Below are positions 1 to 64,000 of a stretch of DNA of 64,000 nt, in pieces. The first letter of the stretch is position 1. Every line of letters begins with the position of its first letter. The translations under genes were made by a program, and so were the position numbers. The stretch is from assembly GCA_900549975.1 (NCBI GenBank), contig URQK01000001.1, positions 23,400 through 87,399 of the forward strand, in the 5' to 3' direction. This stretch comes from an uncultured Mollicutes bacterium. Its GTDB lineage: Bacteria; Bacillota_I; Bacilli_A; RFN20; CAG-826. The notes beneath the pieces were generated by a model. It was not told where the DNA came from. It saw only the letters and a list, made by a program, of their open reading frames with translations, and ran no database searches.

Positions 1-86
1 TTGTCGCATCTTTCAAAGATGTAACCGAAAAAGAAGAACCAATTAAATTCAATAAACCAAATATTATTCGTTATAGTATTGGTGCG

Positions 87-1676
87 TTGGCTATTATTAT
101 TGCTACTTCTGCAAGTGGTGCAACAATCGCATCGTGTAAAGCTAAAAATAATTCATATGATAACAATGCATTAGGATTTAAAATAGATGTAGAAAAAGAA
201 TTTGGTGATGTGGTTACTGATTATCCTTATGATCCTGCTTCTATTAAATTTAGCAAAGCTAATAATCCTTGGGCAAAGAAAACCACGGGCGAAATTGAAA
301 AAGCTGTAGGCACTAATAGAAGTGAACGTAGTGATAACGATCGATTTATTGTTTATCAATTTGAAGGCTTCTATGCTGAGGGATATCAAGGAAACTATTC
401 TAAAACTTATGGCTATCTATCGCTTTGGGATGATGGATTATATAATGGTGTTCAAGATAACAAAAACATATTTGGATATTGGTACAACATCGAAGAAGAT
501 GGTTCAGATTGTTTAGTTATGATTGATAATCGTGGAACAAATGCAAATATGATGTGCGTAAAATCAAATTCTAAATTCTATGATTGGACAGCAGATATTA
601 AACTTGATTTCTCATGGGGAACTCGTTCGTTAAAAGTTAATGGATTCTTATATACACCTGCAATTGGTATGTATATAGATACCGGAACGGATGACTTAAC
701 TTATGAATATGGCGATGAAATTGATACAACAAAATGGACAGCAATGCAAGTAAGAAATGATTTACGTGTTGGTGCTGTATTTGATCCAGATCAAACAATT
801 AAATGGTCAATTCCAAATACTAAAAAATATCCAGGAAAGCAAATAGTTAGAGCAAACTGGGATACATTTACTTGGGATACTAAAGTTACAATTGGTGTTG
901 ATCAAGGTACTTATGTACTCGATGCATCAAATGAAGCAGTCAAGAAAACATATCGCTTCGTTGATGGACTAGATACTTCTGGAATATTAGTAAAGCGTAT
1001 TACTGAAACAAAAGAAGAAATTTTAGATACAAGTTTATTAAAGAGCGAATTAGATTTAGTAAATAAAAAAGTTAATGTAATTATGCCTAATAAGACAGTT
1101 CAATCTTATGACATTACACTTGATGATTCAGAAGCATCAAATACAATCACTGGTAAGATTGGCGAAGTCGAAACCAAATACATTGTTAAATCTTTAGATA
1201 CAATGAAAGTAGTCTCAGGCGATAAGACAGTTGATGTTAAAATTGAACTAACAGGATCATCTAAACTTAAAGCAATTGTAATTGGTGAAAAAATTAGCGG
1301 TGATGATGACTTATTTAAAGCATTACCTGCTAAAATTTCAATGGTTGAAAAAGATGGAAACTTAGTAATACCAGATAAGAGATACTTTACAAGTACATCA
1401 AAAGCTAATCCATATTCTCAAAATGGAAATACATACTTTATCTTCGACTTAGCAAATGAAACAGTCGATGTCATCTGGACATTTACATATCAAGGACCAC
1501 AAACTCAAGAAATGAAGTGTACATATACATTATCTGGAGATTTAGCAGATGGTGTTAGAGTAACATTACAATCATGTATTAAAGAGACAAATGGACAATG
1601 GCAATGGTCAAGTAATAAATCCTTTACAATTACAGAATGTGGCATAGATGACTTACCATTTGCACCTACTTTATAA
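87..1676 (+). CDS. Putative surface lipoprotein; 5' end may lie upstream of the window (frame is open back to nt 3; TTG at 87)
   Basis: 529-aa ORF. The N-terminus has a hydrophobic stretch ending in the lipobox-like ASC (LAIIIATSASGATIASC). No stop occurs in frame upstream to the window edge. No recognisable catalytic motifs. Confidence 0.55.
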   Translation: MAIIIATSASGATIASCKAKNNSYDNNALGFKIDVEKEFGDVVTDYPYDPASIKFSKANNPWAKKTTGEIEKAVGTNRSERSDNDRFIVYQFEGFYAEGYQGNYSKTYGYLSLWDDGLYNGVQDNKNIFGYWYNIEEDGSDCLVMIDNRGTNANMMCVKSNSKFYDWTADIKLDFSWGTRSLKVNGFLYTPAIGMYIDTGTDDLTYEYGDEIDTTKWTAMQVRNDLRVGAVFDPDQTIKWSIPNTKKYPGKQIVRANWDTFTWDTKVTIGVDQGTYVLDASNEAVKKTYRFVDGLDTSGILVKRITETKEEILDTSLLKSELDLVNKKVNVIMPNKTVQSYDITLDDSEASNTITGKIGEVETKYIVKSLDTMKVVSGDKTVDVKIELTGSSKLKAIVIGEKISGDDDLFKALPAKISMVEKDGNLVIPDKRYFTSTSKANPYSQNGNTYFIFDLANETVDVIWTFTYQGPQTQEMKCTYTLSGDLADGVRVTLQSCIKETNGQWQWSSNKSFTITECGIDDLPFAPTL

Positions 1677-1704
1677 AAATAAAATTTAAAAGATTTAATT
1701 TTTG

Positions 1705-1736
1705 GAGAACTGGATAAATTCTAGTTCTCTTTTTAT
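1705..1736 (+). terminator. Rho-independent terminator after the first lipoprotein gene
   Basis: GAGAACT ... AGTTCTC stem followed by a T run (tctttttatt). Confidence 0.5.
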
Positions 1737-1755
1737 TATTAAATAAAAACAAAAA

Positions 1756-1800
1756 ATCCACTAAATCACTTTATTTAAGTGAAAATTTGGTGGATATTTT
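1756..1800 (-). terminator. Hairpin plus T run downstream (minus-strand sense) of tRNA-Ala
   Basis: ATCCACTAAAT / ATTTGGTGGAT imperfect inverted repeat with an inner CACTT/AAGTG pair. On the minus strand the hairpin is followed by TTTTTT. Confidence 0.4.
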
Positions 1801-1808
1801 AATTAAAT

Positions 1809-1884
1809 TGGTGGAGCCAACGAGGATCGAACTCGCGACCTCTTCGTTGCGAACGAAGCGCTCTCCCAACTGAGCTATGGCCCC
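1809..1884 (-). tRNA. tRNA-Ala, anticodon CGC
   Basis: The reverse complement reads GGGGCCATAGCTCAGTTGGGAGAGCGCTTCGTTCGCAACGAAGAGGTCGCGAGTTCGATCCTCGTTGGCTCCACCA (76 nt). It folds as a cloverleaf with a 7-bp acceptor stem containing the G3:U70 Ala identity pair, discriminator A73 and an encoded CCA. The anticodon loop is TTCGCAA, giving anticodon CGC. Confidence 0.85.
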
Positions 1885-2141
1885 ATGCATTGATAATTAT
1901 AGTTAATTTAATATCAAAAATAAACTATAATTTTCTCATTTTTTGCATAAAATTTTGAAATATTGCTTTTTTTAGTATTAATGTGAAAGCATTTTCATAT
2001 ATTTTTAAACTTCTACTATTGTTTTTTTGAAAATATAAATGTATTATATTTGCAATTAATCTATAGATTAAAAGAATCTTTTTTTTGAAAATTATAAAGT
2101 ATTTTTAATCTAAAATTGTTCAATTTTTAAAGGAGAAAAAT

Positions 2142-4433
2142 ATGAAAAAAGGAAAATTGTTTTTGACTATTTTGGCTAGTATGGCTTTAGTTGCTTGTAA
2201 TGAACCAACTAGTACATCTGGTTCTACATCTAAACCATCTACTTCAGATTCAGTTTCCACATCTACTGTAGAGAAGTTTAATGTAGAAGTAGTTGGTGGT
2301 ACTGGCGGAGGCAATGACATTACTTCTGGTAGTAGTGTCACAGTTGTGGCAAATGAACCAGAAGAAGGAAAAAAATTTGTTAAATGGGTAGATGAAAATG
2401 GTAACACTGTTTCAACTGATAAGAGTTACACATTTACGGTATCAAAGAGCGTAAAACTCACTGCAACTTATGAAACATTAAAATTTCAAGTGACAATTAC
2501 TGATGGAACTGGCTCAGGTGAATATGAATATGGCGCTAGTGTGACTATTCAAGCTAGTGTAACAAAAGGAAAAGAATTTATTGCCTGGGTAGACGCAAGT
2601 GGAAAAGAAGTAAGTAAAGATAATCCATATACATTTGTAGTAAAAAGCGATGTTACTTTATTTGCAGAATTTAAAGAAGCATTTGTGGAACCGCAAAACA
2701 TAGATGATGTGAAATCTCTTCTTGCTAAATCCGCTAAAGCGCAAGTTAACACTGCGTCGATGACAAGTAAAGTAAAAACAACTGCTTATAATGCTAATAA
2801 TAATTATGCAGTAAAATCAGAGACTGAATATAACGAAACCGCTAATATGTATGCTGATAATATTATGTTTGCTACAGGTAAAAATTCTACTGGTGAATAT
2901 GAGAAGGCGTTAAAAATAGAAAATAATCAATTGCTTTCTGTACTTTATTATCCAAAAGCATTAAGTTATTATTCTTCTGCTGTTAAATATGATATTGTTG
3001 ATGAAGTAATTGATGAAGATGCTCAAGTTACTTTAGAAAATGCCCAAGCACAAGTGTTTGCTAATAATTTAGTTTCAACACTATTAGAATTATTTAATGA
3101 CTATAAATTAGAAAATGTTGATAGTGTGACTTGTACAAGTGATAGTAATGTTCATAATATATTAATAAATGCACATTATGCGCCATCAGGTTATGAAAGT
3201 ACAAAGTATTGTACTATTGAAATAAACATTGTATTAAATCAATATTTTATTAAATCAGCTTCAATCGTTGAAAAGGAATATGTTCGTGCAACTCAATTCG
3301 AAAATGGCGTATTAAAAGAAGACGCAAAATCACTTAATAAATATGAAACAACGTATATTTGTGATCAATTGTCAAGTGATAAAGCTAGCGCACCAGATAC
3401 AGTTGATATTAATAAATACTTTATTTCTAGTTTTGATTTTTCAGGAAAATATAGCGATGGTGTTAGTACAAAGTCAGATCGTAAATTTAACAAAGATAAT
3501 AATAAAATTGCATTAAATGCTGAAATTTCATCGTATTATTTAGACATGTCAAATGTGTTGCCTGCGACAAGCATTGAAAAAAACACTTTAACAATTAAAT
3601 CTGTCGGAGATGAAAACATCTTCAAAGTAACAAAAAATAGCAGTGGAAAAATTTCTAGTATTAAAGCAATTGCAGTAGGTAAAACAACTATTACAGTTTC
3701 TTCTGTTGCAGGATGTTTATCTTCATATGAAGTTGAAGTTGTTGAAAATTTAGCCCCAGTTTCATTTGAAGTTGATTGTTTAGATAAAGTATTAGTAGGT
3801 GAAGAAATTGAATTAAATGTTAAAAATATAAGACCAGATACTTCTAATAAAAATGTTACATGGTCAGTTAATAATGCTGATATGGCAGAAATAGTAAATA
3901 AAGATGGTAAATTCTTCTTAAAAGGAAAAGGAGATAAAGCTGGATTTGTAACTATTACTGCTACGTCCAATAGTGATAATAGTGTTTCTGCTAGTAAAGA
4001 TGTCTTTATTTCTCAAGGAGCATTGTCACAAGATGCTTTACGTGAAGCCGTTAAGGGAACTTGGGTTAAAATGAGCTATTTTGGAACTTCTATCGAATTT
4101 ACTTTTAGTTTTAATGATGACGGAACATTCACCGCTGTTGACAATGTAAGAAAGTATAACAAAATAACCGGAAATGGTAATTGGGAAGTTTCAACTGATA
4201 AAGATTCTAGCATAGAAGACAATTTCTCTTCATATGGACATACAAATGTAGATGATTACTTAGTTGTTAAAATTACCAATTACACTTTAACTGATGAATC
4301 TGCTAATGGGTCGACAATTGAAATTCACTTTGCAATTGCTCCTGAAGGCTATGAAATGTATTATCACTTTAGAATTGGCTCAGGATCATTAAGTTCTGTA
4401 TCAACTATAGAAGGCAAAGTAATTAAACAATAA
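2142..4433 (+). CDS. Large surface lipoprotein with two tandem Listeria-Bacteroides-type (InlB B-repeat-like) domains and a Big_2-like Ig domain
   Basis: RBS AGGAG precedes ATG 2142. Signal peptide carries lipobox LVAC, followed by an S/T-rich linker. Two ~65-aa repeats (FNVEVVGG...KFVKWVDENGN...YTFTV...LTATYE and FQVTITDG...EFIAWVDASGK...YTFVV...LFAEFKE) are present. A Big_2-like segment lies around aa 490-560. Confidence 0.7.
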   Translation: MKKGKLFLTILASMALVACNEPTSTSGSTSKPSTSDSVSTSTVEKFNVEVVGGTGGGNDITSGSSVTVVANEPEEGKKFVKWVDENGNTVSTDKSYTFTVSKSVKLTATYETLKFQVTITDGTGSGEYEYGASVTIQASVTKGKEFIAWVDASGKEVSKDNPYTFVVKSDVTLFAEFKEAFVEPQNIDDVKSLLAKSAKAQVNTASMTSKVKTTAYNANNNYAVKSETEYNETANMYADNIMFATGKNSTGEYEKALKIENNQLLSVLYYPKALSYYSSAVKYDIVDEVIDEDAQVTLENAQAQVFANNLVSTLLELFNDYKLENVDSVTCTSDSNVHNILINAHYAPSGYESTKYCTIEINIVLNQYFIKSASIVEKEYVRATQFENGVLKEDAKSLNKYETTYICDQLSSDKASAPDTVDINKYFISSFDFSGKYSDGVSTKSDRKFNKDNNKIALNAEISSYYLDMSNVLPATSIEKNTLTIKSVGDENIFKVTKNSSGKISSIKAIAVGKTTITVSSVAGCLSSYEVEVVENLAPVSFEVDCLDKVLVGEEIELNVKNIRPDTSNKNVTWSVNNADMAEIVNKDGKFFLKGKGDKAGFVTITATSNSDNSVSASKDVFISQGALSQDALREAVKGTWVKMSYFGTSIEFTFSFNDDGTFTAVDNVRKYNKITGNGNWEVSTDKDSSIEDNFSSYGHTNVDDYLVVKITNYTLTDESANGSTIEIHFAIAPEGYEMYYHFRIGSGSLSSVSTIEGKVIKQ

Positions 4434-4453
4434 ATTAGGGAGTAAGAGGTTAT

Positions 4454-6166
4454 ATGAATAAAAAAATATTAATGTTAACATCAGCTCTAACTATCGGTGT
4501 GTTAGTGGCTTCATGTGGTAAAATTGAAAATTCATCAAATTCGAATTCATCATCTACAAGTGGGGGAACAAGTATCCCTAATACATCAGTGGATATTAAA
4601 AATGATGGAACAGTCGATTTAAATACTGCTCAATTATTAATAAATGGAGCAAAAGATAAAGATATCGATAATGCTAAAAAGAGTATTGTAACAACAGTTG
4701 CTATTGGCTATGATTCTGGAAGAAGATATCAACAAAGTAGCCGTTTAGAATCAACATCATATAAAGATGATTTAACAATTGGCACAGGAACAATTGAACA
4801 CTTTTTCTATGATAATCAAGATAATGTTTTAAAAGACACATTTGATGAAGTCTATACAATAAAATCAAATAATTATATTTATATGCGTAAATATAAGAAT
4901 GGCATATTTGTTGACCAAACAGAAAAGAAAAGTCTTTTAAACTCAACTGATCCAGTGGAATTAGAATACAACTACGCTACTGCGCGTGCTGAAGTATCAT
5001 GTGGAGCAGGATTAGATGCATATATCCAATTCTTTAATGCTCTTGTTGAAGCAGGCGGACAATGTTTATATGGTTCAGCAACAGATAAAGTAACAAACAA
5101 TGTTACATTATATTTCCAAACATCTTACGAAAGTACAGATACAAATCAATTAAGATTATCGACATTTGTATTCCAATTTGATAGTGCTAGAAATGGATTT
5201 TTACAAACATTTGATTCAACACAAAGTCTTTATAGTTTAGATATTTATAATGCTGCTGAAGATAAGAGTCAAATTCAACCAACGTATTATAGCAAACAAT
5301 TATTTGTCGTTGAAAAAGGTACACTTACTGATTTCACAGGTGAATTACCAGTTGATTTAGATAGTGCATTTGTTCAACAAATTAATGTTGCATCACCAAA
5401 AACAATAATTACAGTCGGTGAAACTATTGCTATCACATGGGAAGTTTTACCAACAACAGCATTAAACAAAACAGTAGTGCTTTCTAGTAAAAACGAAAAT
5501 GTAGCACGTGTTGATGAAGATGGTCGTGTTACAGGAATTAGTAAAGGCAAAGCAGTAATTTCTGTTTTAAATCCTGAAAGTGGAGTTGAAGGTACAATTG
5601 AAATAGAAGTTGTTGATAAGAGTCAAGGAGATGCCGGTGACGATTCTAAAAAAGGACCATTAAAAGCAGCATTGCAAGAAGCATTCTACCAATTATTTAA
5701 ATTTGATTCTATGTTCCATGGTGATTCCATTTTAGGAATGTGCCTAAGTTCAGATATTCAATTAAACGCTAAGAAACTTAGTGCTTTAACAATTTCGGAA
5801 TTTGCATATGATGAAAATTTACGTAAAGCAACATATGTTGGAGATTTGAGTAAGTTAATTGATATTCTTCCTTTTGAAGATAATGGAAACGCTAATGTAT
5901 CTAATGATTACTTACAAAAGCAGTTTAGTATATATCATGACAATGTCCTTGGATTAGAAGTATATCTAAAAGGGGACAATACAATAAGTTATATTAGATT
6001 TACAATGAGAACAGATAGCGCAAGTATGAGATCAGCAGAATTTGCAACATTAACTAACGAAAACGTACAAGAAGTAATGGGACAAAAGAGTGACTTCAAA
6101 GTAGGTTACGAACGCAAAGTAGTGTTTGAAAGCGCTGGATTCTCTTACCCAGATGACAATGAATAA
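4454..6166 (+). CDS. Surface lipoprotein with a Big_2-like domain
   Basis: RBS GGGAG precedes the start. Lipobox LVASC, then an S/N-rich linker. Ig-like segment ITVGETIAITWEVLPT...VARVDEDGRVTGISKGKAVISV. Confidence 0.7.
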   Translation: MNKKILMLTSALTIGVLVASCGKIENSSNSNSSSTSGGTSIPNTSVDIKNDGTVDLNTAQLLINGAKDKDIDNAKKSIVTTVAIGYDSGRRYQQSSRLESTSYKDDLTIGTGTIEHFFYDNQDNVLKDTFDEVYTIKSNNYIYMRKYKNGIFVDQTEKKSLLNSTDPVELEYNYATARAEVSCGAGLDAYIQFFNALVEAGGQCLYGSATDKVTNNVTLYFQTSYESTDTNQLRLSTFVFQFDSARNGFLQTFDSTQSLYSLDIYNAAEDKSQIQPTYYSKQLFVVEKGTLTDFTGELPVDLDSAFVQQINVASPKTIITVGETIAITWEVLPTTALNKTVVLSSKNENVARVDEDGRVTGISKGKAVISVLNPESGVEGTIEIEVVDKSQGDAGDDSKKGPLKAALQEAFYQLFKFDSMFHGDSILGMCLSSDIQLNAKKLSALTISEFAYDENLRKATYVGDLSKLIDILPFEDNGNANVSNDYLQKQFSIYHDNVLGLEVYLKGDNTISYIRFTMRTDSASMRSAEFATLTNENVQEVMGQKSDFKVGYERKVVFESAGFSYPDDNE

Positions 6167-7418
6167 AAAAGTATTATATTTAGCAATTCTCCCATTATTG
6201 CTAATAGCTTGTGATACTAGTGGTAGCGCAAGTAATTCTACTTCCGTCTCTAGTGTTTCTTTAACACCAGTTTCTTGGAATTTTGGAAGTAATAGTGCTT
6301 CTAATAAGCCATCTACTTCCACATCACAAGGAACGTCAAATACATCTAATTCAACAAGTAATGCAAATTCAGTATCAGAGGCTGATTTTAATAAGAAATT
6401 AATTCAAGCCACATTAATTGACGAATTAGATATCAATGAAGTATCGGTTTATACATATTTATCAGATGCAGTTGATAAATCAACAACAAGACAAGATTAT
6501 TCGATTAAACAATATTCTAATAATATTACTATTCAAACTGGAAAAGTAACGAAAGAATTAAAAAATGGAACAAGATATATAGAAACATATACAACACAAA
6601 ATACTTATGATGCCTCTACAACTTATTTGACATCTATTAAAAAATATAGTGGTACATTTAATAATTCGATAAGTATGACTAAATATGATGAAACATCCGC
6701 TAAATACTTGTTAGAAATTGGTCCAGCTACAAGAGCCTATTTTGCAATTAATAGTTTAGTTTCAAAATTTGGAGGCATTGATAATTTCCTTTTTGAATGT
6801 GAAAAAGATAGTTCTGGTGGTCTTGATGCTACTTATTTCTATTGTAATCCTTTAGATGGAAATGAGAACTTAGGCACAGTCATGGCTGTGGGTATACAAG
6901 TAAAAATCGATAAAGAAGGTTATGTCTATGATTTCTTTTATGGATATGGCTATTATCACCAAATGGATGCTACAAGCGCAACTAGGATGAGAAGAAGCGG
7001 ACCTTATGGATTTGGCCAAGATGGATATTCTTGTATTTATGAAAGTATTACTAAAGGTGAGCGTAAAGAATATGAAGGAGATTTACCATTTCCTTTAGAA
7101 GATAATATCCCTTCTAGTATAAGTTTTGAAAGTGATACTATTAATATATCACTAAGTGACATAGTTGAAGATGAAAAAGGATTACGCTATATTAATTTAT
7201 TAGATTATTTAGCGACTACTCCAAAATTAGGTGAAACAACAGACGCTCCAGCAAATGTTGCTACATTCTCTTTAAAAGATAATAATGTAGGACACATGGA
7301 TGATTCTAAACATTATTTGATATTTAATGGACCAACTGGAGAAATTGAGGTAACTGTTAACTATAAATTAGGGAATTTAGATTTATCAGCTAGTGCTAAG
7401 ATTGTTGTTACCGAATAA
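6159..7418 (+). CDS. Surface lipoprotein (probable start MNKKVLYLAILPLLLIAC; an in-frame TTG at 6126 and ATG at 6153 are alternatives)
   Basis: Lipobox LIAC followed by a long S/T/N-rich low-complexity linker. The start overlaps the upstream stop by 8 nt. Confidence 0.6.
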   Translation: MNKKVLYLAILPLLLIACDTSGSASNSTSVSSVSLTPVSWNFGSNSASNKPSTSTSQGTSNTSNSTSNANSVSEADFNKKLIQATLIDELDINEVSVYTYLSDAVDKSTTRQDYSIKQYSNNITIQTGKVTKELKNGTRYIETYTTQNTYDASTTYLTSIKKYSGTFNNSISMTKYDETSAKYLLEIGPATRAYFAINSLVSKFGGIDNFLFECEKDSSGGLDATYFYCNPLDGNENLGTVMAVGIQVKIDKEGYVYDFFYGYGYYHQMDATSATRMRRSGPYGFGQDGYSCIYESITKGERKEYEGDLPFPLEDNIPSSISFESDTINISLSDIVEDEKGLRYINLLDYLATTPKLGETTDAPANVATFSLKDNNVGHMDDSKHYLIFNGPTGEIEVTVNYKLGNLDLSASAKIVVTE

Positions 7419-7425
7419 AATCAAT

Positions 7426-7452
7426 AAAGCTCGTCAATTGGCGAGCTTTTCT
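7426..7452 (+). terminator. Rho-independent terminator ending the lipoprotein cluster
   Basis: AAAGCTCG ... CGAGCTTT stem followed by Ts. Confidence 0.6.
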
Positions 7453-7524
7453 AACGATTTTTCTTCCATTATAAATATATAGTGGTATAATACAAAGTTG
7501 TGAATTTGTAAGGAGATGTTTAAT

Positions 7525-8805
7525 ATGTTTTTAGAAGGTATTTCTAGTGAATATTATATTATTTTGTTACCATTAGCGTTAATTCTTATATTTTCAAAAA
7601 TATTTATGAAAATATGTAAGAAATTAAACCTACCATCAGTAATTGGTATGATTGTTGCAGGATTATTAATTGGATTAATTTCTTATATTCCTAATCAAGA
7701 TATATTAAATGAAACGACACAAGAAGGATTAGGATTCTTATCTAAAATTGGAGCAATATTAATTCTTTTCTCTGCAGGTCTAGAGACAGACTTAAAACAA
7801 ATTAAGTCAGTTGGTGGCCCAGCAGTTATTATTACTGTTGCAGGTGTTATTGTACCAATGGGTTTAGGATTTTTAGTAGCCACATTGTGTAATGGAGGAT
7901 TTGCAAATCTTACCCATGATGCCTTATTAACAAATTTATTTTATGGAACTATTTTAACAGCAACATCTGTTGGTATTACCGTTCAAACATTACGTGAAAT
8001 GGGTAAACTTAATAGTAGAGTAGGATCTACAATCGTTGCTGCGGCCATTATTGATGATGTCTTAGGAATTATTGTATTATCATTTGTTCTTGCTTTAAAA
8101 GGTAATGGCGGAGAAGCCGTTAATCCTTGGATTGTTGTTTTAAAAACAGTTGGATATTTTGCAGTTATTGCTGTTTTATCATTTGTGGCTAGCAAAGCAT
8201 TTAAATGGCTTGATAACAGATTTGAGCATCACCGTTTAGTACCAATATTTAGTTTAGCATTTTGTTTTATTATTGCTTATTTAAGTGAAAAATATTTTGG
8301 TATTGCTGATATTACTGGTGCATATATTGTTGGATTAATCTTATCCACTAATAACGAAAGTGGATATATTGAAAGAAAAACTGACATATTAAGTTATATG
8401 TTGTTTGTTCCAGTGTTTTTTGCCAACATTGGCATATCCACTAAATTTGAATCGATAAGTGGCTCGTTTGCATTATTTGGTTGTTTATTTATTATTGCAG
8501 GTATTATTGGCAAACTTATTGGATGTGGAATCGCCGCTAAATGCTGCAAATACTCTTTCTCTGATTCTGTAAAAATTGGTGTTGGTATGATGGCTCGAGC
8601 AGAAGTATGTCTTGTAACAGCTTCTAAAGGTACTGGTATTATTGATAATAATATAATGCCATTTATTGTAATATTAATAATTATTACAAGTTTGTTATCA
8701 CCAATATTCTTAAAACTAATATATAATCACGATAAGAAAAAAGAAGAAAAACTTCAACTAAAAGAAGCAGGATCTAATCCTGATTTAAACACTCAAAACA
8801 ATTAA
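7525..8805 (+). CDS. Monovalent cation:proton antiporter-2 (CPA2; NapA/KefB-type Na+/H+ or K+/H+ exchanger)
   Basis: About 12 predicted TM helices. CPA2-like motifs present (LLIGLISY, AILILFSAGLETDL, ATSVGITVQTL). AGGAG RBS lies 9 nt before ATG 7525; the ORF track begins at 7516. Confidence 0.75.
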   Translation: MFLEGISSEYYIILLPLALILIFSKIFMKICKKLNLPSVIGMIVAGLLIGLISYIPNQDILNETTQEGLGFLSKIGAILILFSAGLETDLKQIKSVGGPAVIITVAGVIVPMGLGFLVATLCNGGFANLTHDALLTNLFYGTILTATSVGITVQTLREMGKLNSRVGSTIVAAAIIDDVLGIIVLSFVLALKGNGGEAVNPWIVVLKTVGYFAVIAVLSFVASKAFKWLDNRFEHHRLVPIFSLAFCFIIAYLSEKYFGIADITGAYIVGLILSTNNESGYIERKTDILSYMLFVPVFFANIGISTKFESISGSFALFGCLFIIAGIIGKLIGCGIAAKCCKYSFSDSVKIGVGMMARAEVCLVTASKGTGIIDNNIMPFIVILIIITSLLSPIFLKLIYNHDKKKEEKLQLKEAGSNPDLNTQNN

Positions 8806-8810
8806 AAAAA

Positions 8811-8836
8811 ATTGGCGCTTTAGCCAATTTTTATTT
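8811..8836. terminator. Bidirectional terminator hairpin between convergent genes
   Basis: AAATTGGC ... GCCAATTT stem flanked by A and T runs on both sides. Confidence 0.5.
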
Positions 8837-9665
8837 TGCATGTATCATTATAAATGCTATCTTCTTTAATGATTTCATCAACACTTTCTGCGCTTATAAA
8901 TCCGCTTATAGGGTTTTTAATGCTATCAATATGTCCCACGATTGTGGCATTAACTTCGCTATATTCAAAACTTAAATCACATTTAATCATTTTACAATTT
9001 TTAAGAGTCAGATTTTTACAATAACATAAAGGCTGTGTTCCTTCGATAGTGCAATCGATTAAAGTAAGATTTTCTGAATACCAACCTAAATATTCTCCTT
9101 TAATGTAACTATTTTTAACAGTGACATTCTTTGTATGCCAGAAAGCATCTTTAGTATCTAATTTTGAATCTTCTACTATCATATTTTCCACATATTGATA
9201 AGAATACTTACCAGCAAAATCAATATTTTTAATACTTATATTTTTGCTATCAAGGAAAGCATATTCGCCCACTAAACTACAGTCAGTAAGAGTCAAATTC
9301 TCACTTTTCCAGCCGAATTCTGTAGAATTAATTTTAGAATTAGTAATAGTTATGTCTTTGCATTCACGTACAGCTTTGACTCCATCAAGTACGCAATCTT
9401 TTATACTACCATTTACGCAATACCATAAACTTGCACGACAATCGATATGGAATAGGTTGTTTACTAATTCAAAGTTATGATTATGCCAAATTGGATATCT
9501 TAAACATAGTTCTGAATTTTGAATTTTAATATTACGGCATTCTTTAAAAGCTGATTCACCATCTTCTTCGCCTTTAATTTTACAGTTATCAAAAATTGTA
9601 TCAACAGAGTGATAAAATGCTCTTTCTTTGCCATCAGTTACGTCTTTAATAATCATTAGTCTCAT
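8820..9665 (-). CDS. Cys-rich right-handed beta-helix repeat protein (DUF3737-like)
   Basis: No signal peptide. Repeated ~22-aa units (KNxTLxDCxIxG / NLTLKNCKM) are typical of parallel beta-helix proteins. About 20 Cys residues. Confidence 0.55.
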   Translation of the reverse strand: MRLMIIKDVTDGKERAFYHSVDTIFDNCKIKGEEDGESAFKECRNIKIQNSELCLRYPIWHNHNFELVNNLFHIDCRASLWYCVNGSIKDCVLDGVKAVRECKDITITNSKINSTEFGWKSENLTLTDCSLVGEYAFLDSKNISIKNIDFAGKYSYQYVENMIVEDSKLDTKDAFWHTKNVTVKNSYIKGEYLGWYSENLTLIDCTIEGTQPLCYCKNLTLKNCKMIKCDLSFEYSEVNATIVGHIDSIKNPISGFISAESVDEIIKEDSIYNDTCKIKIG

Positions 9666-9887
9666 CTCCGTTCATATTATATTAGATGTAATAAATTTTT
9701 TAAAGTGATTTGCATTCTGTTAATTGTATTAATTAAATTTTTTTAATTATTTTTCTAGGTGTTTTGATTGCTTCAAATAATATAGAATAAATCAAATTTT
9801 AAAAAAATCATAAAATGGTTTACTTTACGCGAGCAACAATATAAACTAACTTACGATAAATAATTTTATCGGAAAGTTGGAATCACT

Positions 9888-10517
9888 ATGGAAAGAAAAA
9901 GTATACTAATTGCCATTGGCGGAGGCTCGGGTTCAGGAAAGACAACTTTATCTGATTATTTAGAAACAATATTCAAAGATGATTTAGTTCGTGTTTCTTA
10001 TGACACCTATTGTAATGATCGTAGTCACTTATCCCCGGAAGAAAGAACTAAAAGCAATTATGATGTTCCCGAATCATATGATGCACCATTATTCAGTAAA
10101 CATTTAAAAGAATTATTGGAAGGCAAAAGTATTCAAAAACCAATTTATGATTTTAAAACCCACTCACGAATCAAAGAAACCCAATTAGTGGAACCTAAGA
10201 AAATTATTATTGTTGAAGGTATTATGATTTATCAAGTGCCTGGTATTCGTGATTTATTAGATTTATCTATTTATGTAGATACTGATGCCGATGTGCGCGT
10301 ATTAAGAAGATTATCGCGTGATGTTAAAGAAAGAGGCCGCACTATTGAATCAGTAATCGACCAATATTTAACCACAGTCAAGCCATGTCATTATAAATAT
10401 ATAGAACCAACAAAAGATGATTGTGATATTGTTTTTATTAATAATGATAATAATGGTTTAGACGAAATTCAAATTGAAAAAGTTATGCGTAGAATTAATG
10501 AGCTTATAAATCGTTAA
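9888..10517 (+). CDS. udk: Uridine kinase
   Basis: P-loop IAIGGGSGSGKTT, IIIVEGIM motif and overall Udk architecture; 209 aa. Confidence 0.85.
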   Translation: MERKSILIAIGGGSGSGKTTLSDYLETIFKDDLVRVSYDTYCNDRSHLSPEERTKSNYDVPESYDAPLFSKHLKELLEGKSIQKPIYDFKTHSRIKETQLVEPKKIIIVEGIMIYQVPGIRDLLDLSIYVDTDADVRVLRRLSRDVKERGRTIESVIDQYLTTVKPCHYKYIEPTKDDCDIVFINNDNNGLDEIQIEKVMRRINELINR

Positions 10518-10689
10518 GAAACTCGTAATATTCGGGCCAACGATATTCTCTAATTGGATATACGCTCCCATCTTTAAAATATAAAACTAAAGCAGGTTTA
10601 ATGTTATGAAATGAGTCAAGATACTCATATCGTATTAATAGGCCTGCTTTTATTTTCTTCTTTATAATTCCGTGGTAATTAAAGTACAT
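10504..10689 (-). CDS. Hypothetical small protein (61 aa), convergent with and overlapping the udk 3' end
   Basis: ORF only. Aromatic-rich (YEYLDSFHNIKPALVLYFKDGSVYPIREYRWPEYYEF). No clear RBS in the AT-rich upstream region. Confidence 0.25.
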   Translation of the reverse strand: MYFNYHGIIKKKIKAGLLIRYEYLDSFHNIKPALVLYFKDGSVYPIREYRWPEYYEFLNDL

Positions 10690-10958
10690 ATAATTAGTTT
10701 ATGAAAAAAATAAAAAAACATTAAAAAAAACACTTTTAAAAAATTGAGCTTTATTATAATAATTATTCTTCTATTTTTGGTGGGTTCATTTTAAGTTTAT
10801 AACAATTTGTTGATAAAGTCTAGTAAAAAATTATGAAAACGATTTTATATAAAAAAGACTATTTTTTTTAGTTTGTTCTATAGTATAATAGAAGTGAACC
10901 CACAACAAAATTTGATAAAAAAGTGGCTTGCAATCGATGTTTTTTTGTAAAAAACATT

Positions 10959-10986
10959 TTGTATAGTAGATAATATCGTGTATAAT
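10959..10986 (+). promoter_or_regulatory. Putative sigma-70 promoter of the phn operon
   Basis: TTGTAT, 16-nt spacer, TATAAT with TG immediately upstream; about 90 nt before the phnD start. Confidence 0.4.
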
Positions 10987-11074
10987 AAATTAGAAGATGG
11001 AAGAGAAGACTATAGTATTAAATCTTCCTAATTCGAAATAGATAAGAACGCGCAAATGTCGCAGGAGGAAATTT

Positions 11075-12169
11075 ATGAAAAAATCTATTTTTACTATGTC
11101 TATGACTGCATTGGTATTATTATGCTTATCATCATGTAACAATGGTAACCTTAATCCTAGTGCTAGCAACAATGGTGCAAAGAAAACAATTAATATCCAA
11201 TTCGTACCATCTAATGACCCAGGAAAGTTAGCTACATTAGCAAGCAAAATGGCTCCAATGCTTGAAAAAATTGAACCAGGATACAAATTCAATATTACAA
11301 CTGGTACTGACTATGCTGCTACAACGCAAGGTTTATTATCAGATCAACTTGATATTGGTTTCTTAACAGCTTCTGGCTATGCTGAAGTTACATTGAAGCA
11401 TCCAGGAAAAGTAGAAGTATTAATGACTTCTGTTCGTAAAGGCTACCAAGTTCAAGAAGATTATAAAACTGAAGCAGATTAAATCAAAGCTATGAACCAA
11501 GAAATCAAAGGATATACTTATCATGGCGAACAATCTACTACAGATGTTAACTGGTACTCTTCACAATTAGTAGTAAGAAATGAATATTATAAAGATGCTA
11601 ATAAAGATGGCAAAATTGATATTCTTGATATGGCTGGTTTAACTATTGGTAGAATGGGAACAACTTCTGGTGCTGGTTATTTAAGACCATTACACTACTT
11701 ACATGAACACGGAATGTCAATGGTTGATGATATTACAGATGCAAAAACTCAAATTAAAGGTAAATATTTCAAATCTGGTTACACTGCAGCTTGTGAAGCT
11801 ATGATGAATGGCGAAATTGCTGGATTCTGGGGCTACACCGATGTTAGATATTCTAACTTCTATTCAAAGACAGATAGTTCACACTATCAAGATAACAAAT
11901 TATTTGAAGATTACAAAGTAGTAGCAATTACAGATGGTATTTATAATGATACAATTTCTGCTCGTTCTAATCTTGACCAAGCAACTAAAGATGCTGTTAA
12001 ACATGCATTCAAAGAATTAGTAAAAGATGGTGACATCAATACTGAAGGCACAGGTGCTTATTATCTTTACAATTTATATTCACACACAGGATATAGTGAT
12101 GCTAAAGATAAAGATTTTGATGGCGAAAGAAGTTTCTACCAATTCTGTGTTGACAACAATTTAATTTAA
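11075..12169 (+). pseudogene. phnD: Phosphonate ABC transporter substrate-binding lipoprotein PhnD, interrupted by a single in-frame TAA at 11480-11482
   Basis: ORFs 11075-11482 and 11492-12169 are in the same frame. Together they reconstruct a PhnD-family protein: lipobox LSSC; N-half KKTINIQFVPS...DYAATTQGLLSDQLDIGFL; C-half YSSQLVV...MGTTSGAGYLRP. Confidence 0.6.
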
Positions 12170-12192
12170 TTAAATAAAAGGAAAATAAAATT

Positions 12193-12978
12193 ATGATAGT
12201 CTTTGAAAATGTTACAAAGACGTATCCAAATGGATTTACGGCTTTGAAAAATGTAAATTTGACTATCAATGATGGAGATTTTGTTTGTATTATTGGCTTA
12301 TCAGGCGCTGGAAAATCAACAATAATTAGAACTATCAATAAAATGCATCCAATATCTAGCGGTAGATTATTAGTAAATGGAAAAGACATTTCTTATGCAG
12401 AAGGCAAAGACCTCCGCGCAATCCGCAAAAATATTGGTATGATATTCCAATCATTTAACTTAGTAAAACGTTCTAGTGTCTATAAAAATGTTCTCTCAGG
12501 TAGAGTGGGTTATCACTCTACCTTTGAGTGTATTTTTGGCCTATATTCAAAGGAAGAAAAAATGCTTGCCTTACAATCACTTGATAAGCTAGGCATTCTT
12601 GACAAAGCGTTTGTCCGTGCTGATCAATTAAGCGGTGGGCAAATGCAAAGAGTTGCTCTTGCTAGAGCATTAACTCAACAACCATCATTGATATTAGCTG
12701 ATGAACCAGTTGCGTCGCTTGACCCAATTACTACTTTATCAGTTATGGATGACTTTAAAAGAATTAATCAAGAAGAAAAAATTACTATTGTAGCTAATAT
12801 GCACCATGTTGATTTAGCGCTTAAATACGCAACACGCGTTATCGGCATTCGTGCTGGAGAGATTGTTTTTGATGGAAAACCAGAAGAAGTAACAGAAGAA
12901 GCTTTAATAAAAATTTATGGACGCTCATTAAACCAAAATGAAAAATTAGGGGTGGTTGATAATGAAACCACAAAATAA
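12193..12978 (+). CDS. phnC: Phosphonate ABC transporter ATP-binding protein
   Basis: Walker A GLSGAGKST, ABC signature LSGGQMQRVALAR, Walker B ILADEP. PhnC-like N-terminus. Confidence 0.85.
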   Translation: MIVFENVTKTYPNGFTALKNVNLTINDGDFVCIIGLSGAGKSTIIRTINKMHPISSGRLLVNGKDISYAEGKDLRAIRKNIGMIFQSFNLVKRSSVYKNVLSGRVGYHSTFECIFGLYSKEEKMLALQSLDKLGILDKAFVRADQLSGGQMQRVALARALTQQPSLILADEPVASLDPITTLSVMDDFKRINQEEKITIVANMHHVDLALKYATRVIGIRAGEIVFDGKPEEVTEEALIKIYGRSLNQNEKLGVVDNETTK

Positions 12979-13837
12979 TGGCTTTTTCCATCGCTTAACT
13001 CATAAAACAATGGTAGTTAGTGTAGATGAAAATGGTAATCCAACTAAAGTAATTGAAAAAAAACGTTCACTTATTTTGGTATGGATTGGTTTATATGCAC
13101 TTGTTTTTGGTTTATGTTTTATATTTTTACCAATGAACAATAAAGTGCGTTTTGATCAATTAGGTAATATTGTGTCACAATTATTTGTTCCTTCTAAGTG
13201 GTCTCTTAAAACAAGTGAAGCGTGGTGGAATTATTTGTGGACTGTAGCGGTTAGAAAAATTTGGCAAACAGTTGAAATGATATTTGTTGCTACAGTATTT
13301 GGAACACTTTTAGCAGTTCCTTTTTATCTACTTGCAGCTTCTAATATCACAAGAAGTAAGGCGGTTAATCAACTCATTCGTATTTTAGTTAATATTATAC
13401 GTACTATACCTACTTTTGTATTAGCTATTATTGGAGCAATATTTTATGGATATAGTGAAACTGCTGGTGTGTTTGCTATGACTTTATTTACCTTTGGTAT
13501 TATTTTTAAATTAATGTATGAATATATCGAAACTGTGGATATGAATCCATTTGAAGTGGCAATTTCAAATGGTGGAACAAGATTATCTGCGTATGCGTTA
13601 TCTATTCATCCTCAAGTTAATCCAATGTTTATTTCAAATTTTATCTACACATTTGAAATCAACATTCGTGCTTCAGTTGTATTAGGATTCGTTGGTGCTG
13701 GCGGTATCGGTCAATTATTATCAGATGCAATGGAAGCAACACAATATGACAAAATTGGTGCAATTTTGATACCATTATTAGTTGTGGTATTTGTATTACA
13801 ATTAGTTTCAACTTTTACAAGGAGGAAAGCAATTTAG
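12956..13837 (+). CDS. phnE: Phosphonate ABC transporter permease
   Basis: Six TM helices with a PhnE-type EAA-like loop; overlaps the phnC stop. Confidence 0.8.
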   Translation: MIMKPQNNGFFHRLTHKTMVVSVDENGNPTKVIEKKRSLILVWIGLYALVFGLCFIFLPMNNKVRFDQLGNIVSQLFVPSKWSLKTSEAWWNYLWTVAVRKIWQTVEMIFVATVFGTLLAVPFYLLAASNITRSKAVNQLIRILVNIIRTIPTFVLAIIGAIFYGYSETAGVFAMTLFTFGIIFKLMYEYIETVDMNPFEVAISNGGTRLSAYALSIHPQVNPMFISNFIYTFEINIRASVVLGFVGAGGIGQLLSDAMEATQYDKIGAILIPLLVVVFVLQLVSTFTRRKAI

Positions 13838-13838
13838 T

Positions 13839-14729
13839 ATGAAAACATTAGAATCTTCAGCGTATGCAAAACTTCCTTGGTATAAAAAAATGTTTTATAA
13901 AGTGCAACATCACTTTACTTCAATTGACGAAGCATATAAGTCAAGGCCAAAAAAATGGATATACAATTTAGTATTTGTTATTTTACTTGTTGCTATCCTT
14001 TTATATTTTAGTTTAGATATAAATTTGTTTGATAATTTTAGACATCCTAACTGGGCAAAATTAGGGAAAATATTTGAAGGATTTTTTCATCCTAATTTTA
14101 ATTATATGTTTGGAATTGGTGGACAATTTACTTTCAAAACATCAGTTGTTTATCAAGTTATAGAAACATTCGCTATTGCCCTTGTTGGAACAACAATTGC
14201 CTCAATTTTATCTATTCCTTTTGGCTTTTTGGCAAGTCAAAAAATAGCTGGAAAATTTTCAATCATTTCGGAGATTTTTCTTATTTTAATAAGAACTTTC
14301 CCGGAATTGCTTTTAGGATATATGTTTATTCAAGTATTTGGCTTTGGGCCTGTAACAGGTGTTGCAGTTTTATCAATCCATTCCGTAGGAATGATTGGAA
14401 AAATGTATTCAGAGCAATTAGATTTAATTTCTAATGATCCGCTTGAAGCACTTGATGCAGTAGGAGCAACTCCATTTACAAGAATCCAATATGGCGTAGT
14501 GCCACAAATTGCACCTAACTTTGCGAATGTTATTTTATACCGTTTTGATTTAAATATTCGTACAGCTTCTATTTTAGGATTAGTTGGTGCTGGTGGTGTT
14601 GGTTATCCTATTAGTGTTTATTCACAAAATGAACACTGGGGAGAACTAGCCGCAGTTTTATATGGTGTTATATTATTAGTAATTATTGTTGATGTTGCTT
14701 CATCATTCTTAAGAAAGAAATTAGTGTAG
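13839..14729 (+). CDS. phnE: Phosphonate ABC transporter permease (second copy)
   Basis: Paralogous to the upstream permease (shared GLVGAGG...ISVYSQ motifs). Confidence 0.8.
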   Translation: MKTLESSAYAKLPWYKKMFYKVQHHFTSIDEAYKSRPKKWIYNLVFVILLVAILLYFSLDINLFDNFRHPNWAKLGKIFEGFFHPNFNYMFGIGGQFTFKTSVVYQVIETFAIALVGTTIASILSIPFGFLASQKIAGKFSIISEIFLILIRTFPELLLGYMFIQVFGFGPVTGVAVLSIHSVGMIGKMYSEQLDLISNDPLEALDAVGATPFTRIQYGVVPQIAPNFANVILYRFDLNIRTASILGLVGAGGVGYPISVYSQNEHWGELAAVLYGVILLVIIVDVASSFLRKKLV

Positions 14730-14731
14730 TT

Positions 14732-15202
14732 ATGCGTAAATTAATTCTTTTAGCAGGACTTCCTGGAACAGGCAAATCATATTATGCTCAATCGATTCAA
14801 GACGAGAATTGCCATATTATTTCAAGTGATGAAACACGTTTTTCTATTACTCATGATTATCGTATAATCCTTGAAGATATGAATGTTGTTTATGATAAAA
14901 TGATTGATAAAACTAATGAATTATTAGCAACTAATGATAATATTACTATTATTTTAGACTCAACATTCTTAGATGATAAAAGAAGGAACTATTTTTTGGA
15001 TAAAATAAAAGGCGCTGACTACATTCAATTAGTAATGTTAAAAGCAAACATTGATACAATTCTGAGGCGAAATCATAAAAGGCAAGAAGAAAAATGGGTG
15101 CCAGAAGATGTTATATTATCAATGATGGAAAGATATAAAGACCCAAGTTCAGATAATATTTACCGCTACAATTTTATTAAGGTGGTTTATGTAAATGACT
15201 AG
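14732..15202 (+). CDS. P-loop kinase (AAA_33/polynucleotide-kinase-like NTPase)
   Basis: Walker A GLPGTGKSY at the N-terminus, 156 aa. Translationally coupled to the phnE stop. Confidence 0.6.
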   Translation: MRKLILLAGLPGTGKSYYAQSIQDENCHIISSDETRFSITHDYRIILEDMNVVYDKMIDKTNELLATNDNITIILDSTFLDDKRRNYFLDKIKGADYIQLVMLKANIDTILRRNHKRQEEKWVPEDVILSMMERYKDPSSDNIYRYNFIKVVYVND

Positions 15203-15881
15203 TTTAAAATTTTTAGGTAATGGCTCAGCATTTAATTATGATTTAGATAACACAGCAGCGTATTTTAAATATGATAATACATTTTATATATTTGATTGCG
15301 GAGAAAAAATTGCTAGTAAAATTATAAAATATATTGATTTTAGCAAAGAAAATGATGTGATTATTTCTATAACGCATATGCATGGGGATCATATTGGCTC
15401 ACTTGAAGCATTGCTTGTTTATTTAACTATCATAAATCCGGTTCATAGTGTAACTATTTTGTGTTCAAATAAAAACAAAATGATAGCATTTTTAAAATTA
15501 ACAGATTATAACTATGAATTAGTGGATATTATGGAAGATACTATTTATAAAGATAAGAATGTTACTATTGAATCAGTCGAGGCGAAACACATATCGGATA
15601 GTCGCAGTTATTTTGTTTATTCTCCTTTAGAAAAATTCTTTTATTCTGGAGACACATGTCTATTAAATCAGAAAGCAAAACAAATGCTTTTTGCAGGTGA
15701 ATTAGATAACCTGTACCATGAAGTTAGCGATAAAGATTCTAACTTTCATATTGGATTAGATACAATAAGCAAAGAAATACCACTTGAATATCGTAATAGA
15801 GTATTTCTAATGCATTTTGATAGTGATTTGTTAATAAAAAAATGCATTGACGAAGGATTTAACATAGCAAGAGCAATTTAA
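15195..15881 (+). CDS. MBL-fold metallo-hydrolase, PhnP/RNase Z-like phosphodiesterase
   Basis: N-terminal LKFLGNGSAF and an HMHGDHIG (HxHxDH) zinc motif. Overlaps the kinase gene by 8 nt. Confidence 0.6.
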   Translation: MTSLKFLGNGSAFNYDLDNTAAYFKYDNTFYIFDCGEKIASKIIKYIDFSKENDVIISITHMHGDHIGSLEALLVYLTIINPVHSVTILCSNKNKMIAFLKLTDYNYELVDIMEDTIYKDKNVTIESVEAKHISDSRSYFVYSPLEKFFYSGDTCLLNQKAKQMLFAGELDNLYHEVSDKDSNFHIGLDTISKEIPLEYRNRVFLMHFDSDLLIKKCIDEGFNIARAI

Positions 15882-15914
15882 TTGTTATCTTGTTTTGAAT
15901 ACTATTTTGAGATT

Positions 15915-15937
15915 AGCACCTTAGTTGTGCTTTTTTC
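15915..15937 (+). terminator. Weak terminator hairpin after the MBL gene
   Basis: AGCAC ... GTGCT stem followed by TTTTTT. Confidence 0.35.
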
Positions 15938-15957
15938 TTTTGCTTAATGCTTATTAA

Positions 15958-17117
<1,160 letters not shown>

Positions 17118-17118
<1 letters not shown>

Positions 17119-18155
17119 TGGATATTAGTTTATTTGATTTTGACTTGCCAGAAGAGTTAATTGCGCAATCACCAGCAAAAAAGCGCGATGAATCTCGTTT
17201 AATGGTTATTAATAAAGATACAAAAACTTATGAACATAAGCATTTTTATGATATTGTTGATTACTTACATGCTGGTGATGTTTTAGTTAGAAATAACACT
17301 AAGGTTATACCGGCTCGATTGTTAGGTGAAAAAGAAAAAACTCATGCTCATGTTGAATTGTTGTTGTTAAAACAATTAGAAAACGACAACTGGGAATGCT
17401 TAGTGGGCAATGCTAAAACAGTTAAAGTTGGCACTATCGTGTCCTTTGGTAATGGCGAATTAAAAGCGGAATGCTTAGAAATTAAAGAAGAAGGCATTCG
17501 TATTATGCACATGATTTATGAAGGTGTTTTTTATGAAGTGCTTGATAAATTGGGCAAAATGCCTTTGCCTCCATATATCCGTAAACAATGTGATGATAAT
17601 TCGCGTTATCAAACTGTCTATGCTAAAGTAGAAGGAAGTGCTGCTGCTCCAACTGCAGGATTCCATTTTACAGAAGAATTATTTGAAAAATTAAAACAAA
17701 AAGGTGTTAGTGTTGTAGATGTTACTTTACATATTGGACTAGGCACATTTAGACCGGTAAAAGTAAATGATGTTTTAGAACACCATATGCATTCGGAATA
17801 TTATGTTATGAGCCAAGAAACTGCAGACGTATTAAACAAAGCAAAAAAAGAACATCGTCGAATTATTTCAATCGGTACAACCTCAACACGTGTTTTAGAA
17901 TCTGTTATGCAAGAATATGGAACTTTTAAAGCATGCTCTGGAAACACCTCAATATTTATTTATCCAGGATATAAGTATTTAGCGATTGATGGATTAATCA
18001 CTAATTTTCATTTACCTAAATCCACTTTAATTATGCTTGTATCCGCTCTTGCGGGACGTGAATTTATTTTAGAATGTTATAAAGAAGCTGTTAAAGAAAA
18101 ATATCGTTTCTTCTCTTTTGGAGATGCAATGTTTATTTATGGAAAAGAAAATTAA
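17118..18155 (+). CDS. queA: S-adenosylmethionine:tRNA ribosyltransferase-isomerase
   Basis: N-terminus [20 protein letters not shown] and full-length QueA-like sequence. Confidence 0.9.
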
Positions 18156-18795
18156 CTATTATTTAGAATCACTTAAAGAAATAGAAGCATTAAACGGTAA
18201 ACGCCCAACATTACTTTTACATGCTTGTTGCGGACCATGTCTTACTTTTCCAATTAAATTTTTAAGTCAATATTTTGATGTTACTGTCTTTTATAATAAC
18301 TCAAATATATTTCCAGAAAGTGAATATCAAAGAAGAAAAGATGAACTTAAAAAATTTTTAGAATATTTCTATAAAGATTATAACGTGCGCGTAGAAGTGA
18401 TTGAAACGCCTTATGATAATGATACGTATAACAAAGACTTAGAACCATACAAAGATCAACCAGAAGGATTAGAACGCTGTAAGATTTGCTATACCAAAAG
18501 AATGGATGAAGCGTTTAAGTACGCTAACGAGCATAAGTTTGATTATTTTACAACAGTTATGACTATTTCTAGGCAAAAGAATAGCCAAATTTTAAATGCT
18601 ATTGGTAAAGAATTAGAGAAAAAATACGACTATACAAAATATTTTTATTCTGATTTTAAGAAAAACAAAGGCATAGATGAAGCACGTGAAATGCGTATTA
18701 AATATAATCTTTATCAACAACTTTATTGCGGTTGCAAGTATACTTATCACAAGCAATTTTTAGTAAAAAATCATCAAAAAGAAGAACAAAAATAA
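18118..18795 (+). CDS. queH: Epoxyqueuosine reductase QueH (DUF208); the real start is probably ATG 18139
   Basis: Motifs HACCGPC, CxxCY and a C-terminal CGC; overlaps the queA 3' end in another frame. Confidence 0.7.
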
Positions 18796-18944
18796 CGATT
18801 AAGCGAGTTGAAAAAACTTGCTTTTTTTGTAATTTAAATTTTGCTTATAATAAAGATGCTTCCTTAAAAAACTAACAAAATTGTTCTAAAAATCGAGCTT
18901 ATATTATAAATATAATATTTATTCAATAAATAGTGAAAAAATGC

Positions 18945-18973
18945 TTGACTATATAATGCGTTTTTGATAAACT
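18945..18973 (+). promoter_or_regulatory. Putative promoter of the S10 operon, followed by a ~120-nt GC-richer structured leader
   Basis: TTGACT, 17-nt spacer, TAAACT. The leader (18980-19100) contains several 5-6 bp complementary segments. Confidence 0.35.
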
Positions 18974-19103
18974 TTCAATGTTTGATGCTTGCGATGAAGT
19001 GCAAGGTTGCTGATACGCCGAAGGCTGTTGTCATGAATGAGGCGTTCAGGGAATTTACACGGAGCAACGTCTAAGCCTGATTTAGACAAAGGAGGAATTA
19101 TTC

Positions 19104-19415
19104 ATGGCTAAAAGTAAAAAGATTAGAGTCCGCTTACAAGCTTATGATCACAAATTAGTCGATGTTTCAGTCGAAAAGATCATTGATGCGGCAACTAAAT
19201 CTGGGGCCAAGGTTGTAGGTCCTATTCCACTACCAACGGAAAAACAAGTTTATACAATCTTAAGAGCTGTTCACAAATATAAAGATGCTCGTGAACAATT
19301 TGAAATTAGAACTCACAAGAGACTAATTGATATTGTTAACCCAACTAAGGAAACAGTCGATGCATTACGTAGATTATCCTTACCAAGTGGTGTCAATATC
19401 GATATCAAGTTATAA
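19104..19415 (+). CDS. rpsJ: 30S ribosomal protein S10
   Basis: Conserved S10 sequence; GGAGG RBS. Confidence 0.95.
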
Positions 19416-19429
19416 GGAGGTAAAACATC

Positions 19430-20116
19430 GTGAAACAAATAGTAGGACGCAAAATGGGTATGACTCAAGTCTTCGCTACTGATGGAACAATGTATCCAGT
19501 TACAGTTATCGAAGTTTTACCAAATGTCGTAACTCAAAAGAAAACCGTCGAAAAAGATGGTTATGAAGCTATCCAAGTTGGCTACGAAGAAAAGAAAGAA
19601 AATCGTGCTAACAAAGCTGAAAAGGGTATCTTCGCTAAAGCAAACACCACACCTAAGTACGAATTAAGAGAACTTAAGGGTGATGAAATGGCTAAATACA
19701 ACGTTGGTGATTCAATCACTGTTGATATTTTCCAAGCTGGTGACGTAATCGACGTTACTGGTACAAGCAAAGGTAAAGGTTTCTCTGGTGCTATTAAACG
19801 CTATGGCTACACAATCGGACCTAAAGGACATGGATCTGGCTATCACAGAGGCTCAGGATCTTATGCAACAATCGGTAGAACAAACAACCGTATTCATCCT
19901 GGTAAGAAATCTGCTGGTCATCACGGTAACAAAACCGCAACTATCTTAAACTTAGTGGTTGTTGCAGTTGATGCATCAAAGAATGCTCTCTTAGTAAAAG
20001 GTGCAATTCCTGGACCTACAAAATCAATCGTTACAGTAAGAAGTGCTGTTAAAGCTCAAAAAAGTGCAAAAGTTATTAAGACTTTAGTAAACAACACTAC
20101 TGCTGCAGCAGAATAG
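19430..20116 (+). CDS. rplC: 50S ribosomal protein L3 (GTG start)
   Basis: L3 N-terminus ...GRKMGMTQVF. AAGGAGG RBS precedes the GTG start. Confidence 0.93.
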   Translation: MKQIVGRKMGMTQVFATDGTMYPVTVIEVLPNVVTQKKTVEKDGYEAIQVGYEEKKENRANKAEKGIFAKANTTPKYELRELKGDEMAKYNVGDSITVDIFQAGDVIDVTGTSKGKGFSGAIKRYGYTIGPKGHGSGYHRGSGSYATIGRTNNRIHPGKKSAGHHGNKTATILNLVVVAVDASKNALLVKGAIPGPTKSIVTVRSAVKAQKSAKVIKTLVNNTTAAAE

Positions 20117-20128
20117 TGAGGTATAACT

Positions 20129-20773
20129 ATGGCAGAGAAAGTAAAGAATGTTAAGGTTCCAGTCGTATCTATGACTGGCGAAAATGTTTCAAATATGTTA
20201 CTTAAAGGTGAAGTATTTAACATTGAACCTAATAAATCAGTTATGTTTGATGCTGTTCAAGTTTATCAAGCTAACAAACGTCAAGCTACTGCAAAAACTA
20301 AAGTTCGTTCTGAAGTTAGCGGTGGCGGTAAAAAACCATGGAAACAAAAAGGTACAGGTCGTGCTCGTGCAGGATCTAGCCGTTCTCCAATTTGGGTTGG
20401 CGGTGGTACCGTATTTGGACCAGATGGAAGACAAAACTACTCATTATCAATGAATAAAGCAGCTCATAACTTAGCTCTTCGTTCAGCTTTATCTTTAAAA
20501 GTAAAAGAAAAAGCAGTTGTTGTATTTGATAAATTAGATTTAGCAGATGCAAAAACAAAAAATATGGTTAGTGTTTTAAAAGCAGTTAACGCTGGTAAAA
20601 AAGTTCTAATCGTATTAGATGAAGAAAACGAAAACGTTATTAAAGCTGCAAGAAATATTCCTGGCACAATGATTGTTCCAACTGATAATGTTTGTGTTTA
20701 TGACTTATTAAATGTTGATACTGTCGTTGCAACAAAGGCAGCTATCAAAGCAGTTGAGGAGGCACTTAAATAA
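20129..20773 (+). CDS. rplD: 50S ribosomal protein L4
   Basis: Conserved L4 sequence. Confidence 0.93.
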   Translation: MAEKVKNVKVPVVSMTGENVSNMLLKGEVFNIEPNKSVMFDAVQVYQANKRQATAKTKVRSEVSGGGKKPWKQKGTGRARAGSSRSPIWVGGGTVFGPDGRQNYSLSMNKAAHNLALRSALSLKVKEKAVVVFDKLDLADAKTKNMVSVLKAVNAGKKVLIVLDEENENVIKAARNIPGTMIVPTDNVCVYDLLNVDTVVATKAAIKAVEEALK

Positions 20774-21111
20774 TGGCAAAGAAAACTCAAGAAGCCGCAG
20801 AAAAGCGCTTCGCAAAACCAACTAAAAAACAATTTGATGTCATTGTTCGTCCAGTTATCACTGAGAAATCAATGGCTATGGCTCAAAACCAAAACAAAAT
20901 TGTTGTCGAAGTATTAAAGTCAGCTAATCGTGCTGAAATCAAAATGGCTTTCGAATCAGTATTCCAAGTCAAAGTAAAAGAAGTCAACATTATTAACGTT
21001 GATGCAAAAGCAGCTAAAAGAGGCACACGTTATCCTGGAATGGTTCCTGGATACAAGAAAGCAATTGTTACACTTGCTGATGGTGAAGCCTTAGATTTAT
21101 TCAAAGAATAG
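20773..21111 (+). CDS. rplW: 50S ribosomal protein L23
   Basis: Conserved L23 sequence. Confidence 0.92.
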   Translation: MAKKTQEAAEKRFAKPTKKQFDVIVRPVITEKSMAMAQNQNKIVVEVLKSANRAEIKMAFESVFQVKVKEVNIINVDAKAAKRGTRYPGMVPGYKKAIVTLADGEALDLFKE

Positions 21112-21160
21112 TCCTTTATATATAAGGATATAGAAAATTTAAATATAGGAGAAAGATATT

Positions 21161-21991
21161 ATGTCAATTAGAACATACAAACCGACGACTCCAAGCCGTC
21201 GCCAAATGACAAACTCGACATTTGAAGAAATTACAACAAGTACTCCTGAAAAAAGTTTATTAGTTAGCATTAAGAAAACTGGTGGTCGTAATAACAATGG
21301 CCGCATCACAACTCGCCATATTGGTGGAGGAAATAAACGTAAGTACCGTCTTGTTGACTTCAAGAGAGTTAAAGATGGCATCGTTGCAACAGTTGCTACT
21401 GTTGAATACGATCCAAACAGAAATGCAAATATTTGCTTAATCAACTACGTTGATGGTACAAAGTCTTACATCATTGCTCCAAAAGGAATCAAAGTTGGAG
21501 ACAAAGTAGTATCTGGCGAAGCAGTTGATATTAAAGTGGGTAATGCCATGAACATTGGTAATATCCCTGAAGGTACCTTAGTTCATAACGTTGAACTTTA
21601 TCCTGGCAAAGGCGGTCAATTATGCCGTGCTGCTGGTACAAGTGCTCAAGTTCTTGGTAAAGAAGGAAAATATGTTATTATCCGTTTAGCAAGTTCTGAA
21701 GTTCGTAAAGTATTAAATACTTGCCGCGCTACAGTTGGTGAAGTCGGTAATGAAGACTGGAACTTAGTCAACTTAGGTAAAGCTGGTAAAAATCGTTGGT
21801 ACGGTGTCCGTCCAACAGTTCGTGGTTCTGTAATGAACCCATGTGATCACCCACATGGTGGTGGTGAAGGTAAATGTCCTGTCGGACGTGATGCACCTCG
21901 TACACCTTGGGGTAAGAGAGCTCTTGGTGTTAAGACAAGAAACACAAAGAAAGCATCTAACCGTTTAATCGTTAGAAGAAGAGACCGTTAA
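21161..21991 (+). CDS. rplB: 50S ribosomal protein L2
   Basis: Conserved L2 motifs. Confidence 0.95.
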
Positions 21992-22013
21992 TAGGCAAAG
22001 GAGGAAATGAAAC

Positions 22014-22307
22014 ATGGCTCGTAGTTTGAAAAAAGGCGCATTCTGTGATGAACACTTAATGAAAAAAGTTGAAGCACTAAATGCTGCAAACAAAAAAGAA
22101 ATTATTAAAACTTGGTCAAGAAGATCAGTTATTTATCCACAATTCGTTGAACATACCTTTGCAGTTTACAATGGTCACGAACATATTACTGTTTATGTAA
22201 CAGAAGATATGGTCGGTCATAAATTAGGTGAATTCGCACCTACTCGTACCTACAAAGGTCATACCGGACATACTGCAGAAGATAAAGCTGCAAATGCCGC
22301 TAAGTAA
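22014..22307 (+). CDS. rpsS: 30S ribosomal protein S19
   Basis: Conserved S19. Confidence 0.95.
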
Positions 22308-22320
22308 GGAGTGTTAGAAT

Positions 22321-22662
22321 ATGAAAGCAACAGAAGCAAAAGCAACAGTTACATCAGTAAGAGTCACTCCTAGAAAGTGCCGCTTAGTTATCGATTTAGT
22401 TCGTGGAAAAGATGTTAAGGTTGCATTAGGAATCTTAGCTAATACTAATAAATCTGCTACATCAATCGTAGACAAATTAATTAGATCAGCTGCTGCAAAT
22501 GCTATCAACAACCACGAAATGGATGAAGATAAATTATACGTCGCTGAAATTTACGCAAATGATGGTCCACGCATGAAGAGATACTTACCTCGTGCTAAAG
22601 GATCAGCATCTGGCTTAGTAAAAAGAACTGCCCACATTACCGTTGTGGTCAAAGAAAGATAG
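22321..22662 (+). CDS. rplV: 50S ribosomal protein L22
   Basis: Conserved L22. Confidence 0.93.
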   Translation: MKATEAKATVTSVRVTPRKCRLVIDLVRGKDVKVALGILANTNKSATSIVDKLIRSAAANAINNHEMDEDKLYVAEIYANDGPRMKRYLPRAKGSASGLVKRTAHITVVVKER

Positions 22663-22676
22663 GAGGAAGCAATTTT

Positions 22677-23348
22677 ATGGGTCAAAAAGTTAATCCAAAT
22701 GGTATGCGTTTTGGTGTCAATCGTGATTGGCATTCAAGATGGTATGCAAATAACCAAGATTTCGCAACCTTCTTAAACGAAGATATTAAAATCCGTGAAT
22801 TCTTATCTAAAGCTCTTAAAGATGCTTTAGTATCTCACATTGATATCGAAAGACAAAAAACCGAAACTAATAACTATATTAAAATTATGGTTCACGTCGC
22901 TCGTGTTGGCGTTGCACTCGGTCAAAATGGTGACAATATTAATGCTGTAAAAAAACAATTAAGCAAAATTTTAAAGAAACAAAAATTCGGCTTAGAAGTT
23001 GTTGATGTTAAAGAACCAAATCTTGATGCAAATATTGTCGCACAAACAATCGCACGTAAATTAGAGGAACGTGCTTCATTCAGAACTGCTCAAAAAATGG
23101 CAATTAGAGATGTTCGTAAAGCTGGCGCAAAAGGCTGTAGAACAGTTGTCTCTGGTCGTTTAGGCGGTGCTGATATCGCTCGTAGCGAAGGTTATAAAGA
23201 AGGTATCATCCCTCTACATACACTTCGTTCTGATATTGACTATGCATTAGCAGAAGCAGCAACTACCTATGGTCGTTTAGGCGTTAAAGTCTGGATTTGC
23301 CGTGGTGAAGTTCGCCCTGTTAAAAACGTAGTTAAGAAAGGAGAATAA
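22677..23348 (+). CDS. rpsC: 30S ribosomal protein S3
   Basis: Conserved S3 (KH domain). Confidence 0.95.
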
Positions 23349-23353
23349 TTCAC

Positions 23354-23773
23354 ATGTTACAACCAAAGAGAGTTAAGTATAGAAGACCTCATAGTTTAAA
23401 ATATGAAGGAAAATCTAAAGCTGGTAATGAAGTATCATTTGGTGAATTCGGTCTCCAAGCTACTTCGGGAAATTACATTACCGCTCGTCAAATTGAAGCT
23501 GCTCGTATTGTATTATCAAGATATACAAAAAGAGGCGGCCAAGTTTGGATTCGTATATTCCCACAAATGGCAAAAACAAAGAAACCTGCCGAAGTTCGTA
23601 TGGGTTCTGGTAAAGGTAGCCCAGAGTCATGGGTTGCAGTTGTTAAAACTGGCCGTGTCATGTTTGAAATTGGTGGAGTTGGAGAAGCAAATGCTCGTGA
23701 AGCACTTCGCTTAGCAGCTTACAAATTACCAATTAGAACTCGTGTCATAGCAAAAGAAGGAAAGGGTGAATAA
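23354..23773 (+). CDS. rplP: 50S ribosomal protein L16
   Basis: Conserved L16. Confidence 0.95.
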
Positions 23774-23775
23774 AC

Positions 23776-23973
23776 ATGAAATTAAGCGAAATTAGAGAGT
23801 TAAGCACTTCTGAACTTAATGAAAAAGTTTATCAATTGAAGGAAGAGTTATTCAACTTACGCCGTAAACAAGCTGTTGGACAACTTGAAAAACCTATGCA
23901 ATTGAATTATATCCGTAAGGATATTGCCCGTATCAATACCGTTCTTAGAGAACGTGAATTGGGAATTAAATAG
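23776..23973 (+). CDS. rpmC: 50S ribosomal protein L29
   Basis: Conserved L29. Confidence 0.9.
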   Translation: MKLSEIRELSTSELNEKVYQLKEELFNLRRKQAVGQLEKPMQLNYIRKDIARINTVLRERELGIK

Positions 23974-23985
23974 GAGGACTGAAAC

Positions 23986-24249
23986 ATGGAAGAAAGAAAT
24001 ACCCGCCGTGTTATTCAAGGCGTAGTTACATCTGACAAAATGGACAAAACAATTACTGTTTTAGTCGAAACTCACAAAAGACATCCAAAGTATGGTAAGA
24101 GAGTTAAATACGCTAAGAAATATTTAGCACACGATGAAAACAACGTTGCAAAAATTGGCGATGTTGTTACTATCATGGAAACTCGTCCTTTATCAGCTAG
24201 AAAACGTTATCGTTTAGTTGCTGTCGTAAACACAGAAAATGAAAAATAG
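23986..24249 (+). CDS. rpsQ: 30S ribosomal protein S17
   Basis: Conserved S17. Confidence 0.93.
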
Positions 24250-24263
24250 GAGGAAGATAAATT

Positions 24264-24638
24264 ATGATACAAACAGAAACAAATCTTGTTGTAGCAGATA
24301 ATACTGGTGCTAAATCAGTTCGTGTCTTCCACTTATTCGGTGGTTCTCACCGTAAAAGTTCTGGCGTTGGAGACATTGTCTTATGCTCAGTAAAAGATGC
24401 TATTCCAAATGGAAAAGTTAAAAAAGGTGACATTGTTAAAGGTGTTATCGTTAGAACTAAAAAGGCTTATAACAGACCTGATGGTTCAACCATTAGATTT
24501 GATGACAATGCAATTGTTTTAATCAATGATGATGGTACTCCACGTGGCACACGTGTCTTTGGACCTGTTGCTCGTGAACTTCGTGATAAGGGCGATAAAT
24601 TTATGAAAATCGTTTCCTTAGCTATCGAAGTCTTATAA
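24264..24638 (+). CDS. rplN: 50S ribosomal protein L14
   Basis: Conserved L14. Confidence 0.95.
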
Positions 24639-24653
24639 TAGGAGGTAGCCAAA

Positions 24654-24962
24654 ATGAAAATCAAAAAAGGTGATAAAGTCATCGTTATCGCTGGCGCTGA
24701 CAAAGGTAAAACAGGCGTTGTTCAAAAAGCATATCCTCGTTTAGACCGTGTCGTTGTTGAAGGCGTTAACGTTCACAAAAAACATAAAAAACCTACACAA
24801 ACTAACCCAGAGGGAAGTATTGTTGATATCTATGCTCCTATTCATGTTAGTAATGTAGCACTTGTAGATCCAAAAACAAAGAAAGCAACACGTGTTGGCT
24901 ATGAAGTTGTTAAGGGCGAAAAAGTCCGTGTAACAAAAGCTAGCAAGAGCGTTGTTAAATAG
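24654..24962 (+). CDS. rplX: 50S ribosomal protein L24
   Basis: KOW motif; conserved L24. Confidence 0.93.
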
Positions 24963-24976
24963 GAGGTTAGAGTATT

Positions 24977-25516
24977 ATGAATAGATTAAAAGAAAAATAC
25001 ACTACCCAAATCGTACCTGCATTAATGGAAAAATATCACTATGCTTCTGTTATGCAAGTTCCACACATCGAAAAAATCGTTATTAACGTCGGTGTTGGCG
25101 ATGCAACTTCTAATGCTAAATTATTAGATGATTCAGTTGCAGAATTAGCTCAAATCACAGGACAAAAACCTGTTATTACAAGAGCAAAAAAATCAATCGC
25201 TTCTTTCAAATTACGTGAAGGACAAGCAATTGGTTGTAAGGTTACTTTAAGAGGAGAAAGAATGTATGAATTCCTTGATAAGTTAATCTCTATCTCATTA
25301 CCACGTGTTAGAGACTTCCGTGGTATTAGCAAAAATGCTTTTGATGGCCGTGGTAATTACACATTAGGCGTCAAAGAACAATTAATTTTCCCAGAAATTA
25401 GTTATGAAAAAGTCACTAAAGTACGTGGTATGGATATTGTTGTTGTAACAACAGCAAATACTGATGAAGAAGCATTCACATTGCTTGAATTAATCGGTAT
25501 GCCATTCCATAAATAA
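24977..25516 (+). CDS. rplE: 50S ribosomal protein L5
   Basis: Conserved L5. Confidence 0.95.
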
Positions 25517-25532
25517 AAAGGAGGACATCTAA

Positions 25533-25718
25533 ATGGCAAAAACATCTATTAAGGTTCGTTGTGCGCGACCACAAAAATATGCAGTTAGAGAATACACACG
25601 TTGCGAACGTTGTGGACGTCCTCACGCAGTAATTCGTAAATTCAAATTATGCCGTATCTGCCTTCGTGAATTAGCTTATAAAGGCGAAATTCCAGGTATG
25701 AAAAAGGCAAGCTGGTAA
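25533..25718 (+). CDS. rpsZ: 30S ribosomal protein S14 type Z (zinc-binding)
   Basis: 61 aa with the CxxC...CxxC zinc ribbon. Confidence 0.93.
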
Positions 25719-25738
25719 GCAAAGGAGGAAAATGAGTT

Positions 25739-26128
25739 ATGATGACAGATCCTATTGCAGATATGCTTACAAGAATTCGTAACGCAAATGTGATGCGTCA
25801 TGAATCAGTTACAATGCCAAGTTCAAACATGAAAGTGCATATTGCTGAAATCTTAAAAGAAGAAGGTTTCATTAACGATTTTATCGTTCTTGGCGATGTA
25901 AAGAAAGAATTAACTATTACTTTAAAATACGTTGGTGGAGAACGTGTTATCTCTGGTTTAAAGAAAATCTCTAAACCTGGATTACGTGTTAATGTCCCTG
26001 CTGACAAACTTCCACGTGTATTAAGAGGATTAGGTATTGCTATTATATCTACTTCTCAAGGTTTAATGAGTGATAAGAAAGCCCGTGCCCTTGGCATTGG
26101 CGGCGAAGTTATCGCTTATGTTTGGTAG
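25739..26128 (+). CDS. rpsH: 30S ribosomal protein S8
   Basis: [13 protein letters not shown] motif. Confidence 0.95.
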
Positions 26129-26139
26129 GAGGTAACAGT

Positions 26140-26682
26140 ATGTCACGTATTGGTCATAAAGTTATTGAAATACCTGCAGGTGTTACTGTTGATATTGATG
26201 GTAACCATGTTACAGTTAAAGGACCTAAAGGAACTTTAACAAATACCTTTAATCCACATATTACATATAAAGTTGAAGGAAATACTATTACTTGTGTTCG
26301 TCCAGATGATACAATTGCTATGAAGACTATCCATGGTACAACAAGAGCATTACTTCACAATATGGTAGTCGGTGTTTCTGAAGGATTTAAGAAAAAATTA
26401 GAAATCGTCGGTATCGGTTATCGTGCTGCTATGAGAGGAGAAAATTTAGTATTAAATATTGGTTATTCTCATGAAGTTGTTATCGTACCTGATGTTGGCG
26501 CAAAAATTTCTGCACCATCTGCTACAGAAGTAGTTGTTGAAGGCGCAGATCGTCAAGCAGTTGGACAAACTGCTGCAAGAATTCGTGCAGTTCGTGAACC
26601 TGAACCTTATAAAGGAAAAGGTATTAAATATACTGATGAGTTTATTCTTCGTAAAGAAGGAAAACGTGCTGGTAAGAAATAG
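26140..26682 (+). CDS. rplF: 50S ribosomal protein L6
   Basis: MSRIGHKVIEIP N-terminus. AGGAGG RBS precedes ATG 26140 (the ORF track starts at 26122). Confidence 0.93.
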   Translation: MSRIGHKVIEIPAGVTVDIDGNHVTVKGPKGTLTNTFNPHITYKVEGNTITCVRPDDTIAMKTIHGTTRALLHNMVVGVSEGFKKKLEIVGIGYRAAMRGENLVLNIGYSHEVVIVPDVGAKISAPSATEVVVEGADRQAVGQTAARIRAVREPEPYKGKGIKYTDEFILRKEGKRAGKK

Positions 26683-26703
26683 TCGGTAAGGAGGAAATGA
26701 AAC

Positions 26704-27060
26704 ATGATTAATAAAGAATCAAGACAAGTAGTTCGTGCAAGACGTCATGAACGTGTTCGTGCTAAAATTAGCGGAACAGCTGAAACACCTCGTTTAAGTG
26801 TTTATCGCGCAAATGCTAACATTCATGCTCAAATTATCGACGATGTTAAAGGCGTAACTTTAGTAAGTTCATCATCGGTTGCTCTTAAATTAGCAAATGG
26901 TGGTAACATTGAAGCCGCTCAAGCCGTTGGTAAGGACATCGGTGAAAAAGCCGTTGCCTTAGGTATAAAGAAAGTAGTATTTGATCGTTCTGGTTATGTT
27001 TACCATGGACGTGTCAAAGCTGTTGCAGAAGCCGCTCGTGAAGCTGGCTTAGAATTCTAG
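26704..27060 (+). CDS. rplR: 50S ribosomal protein L18
   Basis: Conserved L18. Confidence 0.93.
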
Positions 27061-27071
27061 GAGGAAAGAAA

Positions 27072-27695
27072 ATGGCAGAAGAAAAAGTAACACCAGTTGA
27101 AGAAACTGTGGTAGAAAATACTGAAAACACTGATTCAGAAAAAGCTCCTAGAGCTGATCGTCGTCCTCGTGGTGATCGTAAAGATCGCCGTGATGGTGGC
27201 CGTAGAGGCGATCGTAGAGATCGTCGTGAAAAACCTGAAAAGGAATTCAATGAACGCGTAGTTGCAATTAACCGTGTAAGCAAAACAGTAAAAGGCGGAC
27301 GCCGTATGAGATTTGCTGCACTTATGGTTATTGGTGATGGTAAAGGCCGTTTCGGTTATGGTACTGGAAAGGCTGGAGAAGTCCCAGATGCAATTAAGAA
27401 AGCTACAGAAGCTGCTAAGAAAAACTTGCTCCATGTCCATTTAGTTAAAGGCGGAACAATCGCTCATGAAATTAATGGTGAATTTGGTGCTTGCAAAGTT
27501 TTATTAAAACCTGCACCTGAAGGTACTGGTATCATCGCTGGTGGTCCAGTCCGTGCTGTCTTAGAATTAGCTGGCGTTAGAAACATTTACTCAAAAGTCT
27601 ATGGCTCACGTACACCTATTAATGTTATTCGTGCAACTGTTAATGGTTTGAATAACGTTAAATCATACAATGTAGTCAAAGAATTACGTAAATAG
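27072..27695 (+). CDS. rpsE: 30S ribosomal protein S5 with an N-terminal Arg/Asp-rich low-complexity extension
   Basis: S5 core [20 protein letters not shown].... It is preceded by ~45 aa of [27 protein letters not shown]. Confidence 0.93.
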
Positions 27696-27731
27696 TTTAT
27701 AACCAAAAATAAATCAATAATTTATAGGGAG

Positions 27732-28181
27732 GTGCAAGATATGAAACTGCATGAACTCGAATACACAGAAGGATCACGTAAGAAAGCATTCCGCGCTGGT
27801 CGTGGAATTGGTTCTGGAAACGGAAAGACTGCTGGTAAAGGTACCAAAGGTCAAAATTCTAGAAGTGGCGGCGGAGTCCGTTTAGGATTTGAAGGTGGAC
27901 AAAACCCATTATATCGTCGTTTACCAAAACGTGGATTTAACAATATTTCACGTGTTGACTATGCAATAGTTAACGTAGAAATGTTAAATAAATTCGAAGA
28001 AGGCACTAAAGTCACCCCTGCATTATTAAAAGAAGTCGGTTTAGTCCGTAAAGAATATGATGGAATTAAAATTTTAGGAAATGGAAAACTTAATGTTAAG
28101 TTAGAAGTTTCTGCTCATAAGTTCTCTAAGGCTGCCGAAGAAGCTATTAAGAATGCTGGCGGAACAACCGAGGTATTGTAA
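27732..28181 (+). CDS. rplO: 50S ribosomal protein L15 (directly follows rpsE; no rpmD/L30 gene between)
   Basis: Conserved L15. The gap after rpsE is only 36 nt. Confidence 0.93.
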
Positions 28182-28182
28182 T

Positions 28183-29550
28183 ATGAAAAAACTCGGACAA
28201 ATCTTCAAAAATAAAGATATCGTTGATCGTATATTCTTTACGTTAATGATACTCTTAGTCTTCCGCATCGGTGCATCAATCTCAGTTCCTGGTGTAAAAA
28301 TCAGTGATACTGCTGGATTTGGTAACTTAGATGTATTAAGTATGATGAACCTTTTAGGCGGTGGAGCTTTATCAAGTTTCTCCATATTTGCCTTAGGTGT
28401 GTCATCATATATTACCGCACAAATTATTGTGCAATTACTTTCAATGGATGTATTACCGGCCTTGACCGAGTTAAATAAACAAGGTCAGTATGGTCGAAAG
28501 AAAATGGAAATGGCAACTCGTTATTTAACCTTACTTCTTGGTGCAGTACAAGCATATGGTATTATAAAAACCATGGAAGCTACTGAATACATTGAAGTTA
28601 CAACGATTGCAAATTCTGATTTCTTAACTTATGCTTACATAGTTACTGTATTAGTAGCTGGTGGTATGTTAGTTATGTGGTTAGGTGACCAAATTTCTGT
28701 AAAAGGTATCGGTAATGGTATTTCCGTAATTATCTTTGCTGGTATCGTTGTCTCATTACCTAAACAAATTGCTGACGCGTTTGTACAATATATGTCAAAC
28801 CCATTATTATCAAAACAACCTTCATTAATTGTGGCTGGTGGAGCAAGATTCTTATTATATATCCTTGCTTATTTAGCAATTATTACATTCGTAATTTATA
28901 TTGAAAGTTCAAAAAGAAAAATCCCTGTTCAACATGCTGGTAAATCTGGCGGAACTGGACAGAGATATAGCCAAGCAAGTTTCTTACCAATTAAGATTAA
29001 CTCTGCTGGTGTTATTCCTGTTATCTTCGCTTCATCAATTATGATGGCACCACAAGTAATTGTGAGCTTTATTGATGGCGCTGATACAAGTGCAGAATGG
29101 CTCAACGTATTCTCAAGTTCAAAAATGACCACTATGCCTTGGTTTGGTGGTAAAACATGGCAAATGCCATGGGGCTTGATTATCTATGTTGTTCTTATTA
29201 TAGCTTTTACATTCTTCTATTCTTCATTACAAATTAATCCAGAACAGATGGCGGAAAACTTCCAAAAGAATGGTTCTTACATTCCTGGTATTAAACCTGG
29301 TAATGAAACAGAAAGATATGTAAAAAAAGTATTAAATCGTGTAACCTTCATTGGTGCATTTGCTCTTGCATTTATTGCTGCGTTACCAGTTGTGTTAGTA
29401 TTGGTTGGATTACTTCCTCAATCATTAGCACTAGGTGGCACAGGATTAATCATCGTAGTTGGTGTTGCTCTTGAAGTTAGTGCACAAATTGATGGCTTGG
29501 TTGCTGGTAAGAGCTTCGAAGAAGTTCAAAGCCGTGCCGGAAGGGAGTAA
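28183..29550 (+). CDS. secY: Preprotein translocase subunit SecY
   Basis: 10-TM SecY with conserved motifs. ATG 28183 gives MKKLGQIF (the ORF track starts at 28153). Confidence 0.93.
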   Translation: MKKLGQIFKNKDIVDRIFFTLMILLVFRIGASISVPGVKISDTAGFGNLDVLSMMNLLGGGALSSFSIFALGVSSYITAQIIVQLLSMDVLPALTELNKQGQYGRKKMEMATRYLTLLLGAVQAYGIIKTMEATEYIEVTTIANSDFLTYAYIVTVLVAGGMLVMWLGDQISVKGIGNGISVIIFAGIVVSLPKQIADAFVQYMSNPLLSKQPSLIVAGGARFLLYILAYLAIITFVIYIESSKRKIPVQHAGKSGGTGQRYSQASFLPIKINSAGVIPVIFASSIMMAPQVIVSFIDGADTSAEWLNVFSSSKMTTMPWFGGKTWQMPWGLIIYVVLIIAFTFFYSSLQINPEQMAENFQKNGSYIPGIKPGNETERYVKKVLNRVTFIGAFALAFIAALPVVLVLVGLLPQSLALGGTGLIIVVGVALEVSAQIDGLVAGKSFEEVQSRAGRE

Positions 29551-29556
29551 AAAAAT

Positions 29557-30210
29557 ATGTTAAACATTATTTTAATGGGCCCACCTGGTGCTGGTAAAGG
29601 AACACAAGCTAAAAAAATTATTGCTTCTTATCATATCCCACATATCTCAACTGGTGATATGTTTAGAGAAGCGATAGCTGCTCAAACTCCAACTGGAGTC
29701 TTAGCGGCAAGTTATATCAACAAAGGTTTGTTAGTACCAGATGAAGTAACAATCGCTTTAGTTAAGGAAAGACTTGCTAAAGATGATTGCGCTAATGGAT
29801 TCTTACTTGACGGATTCCCAAGAACAATTCCTCAAGCAGAAGCATTAGAAGAACTAACAAAAGAAATCAATCGTCCAATAACAGCAGTAATTAATATCAC
29901 TGCTGATCGTGATGTCTTAACAAAAAGAATTACTGGTAGACGTGTTTGTAAATCTTGTGGAGCTCCATTCCATGTCGAAACATTAAAACCAAAAGTTGAA
30001 GGTGTTTGTGATTATTGTAATGGTGAATTAATCCAAAGAAAAGATGACACATTAGAAAGTTTAGCAGTAAGACTTGATGCTTATGAACATCAAACCTTCC
30101 CATTGGTGGAATTCTACGAAAAGCGTGGACTTCTACATAATGTCGATGGTTTACTTGGATTAGATGAAGTCTTCAAAACCATTTGTGATATTTTTGAAAG
30201 GATCAAATAA
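29557..30210 (+). CDS. adk: Adenylate kinase (zinc-lid type)
   Basis: GPPGAGKGTQ P-loop. Lid has CxxC...CxxC. Confidence 0.95.
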   Translation: MLNIILMGPPGAGKGTQAKKIIASYHIPHISTGDMFREAIAAQTPTGVLAASYINKGLLVPDEVTIALVKERLAKDDCANGFLLDGFPRTIPQAEALEELTKEINRPITAVINITADRDVLTKRITGRRVCKSCGAPFHVETLKPKVEGVCDYCNGELIQRKDDTLESLAVRLDAYEHQTFPLVEFYEKRGLLHNVDGLLGLDEVFKTICDIFERIK

Positions 30211-30216
30211 AAAAGT

Positions 30217-30981
30217 ATGATAACCTTAAAATCACCACGAGAAATTGTGTTGATGCGTGAGGCTGGTAGGATTGTGGCTAGTGTATTTGATGCACTAAAG
30301 CCACACATCAAACCAGGTGTTACGACTAAAGAACTTAATCGTATCGCTGAAAAAACCATACGTGATCAAGGCGCAATTCCATCTTTCCTAGGATATGGCG
30401 GATTTCCTGCTTCCATATGTACTTCAGTAAATGAAGTATTAGTGCATGGGATTCCAAACAATAAACCTTTAAAAGAAGGAGATATTATTTCTGTCGATGT
30501 TGGAGCAATTTATAAAGGCTATAACGGAGACGCAGCAAGAACATATGCTGTTGGAAAAATATCTGATGAAGCTGCTCGTCTAGTAAGAGTAACAGAAGAA
30601 AGTTTTTTTGAAGCTATTAAAATTATTAAACCAGGTATTCATTTATCAGATATATCACATACAATTCAAGAATATTGCGAAAAACATGGTTATTCATTAC
30701 CAAGAGATTATACTGGACATGGTATTGGTACTGAAATGCACGAAGATCCAGCAATTCCTAATTATGGATTGCCTGGACATGGCCCAATTTTAAAAGAAGG
30801 CATGTGCCTTGCAATTGAGCCAATGGTGGCAATAGGAAAATACGATACTCGTGTTATGAGTGATGAATGGACTGTTAAAATGGTAGATGGCAAATTAGCT
30901 AGCCACTATGAAAATACTATTGTAGTAACTAAGGATGGAGCAGAAATCCTTACGCTAGAAAGTAACAAAAAGGAGTGTTAA
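30217..30981 (+). CDS. map: Methionine aminopeptidase type I
   Basis: Conserved MetAP metal ligands and pita-bread fold motifs. Confidence 0.93.
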
Positions 30982-30988
30982 ACTAACT

Positions 30989-31207
30989 ATGTCAAAAGAA
31001 GACGTTATTGAAGTAGAAGCGGTAGTCGTTGAAACTTTACCAAATGCAATGTTTAATGTAAAGTTAGAAAACGGAGTCGTAATCTTAGCCCACGTTTCTG
31101 GTAAAATCCGTATGAATTACATTCGCATCTTACCAGGTGATAGAGTTACGGTTGAAATATCGCCATATGATTTAACACGTGGTAGAATAACATTCAGATA
31201 CAAATAA
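30989..31207 (+). CDS. infA: Translation initiation factor IF-1
   Basis: Conserved S1-like IF-1. Confidence 0.95.
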
Positions 31208-31228
31208 GAAAAATTTAAAAGAAAGTAA

Positions 31229-31363
<135 letters not shown>

Positions 31364-31377
31364 GGAGGACATGCTAT

Positions 31378-31752
31378 ATGGCACGTATTGTTGGAGTCGA
31401 TATTCCAAATGAAAAAAGAGTTGTTATTGCTTTAACTTATATTTATGGTATTGGTTTAACAACATCTAAAAAGATTTTAAAAGAAACAAACATTAATGAA
31501 GATATTCGTGTTAAGAATTTAACAGAAGATCAATTAACTGCAATTAGAACAGAAGTTGCAAAACACAAAGTTGAAGGTGACTTACGTCGTGAAGTTGCTT
31601 TAAACATTAAACGTTTAACCGAAATTGGTTGCTATCGTGGCTTACGTCATCGTAAAGGCTTACCAGTTCGTGGACAACGTACAAAGACTAATGCTCGTAC
31701 TCGTAAAGGACCTAAAAAGACTATTGCGAATAAGAAGCAAGCAGTTCAATAG
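31378..31752 (+). CDS. rpsM: 30S ribosomal protein S13
   Basis: Conserved S13. Confidence 0.95.
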
Positions 31753-31771
31753 AAAGTGAGGATAATTGAAA

Positions 31772-32161
31772 ATGGCTAAAACCACAGTTTCTAAGAAGAA
31801 AAAAATTAAAAGAAGCTATACTAAAGGTATCGCTCACATTCACTCAACATTTAATAATACCATTGTCACTATCACTGATGAAGCAGGTAATGCAATTGCT
31901 TGGTCAAGTGCTGGTGCATTAGGATTTAAAGGTGCTAAGAAATCTACACCATTTGCAGCTCAATTAGCAGCTGAAGCTTGTGCTAAAGTTGCTGTTGATC
32001 AAGGTATTAAAACAGTTGATGTTAACGTAAAAGGCCCAGGATCTGGTCGTGATTCTGCAGTTCGTAGTTTACAAGCAGCTGGATTACAAATCCAAATGAT
32101 TACAGATACTACACCTATTCCACACAATGGTTGCCGCCCACCAAAGCGTCCACGTGGATAA
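31772..32161 (+). CDS. rpsK: 30S ribosomal protein S11
   Basis: Conserved S11. ATG 31772 (MAKTTV...) lies after a GTGAGGA RBS. Confidence 0.93.
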
Positions 32162-32207
32162 TAAATATTATTTAGTCTACTAACGATTGCAAAGGGAGGA
32201 AAAAAAT

Positions 32208-33179
32208 ATGAGCAAAATCGTAAGTCCATTCGCAAAAATTAAATTTGATATTGCTGAATTCGATGGTAACACTAACTATGGTAAATTTGTAGTTGGACCA
32301 TTAGAAAGAGGTTACGCTTTAACAATTGGAAATTCATTAAGAAGAGTTATGCTTTCTTCATTACCAGGTGCTTCTGTATTTGCTATTGAAGTTGAAGGTG
32401 CTCGTCACGAATTCTCTGCACTTGAAGGTGTTGAAGAAGACGTTACAATGATTATCCTTTCTTTAAAAGATTTAGTTTTAAAAATTGACGATGAAGAATC
32501 AGTCACTAAGAGAATTGAATTAGAAGTAGAAGGACCTAAAGTCGTTACTGCCGCTGATTTAGTTGTTCCAGGTGATGTCGAAGTTATTAACCCTGATTTA
32601 GTCCTTGCTCACGTTGCAGAAGGTGGAAAATTAAAAATGACACTTTATGCTCGTAACGGACGCGGTTATGTAACTTCAGAAGGCAATAAATTACTTCGTA
32701 CAGGTATGAATATTGGCACAATCGCAACAGATTCTAACTATTCACCAATTACAAAAGTAAATTATGAAGTACAACCAACTCGTGTTGGACATAATGCAAA
32801 TTATGAAAACTTAGTATTAGAAGTTTGGACAAATGGTTCTATGCTTCCACAAGATGCTGTAGCGCTTGCTGCAAAAATCTTAGTCGCTCATTTCGAAGAA
32901 TTCTTAAAATTAAACGAAATTACTCGCGATATTAATATTGTTGCTGAACCAGTTGAACAAACATCTAACAAATACGAAGATATGACAATTGAAGAATTAG
33001 ATTTATCAGTTCGTTCATATAACTGCTTAAAGAGAGCAGGTATTGCAACTGTCTTAGAATTAACTCAAAAGACAGAAGAAGATATGATGAAAGTACGTAA
33101 CCTTGGTAAGAAATCACTTAAAGAAGTTAAAGAAAAACTTCTTGGTATTGGTTTAGGCTTCAAGGATTACATTGATTAG
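32208..33179 (+). CDS. rpoA: DNA-directed RNA polymerase subunit alpha
   Basis: Conserved alpha NTD/CTD. GGGAGG RBS precedes ATG 32208. Confidence 0.95.
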   Translation: MSKIVSPFAKIKFDIAEFDGNTNYGKFVVGPLERGYALTIGNSLRRVMLSSLPGASVFAIEVEGARHEFSALEGVEEDVTMIILSLKDLVLKIDDEESVTKRIELEVEGPKVVTAADLVVPGDVEVINPDLVLAHVAEGGKLKMTLYARNGRGYVTSEGNKLLRTGMNIGTIATDSNYSPITKVNYEVQPTRVGHNANYENLVLEVWTNGSMLPQDAVALAAKILVAHFEEFLKLNEITRDINIVAEPVEQTSNKYEDMTIEELDLSVRSYNCLKRAGIATVLELTQKTEEDMMKVRNLGKKSLKEVKEKLLGIGLGFKDYID

Positions 33180-33191
33180 GAGGAAGTTTAA

Positions 33192-33599
33192 ATGGCTACA
33201 CAAGGACGTAAGAATGTACATGGTAAAGGTGGCGTTCGCTTTAAAGCTGCCTATACTTCAAGCAAATATAAAGCAATGTTAAGAAACGTTGTATCAGAAT
33301 TAATCGTTCATGAACGTGTTACTGTTACTGCTGGCTGTGCTAAAGATGTCAAAAATTTAGCAGAAAAATTAGTTAGCAAGGCTAAAGTTGGCGATTTACA
33401 CAATCGTCGTTTAGCTGCTGCAGTTGTCCGCTCCGAGGTTTATTGTGATGCAGAAAAGAAAGTAACTGCTTTAGACAAGTTATTTAATGAAATTGGTCCA
33501 CGTTACAAAGATCGTAATGGTGGATACACAAGAGTATTGAAGCTTGTCCCACGCCGTGGTGACAATGCAGAAATGGCTATTGTTGAATTTGTAAAATAG
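33192..33599 (+). CDS. rplQ: 50S ribosomal protein L17
   Basis: Conserved L17. Confidence 0.93.
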   Translation: MATQGRKNVHGKGGVRFKAAYTSSKYKAMLRNVVSELIVHERVTVTAGCAKDVKNLAEKLVSKAKVGDLHNRRLAAAVVRSEVYCDAEKKVTALDKLFNEIGPRYKDRNGGYTRVLKLVPRRGDNAEMAIVEFVK

Positions 33600-33616
33600 T
33601 TTTTTATAATTTATTT

Positions 33617-33646
33617 AGACTAACCATTTGGTTAGTCTTTTCTTTT
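33617..33646 (+). terminator. Rho-independent terminator ending the alpha operon
   Basis: AGACTAACC-ATTT-GGTTAGTCT hairpin followed by a T run. Confidence 0.7.
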
Positions 33647-33679
33647 GCTTTACATCATATAATTATTTAGGAATATAAT

Positions 33680-34132
33680 ATGAAAAAAATAAACATTGAT
33701 TTGGTCTTTAATTTGCTTTTTCCATTATTAGTAAATTTTGTTATTTCTATGCTTTTAGGAGATTTTTCATCTTATTATAGTAATTTGAATAGTTTAATTT
33801 ATATACCATCGATTTTATTTCCGATTGTTTGGTCAATATTATATTTAATTATCGGATATGTTAGTTATAAATTAGATGAACTAATGGATGTTAAGGGAAG
33901 TAAAATATTTTATATTCAATTATTATTTAATGTCTTATGGACTCCTTTATTTTTTGGTTTACATCTACCAATAGTAAGTGCAATAGATATTTTAATATTA
34001 TTAGGATTATGCATTTATATGTTAATTTATTTGTTTAAAAACAATAATAACTTAGCATATTTATGGATTCTATATGTTATTTGGTTGACTTTTGCAACTT
34101 TTTTAAACGTAAGTATTGCTATACTAAATTAA
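33680..34132 (+). CDS. TspO/MBR-family (tryptophan-rich sensory protein-like) membrane protein
   Basis: 150 aa, 5 TM helices. Family motifs present: IVWSILYLIIGY, LLFNVLWTPLFFGL, YVIWLTFATFLNVSI. Confidence 0.75.
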   Translation: MKKINIDLVFNLLFPLLVNFVISMLLGDFSSYYSNLNSLIYIPSILFPIVWSILYLIIGYVSYKLDELMDVKGSKIFYIQLLFNVLWTPLFFGLHLPIVSAIDILILLGLCIYMLIYLFKNNNNLAYLWILYVIWLTFATFLNVSIAILN

Positions 34133-34257
34133 ATATAATAATGCTCAAAAATTAGTGCTTTTCTTTGTTTTAGAACTAGCACTTTTTTTGTTGCTTAAAG
34201 CACTTACAATACCTAAAATATGCAAAAATTAAAAAAATATCAAAATATGCAATAATA

Positions 34258-34288
34258 TTTACAAAATGCAATATTTTTATGTTATACT
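34258..34288 (+). promoter_or_regulatory. Putative promoter of the hydrogenase operon (TTTACA ... TGtTATACT), preceded by three AAAATATGCAA-like direct repeats
   Basis: The -35 TTTACA is at 34258 and the extended -10 at 34280-34288. The repeats lie at 34215-34225 and 34242-34252, with a CAAAATGCAA variant at 34262-34271. Confidence 0.4.
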
Positions 34289-34358
34289 AAAAAGGTATTT
34301 TATAGTATTTATATAGGTTTTATATAAATGTCTTATTACTAGGAGGATTTTTTAAAAT

Positions 34359-34847
34359 ATGGCAAAATTGAGTTCAGCCGCTTGCAAAAGGGTTGAAGAA
34401 ATCATCGCTGAGTATAAGAATGAAAATACACCATTAATGATGATCTTGAGTCAGGTTCAAAAAGAATATGGCTATATTCCTTTTGAAGTTCAAGAAATCA
34501 TATCTGAAAAATTAGGTATACCTGTTTCAGAAATATATGGTGTAGTTACTTTTTACTCATTTTTTTCTTTGAAACCTAAAGGCAAATTTGTTATTGGGGT
34601 TTGTTTAGGAACTGCATGTTACGTTAAAGGTGCACAACAAATATGTGACAAGTTTTCCGAACTTTTAGGTATTAAACCTGGAGAAACAACTGAAGATGGA
34701 TTGTTTACTATTGATGCCTTACGTTGCATTGGAGCATGTGGTATTGCCCCAGCAGTAAGTATTAATGGGAAAGTATATCCTAAGATGTCAGTTAATCAAG
34801 TACAACAAGTAATCAATGAATATCGTAAGTTAGGAGGAGAAGCATAA
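34359..34847 (+). CDS. hydC: [FeFe]-hydrogenase gamma subunit / NuoE-like [2Fe-2S] thioredoxin-like ferredoxin (HydC/HndA)
   Basis: NuoE-type cysteine pattern (CxxxxC...CxxxC). Confidence 0.8.
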   Translation: MAKLSSAACKRVEEIIAEYKNENTPLMMILSQVQKEYGYIPFEVQEIISEKLGIPVSEIYGVVTFYSFFSLKPKGKFVIGVCLGTACYVKGAQQICDKFSELLGIKPGETTEDGLFTIDALRCIGACGIAPAVSINGKVYPKMSVNQVQQVINEYRKLGGEA

Positions 34848-36712
34848 TGATTAAAACAGAGCAAGAATTAAAAGATAAAATTGCTAAATGCACTCACTGC
34901 TTAGATATTAAATTTAGTGGAGAAAACGGAAAACGCGCTATTGTAGTTTGTGGTGGTACGGGCTGTTTATCTTCGCACTCTGATGAAATTAAAAATCGAT
35001 TAGAAGAATTAATTAAAGAACATAATTTAGAAGATAAAGTAACGGTTAACCAAGTTGGTTGTTTTGGTTTCTGCTCTCAAGGACCATTTGTTAAAATTTT
35101 CCCAGAAGATACTTTATATCATATGGTTAAAGTAGAAGACTGTGAAGAAATTATTGAAAAAGATATCATGGGTAAAGAAGTAATCGATCATTTATTAATT
35201 ACTGATCCACATACCCATCAAAAAGTCGTTAAACAAGATGACTTGAATTTCTATAAAAAACAAGTACGAATTGCTTTACATGGTTGTGGCGTTATTAATC
35301 CAGAAGATATTAATGAAGGGTTAGGCTATGGTGCTTTCCAAGGCTTAGCTCGTGCTTTAAAAATGGATAGACAAGAAGTAATTAATGAAATACTTGCTTC
35401 TGGATTACGCGGCCGTGGTGGTGGCGGATTCCCAACAGGAAGAAAATGGCAATTTGCTTATAACCAAGATAGCGAAGAAAAGTATGTTGTATGTAATGGT
35501 GATGAAGGCGATCCAGGTGCCTTTATGGATCGTTCAATCTTAGAAGGTAATCCATTAGCGGTTATTGAAGGTATGATGATTGCAGGTTACGCAATTGGAG
35601 CAAAGAATGGTTATTTCTATGTTCGTGCTGAATATCCAATTGCTGTACATCGTTTAACTGTTGCTATTAAAGAAGCTGAAGAATTAGGATTAATTGGTGA
35701 CAATATTTTAGACTCAGGTTTCTCATTTAGAGTTCATTTAAGATTAGGCGCTGGTGCTTTCGTTTGTGGTGAAGAAACAGCCTTATTAAACTCAATTCAA
35801 GGACAACGTGGAATGCCACGTCCTCGTCCTCCATTCCCTGCTGTAAAGGGATTATGGGATAAACCAACCATTGTGAATAACGTTGAAACTTTAGCTTGTG
35901 TTCCTTATATTATTCGTGAAGGTGTTAAAGAATTCACTAAGTATGGAACAGAAAAATCTAAAGGTACAAAAGTATTTGCTTTGGGTGGAAAAATAAATAA
36001 TGTTGGATTAGTAGAAATTCCAATGGGAACTACACTTCGTGAATTAATTTATGATATTGGTGGCGGTATCCCAAATGATAAAAAATTCAAAGCCATTCAA
36101 ACTGGTGGTCCATCAGGAGGATGTTTGACAAGTGAATATTTAGATACTCCAATCGACTTTGATAACTTAGTTGCTCTTGGCTCAATGATGGGCTCAGGCG
36201 GTGCAATTGTTATGGATGAAGACAACTGTATGGTCGACGTTGCTAAATTCTATATGGAATTTATTTGTGATGAATCATGTGGTAAGTGCTCACCATGTCG
36301 TATTGGTACAAAGAGAATGTTAGAATTATTAACTAAGATTACCAATGGACAAGGAACACTAGAAGATATTGATCGTTTAGAAGAATTAGGAAGAGCTACA
36401 CAAGCAGGTTCATTATGTGCTTTAGGCCAAACTGCTGCGAATCCAATTATTTCAACAATGAGTCACTTCAAAGATGAATATATTGCTCACGTAGTGGATA
36501 AAAAATGTCCAGCAAAAGTATGTAAAAAACTTATGGAATATTATATTAAACCAGAAGTTTGTAAGAAATGTAGTAAATGTGCACGTGGATGTCCAGTTAA
36601 CGCTATTCATGGTGAAATTGGTAAAACTCCATATGTCATTGATTCCGCTAAATGTATTAAATGTGGTATGTGTATAAGTGCATGTCCATTTAAAGCAATT
36701 ATTAAGAGATAG
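34847..36712 (+). CDS. hydB: [FeFe]-hydrogenase beta subunit / NuoF-like NAD(P)H-binding flavoprotein with Fe-S domains (HydB/HndC)
   Basis: N-terminal 2Fe-2S Trx-like domain. NuoF core GRGGGGFPTGRKW for FMN/NADH. SCGKCSPCR cluster. C-terminal 2x[4Fe-4S] ferredoxin (CKKCSKCARGCP, CIKCGMCISACP). Confidence 0.85.
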   Translation: MIKTEQELKDKIAKCTHCLDIKFSGENGKRAIVVCGGTGCLSSHSDEIKNRLEELIKEHNLEDKVTVNQVGCFGFCSQGPFVKIFPEDTLYHMVKVEDCEEIIEKDIMGKEVIDHLLITDPHTHQKVVKQDDLNFYKKQVRIALHGCGVINPEDINEGLGYGAFQGLARALKMDRQEVINEILASGLRGRGGGGFPTGRKWQFAYNQDSEEKYVVCNGDEGDPGAFMDRSILEGNPLAVIEGMMIAGYAIGAKNGYFYVRAEYPIAVHRLTVAIKEAEELGLIGDNILDSGFSFRVHLRLGAGAFVCGEETALLNSIQGQRGMPRPRPPFPAVKGLWDKPTIVNNVETLACVPYIIREGVKEFTKYGTEKSKGTKVFALGGKINNVGLVEIPMGTTLRELIYDIGGGIPNDKKFKAIQTGGPSGGCLTSEYLDTPIDFDNLVALGSMMGSGGAIVMDEDNCMVDVAKFYMEFICDESCGKCSPCRIGTKRMLELLTKITNGQGTLEDIDRLEELGRATQAGSLCALGQTAANPIISTMSHFKDEYIAHVVDKKCPAKVCKKLMEYYIKPEVCKKCSKCARGCPVNAIHGEIGKTPYVIDSAKCIKCGMCISACPFKAIIKR

Positions 36713-36723
36713 GGGTGAGAAAC

Positions 36724-38496
36724 ATGGAAAAAGTAAATATCAAAATTGAAGGTCACTCTTATCAAGTTGATGCCGGTTTAACTATTTTAGAGGCAGCCAA
36801 AGAGTGTGGATATACAATTCCTACTTTATGTGCCTTTAATCATGGAGAATGCTCTAAGGGATCATGTAGGGTTTGTTTAGTAGAAGTTAAAGGAGCAAGA
36901 GGTTTAGTTGCTTCTTGTGTATATCCAGTTAATGAAGGAATGGAAATCATTATTTCTTCTCCAAAAGCTGTTAGTGCACGTAGAACTAGTGTGGAATTAT
37001 TATTATCAAATCACTCAAAAAACTGCCAACAATGCACTAAAAATGAATATTGTGAGTTATTAAATGTTGCTAAAATTACTGGTGCTAGAGACAATATGTA
37101 TGAAGGAAGTAAAACTCCAGTTACTATTGATGAGTTAACTCCATCTATCATTCGTGATACATCTAAATGTGTATTATGTGGAAGATGTGTGGAAAGATGT
37201 AAAAATGCACAAGGAATTGGTATTTTAGGATTTGAAAATCGTGGCTTTAAAACTATTGTAGCGCCAGCCTATAATCGTTCAATGAAAAACTCACCATGCA
37301 TTTTATGTGGACAATGTGTTAATGTTTGCCCTACTGGTGCTTTAATGGAAAAAAGCGAAATTGATAAACTTGATCAAGCTAAAAAAGAAGGTAAGTATAT
37401 TGTTGTACAAACCGCTCCAGCAGTGCGCGCTGCTTTAGGTGAAGAATTTGGTATGCCAATAGGAACTTCTGTTACTGGTAAGATGGTCGCGGCTTTAAAA
37501 CGTTTAGGCTTTGATAAGGTTTATGATACGAACTTTGCTGCAGATTTAACAATTATGGAAGAAGCCACGGAATTAGTACATCGTATTAAAGAAGGTGGAC
37601 AACTTCCAATGATTACCTCATGTTCACCAGGTTGGGTGAATTATGCAGAATATTTCTATGGTGATTTATTAGGACACTTATCAAGTTGTAAATCTCCTCA
37701 TGAAATGGAAGGGGCAATAATTAAATCTTATTTTGCAGAGAAAAAAGGTTTGGATCCAAAAAATATCTTTGTTGTATCAATTATGCCTTGTACTGCTAAA
37801 AAATATGAAAAAGAACGTCCAGAAAATGCTTCTAAAGAAGGATTAAAAGATGTAGATTGTGTCTTAACCACACGTGAATTAGCAAGATTAATCAAAAGAT
37901 CCGGTATTGACTTTAGAAGATTACCAGATGAAGAATTTGATCAAGACTTGTTAGGTGAATATACCGGCGCGGGAGTTATATTTGGTGTAACTGGCGGCGT
38001 TATGGAAGCAGCTTTAAGAACAGCATACTTCACAATTACTGGTAAAGAACATGATTTAATTACATTTAAAGAAGTTCGTGGCTTTGATGGTTTAAAAGAA
38101 GCGGAAATTGATTTAAATGGAACAAAAATTAAAGTAGCTGTTGCTCATGGCATGAAAAATGCTAAACCATTATTAGATGATATTCGTGCAGGTAAATCAC
38201 CATATACGTTTATTGAAATTATGGGATGTCCAGGCGGATGTATCAATGGTGGTGGACAACCATTTGTTAAACCATGCTTCTTACCAAATGAAGACGCTAA
38301 TATATTAGATACATATAAGGAAAAACGTGCAAAAGTGCTATATTCTGAAGATGAAAAGCAAGTATTAAGACAATCTCATCGTAATACTCAAATTCAACAA
38401 CTTTATAAAGATTATTTAGGTGAACCAAATAGTCATAAAGCACATGAATTGTTGCATACTTCATATCATGCAAGAGAGCGTTATCCTGAAAAATAA
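36724..38496 (+). CDS. hydA: [FeFe] hydrogenase catalytic subunit (HydA/HndD) with a non-canonical L1 motif
   Basis: N-terminal 2Fe-2S and 2x4Fe-4S ferredoxin domains. H-cluster motifs L2 MPCTAKKYE and L3 EIMGCPGGCINGGGQP are present. L1 reads TSCSPGW rather than TSCCPxW. ATG 36724 lies after a GGGGTGAG RBS (the ORF track GTG is at 36715). Confidence 0.85.
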   Translation: MEKVNIKIEGHSYQVDAGLTILEAAKECGYTIPTLCAFNHGECSKGSCRVCLVEVKGARGLVASCVYPVNEGMEIIISSPKAVSARRTSVELLLSNHSKNCQQCTKNEYCELLNVAKITGARDNMYEGSKTPVTIDELTPSIIRDTSKCVLCGRCVERCKNAQGIGILGFENRGFKTIVAPAYNRSMKNSPCILCGQCVNVCPTGALMEKSEIDKLDQAKKEGKYIVVQTAPAVRAALGEEFGMPIGTSVTGKMVAALKRLGFDKVYDTNFAADLTIMEEATELVHRIKEGGQLPMITSCSPGWVNYAEYFYGDLLGHLSSCKSPHEMEGAIIKSYFAEKKGLDPKNIFVVSIMPCTAKKYEKERPENASKEGLKDVDCVLTTRELARLIKRSGIDFRRLPDEEFDQDLLGEYTGAGVIFGVTGGVMEAALRTAYFTITGKEHDLITFKEVRGFDGLKEAEIDLNGTKIKVAVAHGMKNAKPLLDDIRAGKSPYTFIEIMGCPGGCINGGGQPFVKPCFLPNEDANILDTYKEKRAKVLYSEDEKQVLRQSHRNTQIQQLYKDYLGEPNSHKAHELLHTSYHARERYPEK

Positions 38497-38512
38497 ATCT
38501 TAATTTAGATAG

Positions 38513-38546
38513 AAACGATGCCAAAAAATGGCATCGTTTTTTTAAG
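38513..38546 (+). terminator. Rho-independent terminator after hydA
   Basis: AAACGATGCC ... GGCATCGTTT hairpin followed by TTTTTT. Confidence 0.75.
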
Positions 38547-38645
38547 CAAATAATACATATTATTTGAAAATTAATGAGTTGAAGCAAAATGCTTTTTATT
38601 AACGAAATATAATGCTATAATATTTATTAAGGCGGGGATTATTTT

Positions 38646-39983
38646 ATGGAAGTTAAAATCTATAATTCTTTAACTAACAAAATTGAAGTATTTGAACCAA
38701 TACACAAAAACAAAGTTAATATGTATGTTTGTGGACCAACTGTTTATAATTATGTGCATATAGGTAATATGCGCCCAGTAGTGGTATTTGATACATTTAG
38801 AAAATTTCTTACTTATATTGGTTATGACGTCAAGTATGTTAGCAACTACACAGATGTAGATGATAAAATAATCAAACGTGCCCAAGAATTAAATAAGCCA
38901 GAATCAGAAATAACTGAATTTTACATTAAAGCTTTCGAAGATGATTTGCATAATATTAATGCTTTAAAGCCAGACGTAACTCCAAGAGTTACTGAATATA
39001 TGTCGCAAATAATTGCGTTCATTGATCAACTTGTAAAGACTGATTATGCATATGATATTGATGGTGATGTATATTTCCGTGTAGAGAAAATTAAAGATTA
39101 TGGCAAATTATCCAACACAAAAATCGAAGATTTATTAGTTGGCGCTAGAATAGATGAAAATTCTAAAAAAGAATCACCATTAGACTTTACTTTATGGAAG
39201 AAAACAAATGTAGGTATCAATTGGGATTCGCCTTGGTCAAAAGGAAGACCGGGTTGGCATACAGAATGTGTTGTGATGATTAATTCAATATTCCCTGGTG
39301 GACTTATAGATATTCATGGAGGAGGTTTTGATTTAAAATTTCCGCACCATGAAAACGAAATTGCTCAATCAGAAGCATATAATAAATGTTCCTTAGCTAA
39401 TTATTGGATGCATAATGGATTTATTAATATTAATAATGAAAAAATGTCTAAATCGCTAGGAAATGTTATTACCGCTCATGATGCATTAAGCCAATATGGC
39501 GGCAATAATGTTAGATTGCTTTTGATTTCCACTCATTATCGTGCACCAGTTAATTTTTCTTATGACTTGTTAGCAGCATGTAATAATGAAATTACAAAAA
39601 TGACTAATATTATGCGTCAATTAGCAGTTAAATTACAAGAATTTGATGTTTCTTTTGCTAATGGTAAATCAAGATTTATTGAACCGTTTTTAAATGCTTT
39701 AGCGGATGATTTAAACACCTCTAATGCCTTAAGCGAATTGCATAATGTTATTAAACTAGCTAATCAATCATTAAGAAAAAAAGATGTGGATTTGTCAGAA
39801 ATTAATGATTTATTTTCCACACTTAAAGATGAATTTTACATATTAGGTGTTAATATTGAATATCCTATTTTATCTAGTGAAGACAAGGACCTTTTAAGTG
39901 AATATAACTTAGCAAAATCCAGCAAAGATTTTGCTAAAAGTGATGAACTACGAAAAAAATTAATAGATAAAAGGATATTATAA
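38646..39983 (+). CDS. cysS: Cysteine--tRNA ligase
   Basis: HIGH motif (HIGN) and KMSKS; class I CysRS architecture. Confidence 0.93.
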   Translation: MEVKIYNSLTNKIEVFEPIHKNKVNMYVCGPTVYNYVHIGNMRPVVVFDTFRKFLTYIGYDVKYVSNYTDVDDKIIKRAQELNKPESEITEFYIKAFEDDLHNINALKPDVTPRVTEYMSQIIAFIDQLVKTDYAYDIDGDVYFRVEKIKDYGKLSNTKIEDLLVGARIDENSKKESPLDFTLWKKTNVGINWDSPWSKGRPGWHTECVVMINSIFPGGLIDIHGGGFDLKFPHHENEIAQSEAYNKCSLANYWMHNGFININNEKMSKSLGNVITAHDALSQYGGNNVRLLLISTHYRAPVNFSYDLLAACNNEITKMTNIMRQLAVKLQEFDVSFANGKSRFIEPFLNALADDLNTSNALSELHNVIKLANQSLRKKDVDLSEINDLFSTLKDEFYILGVNIEYPILSSEDKDLLSEYNLAKSSKDFAKSDELRKKLIDKRIL

Positions 39984-39992
39984 GGAGGACTT

Positions 39993-40745
39993 ATGAATAT
40001 TTTTTCATACTTTTTTGATGTAGTGCCACCGAATATTTTCAGTTTGGATGATAAAATAATCGGTTTTTTTAATCAATATGCATGGTGGGGAAATTTATTA
40101 CTCGCTTTTATTAGTATTTTCCTTGCTTGTGTGTTTAGTGGATTAATTGGCTATGAACGTGAATCGCATGGACATTTTGCAGGATTTAGAACGCATATTT
40201 TAGTGGCAGCAGGTTCGTCATTAATTATGTATTTATCCATTTATGGATTTAGTTTTGAATCATTTCCTAATCATGATCCAGCAAGATTAGCAGCTCAAGT
40301 TGTAACTGGCATTGGTTTTTTAGGTGCTGGAACAATATTGAAAACAGGTGTTGATATTAAAGGCTTAACTACTGCGACAACACTCTGGGTTTGTATGGCT
40401 ATTGGTCTTGCTACAGGTGCAGGAAGATTCATTGTTGCATTATTCACCACCTTGATTGTTTTAATTGTATTAAAATTTTTAAGATGTGCAGAAGCAAAGG
40501 CATTTGAAAAAACACCTCGGTTAGTTATGATTTGTGATTATAATGTTTTTGCTATTAAAACTATTAAGGATTTGGCGGATAAATTTAATATAGCTATTAA
40601 AAACATTAATACACAAATTTGCGATTATCATGGTAAAGATGCTGTTAGTATTAGCATTGTATTAATCGATGTTAGACGTAAAACTGTAGATCAATTCGGC
40701 GAAGAGCTTAGAATAGCTCTTAAACCTTTTGAAATCAAATATTAA
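39993..40745 (+). CDS. MgtC/SapB family membrane protein
   Basis: MgtC signature: SGLIGYERE...AGFRTHILVAAGS...TGIGFLGAGTIL. Confidence 0.75.
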   Translation: MNIFSYFFDVVPPNIFSLDDKIIGFFNQYAWWGNLLLAFISIFLACVFSGLIGYERESHGHFAGFRTHILVAAGSSLIMYLSIYGFSFESFPNHDPARLAAQVVTGIGFLGAGTILKTGVDIKGLTTATTLWVCMAIGLATGAGRFIVALFTTLIVLIVLKFLRCAEAKAFEKTPRLVMICDYNVFAIKTIKDLADKFNIAIKNINTQICDYHGKDAVSISIVLIDVRRKTVDQFGEELRIALKPFEIKY

Positions 40746-40785
40746 GCAAGACTGAGACAAATTTGAGACAAAAAGGAGTTTAGAT

Positions 40786-41511
40786 ATGGCACAATTAATA
40801 TATGGAAGGAACACAGTGCTTAGTGCCCTCAAGGAGAACAAAGTTAAAACCATTTATATTACTGATAACTTTAATTTCAAACCAATAAATGAATTAATAA
40901 GTAATAATAATTCATTTGGTGTTAAATTTGTTAGTAAAAACGATCTTGATAAACTTTCCCAATTTGGGAATCATCAATGTGTAGTAGCGGAAGTAGAAGA
41001 GTATCAATATTGCTCTTTGAATGATTTAATTGCTAAGGCAGGTAAATCAAAATATCCATTATTAATTATTCTTGATGGTGTAAAAGATCCTCATAATTTA
41101 GGCGCAATATTAAGATGCGCTGATGCATATGGGGCAGATGGAATAATTATCAAAAAAAACGGACAAGTACAAGTTAATAGTACAGTAGCCAAAGTCTCAA
41201 CTGGAGCTATTGACTATGTGCCAATATGTCAAGTTACTAACTTGGTACAAACTATTACTACTCTGAAAAAACAAGGTTATTGGGTTGTCGCATCCGATGG
41301 ATCTGCTAAAGAAGATTATCGTCAAATCGATTATCGTTCACCAATCGCATTAGTGATAGGCAGTGAAGGAGAAGGAATTTCAAGACTAGTACTACAAAAC
41401 AGTGATTTTATTACAAAAATACCTATGGTTGGTCATGTTAATTCTTTAAATGCTTCAGTCGCAACCGCGGTGTACTTAGCACAAATTTTTAATAACAGGT
41501 TTCCTTCTTAA
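40786..41511 (+). CDS. rlmB: 23S rRNA (guanosine-2'-O-)-methyltransferase RlmB (SpoU/TrmH family)
   Basis: SpoU motifs HNLGAILRCADAYG and LVIGSEGEGIS. Sits in the B. subtilis yacO position between cysS and sigH. Confidence 0.8.
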   Translation: MAQLIYGRNTVLSALKENKVKTIYITDNFNFKPINELISNNNSFGVKFVSKNDLDKLSQFGNHQCVVAEVEEYQYCSLNDLIAKAGKSKYPLLIILDGVKDPHNLGAILRCADAYGADGIIIKKNGQVQVNSTVAKVSTGAIDYVPICQVTNLVQTITTLKKQGYWVVASDGSAKEDYRQIDYRSPIALVIGSEGEGISRLVLQNSDFITKIPMVGHVNSLNASVATAVYLAQIFNNRFPS

Positions 41512-41528
41512 TAACGGGAGGGCTTATC

Positions 41529-42152
41529 ATGGGCCGTAAATATATGTTGGAACCGAAAAACAAACTAGAAGAATTAAAATTAGTAGAACTTGCAAAGCAA
41601 GGCAATCAGGAAGCAATGAGTGCATTGTTAGAAGATTATGATGCCTTATTGACATTAATCGTTATTAACCAAATGGCAAATATCTGTGCTAAAGGCATAG
41701 AATATTTTGAATTGAAAAATATTGCCAGAATAGCGGTGTTTTCTTTCTTGAAGTATTATGATGAAAATCGTTCATCTTTTAGAACATTTATCAGTTTAAT
41801 CGTAAATCAAGAAGTGAAAAAATACATTGTTGATTTTATAAAAAGACAAAATGAATTAAAACAATGTTTATTCTTAGATGAACAACCTTTTGAAGAAAGT
41901 GATATTACTAATGATGATTTGGTACCAAGTGATGAAAAAAGTCCATCACAATGGTTTGAATTAAATGAACAATATGATGAGTTTAAAGAGATAGATGAGG
42001 AATATTTATCCAAAAAAGAAAAAGCGGCTTTATTGCTTAAAGCAGCAGGCTATAAATATAGCGAAATAAGCGAAATTATTAATACTAAAGAATCAGCGGT
42101 CGACATTGCTTTAAAGAAATTTAAAAAAGAAAAAATCAAAAAGGTGAAATAA
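41529..42152 (+). CDS. Divergent sigma-70-family factor in the sigH position (SigH-like)
   Basis: Region 2-like segment FLKYYDENRSSFRTFISLIVNQEVKKYI and region 4 HTH KEKAALLLKAAGYKYSEISEIINTKESAVDIALKKFKK. An acidic linker separates them. Synteny matches sigH-rpmG-secE-nusG. Confidence 0.55.
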   Translation: MGRKYMLEPKNKLEELKLVELAKQGNQEAMSALLEDYDALLTLIVINQMANICAKGIEYFELKNIARIAVFSFLKYYDENRSSFRTFISLIVNQEVKKYIVDFIKRQNELKQCLFLDEQPFEESDITNDDLVPSDEKSPSQWFELNEQYDEFKEIDEEYLSKKEKAALLLKAAGYKYSEISEIINTKESAVDIALKKFKKEKIKKVK

Positions 42153-42179
42153 AACAACGATTAAGGGTTAATTTTAAAA

Positions 42180-42230
42180 CTGATTTTTTTATAAAATGCG
42201 ATTTTATAGCTAAAAAAATCAGTGTTTTTT
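42180..42230 (+). terminator. Terminator hairpin after the sigma factor gene
   Basis: CTGATTTTTTT ... AAAAAAATCAG 11-bp stem followed by a T run. Confidence 0.55.
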
Positions 42231-42339
42231 CGTGTGCAAAAAAATCACACAATAATATTACTTTTATTGTCCAATTACTAAAAATAATTGCAGATTTCAC
42301 TTAAAATGCTAAAGAGGTAAATATTTATAAAATATAAAA

Positions 42340-42368
42340 TTGACTATTTAATGCTTTCGTGATATATT
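42340..42368 (+). promoter_or_regulatory. Putative promoter of rpmG-secE-nusG
   Basis: TTGACT, 17-nt spacer, TATATT. Confidence 0.45.
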
Positions 42369-42394
42369 CTAGGCACGAGATGAGGTGTTTTTGT

Positions 42395-42544
42395 ATGCGT
42401 GAAAAAGTCATTCTTATTTGTTCGCAATGTTTGTCAAGAAACTATACGACTACAAAACAAAAGACAAATTCCACTAATCGTCTCATGATAAAAAAATATT
42501 GTCCGAAGTGTAATGCTTCGACACTACATAAAGAAAGCAAATAA
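42395..42544 (+). CDS. rpmG: 50S ribosomal protein L33 (zinc ribbon)
   Basis: 49 aa with CSQC...CPKC. ATG 42395 lies after a GAGGTG RBS (the ORF track starts at 42359). Confidence 0.85.
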
Positions 42545-42556
42545 GGAGGTTTTTTT

Positions 42557-42751
42557 ATGGGAAAAACAAAAAAATACTTACAAGGTGTTGTAAAAGAAGG
42601 AAAACGTGTAAGATGGCCTAACCGTGAAACAATTTTAAAATATTTAGGTGTTGTCCTAGTTATAACTATTGTAGTTGCCTTATGGTTATCTTTAGACGAT
42701 TATATTGCCGCTGTGTTAATTAAAGTGTTGCAAAATACTTTTTCTAAATAG
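42557..42751 (+). CDS. secE: Preprotein translocase subunit SecE
   Basis: Single C-terminal TM helix. AAGGAGG RBS. Confidence 0.85.
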   Translation: MGKTKKYLQGVVKEGKRVRWPNRETILKYLGVVLVITIVVALWLSLDDYIAAVLIKVLQNTFSK

Positions 42752-42773
42752 TTGAGCGGTGGGAGGAAAAATT

Positions 42774-43319
42774 ATGGCAAGTGAAAAACAATGGTATGTT
42801 GTTAATACTTATTCTGGTCACGAAGACAAGGTTAAAGTAAATCTTGAAAGACGTGTTGTTTCTATGGGACTTGAAGACTATGTTTTCAGAATCATAGTTG
42901 CTGAAACTGAACAACCAGTTTTAAAAGATGGTGTTCCAACTGGAAAAACAAAAATCAAAAACTCTTATCCAGGCTATGTTTTTATTGAAATGATAATGAG
43001 TGACGAAGCATGGTTCATGGTTAGAAACACACCAGGAGTTACTGGATTCGTTGGATCATCCGGTGGAGGTACTAAACCTTTCCCAATTCCAACAGAAGAA
43101 ATTGAACCAGTTCTTAAAGGATTAGGTATGGTTGATAAGAGTATGTACTCACGTTACGACGTCGGTGATTTAGTAAAAGTTTTACGTGGACCACTTGAAG
43201 GTAGTGAAGGTCATATTACTGAAATTAATACCGACACTGGCACTGTAAAAGTTGAAACTGTATTCTTTGGTCGTTCAACGGTTGTTGAAGTTGATTTTTC
43301 TGAAATAGATAAAATTTAA
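42774..43319 (+). CDS. nusG: Transcription termination/antitermination factor NusG
   Basis: NGN domain WYVVNTYSGHE and KOW domain. GGGAGG RBS precedes ATG 42774. Confidence 0.93.
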   Translation: MASEKQWYVVNTYSGHEDKVKVNLERRVVSMGLEDYVFRIIVAETEQPVLKDGVPTGKTKIKNSYPGYVFIEMIMSDEAWFMVRNTPGVTGFVGSSGGGTKPFPIPTEEIEPVLKGLGMVDKSMYSRYDVGDLVKVLRGPLEGSEGHITEINTDTGTVKVETVFFGRSTVVEVDFSEIDKI

Positions 43320-43345
43320 TAGTTTTCTAATCATAATAATGAATT

Positions 43346-43398
43346 ATCCTTTCGAGTTTAGTTTTATTCCAAACTAACTATATCGAAAGGATTTTTTA
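43346..43398 (+). terminator. Terminator after nusG
   Basis: ATCCTTTCGA ... TCGAAAGGAT stem followed by TTTTTT. Confidence 0.6.
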
Positions 43399-43463
43399 TT
43401 TGAATTATAAAACAGCACTTTTAAAGTTTAAAGTGCTATTTAAATTATTTTGTTCTCAGTTGA

Positions 43464-43529
43464 GAAAAACTATTTCTTAGTTTTAGAAAGCACTTTATTC
43501 TTGAGAAGATAGTTTTTTCAATTTATAAT
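43464..43529 (+). promoter_or_regulatory. Promoter (TTGAGA, 17 nt, TATAAT) of the inserted lipoprotein gene, overlapped by the inverted repeat GAAAAACTAT / ATAGTTTTTT
   Basis: The IR arms are at 43464-43473 and 43509-43518. The right arm lies in the promoter spacer. A second near-palindrome, AGCACTTTTAAA-G-TTTAAAGTGCT, lies at 43414-43437. Confidence 0.45.
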
Positions 43530-43554
43530 ACTTTTTTCGAAAGAGAGGTAAATT

Positions 43555-45612
43555 ATGAGAAAAAAATTATTTTGTCTATTAAGTGTTTCTTGTTTATTAG
43601 CACTCGGTGCTTGTAATCAAGGAGGATCATCTACGTCTAATAGTGGCGCATCTACTCAACCTTCAACAAGTTTGAAAGAACGTTACAACTGTATTGACAT
43701 AAGTGAAGCATTAGAAATTGCTTCTAAAGCTAGTGAGCCAACACAAGAAAGATATTATCTTTATGGCAAAATTACTAGTGTTTCCAATTATGATTATGGA
43801 AGCATGGAAATTGAAGATGGAACTGGTAAGATTTATATTTATGGAACGTATAGTGAAGATGGAAGTATCCAGTACAAAAATTTAGAATATAAGCCAGATG
43901 TAAATGATGAAATTGTTGTTTATGCTACTCTTCAAACTCATAGTGGACAACCAGAAGTAAAAAATGCATGGTTAATTGATTATGTCGATAGTAATACACA
44001 ATTTGATGTTAGCGAATATGAAAAAATGACTATTACTAAAGCTAGAGAAGCGAAAAAAGGCAAAAAAGTTTTGGTGTCAGGTGTTGTAAGTAAAAAAACA
44101 TATGCGACAGGAAAGAAAGAAAACGGCTTTTATCTTGTTGATAATACATCTTCTATTTATATTTACGATTCATCGACTGTATTAAAAGTAAAAGAAGGTA
44201 ATGCTATTACTTTAGCGGCAACAAAAGACTACTGGATTTTAGAAGATGAAGTGCCTTTTGCTGAAAAGTATGGTTACAATGGCTCATGCCAATTAACCAA
44301 AGGACATATTATTAGTAATGATGAAGGTAGAAATGATATTGATACAAGCTGGGTTGAAGAAACAACTATAAAACAAATTATGGACACTCCAGTTACTGAA
44401 AATATTACAAATAAAATTTTTAAAGCAAATGCCTATATAGCTAAATCTCAAAAAGAAGGATATGTTAACTATTATATTGATGATTTAGATGAAACTACAG
44501 GATCTTATGTTTATACACAATGTAATGGCAGTGATTTGAATTGGCTTGAGAAATTTGATGGGAAGATTTGTACAGTGTTGGTTGTGGCAATCAATGCTAA
44601 ATCTACAATATCAGGATGTTCTTGGAGATTTATTCCAATTTCTGTTAAAGACGAAGGATTTACTTTTGATAAGGCTAATGTCGGACAATTCGTATATGAT
44701 TATAAAGTTAAAACCTTGTTTAAAGATGTGTATACAGGCGATCCAAAAGTAATGGTTCCAGTAACTGCTTCTTCATCACTTTTAGGTTTTGCAAACGCAA
44801 GTATTAGTTATTCTTCTAGCAATGAAAAAGTTGCGTATTTTAGCGAAGATGAAGGTGTTTTAACATTTCATACTAATGAAGTAGGCAATGCTACGATAAC
44901 AGTTAAAATTAATTACGAAAATAATGCGACATTTGTTAAAACATTTAATGTATCAGTTACTTTGCCAAAAGTTACAGAATCTATAACAGTTAAAGAAGCT
45001 ATTGATAGTGAACTTAACTCTGTTGTAACTGTTAAAGGTATTGCTGGTCCATCATTAGTGAATAAAGTAGGATTTTATTTGATTGATGAAAGTGGCGCAA
45101 TCGCGATTACGACATCTTCAGAAACTATTAGTTCTATTAGTTTAGGAAATGAAGTAATATTAAAGGGAACGCGTTCGCAATTAGGAGTTGTTCAAGATAA
45201 ATCAGTTGGCGAAATTTTTCTTGATAACTGTGAATTAGTGTCAAATTTGTATGGAAAACATGATTACTCAACCGCATCATTTGATGGTAGTAAAACTTTA
45301 GCGGATTTAGCTAAAATTAAAGCGACGGAAAATGCTACAGCACAAGTATATGTATTTGAGGGAACTTTTGAAAAAGTTGTACAACCCAAGTACTCTAATA
45401 TGTATGTTAAAAATGGTGATACAAAAATCCGTTTATATTGTTCAAATGCTGCTCAATATGAATGGTTGGATGAGTTTGAAAATCAAACTGTCACCATTGA
45501 AATGGCTCTATGCAACTGGAATGGTAAAACTTATTACACTGGTTGTGTATTATCAGTCACAGCAAACGGTGTAAAAACCATGAACACTCTTGTTTATAGC
45601 CAAAACAATTAG
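43555..45612 (+). CDS. Surface lipoprotein with repeated OB-fold-like (BOF/tRNA_anti-like) modules and a Big_2-like domain
   Basis: Lipobox LGAC. Three OB-like segments of type YLYGKITSV...GSMEIEDGTGKIYIYG, VLVSGVVSKK...GFYLVDNTSSIYIYD and VVTVKGIAGPSLVNKVGFYLIDESGAIAITT. An Ig-like segment lies around aa 400-470. Confidence 0.6.
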   Translation: MRKKLFCLLSVSCLLALGACNQGGSSTSNSGASTQPSTSLKERYNCIDISEALEIASKASEPTQERYYLYGKITSVSNYDYGSMEIEDGTGKIYIYGTYSEDGSIQYKNLEYKPDVNDEIVVYATLQTHSGQPEVKNAWLIDYVDSNTQFDVSEYEKMTITKAREAKKGKKVLVSGVVSKKTYATGKKENGFYLVDNTSSIYIYDSSTVLKVKEGNAITLAATKDYWILEDEVPFAEKYGYNGSCQLTKGHIISNDEGRNDIDTSWVEETTIKQIMDTPVTENITNKIFKANAYIAKSQKEGYVNYYIDDLDETTGSYVYTQCNGSDLNWLEKFDGKICTVLVVAINAKSTISGCSWRFIPISVKDEGFTFDKANVGQFVYDYKVKTLFKDVYTGDPKVMVPVTASSSLLGFANASISYSSSNEKVAYFSEDEGVLTFHTNEVGNATITVKINYENNATFVKTFNVSVTLPKVTESITVKEAIDSELNSVVTVKGIAGPSLVNKVGFYLIDESGAIAITTSSETISSISLGNEVILKGTRSQLGVVQDKSVGEIFLDNCELVSNLYGKHDYSTASFDGSKTLADLAKIKATENATAQVYVFEGTFEKVVQPKYSNMYVKNGDTKIRLYCSNAAQYEWLDEFENQTVTIEMALCNWNGKTYYTGCVLSVTANGVKTMNTLVYSQNN

Positions 45613-45622
45613 TAAAAAACAG

Positions 45623-45656
45623 GCCACATTACTGCTGAACAAATGTGGCTTTTTTT
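45623..45656 (+). terminator. Terminator after the inserted lipoprotein gene
   Basis: GCCACATT ... AATGTGGC stem followed by TTTTTTT. Confidence 0.7.
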
Positions 45657-45687
45657 GTGTTTTCAAGACAAGTTATTAAAAAAAATC

Positions 45688-45716
45688 TTGCATTGCAAAA
45701 TGCGATTAGATATAAT
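45688..45716 (+). promoter_or_regulatory. Promoter of rplK-rplA (TTGCAT, 17 nt, TATAAT) with a ~110-nt leader
   Basis: Near-consensus hexamers. Confidence 0.55.
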
Positions 45717-45828
45717 AAACAAGCATAGGGCTAGTTTAATTAGTTCTAAGCTATGCTTAGTGGAAGGATTAAGCGATTAATCCAATGACCACGGCACGGA
45801 CAAAAAAATCTATAAGGAGGTAAGTCAC

Positions 45829-46242
45829 GTGAGTAAAAAGATCGCTAAGGTAGTAAAATTGGAGTTACCTGGTGGAGAAGCTAAACCAGGACCAAAACTT
45901 GCAACTGCTGGTATTGTTATGCCTAAATTCTGTACAGACTTTAACGCAAAAACAGCTGACCGTAAAGGTGAAGTAGTTCCAGTTATTATTACAGCCTACG
46001 AAGACAAATCGTTTGACTTCGTAATCAAAACTTCACCAGTAGCAGGTTTGTTATTAAAAGCTGCTGGAATTAAAAAAGGTTCAGCAAATGCTAAGACAAC
46101 AAAAGTTGGTAAAGTTAGCAAAGAAGAATTAAGAAAGATTGCTGAATACAAAATGCCAGATCTTAATTGTAACGATGTTGAAGCAGCAATGAAAGTAGTT
46201 GCTGGACAAGCTCGTAACATGGGCATTGAAATTGACGAATAA
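45829..46242 (+). CDS. rplK: 50S ribosomal protein L11 (GTG start)
   Basis: Conserved L11. AAGGAGG RBS. Confidence 0.93.
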   Translation: MSKKIAKVVKLELPGGEAKPGPKLATAGIVMPKFCTDFNAKTADRKGEVVPVIITAYEDKSFDFVIKTSPVAGLLLKAAGIKKGSANAKTTKVGKVSKEELRKIAEYKMPDLNCNDVEAAMKVVAGQARNMGIEIDE

Positions 46243-46292
46243 ATGTAGGTGGAAGGGACAATACCCGTTATTACCACTAAGGAGGAAAAAAT

Positions 46293-46979
46293 ATGAAGAA
46301 AGGTAAAAAATATTTAGCTGCTGAAAAAGCAATCGATGCAACAAAGTTATACACAATTGCTGAAGCTGCTGAACTCGTCAAAACTACATCAACTACAAAG
46401 TTTGATTCTACAATCGATGTATCTTTCCATTTAAACGTTGATCCAAAACAAGCAGATCAACAAATCAGAGGAACAGTTATTCTTCCTCATGGAAATGGTA
46501 AAACAAAGAAAGTTTTAGCTATTACACACAAAGTTGATGAAGCTACTGCTGCTGGTGCTGATTTCGCTGGTGGTAAAGAAATGTTAGAAAAAATCAAAAA
46601 TGAAAACTGGTTCGATTTTGATGTCATCGTTGCCACACCTGATATGATGGGTGAACTTGGTAAAATGGGACGTATTTTAGGACCTAAGGGTTTAATGCCT
46701 AACCCAAAAACTGGTACTGTTGCAATGGATATTGCAAAAGCTATCCAAGAAATCAAAGCAGGTAAAGTTGAATACCGTGTTGATAAAGATGGAAACATCC
46801 ATGTAAGTATTGCACGTTGCTCATTTGATACAGACAAGATTATTGATAACTTAAATACAATTTGTGATCAAATCGTTAAAGTTAAACCTGCATCTGTAAA
46901 AGGCGCATATGTTAAAAACGCTGTCATCCATACGACCATGGGACCAGCAATCAAAATTACATTTAACGGTCGTATTTAA
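46293..46979 (+). CDS. rplA: 50S ribosomal protein L1
   Basis: Conserved L1. Confidence 0.95.
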
Positions 46980-47151
46980 TTAAAGTTAGGAATTCAATAT
47001 ACCCAAGACAGTAACGACGCTATAGTTTAAAAATGTTACCGAGGTGTAGGATAATTTAATAAAAAACTTATTCTCTCGCTTTTTCGCGAGTAACTTCAAT
47101 GTATATTGAAACCTCATAAAAATTTTGAAGAAAGGTTAGGAGGTTAGAACT
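46980..47151 (+). promoter_or_regulatory. Putative L10 (rplJ) leader / autoregulatory 5' UTR
   Basis: A 170-nt untranslated gap between rplA and rplJ, as in Firmicutes L10 leaders. Contains the TCTCGC-TTTTT-GCGAGT hairpin. Confidence 0.4.
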
Positions 47152-47637
47152 ATGAATCAAGCAATTTTAAAAGCAAAACAAGAAATAGTTTCTAAAATCA
47201 CTGAAGGCATTAAAGGCGCTAACTCTATTGTAGTTATCGAATACCGTGGCTTAACAGTTGATGAAATCACTGAAGTTCGTCATGCTTTAAGAGCAACTGA
47301 TTCTACATTACGTGTTTACAAGAATTCTCTTGTTGAACGTGCATGCGATGAATTAGGACATAGTGAACTAAGAGAAATTCTTGAAGGACCAAATGCATTT
47401 GTATTCTCTAAAGATACAATCAACGGACCTAAAGTAATTGCAAAATTTGCTAAGAAACATGAAAACCTAGTCATCAAAGGCGGCCTTGTAGAAGGCAAAA
47501 TGATGAATGCTGACCAAATTAAAGTCATCGCATCATTACCAGGACGTGAAGGTTTGATTTCAATGTTCTTATCGTGCTTACAAGCACCAATCCGCAACTT
47601 CGCCTGTGCTGTTAAGGCAGTTGCTGAAAAAAATTAA
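47152..47637 (+). CDS. rplJ: 50S ribosomal protein L10
   Basis: Conserved L10. Confidence 0.93.
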   Translation: MNQAILKAKQEIVSKITEGIKGANSIVVIEYRGLTVDEITEVRHALRATDSTLRVYKNSLVERACDELGHSELREILEGPNAFVFSKDTINGPKVIAKFAKKHENLVIKGGLVEGKMMNADQIKVIASLPGREGLISMFLSCLQAPIRNFACAVKAVAEKN

Positions 47638-47657
47638 TTTATTAGGAGGAAAAAACA

Positions 47658-48032
47658 ATGGCAAAGTTAACAAACGAAGAAATTATTGCTGCTATTAAAG
47701 AAATGACAGTAGTAGAATTAAATGATTTAGTAAAGGCTGTAGAAGAAGAATTTGGCGTTACTGCTGCTGCACCAGTTGCAGGAGCTGCTGCACCAGTTGA
47801 AGAAGAAGAAAAGAAAGGACCAACAGAAGTTTCTTTATGGCTCAAATCTGTCGGTGCTTCTAAAGTTCCAGTTATTAAGGCTGTTCAAGCTATCACAGGC
47901 TTAGGCTTAATGGATGCTAAAAAATTAGTCGATGGTGCTCCTGTCGCAGTTAAAGAACATATTTCACCAGTTGAAGCAGAAGAACACAAGAAAGCTCTTG
48001 AAGCTGCTGGCGCTGAAGTAGAAGTTAAGTAG
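47658..48032 (+). CDS. rplL: 50S ribosomal protein L7/L12
   Basis: Ala/Glu-rich hinge and conserved CTD. Confidence 0.95.
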
Positions 48033-48064
48033 TCTAAAACTACCTAATTTTTATGATAAGATTT

Positions 48065-48087
48065 AAACCTGCTTTTGCGGGTTTTTA
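48065..48087 (+). terminator. Partial terminator/attenuator between rplL and downstream genes
   Basis: AAACCTGC-TTTT-GCGGGTTT hairpin followed by TTT. Confidence 0.5.
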
Positions 48088-48110
48088 TCGCTTTTTAAGG
48101 GGGTGCGAAA

Positions 48111-48710
48111 ATGTCACAATATTTTGAAAATGATTCGAGTTTAAAATCATCTCCAAAGCTGATCAATTATGATATTTACGAACGACATTTTACCCTCAAA
48201 ACTGACCTTGGTGTCTTTTCAAAAAATGATATTGATGAGGGAACTTATGCTTTTTTAAAAGTATTAGTCCCTCTTCATTTACAAGGTCGTATTCTTGACG
48301 TCGGATGTGGCTATGGTGCCCTAGGATTGACCCTCGCATCGTTTATACCTAATTCACAATTTGTATTAGTGGATGTAAATGAACGGGCACTAGAGCTTAC
48401 CAAAGACAACATAAAAAAATTAAATTTAGCAAATGTCACTTGCCTTCAAAGTGACATATATCAAAATGTTGAAGGATTATTTGATTCAATAGTTATTAAT
48501 CCTCCGATACGGGCGGGGAAAAAAGTAATTTACGCTATGTTTAAAGGAGCATATAACTATTTGATTGATGGCGGTTCATTGTTTATCGTCATTAGGAAAA
48601 GTCATGGTGCATTTAGCGCTCGTGATTATATAACGTCGATATTTGGTAATTGTATTTTGCTTAAGAGAGATAAAGGATATTACATTTATCAAGCGACTAA
48701 AAACAAATAA
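48111..48710 (+). CDS. Class I SAM-dependent methyltransferase (RsmC/YbxB-like, in the B. subtilis ybxB position)
   Basis: SAM motif ILDVGCGYG and substrate motif NPPIRAGK. Lies between rplL and rpoB. Confidence 0.75.
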   Translation: MSQYFENDSSLKSSPKLINYDIYERHFTLKTDLGVFSKNDIDEGTYAFLKVLVPLHLQGRILDVGCGYGALGLTLASFIPNSQFVLVDVNERALELTKDNIKKLNLANVTCLQSDIYQNVEGLFDSIVINPPIRAGKKVIYAMFKGAYNYLIDGGSLFIVIRKSHGAFSARDYITSIFGNCILLKRDKGYYIYQATKNK

Positions 48711-48751
48711 TAAAAACAATGAACTGATAATTTTTAGAGAGGGGCCATTAT

Positions 48752-51700
48752 ATGAACTATAAAAATTATAAACATCTTACAAACGATCGTATTGATTTCT
48801 CAAAAATTTCTGGAACATTACCATTACCATATTTGGTTGAAATTCAAACTGAATCATATGCATGGTTTTTAAAGACAGGAATTGAAGAAGCATTCAAAGA
48901 TGTTTTTCCAATTTCCAACTATGCTGATGATGTGTTTATTGAATATGTAAGTTATAGATTTCTTGAACCTAAATATGATTGGTTAGAGTGTAAGTGCCGT
49001 GATTTAACTTATTGTGCACCACTTAAGGTTACATTAAGATTATGTTTTAAAAACACTGGCGAAATTAAAGAAAAAGAAGTATTTATGGGTGATTTCCCAT
49101 TAATGACTGATAGTGGTACTTTTATTATTAATGGTGCTGAACGCGCCATTGTATCACAAATCGTTCGTTCCCCAGGTGCTTATTTAAGAAAAGAATTAGA
49201 TGCAAAATCAGGTAAATATATTTATGGTGGCGATTTATTACCAACTCGAGGTACATGGTTACAATTTGAATCTGATTCTAAAGATTTATTATCAATTCGT
49301 ATTGAAAGACAAAGAAAAATGCCTGCAACTATTTTATTAAAGGCTATTCTTGATGTTCAAAATGTTGAAGAAGGTAATAAATTAATCACTGATTTATTTG
49401 GTGATAATCAAATGCTTTTAAATACTCTTAAAAAAGATGAAGATACCAAATCATCTACTAGAGCTTTAAGAGAAATATTTATTAGACTAAAACCAGGCGA
49501 ACCATACAACGAATCTGGCGCAATCACATTCTTAACTCAAAGATTGTTTGATCCAAAACGTTATGATTTAGGATGTGCTGGTCGTTATAAATATTCTTCT
49601 AAATTAGGAATTTATAACCGTTTACCTGGACGTGTTTTAGCAGAAGACTTAATTTCTGCTGATGGCGAAGTTGTTTATGAAAAAGGTACTTTATTAACTA
49701 AAGCTATGGTTGATGAATTACAAAATGAAGGCTTCTTTGAAAAAGGAGCTCATGAAAGAATTTTACCAATCAATACTAACCTTGATTCACATGGTAAAGT
49801 TAATATTGTTAAAGTATATGTTGATGAAGAACAAACTAAGACAACAAATATTATTGGTACAGATTTAGATCAATCATTAAATTGTGTGACTATTTCTGAT
49901 ATCCTTGCTACATTCTCTTATTTTATGAATATTATAGAAGGATTTGGCGAAACAGATGATATTGACCACTTAGGCAATCGTCGTATTCGTTGTGTTGGCG
50001 AATTAATTCAAAATCAATTCCGTAATGGATTAACAAAAATGTGCAAAGCAGTTAAAGATAAAATGTCTATTTCTGATTTGTCTGAAGTTACGCCACAACA
50101 ACTTATCAACATTAGACCTGTTGCAAGTGCAATTAAAGAATTCTTCGCTAGTTCACAATTATCGCAATTTATGGACCAAACAAACCCTCTTGCAGAGTTG
50201 ACAAATAAACGTCGTATTTCTGCTTTAGGACCTGGTGGTATTACTCGTGAACGTGCTTCATTCGCTGTACGTGATGTTCACTATTCACACTATGGACGTA
50301 TTTGCCCAATTGAAACACCTGAAGGACAAAACATTGGTCTTATTAACAATCTTGCATGTTATGCAAAGATTAATAAATACGGTTTTATTGAGACTCCATA
50401 TCGTCGAGTCGAAAAAGGTACACATCGTGTCCTTGAAACTGCTGATTACTTAACAGCAGACCAAGAAAAAATGTATCTTATTGCTGAAGCTAATACTCCA
50501 TTAGATGAAAATCACTGCATCAAAAATGATTTAGTTATTGCTCGTGAAAATGGTGAAACAGTTTTAGCACCAAAAGAAAAAATTGACTACATCGATGTAT
50601 CACCAAAACAAATTGTTTCTATTGCTGCATCATGTATTCCATTCCTTGAAAACGATGATACTACCCGTGCTTTGATGGGTGCTAACATGCAACGTCAAGC
50701 TTTACCTTTATTGAATCCACATGCTCCTTATATTGGAACAGGCATGGAACACTTTATTGCTAAGGACTCTGGTATTGCTGTTGTTTCTAAGGAAGATGGC
50801 ATTGTTAAATATGTAGATTCTACAAAGATTGTTACAACTAATAACGGCGTAGATCGTACATATCACTTACAAAAATTTATGCGTTCCAACCAAGGAACTT
50901 GTATAAATCAACATCCAATTGTTAAAGTTGGAGATCAAGTAAAAGTCGGACAAATCCTTGCTGATGGTCCAGCAATGGAAAATGGCGAATTAGCTTTAGG
51001 ACAAAACGTTACTATCGCATTTATGACTTGGAATGGTTATAACTACGAAGATGCAGTTATTATGTCTGAAAGATTAGTTAAAGATGATGTATACACTACT
51101 ATTCACATTGAATCTTATGATTGTGAATGTCGTAATACTCAACTTGGTCACGAAGAATATACTCGTGATGTTCCTAATATTAGCGAAGATGCTAAGACTT
51201 ATCTTGATGAGCGCGGAATTATCATTCCAGGCGCTGAAGTAAAAGAAGGAGATATTCTTGTTGGTAAGATTACTCCTAAAGGACAAACAGAACCTACTGC
51301 GGAAGAAAAATTGTTAATGGCCATCTTTGTTGATAAAACTAAAGATGGTAAAGACACTTCATTACGTGTTCCACATGGTGGTGCTGGTGTTGTTCTTGAT
51401 GTTAAAATATTCTCACGTAAAAACGGTGATGAACTTCCACCAAAAGTTGATGAAAAAGTTCGTGTCTACATTGTCCAAAAGAGAAAAATCTCTGAAGGTG
51501 ATAAGATGTCTGGACGTCATGGTAACAAAGGTGTTATTTCCCGTATTTTACCTGTTGAAGATATGCCATTCTTACCAGATGGTACGCCAGTTGATATTAT
51601 GTTAAACCCATTAGGCGTTCCTTCTCGTATGAATATTGGTCAAATTCTTGAAATTCACTTAGGTATGGCTGCTAAGAAACTAGGCATGAAAATTGCTACT

Positions 51701-52327
51701 CCAGTTTTCGATGGAATATCTAATGAAGAAATATTTGATTTAATGAATAAAGCTGGATTAAGTCCAGATGGTAAGACAATTCTTTATGATGGACGTACAG
51801 GTGATCGTTTTGATGAACGTATCTCTGTTGGTATCATGTATATGATTAAATTAGTCCACATGGTCGATGATAAGTTACATGCTCGTGCCACTGGTACTTA
51901 CTCAATTATTACTCAACAACCTTTAGGCGGTAAAGCTCAAAAAGGTGGACAAAGATTTGGTGAAATGGAAGTTTGGGCTCTTGAAGCTTATGGTGCCGCT
52001 CATACATTACAAGAAATGATGACAATCAAATCTGATGATCGTGTCGGACGTCGTAAAGCTTATGATGCTATTATTAAACAAAAACCATTACCAAAACCAG
52101 GTATGCCAGAAGCATTCAAGTTATTAACAAAAGAACTTCAAGCTTTAGCATTAGATTTCCGTTTATACGACCAAAATGGTGCAGAAATTGATACATCAGA
52201 AATTTCTAAACAAGCAGAAGCAGAGGAACATCGTATTCCTCAAGCAGTTAAAGATTTAACTGATCAATATGCTTTTGATGAAGAAGATTCAATGGACATT
52301 GTTGATGCTATCAATGATGAAGAATAA
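48752..52327 (+). CDS. rpoB: DNA-directed RNA polymerase subunit beta
   Basis: 1191 aa with conserved beta-subunit regions. Confidence 0.97.
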
Positions 52328-52335
52328 GGAGGACA

Positions 52336-55300
52336 ATGAAAATGTTTGATATTAATGATTTAAAGTCAATTAAAATTTCTCTTGCTTCTCCAGAAAAAAT
52401 TCGTGCATGGTCTCATGGTGAAGTTAAAAAGTTTGAAACTATTAACTATCGTTCTCAAAAACCAGAAATGGGCGGATTATTCTGTGAAAAAATATTCGGA
52501 CCTTCTAAAGATTATGAATGTCACTGTGGTAAATATAAGAAAATTCGTTATCAAGGTGTCACTTGTGAAAAATGTGGTGTCGAAGTTATTTCTAAAGAAG
52601 TTAGACGTGAAAGAATGGGCCATATTGAGCTCGCTTCACCAGTAACTCATATTTGGTATTTAAAGAGTGTACCATCACGCATAGGTCTAGTACTTGATAT
52701 ACCTGCAAAACAACTTGAAGAAATTATTTATTTCGCTGCTCACGTTGTTATTAATCCAGGTACATCTAAATTCTTGACAAAAGGACAACACATTTCTGAA
52801 AAGAATGGTCCAGCAGATTTATTAGTTGTAATCAAAGACTTTGTTGATACATTAGACAAAGATAGTTATGACTATACTCGCGCTAACGAGTTAATTAGCA
52901 AATTAGAAAATTATCCACAAGAACCTTTTGATTTCCAAACTACAGCAGCATTTATTTCTAAACATACTGGTGCTGAATTTGGCGAAGGAGCAGAAGCAAT
53001 CAAAAAATTATTAAAAGAAATTGATCTTGATGCTGAATCTGCAAAACTTCGTGCTCAAATCAAAGATTCTAAGAAAGATAAACAAAAGAAATTAATGAAA
53101 CGTTTAGCAGTTATCGAAGCTTTCCGTTCTTCTGGAAACAGACCAGAATGGATGGTCTTAGACTGCATTCCTGTTTTACCACCAGACTTACGTCCAATGT
53201 GTAAACTTGAAGGTGGACGCTTCGCTGTTTCTGATTTAAACGAATTATATCGTCGTGTTATTACCCGTAATAATCGTTTAAAAAGATTAATCGAAATGAA
53301 TGCTCCATCTGTTATTCTTTTAAATGAAAAACGTATGGTGCAAGAAGCTGTTGATGCTTTAATCGATAATGGTCGTAGAAATAAACCTGTACAAGGTCCT
53401 AATGGCCGCACATTTAAATGTTTAACAAGTATCTTAAAAGGTAAACAAGGCCGTTTCCGTCAAAACTTACTTGGTAAACGTGTTGACTATTCAGGTCGTT
53501 CAGTTATTGCTGTTGGACCAGACTTAAAGATGTATGAATGTGGTATTCCACGTGAAATGGCTATTCAATTATTACGTCCATATATTGTCTCTTTATTAAT
53601 TAAAAGAGGATATGCTTCTGCTCATAAACAAGCAGAAAAATTAATTGATCGTTATGATGAAAAGGTATTTGACATTGTTGAAGAAATCATTAGCGACCAC
53701 CCAGTATTATTAAACCGTGCTCCTACATTACATAGACTTGGTATTCAAGCATTCCAACCTAAGTTAGTAGCAGGTCGTGCAATTCGTTTGCACCCATTAG
53801 TCTGTACTGGATTTAACGCTGACTTCGATGGTGACCAAATGGCTGTTCACTTACCTTTATCAAAATCCGCTCAAGAAGAAGCTATTGATTTAATGTTAGC
53901 AAGTAATAATATTTTAGGACCTAAGGATGGTAAACCAATTGTTACTCCATCTCAAGACATGGTTCTTGGTAATTACTATTTAACACTTGAATCAACAAAA
54001 GAGTACTTTGAAGATCGTGCTAAAAAGTGTGAAGAAATGGGCGACCATGAAGAAGCTGAACGCTTCACCTTATATGCAGAAAGTGAAGGAAAAGTATTCC
54101 GCAACATTGATGAAGTTGAACGTGCTTATTTAACAAAACAAATCAACTTACATAACCGTATTGCTATTCCAGGTAAAGAAATCAATAAAGATAATTTAAC
54201 TGAAGAAGAATATAATGGTTATTTAATTACTACAGTTGGTAAGATAATCTTTAATAAGATTTATCCTGCTGATTTCCCTTATTTAAATAATCCAAGTAAT
54301 AAGAAAAACTTTGAACAAACTATTGCTAGTGACTTTGTACCAAAAGGGACAAATATCAAAGAATATATTGCTAATCAACCAATTAGAAAACCATATTGTA
54401 AGAAAGATTTAGGTACAATTATTAACCAAATCTTTAAGAGATATGGTACAACTAAAACATCTGTTGTTCTTGATAAGATGAAAGATCAAGGCTTTAAGTA
54501 TTCTACTTACGCTGGTATTACTGTTTCTATCGCTGATATTAATGTTGTTGATGAAAAGAAAACATACATTGAAGAAGGAGATAAGGCCGTTAATACTGTT
54601 AATAGCATGGCTAAAAAAGGTTATTATACCGATGCTGAAAGACATAAGAAAGTTGTTGAAATTTGGGAAAACATTCGTAAAAAATTCGAAGTTGCTCTTA
54701 AAAAACACATGGATACCGAAATTGATAACCCAATCTATATGATGGCTAATTCCGGTGCTCGTGGTAACATTTCAAACTTTACTCAATTATCCGCGATGCG
54801 TGGACTTATGGCTAACCCATCTGGTGAAACTATTGAATTACCAATTAAATCATGTTTCCGTGAAGGTATTAAAGTTAGCGAATTCTTCATTGCTACTCAC
54901 GGTGCCCGTAAAGGTGGAGCTGATACTGCATTAAAGACTGCTGACTCAGGTTACTTAACAAGAAGATTAGTTGATGTTTCTCATGACGTAGTTGTTAGAG
55001 AAGAAGATTGCGGTACTGATGTTGGATTTGTAGTAAGCGAAATTAGAGATACTGCAAGAGATCAAGTAATCGTTCCATTAAAAGACCGTTTATTTGGAAG
55101 ATATTCATTACATGATATCATTGATTCTGCTACTGGTGAAATTCTTGTTCCAGGCAATACATTAATGTCTGAAACTGATGCTCAAAGAGTAGTAGATGCT
55201 GGTATTGATCACGTTGAAATTAGGTCTTTACTTGGATGTCAAACAAAACATGGCGTATGTAAACATTGCTATGGCTTAAACTTAGCAACTGGTAAAGAAG

Positions 55301-56199
55301 TTGAAATTGGCGAAGCAGTTGGTATTATGGCTGCTCAATCAATTGGTGAACCTGGTACTCAATTAACCATGCGTACATTCCATACTGGTGGTGTTGCTGG
55401 TAGCGATATTACTCAAGGTTTACCTCGTGTTCAAGAATTGTTTGAATCACGTAATCCAAAAGGACGTGCCGTTATATCTAAGATTAGCGGTAAAGTCAAA
55501 GATATTAAAGAAAATAATGGTTGTTATACAATCACTATTGAAAATGAAGAAACAAATGATACCAAAGTTGAAACAACAACATTTGGTGCAAGACTTCGTG
55601 TTAAAGTTGGCGATGAAGTAAGACCTGGTCAAAAGATTACTGAAGGTGCTATTTACCCAGTTGAATTATTAATTAATGCTGGTGTTTATGAAGTTGAAAA
55701 ATACATCATTAAAGAAGTACAAAAAGTCTATCGTGCTCAAGGTATTGAAATTTCTGATAAACACATTGAAGTTATTGTTTCACAAATGTTACGTAAAGTA
55801 CACATTCTTGATGGCGGAGATACAAAACTCTTACCAGATACTTTAGTAGATAAAGAAGCATTTACTGAAGCAAATACAGAAATATTGCTTAAAGGTGGAA
55901 AACCTGCAGTATGTGTACCAGAAATTTTACGTATCACTAAAGCTGCTCTTGAAACAGAATCATTCTTATCTGCTGCTTCATTCCAAGAAACTGCAAAAAT
56001 TCTTACTGATGCCGCTATCAAAGGTAAGACTGATATCTTACATGGTTTAAAAGAAAACGTTATTACTGGTAAGTTAATTCCAGCAGGACGTGGATTATTA
56101 AGCGATGAGCAAGAAGATGAATTACTAGAAACATTTGATGTTAAATCAAAGATGGACTTAGTAAAACAACAATATATTGAAAAGTTCGATCAAAAATAG
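52336..56199 (+). CDS. rpoC: DNA-directed RNA polymerase subunit beta'
   Basis: 1287 aa. Zn finger CHCGKYK...CEKCG and the NADFDGD catalytic motif. Confidence 0.97.
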   Translation: MKMFDINDLKSIKISLASPEKIRAWSHGEVKKFETINYRSQKPEMGGLFCEKIFGPSKDYECHCGKYKKIRYQGVTCEKCGVEVISKEVRRERMGHIELASPVTHIWYLKSVPSRIGLVLDIPAKQLEEIIYFAAHVVINPGTSKFLTKGQHISEKNGPADLLVVIKDFVDTLDKDSYDYTRANELISKLENYPQEPFDFQTTAAFISKHTGAEFGEGAEAIKKLLKEIDLDAESAKLRAQIKDSKKDKQKKLMKRLAVIEAFRSSGNRPEWMVLDCIPVLPPDLRPMCKLEGGRFAVSDLNELYRRVITRNNRLKRLIEMNAPSVILLNEKRMVQEAVDALIDNGRRNKPVQGPNGRTFKCLTSILKGKQGRFRQNLLGKRVDYSGRSVIAVGPDLKMYECGIPREMAIQLLRPYIVSLLIKRGYASAHKQAEKLIDRYDEKVFDIVEEIISDHPVLLNRAPTLHRLGIQAFQPKLVAGRAIRLHPLVCTGFNADFDGDQMAVHLPLSKSAQEEAIDLMLASNNILGPKDGKPIVTPSQDMVLGNYYLTLESTKEYFEDRAKKCEEMGDHEEAERFTLYAESEGKVFRNIDEVERAYLTKQINLHNRIAIPGKEINKDNLTEEEYNGYLITTVGKIIFNKIYPADFPYLNNPSNKKNFEQTIASDFVPKGTNIKEYIANQPIRKPYCKKDLGTIINQIFKRYGTTKTSVVLDKMKDQGFKYSTYAGITVSIADINVVDEKKTYIEEGDKAVNTVNSMAKKGYYTDAERHKKVVEIWENIRKKFEVALKKHMDTEIDNPIYMMANSGARGNISNFTQLSAMRGLMANPSGETIELPIKSCFREGIKVSEFFIATHGARKGGADTALKTADSGYLTRRLVDVSHDVVVREEDCGTDVGFVVSEIRDTARDQVIVPLKDRLFGRYSLHDIIDSATGEILVPGNTLMSETDAQRVVDAGIDHVEIRSLLGCQTKHGVCKHCYGLNLATGKEVEIGEAVGIMAAQSIGEPGTQLTMRTFHTGGVAGSDITQGLPRVQELFESRNPKGRAVISKISGKVKDIKENNGCYTITIENEETNDTKVETTTFGARLRVKVGDEVRPGQKITEGAIYPVELLINAGVYEVEKYIIKEVQKVYRAQGIEISDKHIEVIVSQMLRKVHILDGGDTKLLPDTLVDKEAFTEANTEILLKGGKPAVCVPEILRITKAALETESFLSAASFQETAKILTDAAIKGKTDILHGLKENVITGKLIPAGRGLLSDEQEDELLETFDVKSKMDLVKQQYIEKFDQK

Positions 56200-56220
56200 T
56201 AATTAATTCGAGGCTAAACT

Positions 56221-56249
56221 AAACCATCTCATTTTGAGGTGGTTTTTTT
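56221..56249 (+). terminator. Rho-independent terminator after rpoC
   Basis: AAACCATCTCA-TTT-TGAGGTGGTTT hairpin followed by TTTTTT. Confidence 0.75.
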
Positions 56250-56280
56250 AATATAATTAGTTAAAAAAATCACAAAACCT

Positions 56281-56309
56281 TTGTGTTTATGAAGTGCATT
56301 TGCTATAAT
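56281..56309 (+). promoter_or_regulatory. Promoter of the inserted metalloprotease-lipoprotein genes (TTGTGT, 17 nt, TATAAT)
   Basis: Hexamers plus an AAGGAGG RBS before ATG 56354. Confidence 0.5.
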
Positions 56310-56353
56310 ACTATATACTTATATATCTTAAGAAGTTTAAGGAGGTTATTTCT

Positions 56354-58027
56354 ATGAAAAAACTATTAAAAAGTTTATTTGCACTTGCTATAGTGGCCAC
56401 AACAGCCTTTTCATTAACTGCTTGTGGAGGACCAAGTAGAGTAAAAAGATCAACTTTTGTAAACTCTTTGTCGCAAGTTCGTAAAAGTAGAGGATATAAA
56501 GCTGATTTACCATCAACTGGTAAACAAAAAGTATTAGTTATTCCTGTTCAATTTAGTGATTACCCATGTAGTTCTACTAAATTAGCTAAATATGGTGGCT
56601 GTACTGGCTTAAGAGATGATATTAGAAAAACTATGTTTGGAAAATCCGAAGAAACAAACTGGGAATCTTTATCATCATTCTATAAAAAATCAAGTTATGG
56701 AAAACTAAATATTACTGGTAAAGTTACTGATTGGTTTACACCAGAGTTATCTGCTCACCAATACGCTTTACAAATGGAAGGGAATAATACAGGTATTTCT
56801 GATAGAATTCTAGACGAAGCTGTTGAATGGTATAAGAGCAAATATAATGATATCGATAGTTTTGATCAAAACAAAGATGGATATATTGATTCAGTTTATT
56901 TAATTTATACAGTACCAAAAAGATCACAAATTTTACCAACAAGCACAGGTATTGATACAACTGATTTATTCTGGGCTTATACATATTGGTCAAATTCACA
57001 TACTGACATTAATCTTGATACTGATAAAGATATATTACCAGTAGCATCGACATACTTCTGGGCAAGCGTCGACTTTATGTATGAAGATAAAATGCTTAAA
57101 GATGGAAAATATGTTGAATGTAAAGATAAAAATGGTGACTGGTTACCAGATGCTCACACATTCATTCATGAATCTGGTCATATTATGGGATTACCTGACT
57201 ATTACACTTATGGTCCACAAAATGGTATTGATGACTATGGTGCATTAGGTGGAATTGATATGATGGATAATAACGTCGGTGATCATAATGCATATTCTAA
57301 AATGATTTATGGTTGGACAGAACCATATGTTGTAAGTAATGAAACTGTCAAAGGTGATTCAACAACACTTACAATTAAGCCATTCTATTCTTCAGGTGAC
57401 TTCATTCTTGTTAATGCTAATTGGGATGGATCAATGTTTAGTGAGTATTTATTATTAGAATACTATCAACCAGAAGGGGTAAATAAGTATGATGCAGAGC
57501 ATCAATTTGCCGGTTCTTACCCACAAGTATTCCAACAACCTGGTGTTAAGGTATATCATGTTGACTCACGTTTAGCTGGTTTTGACCTTGTAAGCGGTAA
57601 TGTTACAGTTGCTAGTAGTGGTATTTTCGTTGATTTTATTGATGAAATTTCAAATAGATTCTCATATTGTTATATTGCTAATGATAACTCAATTACAAGA
57701 AGTGCAATTCCTGACTATAAATTAATCGAATTGTTGGAACCATCTGGCGAATGTTCATTTAAACAAAAGAATGACAAAGGACAATATATTACTCCTTACG
57801 CTACAGATGCGTCATTATTCCATGAAGGCGATTCTTTTGGCTATGAAGGTAAAGCTTACGCTGACTATAAATTACATACAGGACAAAATATTATTACTGT
57901 AGATGGTGTTCCAACTGTTGATAAAAATGGATACGAAGGCGACGAGTTAGGTTTTAAATTTGTAATTGAAAAAATGGATAAAAATGGTGTAACCATTAAA
58001 TTCGAAAAAACCGCAAGCGCATATTAA
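56354..58027 (+). CDS. M6/immune-inhibitor-A-like HExxH zinc metalloprotease lipoprotein
   Basis: Lipobox LTAC. N-terminal VLVIPVQFSDYPCS and HESGHIMGLPDYY zinc motif. GGIDMMDNN block follows. Confidence 0.65.
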   Translation: MKKLLKSLFALAIVATTAFSLTACGGPSRVKRSTFVNSLSQVRKSRGYKADLPSTGKQKVLVIPVQFSDYPCSSTKLAKYGGCTGLRDDIRKTMFGKSEETNWESLSSFYKKSSYGKLNITGKVTDWFTPELSAHQYALQMEGNNTGISDRILDEAVEWYKSKYNDIDSFDQNKDGYIDSVYLIYTVPKRSQILPTSTGIDTTDLFWAYTYWSNSHTDINLDTDKDILPVASTYFWASVDFMYEDKMLKDGKYVECKDKNGDWLPDAHTFIHESGHIMGLPDYYTYGPQNGIDDYGALGGIDMMDNNVGDHNAYSKMIYGWTEPYVVSNETVKGDSTTLTIKPFYSSGDFILVNANWDGSMFSEYLLLEYYQPEGVNKYDAEHQFAGSYPQVFQQPGVKVYHVDSRLAGFDLVSGNVTVASSGIFVDFIDEISNRFSYCYIANDNSITRSAIPDYKLIELLEPSGECSFKQKNDKGQYITPYATDASLFHEGDSFGYEGKAYADYKLHTGQNIITVDGVPTVDKNGYEGDELGFKFVIEKMDKNGVTIKFEKTASAY

Positions 58028-58042
58028 TATTTATTTACTAAA

Positions 58043-58076
58043 AACTATATCATTTAAAATGATATGGTTTTTTTTG
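58043..58076 (+). terminator. Terminator between the two paralogous protease genes
   Basis: AACTATATCAT-TTAAA-ATGATATGGTT hairpin followed by TTTTTTTT. Confidence 0.55.
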
Positions 58077-58124
58077 TTCTTTAATTATGCTAAACTTATT
58101 TCAACGAAAGGTAAGAAGACGTTA

Positions 58125-59633
58125 ATGAAAAAAAAGAATTTTTTAATTTTAGGATTAGTATTATTTTTATCAGGATGCAGTGCGTCTTCTTTATCAACGT
58201 TTAATAGTTATACTAAAGATAAAGATGATTATAGGGAAATACAAACGAATGGTTATTATAAACCTTCTGAATATAATTTAAGTTATCAAGAAATACTTCA
58301 AGATTATCCATATTCAAGTAGTGAAAAGAATATTACGATACCTTCTACGGGAGAAAGACAGTTGCTAGTTATTCCAGTGGATTTTACTGATTATAGTTGT
58401 TCAGTATTAAATGGTGGTTGCAAAAAGGCTAAAAATAAGATTCACAATGTGTTTTTTGGCGTTGACAATGTTAATGCTTTCAACTCAGTAACATCATATT
58501 TTAATAGTTCTAGTTTTGGCAAATTACATTTACGCGGTGAAGTAATGGACTGGTATCATAGTGAATATTCTACAAGTGATTTAATTGATAATAAAATGCT
58601 TGTAAATAATATCGCAAAATCGGCAATTAAATATTATAAAGACCAAGGAGTGGACTTATCTAAATTTAATACTGATGGCGATAAATATATTGATGGAATT
58701 GCTTTTGTTTATTCAGCACGTTATCAAAAAAAAGATACAGCATTATGGGCATATCAATCTGCAGTGACGTCTTATTCTTCAGAAGAATTTAAAGAAGATA
58801 ATCTAGCTAGAACTTATTTATGGGCGAGTTATTATTATATGAATAGTGATGATGACTTTGCAAAAGTCGATGCTCATACTTATATCCATGAGACAGGTCA
58901 TTTATTAGGATTAAGTGACTATTATTCTCAAGATGCCACACAGTTATTTAAGCCAATGGGTGGTATGGATATGATGGACTATAATTTAGGCGATGAAAAC
59001 ACATTCTCTAAAATGCTTTTAAATTGGACAAGGCCTTATGTTATTAAAGATGAAACCACTATAACTATTAATGCTTCTTATAAAAATGGAGATTGTATTT
59101 TAGTGCCTGCAAAATCATGGAATGGATCGGCAATGGATGAATATCTATTAATTGAACTATATTCTCCTAAAGGATTAAATGCTCATGATAGCAAAGTAGA
59201 GTACACTACAGGAGATAAGAATTTTTCTTTAATGACTAAACCAGGCATTAAAATAATGCATGTAGACGCACGTATTGGACATTATATGACATTTAATCAA
59301 AATCCTTTTATCGGTTATGATGGTGATGAAGGAGTAGAAGAAACGCTGAAAAAATATGATTCTTCTGGGCAAAGACATTATCGCAAACTAGCCCATTCTA
59401 ATACTTTATCTTACTCAGAAGACAAAATACCTTTGGTTTGCATTGTAGATAAGCATGGTGATAATTATTTAAAGCAAGGTAATTTACTCACTAATGATAG
59501 CCTTTATGTCGAAGGGGATGTTTTTAAAAAAGACTTCACATTTAATAATGGTGCTAAATTAGAATATAACATTAGAATTGATAAATTGAGTTCTTATAAA
59601 GTAACATTAACATTCGCTAAAAAAATTAAATAA
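58125..59633 (+). CDS. Second M6-like HExxH metalloprotease lipoprotein (paralogue of the upstream gene)
   Basis: Start MKKKNFLILGLVLFLSGC (lipobox LSGC). The ORF-track start at 58059 lies inside the upstream terminator. Motifs LLVIPVDFTDYSCS and HETGHLLGLSDYY, then GGMDMMDYN. Confidence 0.65.
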   Translation: MKKKNFLILGLVLFLSGCSASSLSTFNSYTKDKDDYREIQTNGYYKPSEYNLSYQEILQDYPYSSSEKNITIPSTGERQLLVIPVDFTDYSCSVLNGGCKKAKNKIHNVFFGVDNVNAFNSVTSYFNSSSFGKLHLRGEVMDWYHSEYSTSDLIDNKMLVNNIAKSAIKYYKDQGVDLSKFNTDGDKYIDGIAFVYSARYQKKDTALWAYQSAVTSYSSEEFKEDNLARTYLWASYYYMNSDDDFAKVDAHTYIHETGHLLGLSDYYSQDATQLFKPMGGMDMMDYNLGDENTFSKMLLNWTRPYVIKDETTITINASYKNGDCILVPAKSWNGSAMDEYLLIELYSPKGLNAHDSKVEYTTGDKNFSLMTKPGIKIMHVDARIGHYMTFNQNPFIGYDGDEGVEETLKKYDSSGQRHYRKLAHSNTLSYSEDKIPLVCIVDKHGDNYLKQGNLLTNDSLYVEGDVFKKDFTFNNGAKLEYNIRIDKLSSYKVTLTFAKKIK

Positions 59634-59645
59634 ATATAATTTTTA

Positions 59646-59671
59646 AGTCCACAATAATATGTGGATTTTTT
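59646..59671 (+). terminator. Terminator after the second protease gene
   Basis: TCCACA-ATAAT-ATGTGGA hairpin followed by TTTTTT. Confidence 0.6.
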
Positions 59672-59714
59672 AATTGTTGCACTTACGTATTTACTAACAA
59701 ATTTAAAAAAAATG

Positions 59715-59744
59715 TTGACTTGATATATTTATATATCGTATAAT
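59715..59744 (+). promoter_or_regulatory. Promoter of the str operon (TTGACT, 18 nt, TATAAT) with a ~105-nt leader
   Basis: Consensus-like hexamers upstream of rpsL. Confidence 0.55.
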
Positions 59745-59849
59745 TACTACGCATGTGCATAAGACCTAGTGGTCGTTTTTAAAAAGACGATATTGATACA
59801 CCGGGAATTGTGTGTTGCTAGAACAAATATTTGAAAGGAGAACATACTA

Positions 59850-60269
59850 ATGCCAACTATTAATCAATTAGTACGTAATGGTCGTAGTAAAACTACATTT
59901 AAATCCAAAGCTCCTGCATTAAACAAGAGATGGAATTCTTTAAGAAAGAAAGAAACATCACAAGATGCAGCACAAAAACGTGGTGTCTGTACCCGTGTCG
60001 GTACTATGACTCCTAAAAAACCAAACTCAGCTTTACGTAAGTACGCTCGTGTACGTTTATCAAATGGTTATGAAGTAACTGCTTATATTGGCGGCGAAGG
60101 ACATAACTTACAAGAGCACTCAACCGTAATGATCCGTGGTGGACGTGTTAAGGATTTACCAGGTGTTCGTTACCATATTATCCGTGGAACATTAGACTGC
60201 GCAGGTATTGAAAAACGCCGTCAATCTCGTTCATTATACGGAACTAAAAAACCTAAAGAAAGCAAATAA
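59850..60269 (+). CDS. rpsL: 30S ribosomal protein S12
   Basis: Conserved S12 (PTINQLVR...KKPNSALRK). Confidence 0.97.
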
Positions 60270-60313
60270 TGATTAAACAAATAACAATTGTTTAAGGAAG
60301 GAGGATTTATTAT

Positions 60314-60784
60314 ATGCCACGTAAGGGAAGCGTTGCAAAACGCGATGTGTTACCAGATCCAATTTATAACTCAAAACTAGTAACACGATTAATTAATAAA
60401 ATAATGGTAGATGGTAAGAGAGGAACTGCTCAAACTATCTTATATAACGCATTTAAGAGAATCGAAGCCAAAACAGAAAAACCTGCAATGGACGTATTCG
60501 CTACTGCAATCAATAACATTATGCCAGAACACGAATTAAAAGTTCGTAGAATTGGTGCCGCTAACTACCAAGTTCCAATCGAAGTATCTCCAGATAGAAA
60601 AATCACATTAGGTCTTCGTTGGTTAGTTAACTATGCTCGTTTAAGAAACGAAAAAACAATGGAAGAAAAACTATGTAACGAAATTATTGATGCCGCTAAT
60701 GGTACAGGCGCATCAGTTAAGAAACGTGAAGATACTCACAAAATGGCAGAAGCTAACAAAGCTTATGCACATTATCGTTGGTAA
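60314..60784 (+). CDS. rpsG: 30S ribosomal protein S7
   Basis: Conserved S7. Confidence 0.95.
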
Positions 60785-60802
60785 TAGGAGGAAGTATTTC
60801 AA

Positions 60803-62881
60803 ATGGCTCGTGAATATGATTTAGCCCATACCCGTAATATTGGTATTATGGCGCATATTGATGCTGGTAAAACAACAACAACAGAGCGTATCTTGTTCTA
60901 TACAGGTAAGATTCACAAGATTGGTGAAGTCCATGATGGTGGAGCTACTATGGACTGGATGGTTCAAGAACAAGAAAGAGGTATTACAATTACTTCCGCT
61001 GCAACTACTGCATTCTGGAAAGGTAACCGTATTAACGTTATCGACACTCCGGGACACGTCGACTTTACTGTAGAAGTTGAACGTTCATTACGTGTACTTG
61101 ATGGTGCTGTTACAGTACTTGATGGTAAAAACGGTGTTGAACCACAAACTGAAACTGTTTGGAGACAAGGTAGTAAATATGGCGTTCCACGTATTGTCTT
61201 CGTAAACAAACTAGACGCTATTGGTGCTGATTTTGATATGTGTGTTGAGACATTACACTCAAGATTAGCTGCTAACGCTGCTGCTATTCAATATCCAATC
61301 GGAATTGAATCAAGTTTAAGCGGTGTTATCGATATTATTGAAAGAAAAGCATGGAATTATTCTAGTGATAAGACTGCTGCTCCAACTGAAGGACCAATTC
61401 CTGAAGAATACAAAGAAAAAGTTGAAGTATTACGTCAAGAATTATTAGAAAGATTAGCTTCTTTCGATGATGATTTAATGATGATGGTATTAGATGGACA
61501 AGATGTTCCTGTCGATTTAATCAAAAATACTATTCGTAAAGCTGTTTTAACTGGTGAATTCTTCCCAGTTTTAGCAGGATCTGCTTATAAAAATAAGGGT
61601 ATTCAATTATTACTTGATGCAGTCATTGACTACTTACCAAGCCCACTTGATATCCCACCTGCAGTAGGTACATTACCTGATGGATCAGAATATAAATGTA
61701 TTCCAGATGATAATGCTCCATTAGCGGCATTAGCATTTAAGATTGCTACTGACCCATTCGTTGGTCGTTTAGCTTATTTCAGAGTTTACTCTGGTGTTGC
61801 TAAAGCTGGTAGTTATGTCTTAAACTCAACTAAAGGTGTCAAAGAAAGATTTGGCCGTTTAGTATTAATGCACTCTAACCACCGTCAAGAAGTTGAATCA
61901 GTTCACGCTGGTGAAATTGCTGCTGTTATCGGTTTAAAGAACACTACAACTGGCGATACACTTTGTGATGAAAAATTAGATGTAGTATTAGAAAAAATGG
62001 AATTCCCAGAACCAGTTATCGAAGAAGCTATTGAACCAAAATCAAAAGCTGACCAAGATAAAATGACTTTAGCTTTAATTAAATTAGCTGAAGAAGATCC
62101 AACATTCCGTGTTCATACAAATAACGAAACAGGACAAACTATTATTGCTGGTGTTGGTGAATTACACTTAGATATTATTGTTGACCGTTTAAAGAGAGAA
62201 TTCAACGTTCAATGTAACGTTGGTGCTCCACAAGTTGGATATCGTGAAACCATTAAAACAACCGCAGAATGTGAAGGTAAATACATTAAACAATCTGGTG
62301 GTCGTGGACAATATGGTCACGTATGGATTAAATTTGAACCAAATCCTGGCAAAGGATTTGAATTCGTCGACGCTATCGTCGGTGGTACTGTACCACGTGA
62401 ATATATTAAACCAACTGAAGATGGTTTACGTGATTCATTAAATCGTGGCTTAATTGCTGGATATCCAGTTGTTGATATCAAAGCAACATTATTCGATGGA
62501 TCTTACCATGATGTCGACTCATCTGAAGCTGCTTATAAGATTGCTGCATCTATGGCTTTAAAAGAAGCTGCTAGAAAATGTAATCCAGTCATTCTTGAAC
62601 CAGTTATGAAAGTTGAAATTACTGTTCCACAAGAATACATGGGTGATGTAATGGGTGATATTACAAAACGTCGTGGTACTATTGAAGGAATGAATCAACG
62701 TGGTAATGCACAAATTATTGATGCATCTATTCCACTTGCAACAATGTTTGGTTATGTTACAGATTTACGTTCATTTACTCAAGGCCGTGGAAACTACACA
62801 ATGCAATTCGATCATTTCCAAGAATGCCCACGCTTTGTAGCTGATGAAATCATTAAAAAATCTGGCATGTCAAACCGCTAA
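60803..62881 (+). CDS. fusA: Elongation factor G
   Basis: G1 [10 protein letters not shown]3 DTPGHVDF; 692 aa. Confidence 0.97.
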
Positions 62882-62980
62882 TTTAATATTTATTTAATTA
62901 ATAAATATTGATTTTAAAACCAATTTGCTATATTATGAATTCAGTTAGAATTTTTATTAGAAAATAAGGAGGAAATTCAA

Positions 62981-64000
62981 ATGGCAAAAGAAAAATTTGA
63001 TAGAAGTAAAGTCCACGTTAATATTGGTACTATCGGTCACGTTGACCATGGTAAAACAACATTAACAGCGGCCATCACTAATGTTTTAGCTAAACAAGGT
63101 GGTGCTAAGGCTACAGCATATGACCAAATCGATGCTGCACCAGAAGAAAAAGCTCGTGGTATAACAATTAACACAGCTCACATTGAGTACACAACTGCAA
63201 AACGTCACTACGCTCACGTAGACTGTCCGGGACACGCTGACTATGTTAAAAACATGATCACCGGTGCTGCTCAAATGGATGGCGCTATCTTAGTTGTTGC
63301 TGCAACTGATGGTGTTATGCCTCAAACTCGTGAACACATCTTACTTGCTCGTCAAGTTGGTGTTCCTTACATCGTTGTCTTCTTAAATAAGACAGACTTA
63401 GTTGATGATCCAGAATTAATCGACTTAGTTGAAATGGATGTCCGTGAATTATTAAATTCATATGGCTATCCAGGAGACGAAACTCCAATTATCCGTGGCT
63501 CTGCAAGATTAGCTCTTGATGGAGATCCAGAAGCTGAAAAAGCAATTCTTGAATTAATGGATGCTGTTGATACATATATCCCAGATCCAGTTCGTTCAAA
63601 TGACTTACCATTCTTACTCCCAATCGAAGACGTACTTACAATTACAGGTCGTGGTACTGTCGTTACTGGTAGAGTTGAACGTGGTATGTTAAAATTAAAC
63701 GACGAAGTTGAAATCGTTGGTATTAAACCTACTAAGAAGTCTGTTGTTACAGGTATCGAAATGTTCCGTAAATTATTAGACTTCGCTGAAGCTGGAGATA
63801 ACGTCGGTGTATTACTCCGTGGCGTTAACCGTGATGAAGTAGTTCGTGGCCAAGTTCTTGCTAAACCAGGATCAGTTACTCCACATACAAAATTCGTTGC
63901 TTCTGTATACGTTTTAACAAAAGAAGAAGGTGGACGTCATACCGCTTTCTTATCTAACTATCGTCCTCAATTCTATTTCCGTACAACTGATATTACAGGT
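62981..64000 (+). CDS. tuf: Elongation factor Tu (3' end beyond the window)
   Basis: [28 protein letters not shown] and DCPGHADY motifs. AAGGAGG RBS. The frame is open to the window end. Confidence 0.95.

Follow-up and report, generated by a model that had tools for sequence, protein, structure and literature searches.

Probable nonsense inactivation of a PhnD-family binding-protein gene in a human-gut Bacilli strain, with recurrent knock-outs of its transporter across the species

Within the window (the whole 64-kb stretch of DNA analyzed here), a gene for a PhnD-family substrate-binding lipoprotein is interrupted by a single in-frame TAA. This codon is in all probability a genuine and very young nonsense mutation (Gln136 to stop) that renders phnD null in this human-gut Bacilli strain. 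The result amounts to an ordinary strain-level pseudogene. The binding-protein gene and other genes of the same transporter have been broken repeatedly, and independently, in other strains of the species.

The split gene, its family, and its operon

The two open reading frames of phnD (135 and 225 amino acids [aa]) share one frame, as seen in the ORF list and its translation, and only the TAA and the 9 nucleotides (nt) that follow it (ATC AAA GCT) lie between them. A sequence-only reading of this DNA had described this arrangement, and all of its coordinates hold. When the translations are joined, the product matches Pfam PF12974 (Phosphonate-bd) from end to end (76.1 bits against a cutoff of 27; positions 3 to 242 of the 242-position profile), which agrees with the earlier view that the two pieces make up a complete PhnD-family protein. 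Each half alone also passes the cutoff. The N terminus (MKKSIFTMSMTALVLLCLSS-C21) ends in an LSSC lipobox, and the proposal of a lipoprotein signal is thus upheld. When the window was scanned for pairs of long open stretches with a single stop between them, phnD proved to be the sole same-family in-frame split; the four other such joins link adjoining genes of unlike families (e.g., CysRS/MgtC and S5/L15). Thus, no other gene in the 64 kb is split. We note that the linker after Cys21 differs in length among strains, giving protein forms of 354, 364, 366, and 367 aa. Features of the locus are collected below.

Table 1. Features of the phnD locus and the genes downstream, in window coordinates
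Feature	Coordinates	Strand	Evidence and remarks
Promoter-like site upstream of phnD (TTGTAA, 18 nt, GATAAT)	10945..10974	+	Consensus scan only, 9/12 matches; weak
Shine-Dalgarno sequence of phnD (AGGAGGA)	11063..11069	+	Sequence; anti-SD duplex -10.3 kcal/mol, typical for window genes
Lipoprotein signal peptide, lipobox L-S-S-C (Cys21)	11075..11137	+	Translation; Cys21 invariant in 76 homologues
phnD 5' fragment, residues 1-135, and premature stop	11075..11482	+	ORF list; PF12974 positions 2-81, 36.3 bits
Subfamily-specific insert, ~50 aa (residues ~124-175), containing the stop	11444..11599	+	Profile gap between halves, conservation, AlphaFold2
Premature TAA, Gln136 (CAA) to stop, C-to-T at 11480	11480..11482	+	Sequence, relatives, conservation
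phnD 3' fragment, residues 140-364	11492..12169	+	ORF list; PF12974 profile 92-242, 42.1 bits; no RBS or signal peptide
phnC, ABC ATPase, intact, 261 aa	12193..12978	+	TIGR02315, 346.7 bits (cutoff 266.1)
phnE-like permease 1, intact, 291 aa, overlaps end of phnC	12962..13837	+	TIGR01097, 213 bits (cutoff 216.7, just below); Pfam BPD_transp_1
phnE-like permease 2, intact, 296 aa	13839..14729	+	TIGR01097, 226.1 bits (cutoff 216.7)
P-loop kinase-like gene (AAA_33, 156 aa) and metallo-beta-lactamase-fold gene (228 aa), intact, tightly coupled	14732..15881	+	

The stop lies in a segment that the sequence-only reading called a lineage-specific insertion. Compared with the Pfam PhnD model, the segment is an insertion, as stated. 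It is, however, no variable loop: it is conserved throughout the subfamily and predicted to be well folded. Across an alignment of 76 homologues, with identities down to 39%, the conserved positions of the insert are Q136, A139, M140, N141, Y147, Y149, G151, and Q153. Four of these (M140, N141, Y149, and G151) are invariant, and Gln136 is kept in at least 90% of the sequences. In an AlphaFold2 model built for the intact P0001 allele (mean pLDDT, 90.9), the insert has pLDDT values of 94 to 98, with a helix at residues 133 to 140 and strands at 153 to 158 and 163 to 168; residue 136 is placed within the helix (pLDDT, ~95).

The model has the two-lobe type II binding-protein fold. Its top PDB matches by Foldseek were PtxB, HtxB, and PhnD (E values of 1e-17 to 1e-15, the best being 1.6e-17), with TM scores of 0.68 to 0.79 normalized to the target. 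A direct PDB sequence search with the PhnD protein found nothing, and a profile search of the PDB returned only weak matches to HtxB and PtxB. The protein falls below the cutoffs of both the TIGR03431 equivalog model (58.2 versus 261.1 bits) and the TIGR01098 subfamily model (91.3 versus 112.05 bits); thus, "phnD" is used in this text to denote the family and implies no particular ligand. Nor does the 385-nt leader offer a clue to substrate in the form of an upstream riboswitch (e.g., for thiamine pyrophosphate [TPP]), as an Rfam search of it retrieved neither a riboswitch nor any other Rfam element.

With the solved proteins of this group (Escherichia coli PhnD, 3P7I; Pseudomonas stutzeri PtxB, 5O2J; HtxB, 5ME4), the window protein shares PF12974, the fold, and a gene position directly upstream of phnC, phnE, and phnE. 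In contrast to them, it is lipoprotein anchored, is ~100 residues longer, contains the conserved insert of ~50 aa, and is broken in the window strain; sequence identity to the solved structures is only 12 to 18%. A second comparison is with the TPP-binding lipoproteins p37/Cypl/MG289 of Mycoplasma (3E78 and 3MYU), which are likewise lipoproteins of Mollicutes/Bacilli, larger than classical PhnD, and encoded in phn-like ABC operons. p37/MG289 appeared among the structural matches (E value, ~1e-12), ranked below PtxB, HtxB, and PhnD. Unlike these proteins, the window protein has an upstream region in which no TPP or other riboswitch was found, and its match to the p37/Cypl hidden Markov model reaches 29.8 of 225 bits and covers the C-terminal part only.

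More distant uncultured Bacilli also have a binding-protein gene upstream of phnC. There it is one ORF that encodes the two parts of the protein in exchanged order, a natural circular permutation. Its new chain termini fall in the loop immediately past the AMNGE motif, and the permuted architecture is common to at least 25 protein clusters. Our literature searches returned no description of natural circular permutation in PhnD or in solute-binding proteins. A Foldseek search with the model of a permuted relative gave no significant matches, an uninformative outcome given that the chain is permuted and the model mediocre.

The gene arrangement is that of the PhnD family, with phnD adjoining the genes for the PhnC ATPase and the PhnE permeases. 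The claim that phnC and both phnE genes downstream are intact is borne out; the three genes are tightly packed, all three have family matches, and the same 291-aa product of the first permease gene is called in relatives. The kinase-like and metallo-beta-lactamase-fold (MBL) genes that follow have Pfam and NCBIfam matches that are subthreshold or general only; both hold the same position in all related loci. Two further observations concern the locus at large. One strain has an insertion sequence transposase immediately upstream of phnD, and synonymous divergence in the block from phnD to the kinase-like gene is much lower than in its flanks.

Ancestral state and recurrent knock-outs in the species

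The codon that preceded the stop can be read from relatives. Among 168 PhnD homologues found in a large protein collection, the nearest is P0001, a single 364-aa protein with 98% identity. In the DNA alignment, the TAA of the window corresponds to CAA (Gln) in locus L002 (98% identical, with an intact 364-aa product), a difference of one C-to-T transition. Loci L005 and L006, from another sample, are closer still: their phnD equals that of the window over all 1,098 nt except for a C at gene nt 406 (CAA) and, further on, a 5-bp tandem duplication of their own. An intact 364-aa allele (P0132) also belongs to the same haplotype type as the window. The ancestral state is therefore directly visible on an otherwise identical haplotype, and the mutation must be very recent. 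A stop between two halves of one family, with a sense codon in close relatives, is what a nonsense pseudogene presents, and a recent nonsense mutation was the first explanation listed by the sequence-only reading. The comparison with related strains that it called for thus favors that explanation, as relatives are mostly intact at 364 aa and carry CAA at the position of the stop. A cytosine-methylation hot spot at GATC, considered as the source of the C-to-T change, finds no parallel in the other nonsense changes, which differ in context and type.

Strain-specific inactivation of a phosphonate-type ABC importer, in which the remaining operon genes are undamaged and other strains retain the system, is familiar from the cryptic phnE of E. 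coli K-12. That allele arose by slippage of an 8-bp repeat in a permease gene and is readily reversible, whereas here a substitution has struck the gene for the binding protein, and other strains bear many unrelated single mutations. Searches of the literature on phnD pseudogenes yielded nothing relevant.

Other knock-outs in the species were found by tracing truncated members of protein clusters to their contigs in public gut assemblies and aligning the DNA. Strains other than that of the window carry their own, different lesions of phnD, and at least nine independent ones are present in the species. Besides the Q136* allele of the window, these are nonsense changes (K138* in L001; E67* in L003, L004, and L124; Q42* in L007), a 5-bp duplication of AATCT at nt 458 (L005 and L006), 1-bp deletions at nt 129 (L008 to L012, L014, and L015, i.e., seven assemblies from several BioSamples), nt 116 (L013), and nt 150 (L016), and a deletion of ~1 kb that removes the leader and nt 1 to 923 (L117). 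Three real knock-outs affect phnC, all in strains with an undamaged phnD: K138*, a 1-bp deletion at nt 346, and another at nt 570. One affects phnE1 (a 1-bp deletion in L007). Across phnD, phnC, and phnE1, the total is at least 13 independent events.

Several apparent disruptions were set aside. The phnE2 truncation P0169 reflects runs of N in scaffolds rather than mutation, and P0168, whose longest contig is 970 bp, was presumably cut by a contig end. A phnC "disruption" in L014 is probably a chimera, on a contig that has 1x coverage and contains foreign sequence, and phnC of L002 shows only a 1-bp change within the last six codons.

In all same-species loci, none of the 102 full copies of flanking genes was disrupted (DUF3737, n = 25; udk, n = 26; the kinase-like gene, n = 26; the MBL gene, n = 25), and the resulting excess of knock-outs in phn genes relative to their flanks depends in part on ascertained loci. 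A less biased sample came from searching for exact protein copies of the two most frequent alleles of intact PhnC, which yielded 20 distinct places; these searches replaced a PhnC-anchored metagenome scan that gave one same-species locus. Within this subset, phnD was broken in 2/20 places and its six neighboring genes in 0/118 copies, a modestly significant difference (Fisher p ~0.02, or ~0.04 per base). Between lineages, the dN/dS of phnD is 0.07 to 0.28, which indicates that the gene is normally maintained.

This pattern raises the possibility that loss of the transporter is adaptive, i.e., that inactivation of phnDCEE is convergent and positively selected in human hosts, with the TAA of the window as one such event. 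Possible causes would be uptake of a toxic phosphonate or antimetabolite or exposure of the lipoprotein as a target for phage or antibody. We regard this reading as tentative and rather unlikely, albeit with several observations in its favor. At least nine phnD and three phnC knock-outs stand against none in the flanking copies, and ~10% of the distinct places anchored on an intact PhnC have a broken phnD. Two different knock-outs occur on one haplotype (the window allele and that of L005/L006), and the presence of the nt 129 deletion in seven assemblies suggests that a null lineage spreads. The low dN/dS makes simple neutrality less obvious. Moreover, as PhnC is a cytoplasmic ATPase, the knock-outs in its gene argue that what is lost is transport and not just a surface epitope. 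Against adaptive loss, the comparison was with flanking genes rather than with a genome-wide background, ascertainment is uneven across genes, several assemblies may share individuals, and mutation-selection balance under weak selection predicts the same picture.

Reality of the stop and fate of its products

A second alternative is a sequencing or assembly error, in which the true codon is CAA and phnD is intact. In favor of this, phnD is an undamaged 364-aa ORF in most strains. Support for the T at 11480 was judged from assemblies only. The same TAA allele occurs in three further assemblies, namely, an ENA scaffold (scaffold_108; 117.6 kb), the NCBI assembly GCA_900753675.1, and a Logan contig assembled directly from run ERR414327 (BioSample SAMEA2338709), and public entries of NCBI, ENA, and Logan origin include the exact N and C fragments of phnD. 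The GCA_900753675.1 and Logan contigs are identical to the window, and the ENA scaffold differs by one intergenic indel only. The four assemblies, window included, probably derive from one sample and would not be independent biological replicates. Nevertheless, recovery of the same T by different pipelines makes an assembler artifact unlikely. The change is also a substitution and not a homopolymer indel, no further gene in the window is split, and the real and different phnD knock-outs in other samples show that the phenomenon is biological. We therefore consider an error very improbable. The sequence-only reading had listed this option and had proposed that intact genes in close relatives would imply it; relatives are mostly intact, yet the T recurs in the other assemblies, and that rule does not apply here.

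A third alternative is that the split gene still gives a working binding protein, either by readthrough or recoding of the TAA or by reinitiation at Met140 and assembly of two pieces. The sequence-only reading had left both routes open. TAA is, however, a genuine and dominant terminator in this organism: the stops of 60 large window genes are TAA in 42 cases and TAG in 18, the TAAA context ends 15 genes, and TAA also terminates small ribosomal protein genes. Over 18,309 codons, no further in-frame TAA occurs, and these counts together dispose of an alternative code or reassignment of TAA. The window contains no suppressor tRNA (its only tRNA is tRNA-Ala), and neither a recoding structure nor an Rfam element was found near the stop. 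Low-level readthrough of UAA by tRNA-Gln, restoring the wild-type residue, could still yield a trace of full-length protein.

The use of TGA in the window is a separate observation. TGA serves as the stop of none of the ~68 window genes and never appears in frame, whereas it occurs 1,282 times out of frame. The closest related loci are likewise without TGA stops, and other low-GC relatives do use them. In published work, TGA has been treated as a stop in RF39/RFN20 gut lineages (PMC8629427 and PMC7301438).

Reinitiation fares no better. The ATG that follows the stop was said to lack a ribosome-binding site (RBS), and this is confirmed: the 18 bases before it form an anti-SD duplex of -0.9 kcal/mol, which does not exceed the strength typical of Met codons inside genes (median, -1.5 kcal/mol) and is far from the median of 52 gene starts in the window (-9.8 kcal/mol). 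Because Met140 is invariant in the family, this "restart" ATG is just a conserved internal methionine. The translated C piece begins MNQEIKGYTYHGEQ and has no hydrophobic signal, signal peptide, or lipobox; it thus cannot reach the outward side of the membrane, where the stub and the permease are located. The split itself is not conserved, as the gene is a single ORF in most strains and in all other species examined, and broken alleles break elsewhere, including by frameshifts and a large deletion that are beyond rescue by reinitiation.

In favor of a working split, only 9 nt separate the stop from the ATG, the independent K138* stop of L001 falls 3 nt from the same ATG, and the downstream phnCEE genes are intact. 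Q136* and K138* are separated by six bases and closely precede Met140. In simulations with four nonsense alleles and 188 possible stop-creating changes, however, two alleles fall within two codons of each other in ~9.5% of cases, and we give this proximity no meaning; a hot spot at codons 136 to 138 is not significant (P ~0.095), and the other knock-outs are scattered. The chain ends of the permuted relatives, in the loop after residues 139 to 146, also suggest that a break nearby is structurally tolerable. Even so, a two-piece binding protein broken near that loop is scarcely credible. Taken together, TAA as the main stop, Met140 without an RBS, and a C piece without an export signal make a two-piece protein, readthrough, or recoding very unlikely, and we judge the chance of any working product from the split gene to be slight indeed.

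Finally, phase variation, with the strain caught in the OFF state of a reversible switch such as those of many Mollicutes surface lipoproteins, would suit a surface lipoprotein of a Mollicutes-like gut Bacilli lineage with many OFF alleles and a variable linker after Cys21, but it is the least plausible account and close to refuted by the mutation types, as the window change is a substitution in a context (gcagatCaaatc) that has no repeat close by, the other alleles arose by substitution, by 1-bp deletion in runs of 1 to 5 bases, by a 5-bp duplication, or by a 1-kb deletion, no long homopolymer or simple-sequence tract accompanies any allele, and no invertible element is evident.

Consequences for the transporter and the species

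Under the favored reading of a young nonsense mutation, ribosomes would terminate at codon 136 and leave a mature lipoprotein stub of about 115 residues, ending at residue 135. This stub would comprise the first part of lobe 1 and would lack TSGAGY (residues 197 to 202), NDT, and SHTGY, which are invariant ligand-binding and hinge elements. Any product started at Met140 would be rare, owing to the missing RBS, and cytoplasmic, owing to the missing signal peptide, whereas the stub and the permease would face outward. The PhnCEE importer would thereby be left without its binding protein, and transport function would probably be lost, as far as can be read from the DNA. The intact phnC, phnE1, and phnE2 of this strain show no decay and could still serve some purpose.

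At the level of the species, the allele would be one among many independent knock-outs of the transporter that segregate among its strains. Purifying selection would keep the system in the long term, and the system would be dispensable in the gut at least sometimes. We infer that the allele persists through relaxed or fluctuating selection. The transporter looks conditionally dispensable or sometimes counterselected, and its recurrent loss may stem from selection that is weak or fluctuating, or from positive selection that at times favors loss.

For annotation, the locus is best recorded as one disrupted PhnD-family gene and not as two proteins. The presence of the operon alone is an unsafe basis for inferring a capacity for phosphonate or phosphite uptake. 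Taken alone, the TAA allele is of little weight; the pattern of recurrent loss is a modest population-genetic lead and provides a hypothesis for studies of within-host evolution in an abundant uncultured gut lineage.

A circularly permuted PhnD-like lipoprotein in relatives

A PhnD-like lipoprotein of related uncultured Bacilli was found to be a natural circular permutation. It is encoded by a single ORF (418 to 458 aa) with a lipobox of its own, and the homologue of residues ∼147 to 355 of the window protein comes first, followed by a linker of ∼20 aa and then the homologue of residues ∼28 to 145. The C-terminal end of the chain lies directly behind the AMNGE motif. In BLASTP, the permuted protein gave two swapped HSPs (E values of 7e-33 and 9e-21), and the architecture is common to at least 25 clusters, with ∼650 sequences in total. 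Part of one and the same loop is kept at both ends of the protein, which fits the expectation from duplication, fusion, and truncation. Our literature search found no description of a circularly permuted PhnD. The AlphaFold2 model was only moderate (pLDDT of 78) and returned no significant matches in a fold search, a method that depends on chain order and is uninformative for such a chain.

Features of the phn locus in the window and in other assemblies (L, loci; P, proteins or protein clusters)
Feature	Location	Strand	Remarks
Permuted PhnD-like gene	L032:3576-4952		
Permuted PhnD-like gene	L035:3543-4919		L035 = L043
Permuted PhnD-like gene	L036, L089		
Permuted PhnD-like proteins	P0120, P0094, P0231-P0253		
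DDE transposase gene	L130:283-1965	minus	560 aa; strain ERZ27256397 k119_33490
phnD deletion	L117:2864-3500		∼1 kb; strain ERZ28615891, SAYO22-1 SAMEA14100528
Kinase-like and MBL-fold gene pair	window 14732-15881		translationally coupled to phn operon end
Linker behind lipidated Cys of phnD product	window 11138-11185		low complexity

Variation within and around the phn operon

Strains also differ by larger changes at this locus. In one (L130), a transposase gene sits directly 5' of an intact phnD, in the usual place of udk and DUF3737. This arrangement points to either the insertion of an IS or a rearrangement adjoining the phn operon. In another (L117), a deletion joins the phnD leader/promoter region to nucleotide 924 of phnD, with phnC and the remainder of the operon unbroken; this is unambiguously a ninth phnD null allele. 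On a smaller scale, the linker behind Cys21 (NNGNLNPSASNNGAKK) varies through in-frame indels (e.g., in the window, L003, L008, L020, and L113), giving PhnD proteins of 354, 364, 366, and 367 aa. This hypervariable tether is presumably exposed at the cell surface.

Between the window (9888-17118) and the close strain L002, synonymous divergence was 0.005 to 0.044 in phnD, phnC, phnE1, phnE2, and the kinase-like gene, compared with 0.13 to 0.36 in the genes that flank them (udk, MBL, and tgt). Recombination between strains may recently have exchanged or swept the phn block.

The end of the operon is translationally coupled to a gene pair that is kept at this position in all relatives. Its first member encodes an AAA_33/KTI12-like P-loop kinase (156 aa) and its second a metallo-beta-lactamase-fold protein (228 aa). 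The second product matches Apyc1-type cyclic-nucleotide phosphodiesterases and RNase Z, with scores below threshold.

Stop-codon usage

None of the 60 large genes of the window (1-64000) ends in TGA (TAA, n = 42; TAG, n = 18), nor does any of eight small ribosomal, infA, or secE genes. TGA is likewise absent in frame from 18,309 codons of the window, while occurring 1,282 times out of frame. The five nearest related loci (L021, L023, L026, L027, and L029) showed no TGA stop in 49 ORFs; such stops do occur in other low-GC relatives. Published analyses of RF39/RFN20 gut lineages have taken TGA as a stop codon (PMC8629427, PMC7301438). In the clade of the window, TGA may be avoided or unassigned, e.g., through RF2 loss or as a pre-reassignment stage.

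Follow-up and report, generated by a model that had tools for sequence, protein, structure and literature searches.

The hydC-hydB-hydA operon in the 64-kb stretch of DNA analyzed here (the window) most probably encodes an ordinary, functional [FeFe]-hydrogenase of the HydABC type in which a serine takes the place of a cysteine ligand of the H-cluster, and we put the probability of this reading at about 0.85. The enzyme would be NADH- and ferredoxin-linked and electron-bifurcating or confurcating (group A3, Calusinska A6). In such an enzyme the cubane of the H-cluster would be held by three cysteines, one from the L2 motif and two from L3, and by the serine of TSCSPGW instead of the second cysteine of L1, while the first L1 cysteine would retain its usual proton-relay role next to the di-iron site and the cysteine of the neighboring LSSCKSP segment would play no part as a replacement ligand. 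Serine ligation combined with normal spectroscopy and activity is taken from the literature on A. woodii HydABC, and the same most likely holds for the 51%-identical orthologue in the window. A cysteine-to-serine replacement at this H-cluster ligand position is already known from sequence surveys and metagenomic genomes, and from an active enzyme studied by cryo-EM and spectroscopy. The discovery value of the present case is therefore small and its use lies mainly in annotation: an enzyme with TSCSPGW should not be annotated as defective or sensory on that account, and the textbook pattern TSCCPxW is too restrictive.

The hydCBA operon and its classification

The three genes lie on the forward strand. 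The first, hydC (34359-34847, 162 aa), encodes a NuoE-like, thioredoxin-like [2Fe-2S] subunit (Pfam PF01257, E 3.9e-51) whose top match in the PDB is A. woodii HydC (7q4v_C, E 3.3e-50). It is followed by hydB (34847-36712, 621 aa), which encodes a NuoF-like FMN/NAD(H) subunit with matches to PF01512, PF10589, PF01257 and the Fer4 families, a [2Fe-2S] domain at the N-terminus and a 2x[4Fe-4S] ferredoxin domain at the C-terminus; A. woodii HydB is again the top PDB match (7q4v_B, E 7.5e-244). HydB residues 420-424 read GGPSG, a signature common to bifurcating beta subunits (Losey et al. 2020, PMC7311640), this being the one signature position of that study that was compared. The third gene, hydA (36724-38496), encodes the M3-type [FeFe]-hydrogenase catalytic subunit of 590 aa. 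The mechanical open reading frame of hydA spans 36715-38496 on the same strand from a GTG at 36715; the start at ATG 36724 is backed by 590-aa public gene calls, and a ribosome-binding site, GGGGTGAG, lies immediately 5' of it.

HydA contains the H-domain (PF02906, E 1e-101), the small-subunit-like C-terminal domain (PF02256, E 1.8e-23) and matches to PF13510 and PF10588. Its top PDB match is A. woodii HydA1 (7q4v_A, E 7.1e-192, 51% identity over the full length), and its closest named relative is a protein from an Erysipelotrichales MAG at 88% identity. The family models place it among the group A catalytic subunits: it scores 545 bits on TIGR02512 (cut-off 406) and 855 bits on NCBIfam NF040763, 'NADH-dependent [FeFe] hydrogenase, group A6' (cut-off 765), and only 185.8 bits on the group B1 model, far under the cut-off of 450. 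With a NuoE-like hydC and a NuoF-like hydB adjoining an M3-type hydA in one operon, the arrangement is that of a HydABC operon, and the hydC-hydB-hydA synteny is kept in six independent contigs.

No hydD-like gene was seen beside the operon. A profile scan of the large open reading frames in the 64-kb window found no maturases (hydE, hydF or hydG), and among open reading frames of at least 250 aa in the window none but HydB carries the radical-SAM pattern CxxxCxxC. The absence of maturase genes from the window is a point against the preferred reading. Promoter-like and terminator-like sites around the operon were no more frequent than in shuffled sequence, and positions 33000-40000 gave no Rfam match.

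Active-site motifs of HydA

The L1 motif of HydA, at 37615-37635 (forward strand, as are all motifs below), reads TSCSPGW in the full context PMITSCSPGW and thus departs from the canonical TSCCPxW. The first-pass annotation had reported a TCA serine codon at 37624-37626, and this is what the sequence contains. It had also described the protein as collinear with clostridial HydA around L1, which agrees with our alignments: over a region that starts about 85 residues N-terminal of L1 and extends past L2, HydA aligns ungapped with CpI (4xdc), T. kivui HydA (8a6t) and A. woodii HydA1 (7q4v). Because no gap occurs in this region, the serine (Ser301 in the 590-aa numbering) falls unambiguously on the column of CpI Cys300 and T. 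kivui Cys299, that is, on a cysteine that ligates the cubane. Placing the serine against the sequences of solved structures therefore bears out the earlier proposal of an altered ligand set at the [4Fe-4S] cluster.

The remaining ligands are all kept, so that HydA belongs to the large natural TSCSPxW subclass of the A. woodii type, which has this one replacement. As had been noted earlier, L2 and L3 are intact, and they fit the patterns MPCxxKxxE and ExMxCxxGCxxG. The L2 motif, MPCTAKKYE at 37783-37809, contributes a cysteine ligand and a lysine that aligns with CpI Lys358; the L3 motif, EIMGCPGGCINGGGQP at 38215-38262, contributes two cysteine ligands, one of them bridging to the di-iron site. 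The proton-transfer pathway is likewise complete, with all five positions (CpI Cys299, Glu279, Ser319, Glu282 and Arg286) conserved. The cysteine codon TGT at 37621-37623 aligns with the relay residue Cys299, the first serine of LSSCKSP (37678-37698) aligns with Ser319, and MEEATELVHR (37555-37584) aligns ungapped with the 4xdc segment that holds Glu279, Glu282 and Arg286 in the established CpI numbering. Within LSSCKSP, the cysteine codon TGT at 37687-37689 aligns with CpI Ala321. Pfam finds ferredoxin-type, H-domain and small-subunit domains only, and no sensory or regulatory domain, in HydA.

Distribution of TSCSP and the residue at CpI position 321

We surveyed the L1 motif together with the residue at CpI position 321 in database sequences (representatives at 50% identity; 142 motif pairs were obtained from 150 representatives) and searched one-genome-per-species contigs with the pattern PMxTSCSPGW, Ser being encoded by TCN. 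The pattern occurs at no fewer than 120 loci and every match is a hydrogenase gene. The 80 record titles listed span many phyla, among them titles naming Clostridia, Erysipelotrichaceae, Bacteroidales, Verrucomicrobiota, Planctomycetota, Spirochaetes, Elusimicrobia, Deltaproteobacteria, Caldisericota and Coriobacteriales. A NuoF-type FMN motif lies upstream on the same strand at 55 of the 67 listed TSCSP loci that have at least 3 kb of upstream sequence. Fitch parsimony on a neighbor-joining tree gave 13 switches between Cys and Ser at L1, and the nearest neighbor of a Ser-class representative is itself Ser-class in 19 of 20 cases; the tree is poorly resolved at 50-60% identity and we do not rely on the 13 as a count of independent switches.

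The survey bears directly on the possibility that the LSSCKSP cysteine, at CpI position 321, completes the cubane's set of four thiolates, leaving the serine a bystander, the compensating rearrangement that the first-pass annotation had offered as one outcome. Cysteine at this position is indeed more frequent in TSCSP enzymes (20/24 representatives; 113/119 loci among the matches listed) than in canonical TSCCP representatives (60/118), with Fisher p = 0.003 for the representatives and 1.5e-15 for the listed genome loci, values that are uncorrected for phylogeny. However, cysteine is also the most frequent residue here in the canonical enzymes, which already have four cysteine ligands, Ala following at 31/118. 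Four of the 24 TSCSP representatives and 6 of the 119 TSCSP loci among the matches listed have Ala or Ser instead, and these enzymes keep L2, as well as the L3 pattern in all but one (L005). The column is variable, with about 47 state changes on a rough tree. In the CpI structure, position 321 presumably sits on the segment leading toward Ser323 and Pro324, on the side of the di-iron site and not near the iron bound by Cys300, which also counts against a swap. Finally, Ser301 itself is the assigned ligand in the published A. woodii model. On this evidence a swap of ligands is highly improbable, and the comparison of sequences points to the LSSCKSP cysteine being a common family residue at a variable column and not a replacement ligand. 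The nearby Ala-to-Cys change described earlier is correct as to the cysteine, and it counts as a change only when CpI is taken as the reference.

The serine variant in the literature

The preferred reading, serine as the fourth cubane ligand of a working enzyme, draws on the characterized complex of A. woodii. Its Ser301 replaces one of the cysteines that ligate cluster A1 (in T. kivui, Cys299), and the complex has a typical H-cluster infrared signature, the normal protonation-dependent states HoxH, Hhyd and Hred, normal activity and a bifurcating activity of 4.1 U/mg (Katsyv et al. 2023, PMC10021017). The reduced structure was determined at 3.4 A in the same study, and the Fe-O(Ser) ligation is a cryo-EM model at that resolution, which is too low for a rigorous metal-ligand bond; this tells against the preferred reading. 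Serine at the second L1 cysteine position was found in about 20% of the putative hydrogenase sequences analyzed, according to a statement in Kertess et al. 2017 (PMC5855289) that cites Winkler et al. 2013, and TSCSPGW was noted in the trimeric hydrogenases of Melainabacteria (Di Rienzi et al. 2013). Our literature search on 'TSCSP' found the Melainabacteria paper alone, and a search on later serine-ligand work found nothing past Katsyv et al. 2023. Because the active A. woodii HydA1 shows the same departure from TSCCPxW, it is the textbook motif that is too narrow, and the group A membership of the window HydA stands.

An exchange of roles within L1, or a shift of register, would have the sole remaining L1 cysteine ligate the cubane, with the serine, or nothing, at the relay position. 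A precedent of a kind is the speculation that Cys114 could serve as an alternative ligand in the C115A variant of C. reinhardtii HydA1 (Kertess et al. 2017, PMC5855289). Against it, the region around L1 is free of insertions and deletions, with conserved flanking residues (PM-x-TS ... PGW). Relay variants with Cys299 changed to Ser are inactive according to a review (PMC11376134), so that loss of the relay cysteine should be visible, whereas A. woodii HydABC shows its three H-cluster states and its activity as normal. We consider such an exchange very unlikely.

Strain copies and selection on hydA

Six independent strain copies of hydA differ from the gene in the window by 20-52 nucleotides and by a single amino acid (K45R), and all six read ACC TCA TGT TCA CCA GGT TGG at L1. 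For a protein identical to HydA except for K45R, the index of public assemblies has entries in 105 blocks. A gene with this single amino-acid difference is carried, for example, by the 2.03-Mb contig ERZ28757091 contig_4581. Among the best 120 database matches, TSCSPGW is present in 115 of the 115 proteins that cover the motif. The 20-52 nucleotide differences set against one amino-acid difference show that hydA is under strong purifying selection.

This selection is one of several observations that speak against a sensory, regulatory or degenerate hydrogenase of low or absent activity, which had been suggested by the first-pass annotation. The suggestion has some basis in the missing cluster-ligand cysteine and in the inactivity of the equivalent engineered variant of C. 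reinhardtii HydA1. The relay residues, L2 and L3 are nevertheless all intact, HydA lacks PAS and other sensory domains, the hydCBA operon is complete, and the nearest characterized relative, A. woodii HydA1, has the same motifs and is catalytically active. Little credence is left for this reading, and we rate its chances as minimal.

A sequencing or assembly error at the serine codon, considered improbable from the start and with nothing found in its favor, is dismissed by the identical TCA in six of six independent assemblies that differ elsewhere in hydA, by the 105 blocks of the K45R protein, and by the recurrence of TSCSPGW in all 115 close homologs covering the motif and at the 120 or more species-genome loci: the codon is real.

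Tolerance of serine at the cubane

A modest question is why natural enzymes tolerate serine where an engineered algal enzyme fails, and whether the serine tunes the cluster. The C115S variant of C. reinhardtii HydA1 (numbering of the expressed protein; the second Cys of TSCC) loses most of its [4Fe-4S] cluster and all of its activity and takes up no [2Fe] (Kertess et al. 2017, PMC5855289). Its serine replaces the same ligand cysteine as the serine in the window does, and the inactivity of this variant is a point against the preferred reading, yet the natural serine enzyme of A. woodii is active. Tolerance of serine thus depends on context, and the scaffold around the serine must account for the difference.

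One might propose that natural serine ligation works only in a co-adapted scaffold and that the serine tunes the cubane potential for the bifurcating or confurcating chemistry of HydABC; we regard this as a doubtful, though not negligible, idea. Candidate elements of such a scaffold are the features enriched in TSCSP enzymes, namely the Gly of P-G-W, Ile instead of the Phe that precedes TSC, Cys at position 321 and loss of the Ala before the first L3 cysteine. Were the idea true, it would account for the loss of function that the same substitution causes in C. reinhardtii HydA1 and would offer a rule by which O-ligated H-clusters could be engineered.

The enrichments in the covarying columns other than 321 are moderate only. 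In the present data the enrichments behind the co-adapted-scaffold reading are inseparable from shared ancestry.

Comparison with known systems

Another natural L1 variant, TSCCCP, is described in the literature for group B [FeFe]-hydrogenases. It has an extra cysteine and belongs to another group and architecture, whereas the window HydA has a cysteine replaced by serine.

Putative sensory [FeFe]-hydrogenases of groups C and D have altered proton-relay residues and extra sensory or regulatory domains. This HydS type resembles the window HydA in departing from the canonical active-site motifs and differs from it in the relay, which is intact in the window HydA, and in the sensory domain, which the window HydA lacks.

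The HydABC complexes of T. kivui (8A6T) and T. maritima (7P5H; its HydA is a further PDB match of the window HydA, E 9.5e-127) and CpI (4XDC) share the fold and domain order of the M3-type HydA in the window. T. kivui HydA and CpI, although collinear with it and ungapped around L1, have the canonical TSCCP and an all-cysteine cubane. The monomeric CpI has Ala at position 321, as does T. kivui (in STARSP), where the window HydA has Cys.

The closest known system is A. woodii HydABC(D) (7Q4V, 7Q4W, 8A5E). That complex was purified and is active, while the one in the window comes from a different, low-GC bacterium and is known from its sequence. The residue preceding the first L3 cysteine is Gly in the window HydA and Ala in A. 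woodii. The two systems have the same three-subunit set, each window subunit having its A. woodii counterpart as its top PDB match; both catalytic subunits retain L2, L3 and the proton relay, and both read PMITSCSPGW and HLSSCKSP, with the ligand serine at position 301 in either numbering.

A serine at an H-cluster ligand position

The Ser in the L1 motif of HydA is a natural, already documented variant in an ordinary HydABC hydrogenase. The translation of 37609-37695 (+ strand) is MITSCSPGWVNYAEYFYGDLLGHLSSCKS, in which the L1 Ser codon TCA (37624-37626, +) directly follows the L1 Cys codon TGT (37621-37623, +) and the Cys of LSSCKSP is encoded by TGT (37687-37689, +). L2 (MPCTAKKYE, 37783-37809, +) and L3 (EIMGCPGGCINGGGQP, 38215-38262, +) are intact, as the first-pass annotation had correctly read. 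Alignments of HydA to A. woodii HydA1, T. kivui HydA and the clostridial reference CpI, made with phmmer, are gapless from far upstream of L1 past L2, and the Ser aligns with the second TSCCP cysteine (CpI Cys300, T. kivui Cys299); the proposal of an altered ligand set therefore stands. The proton-relay residues CpI Glu279, Glu282, Arg286, Cys299 and Ser319 are all kept. The second L3 Cys, Cys503, bridges to the di-iron site in CpI. Katsyv et al. 2023 (PMC10021017) give Cys354 (T. kivui) and Cys356 (A. woodii) as the di-iron-bridging cysteine; our alignment puts both on the L2 Cys, and the labelling could be a numbering slip or a mislabel.

The best-supported reading of the window HydA is that the cubane of the H-cluster would be held by the L2 Cys, both L3 Cys and the O-gamma of Ser301, that the remaining L1 Cys would be the proton-relay residue, and that HydA, HydB and HydC, like their A. 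woodii counterparts, would form a hydrogenase linked to NADH and ferredoxin.

Distribution of TSCSP and the cysteine of LSSCKSP

In a library clustered at 50% identity, the best 150 representatives contained TSCSP 24 times and TSCCP 118 times. Searching one genome per species with the pattern P-M-x-T-S-C-S-P-G-W, with Ser coded TCN, identified at least 120 loci. The matches listed were hydrogenase genes in every case and came from groups including Clostridia, Erysipelotrichaceae, Bacteroidales, Verrucomicrobiota, Planctomycetota, Spirochaetes, Elusimicrobia, Deltaproteobacteria and Caldisericota; nearly all had about 300 residues N-terminal to L1 (M3 architecture), and a NuoF-type FMN motif lay upstream on the same strand in 55 of the 67 with enough upstream sequence. 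Three TSCSP loci on Clostridia/Oscillospiraceae MAG contigs (L002, L028, L114) have AIPC instead of MPC in L2, in which Ile replaces CpI Met353, close to the bridging CO. One library representative, P0121, a predicted protein of 4122 residues, has seven separate stretches resembling the hydrogenase H-domain and may be a fusion, an array of repeats or an artefact of gene modelling.

The Cys of LSSCKSP aligns with CpI Ala321, so that the reported Ala-to-Cys change is present at that column but is not a departure family-wide: Cys is the most frequent residue there and the Ala of CpI a minority state (TSCCP representatives: Cys 60, Ala 31, Thr 13, Ser 8, Val 5, Ile 1). The Cys had also been proposed to compensate for the Ser as a replacement fourth ligand. 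It is enriched in the Ser class, at 83-95% vs 51% of TSCCP (Fisher p = 0.003 for TSCSP representatives, Cys 20 and Ala 4, and 1.5e-15 for TSCSP loci among the matches listed, Cys 113, Ala 5 and Ser 1, both ignoring shared ancestry). However, such a swap is unlikely, as Cys is also the commonest residue in TSCCP enzymes (60/118) and some TSCSP enzymes have Ala or Ser instead. Other differences were found between the classes (P0122-P0270, library representatives, and L001-L120, genome loci; columns corresponding to window HydA residues 300, 306, 325 and 504 in GTG numbering): the Ser class is enriched for Ile instead of Phe before TSC and for the Gly of PGW (95% vs 38% in TSCCP), and depleted of Ala immediately ahead of the first L3 Cys (25% vs 77%). 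Together with Cys-321 these are possibly mere clade signatures, or they may be second-sphere co-adaptations to the Ser ligand. The nearest neighbour was also of the Ser class for 19 of 20 Ser-class representatives; the class is therefore largely cohesive, so the 13 Cys/Ser switches counted by Fitch parsimony on a neighbour-joining tree are not a reliable figure.

A swap of roles between residues within L1 is likewise improbable, because the L1 alignments contain no indels and A. woodii HydABC shows normal protonation-dependent H-cluster states (PMC10021017).

The hydCBA operon and its conservation

Three ORFs lie in a row on the + strand. By Pfam, hydC (34359..34847) encodes a NuoE-type thioredoxin-like [2Fe-2S] protein and hydB (34847..36712) a NuoF-type FMN/NADH subunit carrying additional [2Fe-2S] and 2x[4Fe-4S] domains, while the product of hydA (36715..38496, 593 codons), which contains TSCSPGW, has an N-terminal part with a [2Fe-2S] domain, a NuoG-type cluster region and ferredoxin-type [4Fe-4S] domains, followed by iron-hydrogenase large and small subunit domains. 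HydA scores 855 bits (cut-off 765) against NCBIfam NF040763, "NADH-dependent [FeFe] hydrogenase, group A6". The best solved relatives are the matching chains of A. woodii HydABC: 7q4v_A for HydA (E 7.1e-192), 7q4v_B for HydB (E 7.5e-244) and 7q4v_C for HydC (E 3.3e-50). HydB contains GGPSG, present in all putative bifurcating beta subunits according to Losey et al. 2020 (PMC7311640). Family models, matching chains and GGPSG together identify the three ORFs as the hydCBA operon of a HydABC-type hydrogenase.

The operon is tightly packed, with an overlapping hydC stop and hydB start (ATAATG, 34844-34850) and 12 bases from the hydB end to the hydA ATG (36709-36726). This ATG (36724) is probably the true hydA start, because the GGGGTGAG ribosome-binding site precedes it and public gene calls are 590 aa long; GTG 36715, the mechanical ORF start, falls within that site (36715-36726). 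Counting the Ser from the ATG gives Ser301, the number it also has in A. woodii HydA1. Ribosomal-protein and translation genes flank the operon on one side and cysS on the other, and the order TspO, hydC, hydB, hydA, cysS, mgtC, spoU-type methylase is identical in 6 independent metagenome contigs. We found no hydE, hydF or hydG in the 64-kb window, no Rfam match in 33000-40000, promoter-like and terminator-like sites near the operon no more often than by chance, and no NCBIfam match (E <= 1e-10) for five large ORFs (529, 763, 570, 430 and 685 aa; 87-7418 and 43555-45612).

The 6 contigs differ from the window hydA by 20-52 nt and from its protein by a single amino acid (K45R), which points to strong purifying selection; 105 index blocks of public assemblies contain the protein with K45R as sole difference. 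A sensory or degenerate, low-activity enzyme, as the first-pass annotation had suggested, is unlikely given this selection, the intact relay and motifs, the complete operon and the lack of any sensory domain in a Pfam scan of HydA. Sequencing error at the Ser codon, already judged unlikely there for a single base, is excluded by TCA in 6/6 of these contigs, which differ elsewhere in the gene, and by TSCSPGW in 115/115 motif-covering proteins among the 120 nearest database proteins.

Comparison with known hydrogenases

The novelty implied by the first-pass annotation does not hold, and its interpretation, in part right, also erred on the sensory or low-activity variant and the compensating Cys. 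According to Kertess et al. 2017 (PMC5855289), who cite Winkler, Esselborn and Happe 2013, ~20% of the putative hydrogenase sequences analysed have Ser at the L1 ligand position. Di Rienzi et al. 2013 (PMC3787301) recorded TSCSPGW in trimeric hydrogenases of Melainabacteria; their wording, "replacement of a serine by cysteine", is opposite to the direction their own motifs show. Both of their TSCSPGW proteins have Ile for a Cys in motif 3, a change that the window protein lacks. The engineered counterpart C115S in C. reinhardtii HydA1 lost cluster and activity (Kertess et al. 2017, PMC5855289); tolerance of Ser therefore depends on context.

Katsyv et al. 2023 (PMC10021017) report a bifurcation activity of 4.1 U/mg for A. 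woodii HydABC, in which Ser301 stands in place of one Cys ligand of the cubane (T. kivui Cys299). Their structure of the reduced complex has a resolution of 3.4 A, at which a map does not prove an Fe-O bond. The sequence facts, conservation and distribution come from the present analysis; for Ser ligation and normal activity the source is the A. woodii paper, and we infer that both extend to the window orthologue. A. woodii HydA1 is 51% identical to the window HydA over the full length and shares its exact PMITSCSPGW and HLSSCKSP.

Follow-up and report, generated by a model that had tools for sequence, protein, structure and literature searches.

The locus described here raises three questions: how a lipoprotein gene came to stand between nusG and rplK, what kind of surface protein it encodes, and how that gene is expressed. 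The gene lies in a window of 64,000 nucleotides from an uncultured, Mollicutes-like member of the Bacilli from the human gut. A sense reading of TGA was rejected for the window: none occurs in frame in its 18,177 codons, and a code with TAA and TAG as the only stops lengthens none of its genes. TGA is never used as a stop in the window either. The elements that frame the gene are as follows.

42774..43319, + strand: nusG, 181 aa from ATG (an upstream GTG at 42759 would give 186 aa), with Pfam NusG and KOW domains
43346..43398, + strand: nusG intrinsic terminator, ATCCTTTCGA..TCGAAAGGAT with inner stem GTTTAGTTT/AAACTAAC, then TTTTTT; the hairpin itself occupies 43346-43392
43501..43529, + strand: sigma-70-type promoter, -35 TTGAGA, 17-nt spacer, -10 TATAAT
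43530..43554, + strand: 5' UTR of 25 nt without a structured leader; ribosome-binding site AGAGAGG at 43542-43548
43555..45612, + strand: open reading frame of the 685-aa lipoprotein
45621..45658, + strand: intrinsic terminator of the lipoprotein gene, GGCCACATT..AATGTGGC followed by TTTTTTT
45688..45716, + strand: rplK promoter, TTGCAT-17-TATAAT; right-hand border of the insertion, aligned with the empty site of the relative L096
45717..45828, + strand: structured rplK leader, conserved with or without the insertion
45829..46242, + strand: rplK (L11)

The lipoprotein gene forms a monocistronic accessory unit that fits precisely between the terminator of nusG and the promoter of rplK. A preliminary description of this DNA had proposed a unit with its own promoter, a terminator on each side and a 685-aa lipoprotein, and this is borne out by the reading frame, by a promoter matching consensus at 11 of 12 positions, and by both hairpins with their T runs. 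It had also suggested looking for relatives with nusG directly beside rplK. In L096, whose NusG and L11 are 92% and 93% identical to those of the window, the gap is indeed empty: its 239 nt hold only a terminator and, after it, the promoter and leader of rplK, the latter two aligning with the window starting near 45688. This empty site in a close relative bears out a true lineage-specific insertion, with its own transcription, at the nusG-rplK boundary. The lipoprotein-gene terminator is kept in L010 and L095 and missing from the empty site, while the terminators at the nusG 3' position in L096 and in a sister lineage with 92% protein identity differ from that of the window. Compensatory changes relative to L096 occur in the first hairpin of the rplK leader. 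No Rfam match was found for this leader; the scan of the region returned an L10 leader downstream only, and none around the lipoprotein gene. More distant relatives (NusG about 71% identical) have trkA/trkH in the same gap, and among 80 GTDB species loci from other genomes none has nusG or rplK within 10 kb of a homologue.

The encoded protein divides into the following segments.

43555..43614, + strand: signal peptide and lipobox LALGA-C, aa 1-20; Cys20 invariant
43615..43671, + strand: disordered Ser/Thr/Asn/Gln-rich tether, aa 21-39; pLDDT below 50, 19% identity across the family
43672..43992, + strand: OB fold 1 (OB1), aa 40-146; best PF01336 match
44002..44328, + strand: OB fold 2 (OB2), aa 150-258; hhalign probability 95.6% to OB1 and 97.9% to OB4
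44347..44658, + strand: OB fold 3 (OB3), aa 265-368; most conserved domain, with Cys323/Cys339
44659..44964, + strand: helix followed by an Ig-like beta sandwich, aa 369-470, by AlphaFold2 secondary structure; aBig_2 in 6 of 35 relatives
44974..45258, + strand: OB fold 4 (OB4), aa 474-568; paralogue of OB2
45277..45609, + strand: OB fold 5 (OB5), aa 575-685; paralogue of OB3, hhalign probability 97.7% to OB3 and 91.4% to OB1

The N-terminus MRKKLFCLLSVSCLLALGAC carries the lipobox in the layout MRKK-LFCLLSVSCLLA-LGA-C20, and so combines the charged n-region, hydrophobic h-region, lipobox and invariant cysteine (Cys20, in 35 of 35 family members) of a bacterial lipoprotein processed by Lgt and Lsp. 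The preliminary description recognised three OB-like segments and recommended structure prediction and remote-homology searches for them; these recover OB folds, although AlphaFold2, Foldseek and hhalign place them at five rather than three. AlphaFold2 models the full-length protein at a pLDDT of 88 and OB3, taken by itself, at 91, and the predicted barrels are five-stranded and closed, with the capping helix between strands 3 and 4. When OB3 was modelled alone, all 50 of its best Foldseek matches were OB folds (TM 0.45-0.56). Profile-profile comparison by hhalign connects all five domains, and OB4-OB5 is an internal duplication of OB2-OB3; BLAST finds neither paralogues in the window nor internal repeats, the latter being visible only by profile-profile comparison. 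On the window protein PF01336 reaches 19.4 bits (E 0.001) over aa 71-136, below the 27-bit gathering threshold; it matches 32 of 35 full-length relatives at E<=0.01 (best 1.9e-12), and nine of the 35 also match BOF. Conservation peaks in OB3, at a mean identity of 62% with 42 near-invariant positions, and its motif NYYxDDxD..TGSYxYTQCNG includes many Asp, Asn and Tyr residues.

The preliminary description had also named an Ig-like Big_2 domain. An Ig-like domain lies between OB3 and OB4, as a seven-strand sandwich in the model (aa 399-468) and as aBig_2 (PF20578) in 6 of 35 relatives; Big_2 itself (PF02368) gives no match on the window protein at E<=1, and the domain is therefore Ig-like without being demonstrably Big_2. 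Elsewhere, the window encodes other surface proteins with Big_2 or InlB repeats. OB and Ig domains account for the whole length of the AlphaFold2 model, and a search of this protein, 35 relatives and 11 longer ones found no catalytic nuclease domain (SNase, EEP/DNase I-like or beta-beta-alpha-Me). On the predicted structure, then, this is a lipid-anchored surface protein that runs from signal peptide and lipobox through a tether, OB1, OB2-OB3, an Ig-like domain and OB4-OB5, with no catalytic domain.

The family to which it belongs is large, unnamed, entirely unannotated and unstudied. It comprises 611 clusters at E<1e-30 and 3,741 clusters (50% identity) at E<=1e-3, with members in metagenome-assembled genomes of gut Bacilli and Clostridia; at least 373 genomes carry a homologue. 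The window gene evolves faster than its neighbours, and its dN/dS of 0.11-0.18 indicates that it is functional. Family members are acidic (pI 4.2-5.1, median 4.5), as are four of the five OB domains (pI <5.4). Among relatives the architecture is extended by InlB B-repeats, PT repeats and longer OB arrays; one distant relative joins the same OB type to a 5'-nucleotidase domain, and another, of 3738 aa, to three CBM26 starch-binding modules. A consistent enzymatic partner was sought in the longer relatives and rejected, since the 11 scanned held only OB, Ig, repeat and CBM26 domains and one 5'-nucleotidase-C domain.

What might such an array hold? Our leading guess, tentative and falling somewhat short of even confidence, is nucleic acid, a reading drawn from OB homology and from neighbouring RNase/barstar and nuclease/ABC genes. 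On this view the tethered OB array would bind polymer from outside the cell, most likely RNA or DNA, and keep it at the surface. Its digestion would fall to secreted nucleases from other genes, whether an SNase lipoprotein or an RNase of the barnase type, and the products would enter through an ABC importer. In 9 of 77 loci, and in two different arrangements, the gene adjoins barstar and a secreted RNase of the barnase family (PF00545, 51.7 bits), and the window genome itself carries a UgpCAE-like ABC system, a P68-like substrate-binding protein and an SNase lipoprotein. By Pfam, the 132 immediate neighbours include RDD (10), ABC permease (6), barstar (3), thymidine kinase (2) and Xan_ur_permease (2), the rest being scattered; enrichment among them is suggestive only. 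The thymidine kinase and xanthine/uracil permease neighbours, occurring twice each, and the relative with a 5'-nucleotidase domain also favour nucleic acid. On the other hand, the RNase link reduces to about two independent arrangements and the majority of neighbourhoods are uninformative, an acidic family is atypical of polyanion binders, the importer is of sugar (CUT1) type, and the giant relative carries CBM26 modules. A family-profile sequence search of the PDB returned nothing significant, and neither structure nor sequence yields a close relative there.

Foldseek comparison with the whole model brings up tandem-OB nucleic-acid binders: HIN-200 proteins (AIM2/IFI16/p204; E 1.6e-8) and RPA70 (E 7e-8), then RADX, Teb1 and the LysRS anticodon-binding domain, in a range extending to about 1e-4. 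These matches, to tandem OB pairs, favour nucleic-acid capture, but at 9-19% identity and TM 0.2-0.45 the likeness is at the level of fold only, and such TM values mean that the relative orientation of the domains is not the same. The eukaryotic proteins are moreover intracellular with basic grooves, whereas the window family is acidic. A HIN-domain label was considered and rejected: the fold matches, but at a TM of only 0.2-0.45.

Bacterial parallels lie closer in cellular setting. The Gram-positive surface nucleases YhcR, SpnA, SWAN and SsnA (PF01336/cd04486; B. subtilis, S. pyogenes, S. sanguinis and S. gordonii) are likewise extracytoplasmic and cell-anchored and share the same Pfam OB family, and their OB modules, of the YhcR type, are believed to retain nucleic acid on the outside of the cell (PMC4118848). 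A distant relative of the window family shares the 5'-nucleotidase domain with YhcR. Proteins of that type, however, are held by an LPXTG anchor and carry one to three OB folds fused to a catalytic EEP or SNase/5'-nucleotidase domain, whereas the window protein has five OB folds and an Ig-like domain behind a lipobox anchor, without a catalytic domain. In mycoplasmas, an arrangement of SNase lipoprotein, sugar-type ABC transporter and binding lipoprotein has been proposed to import nucleic-acid (nucleotide) precursors (PMC3585158). The window genome resembles these operons (MAG_5030-5070, mhp379, MPN133; P80/P68) in having, side by side, a UgpC/A/E-like ABC system, an SNase lipoprotein and a P68-like binding lipoprotein; it differs in that no OB-array lipoprotein is described for the mycoplasma operons, whose transported substrate is itself a proposal, and in that the window OB gene lies 18 kb from the block. 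Proteins of the BOF/YgiW family (PF04076) are, like the window family, secreted bacterial OB folds, and PDB 3f1z, a 'putative nucleic acid-binding lipoprotein', is among the structural matches to OB3; they are, however, single-domain periplasmic stress proteins of about 110 aa, and the similarity is weak (E 0.4, TM about 0.5). Finally, among Firmicutes, matrix lipoproteins of S. aureus and CD1687 of C. difficile are lipid-anchored surface proteins and reported as eDNA binders (PMC6593408, PMC10175255). They act in the biofilm matrix rather than in nutrient capture, and no kinship of sequence or fold with the window protein is expected.

An OB array rich in conserved Tyr, Trp, Asp and Asn could instead bind an oligo- or polysaccharide and feed the adjacent CUT1-type importer, in a manner that would parallel the surface glycan-binding proteins of polysaccharide-utilisation loci. 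The acidic pI and the CBM26-bearing relative keep glycan binding viable, and the Asp/Asn/Tyr-rich OB3 motif suits it. So do the neighbouring UgpCAE/MalFGK-like importer with its SBP_bac_1 binding proteins, and six loci with a second arrangement, in which the neighbours of the gene are a weak GH79-like protein and, in divergent orientation, an SBP-permease-permease set. We nevertheless regard this reading as unlikely: no glycoside hydrolase consistently linked to the gene was found, RNase/barstar and SNase genes occur among the neighbours, and all homology (PF01336, BOF) and structural matches fall in the nucleic-acid-binding OB superfamily, with none to sugar-binding OB toxins or CBMs.

It is less probable still that the OB and Ig modules form a rigid stalk, or a coat or scaffold binding proteins or the host, with no part in nutrient capture. 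A modular, beta-rich, tethered surface protein would suit an adhesin, as would the InlB B-repeats, PT repeats and longer OB arrays of relatives, the company of other Big_2/InlB-repeat surface proteins in the window, and a rate of evolution above that of neighbouring genes. Diversifying selection is not seen, though, at a dN/dS of 0.11-0.18; the strong conservation of OB3 (62%, 42 near-invariant residues) points to a specific ligand, itself conserved, more than to a stalk; and the linkage to importer and nuclease genes is recurrent. The capture of nucleic acid remains our leading, tentative reading.

The history of the gene is best read from its homologues elsewhere. The closest (48-50% identity) sit downstream of tuf, among RDD-family membrane-protein genes and an ABC importer, in the order tuf - RDD - small ORF - gene - RDD - RDD - UgpC/A/E-like ABC importer - substrate-binding lipoproteins, and orthologues occupy this block in 13-14 genomes. 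The importer is of sugar type, UgpCAE/MalFGK-like with SBP_bac_1 binding proteins. About 18 kb downstream of the lipoprotein gene, the window genome retains the tuf block, followed by the SNase lipoprotein gene, with the lipoprotein gene missing from it. The orthologues are preceded by a structured leader of about 130 nt, for which a covariance model finds no match in the window; the small divergent ORF that adjoins them likewise has no homologue there. From these comparisons, relocation is the likeliest history of the window gene, and is inseparable from loss and re-acquisition. The gene would have moved within the genome after the split from the sister species with the empty nusG-rplK gap, losing its leader on the way.

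Arrival from another organism, possibly on a mobile element, with independent loss of the copy at the tuf site, would also explain why the cargo of the gap varies by lineage (nothing, trkAH or the lipoprotein gene) and why, beyond the species, no homologue exceeds 57% identity. We consider it improbable. Neither an integrase nor a transposase was found near the gene, and flanking direct repeats are absent, the longest shared word being 7 nt, a length reached in 482 of 500 shuffles. The composition of the insert shows no anomaly (GC 0.31-0.32, as in the surroundings). At about 50% identity to the group-1 orthologues, the gene also falls between the permeases (42-47%) and the ABC ATPase (65%) of the syntenic block, a pattern that fits vertical descent. 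In genomic terms, the insertion between nusG and rplK is an ordinary rearrangement.

As to expression, the preliminary description had proposed repressor control through two inverted repeats, which lie upstream of the gene together with a further element.

43414..43437, + strand: near-palindrome AGCACTTTTAAAGTTTAAAGTGCT, with an 8-bp stem and 8-nt loop
43464..43473, + strand: left arm of the inverted repeat, GAAAAACTAT, 9 nt of it perfectly complementary to the right arm
43486..43500, + strand: candidate UP-like element AGAAAGCACTTTATT, 15 nt abutting the -35 box, from allele alignments
43509..43518, + strand: right arm, ATAGTTTTTT, inside the promoter spacer

The near-palindrome lies where it had been placed. 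For the second repeat, the positions, the 35-nt distance and the location of one arm inside the promoter spacer all hold, but the 10-nt arms pair at only 9 of 10 positions, the perfect arms being the 9-nt AAAAACTAT (43465-43473) and ATAGTTTTT (43509-43517), separated by 35 nt. Dinucleotide shuffles of the 235-nt spacer contain a perfect inverted repeat of at least 9 nt in 28% of cases and of at least 10 nt in 11%; the inverted repeats are therefore not above chance. The intergenic region does fold better than its shuffles (z = -4.7), an excess that is nonetheless accounted for by the terminator hairpins. Among alleles whose proteins are about 94.9-99.6% identical, both elements carry one-sided, non-compensated changes, seen in those of 98.7-94.9% identity: the near-palindrome is altered in L093, L094 and L095 and absent in L010, and one-sided changes affect the spacer dyad in L094 and L095, while L007, L008 and L010 lack it. 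The sister lineage with 92% protein identity has neither repeat (its spacer reads GTCATAATCT and the upstream 100 nt are missing), yet it retains both promoter hexamers, the 15-nt stretch that precedes -35 and the 5' UTR, and only these. Because it is not conserved, the near-palindrome is probably a decaying second hairpin rather than an operator. No regulator gene adjoins the lipoprotein gene, its neighbours being nusG and rplK. A repressor that binds GAAAAACTAT/ATAGTTTTTT, the palindrome at 43414-43437, or both, so as to control the promoter is thus highly improbable, and we rejected the operator on the shuffle statistics and two tiers of allele comparison.

What the alleles do conserve is the promoter, with both hexamers kept while the spacer sequence is not. 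They also keep AGAAAGCACTTTATT, invariant in every aligned allele, the 92% lineage included, except for its last base, where the AGCACTTTATT run ends in C or A; it is possibly an UP-like promoter element. Transcription would start from the near-consensus sigma-70 promoter with a 25-nt UTR, in a unit insulated by terminators on both sides, and expression is, to judge from the sequence, probably constitutive.

Taken as a whole, the account offered here, namely the identity of the protein, its relocation, constitutive expression and polymer capture, is one on which our confidence is evenly balanced. A more ambitious version, which we consider doubtful, is that the family may form a hitherto unrecognised class of nuclease-free five-OB surface receptors, resembling an RPA outside the cell, that would capture extracellular RNA or DNA for gut Bacilli with reduced genomes and pass it to separately encoded secreted RNases or SNases and a UgpCAE-like importer. 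In the ancestral locus a structured leader RNA of a kind not yet described, lost from the window copy, would control the gene.

Uncultured Mollicutes-like gut Bacilli of the RF39/Anaeroplasmataceae type have small genomes and are thought to rely on scavenged precursors, whose route of acquisition is largely unknown. The OB-fold make-up of this family, together with the importers and secreted nucleases that adjoin its members, makes it a concrete and testable candidate for the first step of such scavenging, the capture of a polymer at the cell surface. Should the ligand prove to be a glycan, the family would instead represent a new kind of carbohydrate-binding OB array.

The layout claimed for the nusG-rplK region in the preliminary description, a 685-aa lipoprotein gene with its own promoter and flanking terminators, was found in the window in all its features, and that description was right for the most part:

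43346-43398: terminator region 3' of nusG (which ends at 43319), a long hairpin with a T run
43501-43529: promoter TTGAGA-17-TATAAT, matching the consensus at 11 of 12 positions
between promoter and ORF: 25-nt UTR with the RBS AGAGAGG
43555..45612, + strand: lipoprotein ORF, 685 aa, from the ORF call
N-terminus of the 685-aa product: lipoprotein signal MRKKLFCLLSVSCLLALGAC
45621-45658: terminator GGCCACATT..AATGTGGC-TTTTTTT, 3' of the lipoprotein gene
45688-45716: rplK promoter, followed by a structured leader

Cys20 of the lipoprotein signal is invariant in all 35 of the 35 aligned family members. The host is an uncultured bacterium of the human gut whose relatives are labelled Mollicutes, Anaeroplasmataceae or Bacilli; contigs identical to the window's are ENA ERZ28596242 and NCBI GCA_900753675.1.

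Metagenome contigs scanned with NusG yielded a relative, L096, whose NusG and L11 are 92% and 93% identical to those of the window. Here nusG lies directly by rplK: the gap of just 239 nt (L096:912-1151) has no lipoprotein gene and consists of a terminator and AT-rich DNA followed by the promoter and leader of rplK. Alignment of the window with this empty site begins at the rplK promoter and runs onward. Judged by these comparisons, the lipoprotein gene at nusG-rplK is a real insertion. It occupies the same position in three same-species alleles (L093-L095; lipoproteins 94.9-99.6% identical) and also lies at nusG-rplK in a sister lineage of ~92% identity (L007-L010). In relatives with NusG of ~71% identity, the same gap is filled by genes on the opposite strand:

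trkA/trkH in the nusG-rplK gap, minus strand: L103:2754-5243, L104, L109, L110:6534-9013, L111, L114, L118

Gaps in still other relatives measure 773-1497 nt. As the gap may be empty or hold either trkA/trkH or the lipoprotein gene, the secE-nusG / rplKA boundary is a permissive, recurrent insertion site in the clade. Neither nusG nor rplK occurs within 10 kb of the homologue at any of 80 GTDB species-representative loci, and a search of the flanks of the lipoprotein gene for direct repeats, recombinase genes and a GC anomaly found none.

Other features of the window deserve mention. A pair of paralogous genes for M6 (immune inhibitor A-like) peptidases between rpoC and rpsL (56354-59633) is another accessory insertion between core operons, and two large putative surface proteins with InlB B-repeat and Big_2 domains are encoded at 2142-6166, the likeness of the first to the lipoprotein being confined to the signal-peptide region. 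The rplK leader (45717-45828) is conserved in L096, the base changes in its first hairpin being compensatory (CATAGGGCTAG..CTAAGCTATG in the window vs CATGGAATTG..CAATTCTAAGCTTTG in L096). Nothing in Rfam matches this leader at E<=1, and it is probably autoregulatory, of the L1 or L11 type. Positions 46984-47108, 5' of rplJ, match the L10 leader (RF00557) at 43.3 bits, the gathering score being 44 bits.

The closest homologues outside the species (group 1; in 13-14 genomes, at 48-50% identity) are found without exception in a single conserved block, ordered rpsL-rpsG-fusA-tuf - RDD - small divergent ORF - lipoprotein gene - RDD - RDD - ABC ATPase - two permeases - two binding lipoproteins. Its counterpart in the window genome, ~18 kb downstream of the lipoprotein gene and past the window end (L091:13716-22079), is a mycoplasma-like nuclease/importer cluster with UgpC/A/E-like importer genes, ordered tuf - LysM(-) - RDD - RDD - ABC ATPase - two permeases - P68-like binding lipoprotein (543 aa) - SNase lipoprotein; the OB lipoprotein gene is absent from it. 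Identities between the blocks are 65% for the ATPase, 42-47% for the permeases, 26% for the binding protein and 26-28% for the RDD proteins, bracketing the ~50% of the lipoprotein as expected under vertical descent. From this synteny and these identities we infer that the gene relocated within the genome after this lineage and that of L096 had diverged; alternatively, it may have been lost and then re-acquired.

Directly 5' of the lipoprotein gene, the group-1 orthologues (outside the window) carry a promoter and a conserved ~130-nt leader consisting, in order, of a GGAAG/CTTCC hairpin, the invariant GACACCCCCGTT, a CGTTCC/GGAATG hairpin, the A-rich GAAAAATTAAAACGTTT and GGTGTTTTTT. The two hairpins covary, with compensatory changes at five base pairs. 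Sites in relatives are as follows:

leader: L003:5868-6003, L004:5868-6003, L011:1789-1925, L013:1553-1688
leader: L014:9865-10003, L016:9862-10003, L017:9871-10003, L019:2424-2568
leader: L021:9861-10003, L024:9649-9781, L029:9868-10003
weak matches, in other genomic contexts: L012:9858-10004, L065:9860-9965

The leader has no match in Rfam, its covariance model matches only directly upstream of genes of this OB lipoprotein family, and it may be a new attenuator or an element resembling a riboswitch. A search of the window with the model gave no match; the relocated copy therefore no longer has the cis-regulatory leader of its ancestral locus and is served by a plain strong promoter instead. 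Several NCBI MAG titles among L011-L090 are implausible for a low-GC Bacilli-type locus, such as 'Escherichia coli', 'Bacteroides uniformis', 'Faecalibacterium prausnitzii' and 'Alistipes communis' given to the H076xx 'cleanbin' isolates; the bins so titled are probably mislabelled.

Repressor control through inverted repeats at the window promoter, as first proposed, did not withstand scrutiny. The repeats were correctly located, but their 10-nt arms pair at just 9 of 10 positions, and dinucleotide shuffles of the 235-nt spacer reach the same length, with a perfect inverted repeat of >=9 nt in 28% of trials. The nusG-lipoprotein intergenic region folds better than random (z = -4.7) because of the terminator hairpins. 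Among same-species alleles the palindrome is the most variable stretch of the spacer, with uncompensated one-arm changes in L093 (AGCCCTTT../..AAAATGCT) and L095 (ACCGC-TTC../..AAAACGCT); the spacer repeat is disrupted in L094, which reads ACAGTTTT. The 92% sister lineage lacks the upstream 100 nt entirely and has GTCATAATCT as promoter spacer; it retains the -35 and -10 boxes, the UTR and 15 nt 5' of the -35 (AGAAAGCACTTTATT, whose final base varies). No regulator gene adjoins the lipoprotein gene. The shuffles, the uncompensated allele changes and the absence from the 92% lineage speak against the repeats as an operator, and an operator at this promoter is not supported.

The confident AlphaFold2 model (35 input sequences; pLDDT 88) has a disordered tether (aa 21-39) and then six globular units. 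Profile-profile comparison of sub-alignments (hhalign) linked OB1 with OB2 (probability 95.6%), OB2 with OB4 (97.9%), OB3 with OB5 (97.7%) and OB1 with OB5 (91.4%), so that the OB folds, all homologous, number five and follow the order OB1, [OB2-OB3], Ig-like domain, [OB4-OB5]. The OB folds initially read from the sequence are thus borne out by hhalign, AlphaFold2 and Foldseek, but number five rather than three. Foldseek matches of the whole model in the PDB are tandem-OB nucleic-acid binders, namely HIN-200 domains (1.6e-8), RPA70 (7e-8), RADX, Teb1 and the LysRS anticodon-binding domain; OB3 modelled by itself (pLDDT 91) gave OB folds only (TM 0.45-0.56). PF01336 is matched by 32 of 35 relatives, the window protein falling under the Pfam threshold, while BOF is matched by 9/35 and aBig_2 by 6/35. 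No catalytic domain was found in the window protein, the 35 relatives or 11 longer relatives, the last being mostly extended OB arrays. On the cell surface, the lipoprotein forms a tethered OB array that is catalytically inert.

With at least 2,219 matches in a 90%-identity database, and 3,741 clusters at E<=1e-3 (611 at E<1e-30) in a 50%-cluster library, the family is large, unnamed and uncharacterised. The gene is under purifying selection, looser than that on its neighbours (dN/dS 0.11-0.18 vs 0-0.09). OB3 is the most conserved domain (mean identity 62% vs 42-51% elsewhere; 42 near-invariant residues). Its near-invariant segment NYYxDDxD..TGSYxYTQCNG (aa 305-325, 44467-44530) and conserved pair Cys323/Cys339 may form a Ca2+-binding loop and a disulfide, and may mark a functional site. 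A second, unrelated OB-repeat lipoprotein family (PF01336, 31.9 bits; ORF clusters c46/c52, e.g. L060:2887-3579) flanks SBP-permease-permease genes beside the lipoprotein gene in six Clostridia-labelled MAGs (L028, L035, L042, L048, L060, L064).

Some members of the 92% sister lineage (L007:3752-5809, L008:3752-5809, L009:487-2544; P0002-P0006) have an in-frame TGA (GGA to TGA) at codon 24 of the lipoprotein gene, four codons past the lipobox Cys; the other 661 codons are intact and the only further differences are 3 synonymous changes. This may reflect recent inactivation or tolerated read-through. The 56 ORFs of >=120 aa in the window (1-64000) end in TAA (42) or TAG (14), never TGA, and eight more genes at L091:12179-21650 likewise leave TGA unused. 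In-frame TGA is absent from the window (0/18,177 codons) and out-of-frame TGA is common; across relatives overall, TGA ends 20% of ORFs. This avoidance could stem from highly expressed genes and AT bias, or from an RF2-poor or UGA-unassigned state. The sole tRNA in the window is Ala-CGC.

Surface capture of nucleic acid is a tentative assignment of function, to which we would give somewhat less than an even chance. Sequence and fold likenesses are all to the nucleic-acid-binding OB superfamily, and the surface nucleases YhcR, SpnA and SWAN carry OB modules from the same Pfam family (PMC4118848). Gene neighbourhoods point the same way: at 9 of 77 loci the gene adjoins those for a secreted barnase-family RNase lipoprotein and its barstar, the order of genes being of two distinct kinds; at 13-14 loci it is part of a UgpCAE-like importer block; and in the window genome that importer is followed by the SNase lipoprotein, an arrangement proposed in mycoplasmas for nucleotide-precursor import (PMC3585158). 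A thymidine kinase gene adjoins the lipoprotein gene directly in two cases, as does one for xanthine/uracil permease, and one relative has an added 5'-nucleotidase domain. However, the family is acidic (median pI 4.5), the majority of neighbourhoods are uninformative, the importer is of a sugar type and one giant relative bears CBM26 starch-binding modules. Capture of a glycan by the OB array is unlikely, if still worth entertaining, and a role as adhesin or scaffold is less likely still. Nucleic-acid scavenging is a plausible candidate role. Relative to known surface OB-fold proteins, the lipoprotein is a new variant without a nuclease domain, of moderate interest chiefly because its family is so large and uncharacterised.

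Follow-up and report, generated by a model that had tools for sequence, protein, structure and literature searches.

Tandem lipoprotein M6 metallopeptidase genes at a stable rpoC-rpsL address in uncultured Bacilli

The interval between rpoC and rpsL in an uncultured Mollicutes bacterium carries two tandem protease-family genes, which we denoted as M6a (the "a" paralogue, adjoining rpoC) and M6b (the "b" paralogue, adjoining rpsL). Both proteins belong to the known M6 (immune inhibitor A) peptidase family, and the genomic address of the pair is unusually stable. We consider it highly probable that this module encodes two N-terminally lipid-anchored, extracellular metzincin zinc endopeptidases of the M6 family, and that it is ancient and vertically inherited. 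A literature search found no paper on this lipoprotein subfamily or on its conserved genomic placement.

The analysis covered a window of 64,000 nucleotides, that is, the whole stretch of DNA analysed. The RpoC of the window had bacterial beta' subunits as its best PDB sequence matches and shared 61% identity with the beta' subunit of B. subtilis over 795 positions. Between rpoC and rpsL lie two ORFs, the second of which extends over 524 aa (58059-59633) when read from its first ATG. The start of M6b is most likely the ATG at 58125 rather than that at 58059, because the latter falls within a hairpin and the orthologues begin at the MKK... position (Table 1). M6a and M6b are divergent paralogues with 32% identity over 455 aa (E = 4e-69), as the sequence-only reading of this DNA had proposed, and no third M6 copy was found in the 64-kb window. 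Big_2 and InlB-B repeats occur in further large surface proteins encoded in the window.

Table 1 Features of the rpoC-rpsL interval and its boundary genes (positions counted from the first nucleotide of the window).
Feature	Position	Strand	Basis or remarks
rpoC (RNA polymerase beta')	52336..56199	+	1287-aa ORF; upstream boundary gene
rpoBC intrinsic terminator (hairpin and T-run)	56221..56252	+	Terminator scan; hairpin 56221-56245, -13.4 kcal/mol, z -5.1
Protease-unit promoter: -35-like TTGTGT (56281), 17-nt spacer, extended -10 TGcTATAAT (TATAAT 56304-56309)	56281..56309	+	Direct sequence reading
Shine-Dalgarno AAGGAGG, 8 nt 5' of the M6a ATG	56339..56345	+	Direct sequence reading
M6a, 557-aa lipoprotein M6-family zinc metallopeptidase	56354..58027	+	Pfam, TIGR03296, AF2 model, PDB fold match
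M6a signal peptide, lipobox L-T-A-C (Cys24)	56354..56425	+	Sequence; conserved Cys24
M6a zinc-binding motif HESGHIMGLPD (H272, E273, H276, D282)	57167..57199	+	H, E, H, D invariant in 105 homologues
AT-rich hairpin and T-run between M6a and M6b	58040..58072	+	-13.0 kcal/mol, z -7.4; inverted repeat I8, 16-nt arms, 94% complementary
M6b, 502-aa lipoprotein M6-family zinc metallopeptidase	58125..59633	+	Corrected (most likely) start; Pfam, TIGR03296, AF2 model, PDB fold match
M6b signal peptide, lipobox L-S-G-C (Cys18)	58125..58178	+	Sequence; Cys conserved in alignment A4
M6b zinc-binding motif HETGHLLGLSD (H255, E256, H259, D265, numbered from Met 58125)	58887..58919	+	Invariant columns, alignment A4
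Intrinsic terminator closing the protease unit	59645..59674	+	Terminator scan; hairpin 59645-59668, -12.6 kcal/mol, z -4.5
str-operon promoter TTGACT - 18 nt - TATAAT	59715..59744	+	11/12 consensus matches
rpsL 5' leader, outside the protease unit; marks the downstream boundary	59745..59849	+	Long invariant blocks across 7 genomes
rpsL (S12), downstream boundary gene; then rpsG, fusA	59850..60269	+	ORFs; Pfam labels of the identical gene in relatives

The sequence-only reading had suggested an M6/InhA-like HExxH zinc-protease family and had called for its assignment by HMMs, which bore it out. Pfam Peptidase_M6 (PF05547) matched M6a with 32.8 bits and M6b with 24.8 bits, both above the gathering cutoff of 22. 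The NCBIfam model of the M6 domain, TIGR03296, matched M6a with 108.2 bits (E = 7e-31) and M6b with 90.6 bits (E = 1.6e-25), both below the curated cutoff of 110.8, and the alignments covered nearly its full length (model positions 3-275 and 2-274 of 286, respectively; ~270-315 residues). Many homologues are labelled "M6 family metalloprotease-like" or "immune inhibitor A" in public sources (JGI, NCBI). The motif blocks quoted in the earlier reading were present, namely FIHESGHIMGLPDYY in gene 1 and YIHETGHLLGLSDYY in gene 2, GGIDMMD and GGMDMMD, and VLVIPVQFSDYPCS and LLVIPVDFTDYSCS; only in LLVIPVDFTDYSCS does gene 2 stray slightly from the pattern as it had been written.

HExxHxxGxxD, with Asp as the third zinc ligand, is the Asp-type metzincin motif of snapalysins and thuringilysins (PMC12237041). 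In M6a and M6b, this motif would coordinate the catalytic zinc through both His residues and the Asp, its Glu would serve as general base, and calcium is probably bound by a conserved DxDxDG-type loop. Residues H272, E273, H276, D282, Y284, M303, and M304 of M6a were invariant in 105 homologues. The D-M-M-D block (M303/M304), 20 residues past the Asp ligand, is a candidate Met-turn recognized in the sequence alone. The region of the M6b zinc motif falls in a paralogous DNA block (D2), and HExxHxxGxxD was retained in 65 of the 67 interval copies. It should be noted that a full-length interval paralogue of a relative (L065:10950-12569) has no HExxH, and pseudo-protease evolution therefore occurs in this family. 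However, it is very improbable that M6a and M6b are themselves catalytically dead adhesins or binding proteins keeping only the protease fold, as both retain all zinc ligands, the catalytic Glu, the Tyr of DYY, and the DMMD block, and the catalytic residues lie within the most constrained segment of the genes, the catalytic core (dN/dS of 0.01-0.1).

Modelling of a metzincin fold, also called for in the earlier reading, gave confident AF2 models for M6a (pLDDT 94, pTM 0.92) and M6b (pLDDT 89, pTM 0.89). The best PDB fold match of both models was the zymogen of B. anthracis InhA2 (4YU6/4YU5; E = 8e-13 for M6a and 2.8e-13 for M6b, probability 1.0), with other metzincins ranking after it, and the predicted models have the InhA-like catalytic-domain fold of metzincins. 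Structural alignment to InhA2 gave 12-13% identity and a TM of 0.5 (target-normalised TM 0.34-0.42). InhA was not reached when the PDB was searched with phmmer and with a family profile; kinship to InhA is detectable by profile and fold only. A C-terminal beta-rich domain is predicted in each protein, and a Pfam scan (E ≤ 1) found neither MAM nor any other C-terminal domain in M6a or M6b.

The two proteins carry lipoprotein signals (MKKLLKSLFALAIVATTAFSLTAC in gene 1 and MKKKNFLILGLVLFLSGC in gene 2), in agreement with the earlier reading. Each signal has a positively charged n-region and a hydrophobic h-region followed by a lipobox (MKKLLKSLFALAIVATTAFS-LTAC in M6a and MKKKNFLILGLVLF-LSGC in M6b), with [LVI][ASTVI][GAS]C applied as the lipobox consensus. 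M6b also showed a weak match to Pfam LPAM_1 (E = 0.02). The lipobox Cys was invariant in 20/20 diverse homologues (alignment A1) and retained by ≥90% of the 105 in alignment A2, and a freshwater single-copy clade is without it. Both proteins would be exported by the Sec signal peptide, lipidated at the lipobox Cys, and tethered on the outer face of the membrane.

The promoter described in the earlier reading (TTGTGT, 17 nt, TATAAT) was found upstream of M6a, and its -10 block TTTGnTATAATAnTAT was invariant in 8 genomes, the most distant of which has an RpoC 79% identical to that of the window (75% by tblastn). Hairpins with T-runs follow each of the two genes, again as described. The one between M6a and M6b, overlooked by the consensus terminator scan because it is AT-rich, probably stops transcription only in part. 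Some relatives have directly adjoining or overlapping a and b genes, suggesting co-transcription, and M6b is probably expressed via read-through of this weak internal hairpin. The hairpin after rpoC was present in every relative compared, with a differing stem sequence. At the downstream boundary, TTGAC of the str promoter was invariant in 7 genomes, and its -10 element (GTATAAT/GTATACT) was kept in 6 of the 7 and diverged in L005; the rpsL 5' leader had no Rfam match at E ≤ 1. The module would be transcribed from a conserved extended -10 promoter that belongs to it, with insulation by the rpoBC terminator on the upstream side and by the terminator of the unit together with the str-operon promoter on the downstream side. 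M6a and M6b are most likely constitutively expressed, surface-tethered zinc endopeptidases.

The pair was found at the rpoC-rpsL address in 10/10 contexts picked by exact RpsL match, blind to M6, and likewise in all close MAGs. About 40 species-level MAG loci carried one to four M6 genes at the same address, flanked by rpoC and/or rpsL, and their RpoC was just 66-79% identical to that of the window (for full-length RpoC, on columns aligned to B. subtilis). In 25 M6-bearing genomes, including three cut before rpsL, RpoC identity to the window's ranged from 66.5% to 99.5%; over those 791 columns, the RpoC of B. subtilis was 61% identical. The last copies of all multi-copy loci formed one clade in the tree and the first copies formed the other, and the groupings of M6a agreed with those of RpoC; clade depth was gauged by RpoC identity and by NJ trees without support values. 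Copy number in the interval ranged from 1 to 4 across relatives, one lineage was without the b type, and many paralogues were dispersed elsewhere. The MAGs carrying the module came from gut, lake, river, and digester environments. Judged from these sequence comparisons, the a/b duplication is older than the splits among the M6-bearing relatives, with gene order kept, and the pair is a long-standing feature, passed on by vertical descent, of a deep clade of uncultured Bacilli from the gut and the environment. Both the duplication and the address would already have been present in the common ancestor of this clade, with vertical descent since then and lineage-specific gain (up to four copies) or loss (to one).

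The sequence-only reading had regarded the unit as inserted, had proposed to date the insertion by comparing rpoC-rpsL intervals, and had named ordinary core genes with a non-protease function as one finding that would speak against it. The relatives do carry the same genes in a core-like manner; however, these are protease-family genes. For the lineage of the window, a recent horizontally acquired island in the conserved junction can in effect be dismissed. The unit does stand by itself, having a promoter and terminators of its own, its GC content is slightly below that of its flanks (0.27-0.33 versus 0.30-0.40), and the interval in relatives also takes other genes (a permease, a TfoX-like ORF, and an HTH_38 gene that is possibly IS30-like). 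However, such an origin is at odds with the presence of the pair in every context sampled blind to M6, with M6 genes in genomes whose RpoC identity is as low as ~66%, and with positional a/b orthology and congruent trees. Furthermore, no flanking direct or inverted repeats were found in 55900-60100, where the only substantial repeats were paralogous coding blocks, no integrase or transposase gene was found beside the unit, and no tRNA lay near it (the window has a single tRNA, at 1812-1884).

Duplication and divergence had also been taken as a sign of diversifying selection, which was not borne out. Gene-wide dN/dS of the M6 genes was 0.11-0.14 and no 25-codon window exceeded 1, the largest value being 0.86 in one loop; both copies of this ancient duplication are retained under purifying selection. 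The M6 genes evolve ~10 times faster than rpoC. At the strain level, M6b identity fell to 72%, versus 99-100% for FusA where comparable, and allele incongruence in L088 is one sign of allele exchange. A surface antigen exposed to host or phage would account for the elevated dS and this incongruence just as well.

This variation bears on a host-directed role in virulence or immune evasion, as with Bacillus InhA, in which the surface enzymes would have defence molecules of the host as targets (antimicrobial peptides, IgA, or mucins, for example), and the divergence among strains, the allele exchange, and the loop maximum in dN/dS would reflect antigenic pressure. The lineage of the window is frequent among human gut assemblies (its exact RpsL occurs in 545 blocks of the collection), the best fold match is InhA2, and there is a weak fold match to the IgA protease of Thomasclavelia ramosa (9ekk; E = 5e-3 and 2.5e-2, probability 0.2). 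We consider this role unlikely. The module occupies the same address in lake, river, and digester MAGs without an animal host, which argues against a purely host-directed function; in addition, purifying selection is gene-wide, and the likeness to the IgA protease is at noise level (TM 0.2).

Alternatively, the proteins might serve the surface proteome of the cell itself, either as sheddases or maturases of the lipoproteins and surface proteins that the cell makes, or in proteolytic quality control. Such a role would explain core-like conservation beside housekeeping operons, and it agrees with a pair fixed in all close strains sampled and kept over a deep clade, with a constitutive-looking promoter conserved between rpoBC and str, with a strongly constrained catalytic core, and with the other large surface proteins of the window. 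However, the variation in copy number, the loss of the b type in one lineage, and the many dispersed paralogues are more like nutritional or environment-facing enzymes than a dedicated maturase. No conserved linked substrate gene was found, and the known M6 enzymes InhA and PrtV have exogenous proteins as their targets. We regard this housekeeping role as quite improbable.

Based on the genomic context and the breadth of distribution, our leading, though tentative, proposal is that M6a and M6b break down extracellular proteins in general at the surface of the cell and so supply it with amino acids and peptides. Their specificities would differ in part, with overlapping but non-identical substrates. 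No peptide transporter was linked to the protease module. A bolder and doubtful extension is that the a/b pair is a core, growth-coupled surface module kept since before order-level splits because the bacteria depend on it, e.g., as an obligate a/b hetero-complex feeding an auxotrophic cell. If so, its presence and address would be a synapomorphy of the lineage and a clue for cultivating these organisms.

Among solved proteins, only snapalysin, the small neutral protease of Streptomyces (MEROPS M7; PDB 1C7K), was reached by sequence. The match lies in the HEtGHxLGLxDxY zinc site and takes in the Tyr located two positions beyond the Asp. However, snapalysin is a minimal enzyme of 132 aa, its match to the M6 pair covers ~30 residues, and the snapalysin family HMM NF033628 scored 16 bits against a cutoff of 300, placing the pair outside that family. 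By description, PrtV of Vibrio cholerae, a secreted enzyme of 102 kDa from a Gram-negative bacterium that is processed at both its N and C termini, is set apart from the M6 pair. Like the pair, PrtV is assigned to M6, as an extracellular metalloprotease (PMC2613228).

InhA1/InhA2 of Bacillus thuringiensis, B. cereus, and B. anthracis (MEROPS M6 "thuringilysins"; PDB 4YU5/4YU6) have PF05547 and HExxHxxGxxD in common with M6a and M6b; InhA is likewise an extracellular Firmicute protein, and InhA2 is the closest structure to both, albeit at the low identity given above. However, M6a and M6b are ~200 residues shorter than InhA2, show no sign of its accessory domains (VEG-like with a grafted MAM) in the Pfam scan, and probably lack its N-terminal pro-peptide latency; these are traits of the InhA subfamily and not M6-wide. 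InhA2 is reportedly kept latent by the free N-terminal alpha-amino group of its pro-peptide, which binds the zinc; the mature N-terminus of M6a and M6b would be a lipidated Cys, and this mechanism is therefore unlikely here. InhA is secreted and belongs to a virulence regulon, whereas M6a and M6b are predicted to be lipoprotein-anchored and occupy a fixed rpoC-rpsL address. The same junction holds a non-essential extra gene in Bacillus and Staphylococcus, where the arrangement is rpoC, an L7Ae-like gene (ybxF/rplGB), and rpsL. In contrast to that small ribosomal-protein-like gene, the junction in the clade of the window carries an array of one to four protease genes with its own promoter.

The rpoC-rpsL junction is among the most conserved of the bacterial chromosome. 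In the window, it spans 3650 bp and holds two same-strand ORFs, which we denoted as M6a (adjoining rpoC) and M6b (adjoining rpsL). The two genes are paralogous, with 32% identity across 455 residues (E = 4e-69), and both start with a lipoprotein-type signal peptide (...SLTAC in M6a and ...LSGC in M6b). The sequence-only reading, which had described tandem paralogues with lipoprotein signal peptides and shared motif blocks, is thus borne out, and the blocks it quoted were found in both ORFs. No third M6 copy was found elsewhere in the 64-kb window. Since ATG 58059, the M6b start as first called, falls within a hairpin and orthologues begin at the MKK position, the true start of M6b is most likely ATG 58125. 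An artefact of the Mollicutes code (UGA as Trp) was rejected, as every ORF is intact under table 11.

Features of the rpoC-rpsL interval and its boundaries
Feature	Position	Strand	Basis
rpoC, upstream boundary	52336-56199	+	ORF
rpoC terminator, hairpin and T-run	56221-56245	+	-13.4 kcal/mol, z -5.1
M6 promoter TTGTGT-17-TATAAT, extended -10 TGcTATAAT	56281-56309	+	sequence
Shine-Dalgarno of M6a, strong	56339-56345	+	sequence
M6a, 557 aa	56354-58027	+	ORF, same strand as M6b
AT-rich hairpin and T-run between M6a and M6b	58040-58072	+	-13.0 kcal/mol, z -7.4
M6b, 524 aa as first called	58059-59633	+	ORF
Terminator 3' of M6b	59645-59668	+	-12.6 kcal/mol, z -4.5
str promoter TTGACT-18-TATAAT, 11/12 consensus matches	5' of rpsL	+	sequence
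rpsL, downstream boundary	59850-60269	+	ORF

A homologue scan of one genome per species returned 466 stretches encoding relatives, nearly all from uncultured Bacilli, Erysipelotrichales or Bacillota MAGs, with gut, lakes, rivers and digesters as sources. M6a homologues of 42-62% identity shared the same context (L1-L10-L12-methyltransferase-rpoB-rpoC-M6-M6-rpsL-rpsG-fusA-tuf). In about 40 of the 87 loci examined, one, two, three or four M6 copies were flanked by rpoC and/or rpsL; the remaining loci held dispersed paralogues with neither gene in the inspected flanks, which extended over at most 10 kb, several contigs being much shorter. Among the 10 distinct contexts chosen by an exact RpsL match, without reference to M6, all contained the pair. 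The RpoC sequences of carrier genomes were 66.5-99.5% identical to that of the window over 791 columns aligned to B. subtilis beta', as against 61% for B. subtilis RpoC in the same columns, and the clade is therefore deep.

A neighbor-joining tree of 55 interval copies split cleanly into a and b clades. In every multi-copy locus, the copy nearest rpsL fell into the b clade and the one nearest rpoC into the a clade; single copies and extra middle copies also fell into the a clade, whose internal groupings mirrored the RpoC tree. The GC content of the unit is just slightly below that of its flanks, and a search at the unit for flanking repeats, mobile-element boundaries, integrase genes and tRNA found none. 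The unit had been read as an insertion between rpoC and rpsL, and this is not borne out: comparison of the interval in relatives, with carrier RpoC down to 66.5% identity, showed the pair to be old. A recent island at this site is highly improbable in view of the 10 RpsL-matched contexts, the deep RpoC range and the lack of mobile-element signatures. The placement at rpoC-rpsL and the a/b duplication are ancient and vertically inherited, and copies have since been gained or lost in some lineages.

Several loci showed further variation. In L088, a gut-metagenome strain with RpsL identical to that of the window, a 434-aa HTH_38 gene, possibly an IS30-like transposase, is inserted in reverse orientation in the gap from M6b to rpsL (L088:4396-5700, -). 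Several deeper lineages carry an extra ORF of 454-467 aa directly 3' of rpoC, before the M6 genes (L020:8466-9854, L040:8467-9870, L014, L019, L024); both of those scanned (L020 and L040) matched Pfam Xan_ur_permease, and the equivalent 465-aa ORF of L065 (7891-9288) had no Pfam match. One lineage has a 108-aa ORF between M6b and rpsL (L005:13229-13555, also L016 and L006), which in L005 shows weak TfoX_N similarity (25.1 bits, under the gathering score). The full-length middle paralogue of the three-copy array in L065 (10950-12569) has lost HExxH and looks like a pseudo-protease. In a lake/river clade (L025, L042, L044, L046, L056, L060-L062, L066, L078), an a-type gene without the lipobox Cys stands alone in an interval of ~1736 bp; the b copy therefore appears to have been lost and the anchoring changed, implying that a plain signal peptide or anchor replaces the lipobox. 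A record titled 'Alistipes shahii' (L081, CAVBUY010000001.1) encodes an M6a relative of ~38% identity, like the copies of Bacilli-labelled MAGs, and several freshwater carrier MAGs are titled Staphylococcus or Staphylococcaceae; these records look mis-binned or mis-named.

The description of a self-contained unit with its own promoter and terminators held, supported by the promoter, three hairpin/T-runs and a conserved -10 block. The sequence TTTGnTATAATAnTAT upstream of M6a was invariant in the eight genomes footprinted, in which the stem sequence of the rpoC terminator differed from genome to genome, each having its own. Across seven genomes, TTGAC of the str promoter was invariant and its -10 was kept in six. 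The rpoC terminator, the unit's own promoter, the end terminator and the str promoter together mark the M6 unit as a predicted transcriptionally insulated module, whose transcription would be constitutive and independent of rpoBC and str. M6a and M6b abut or overlap in some relatives and so were probably co-transcribed ancestrally. The -10 block was rejected as a promoter type repeated in the window, where one other exact copy occurs (5284, opposite strand), a count near chance expectation. No RNA element was found in the interval by Rfam, either at the gathering threshold or at E <= 1. Downstream of the str promoter, the rpsL 5' leader of ~105 nt (59745-59849, +) contains long blocks invariant in seven genomes (GCATGTGCA..GACCTAGTGGTCGTTTTT..GATACACCGGGAATTGTGTG) and a small hairpin with a U-run; it had no Rfam match at E <= 1 and may represent an undescribed ribosomal-protein autoregulatory leader.

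Compared with each of the two closest genomes, M6a had a dN/dS of 0.11; the two values for M6b were 0.11 and 0.14, as against 0.02-0.06 for rpoB, rpoC and fusA. Among 13 strains, median amino-acid identity was 99.0% for the RpoC C-terminus and 99.5% for FusA; in M6a and M6b it was 94.2% and 90.1%, with lowest values of 86% and 72%, respectively, and the median dN/dS of the M6 genes was 0.11-0.12. No sliding window in the M6 genes exceeded a dN/dS of 1; the largest value was 0.86 (M6b residues 390-414; 0.53 in the homologous M6a loop), and the catalytic core gave 0.01-0.1. The diversifying selection proposed earlier is thus not supported gene-wide. When positions 56354-59633 of the window were set against L008, L009 and L088-L097, dS was higher in the M6 genes than in rpoBC and fusA by a factor of 3-4.5. 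L088 falls with the window by its RpoC (100%) and with another lineage by its M6a allele (98% vs 91%), an incongruence that indicates, at the sequence level, allele exchange by recombination at the locus. Overall, the picture is of genes that evolve faster while purifying selection acts on them, that contain a single loop relaxed or diversifying locally, and that have undergone some recombination. No clade-specific 'switch' residues, fixed differently in a and b, were found at an 85% threshold, and only a few positions were under constraint in a single clade while varying freely in its counterpart; a change of mechanism is thus not clearly indicated.

Elsewhere in the window, the gene order at 11000-48700 is unusual: SecY (28153) and rpoA (32187), which presumably belong to the ribosomal S10/spc/alpha clusters, are located 5' of a two-gene [FeFe]-hydrogenase (34847-38496), after which come cysS (38646) and L1-L10-L12-methyltransferase-rpoBC. 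Evidently, the window stems from a fermentative anaerobe. Two adjacent large ORFs with InlB B-repeat and Big_2 domains (2142-6166) probably encode surface proteins, and ORFs at 87-1676 (529 aa) and 43555-45612 (685 aa) had no Pfam match at 1e-5.

M6a and M6b would be exported, lipidated at the lipobox Cys, and act in surface-tethered zinc-dependent endoproteolysis. We tentatively favour extracellular protein degradation for nutrition as their role, because both host-associated and free-living lineages retain the module, copy number varies and many dispersed paralogues exist. Evasion of host defences by the pair is unlikely, and a role in maintaining the bacterium's own surface proteome quite unlikely. 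The carriers are abundant, uncultured gut and environmental Bacilli, and we know of no surface enzyme of theirs studied experimentally. The M6 family itself is already known: public annotation calls relatives 'M6 family metalloprotease-like' or 'immune inhibitor A', and the family comprises 1013 clusters (50% identity, E <= 1e-30). A literature search for this lipoprotein subfamily or its rpoC-rpsL placement found nothing relevant. What is modestly new is the lasting fixation of an a/b pair with a conserved promoter at rpoC-rpsL in a deep clade of uncultured Bacilli. Such long retention of a zinc-protease pair suggests likely importance for the carriers' physiology, and the pair is a handy phylogenetic marker for the clade.

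The M6/InhA-like zinc-protease assignment, unlike the readings of insertion and diversifying selection, proved right. Both proteins passed the Pfam Peptidase_M6 gathering score of 22 (M6a 32.8 and M6b 24.8 bits). The NCBIfam M6 domain TIGR03296 aligned almost end to end (E = 7e-31 and 1.6e-25), with scores of 108.2 and 90.6, under the curated cutoff of 110.8. H272, E273, H276 and D282 (HExxHxxGxxD), Y284, M303/M304 of the D-M-M-D block and several further Asp, His and Arg residues were invariant in a 105-sequence alignment; that M6a and M6b are dead proteases or adhesins is very unlikely. The sequence FDxDxDGYID is similar to loops that bind calcium and gave a weak EF-hand match in the domain search, and EF-hand proteins also came up when the PDB was searched with a profile; the EF-hand and internalin structures in the PDB sequence search were judged spurious. 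That search, with a single protein or a 20-sequence profile, did not reach InhA and recovered only the snapalysin zinc site (E ~0.01). The Asp-type metzincin motif HExxHxxGxxD has been described for snapalysins and thuringilysins (PMC12237041). AlphaFold models were confident (M6a pLDDT 94, pTM 0.92; M6b pLDDT 89, pTM 0.89), and the top solved fold match for both was the B. anthracis InhA2 zymogen (E = 8e-13 and 2.8e-13, probability 1.0), followed by other metzincins. However, M6a and M6b share just 12-13% identity with InhA/InhA2, are ~200 residues shorter than InhA2 and lack the MAM domain by Pfam. They are divergent, lipoprotein-anchored members of the M6 family and not InhA orthologues.
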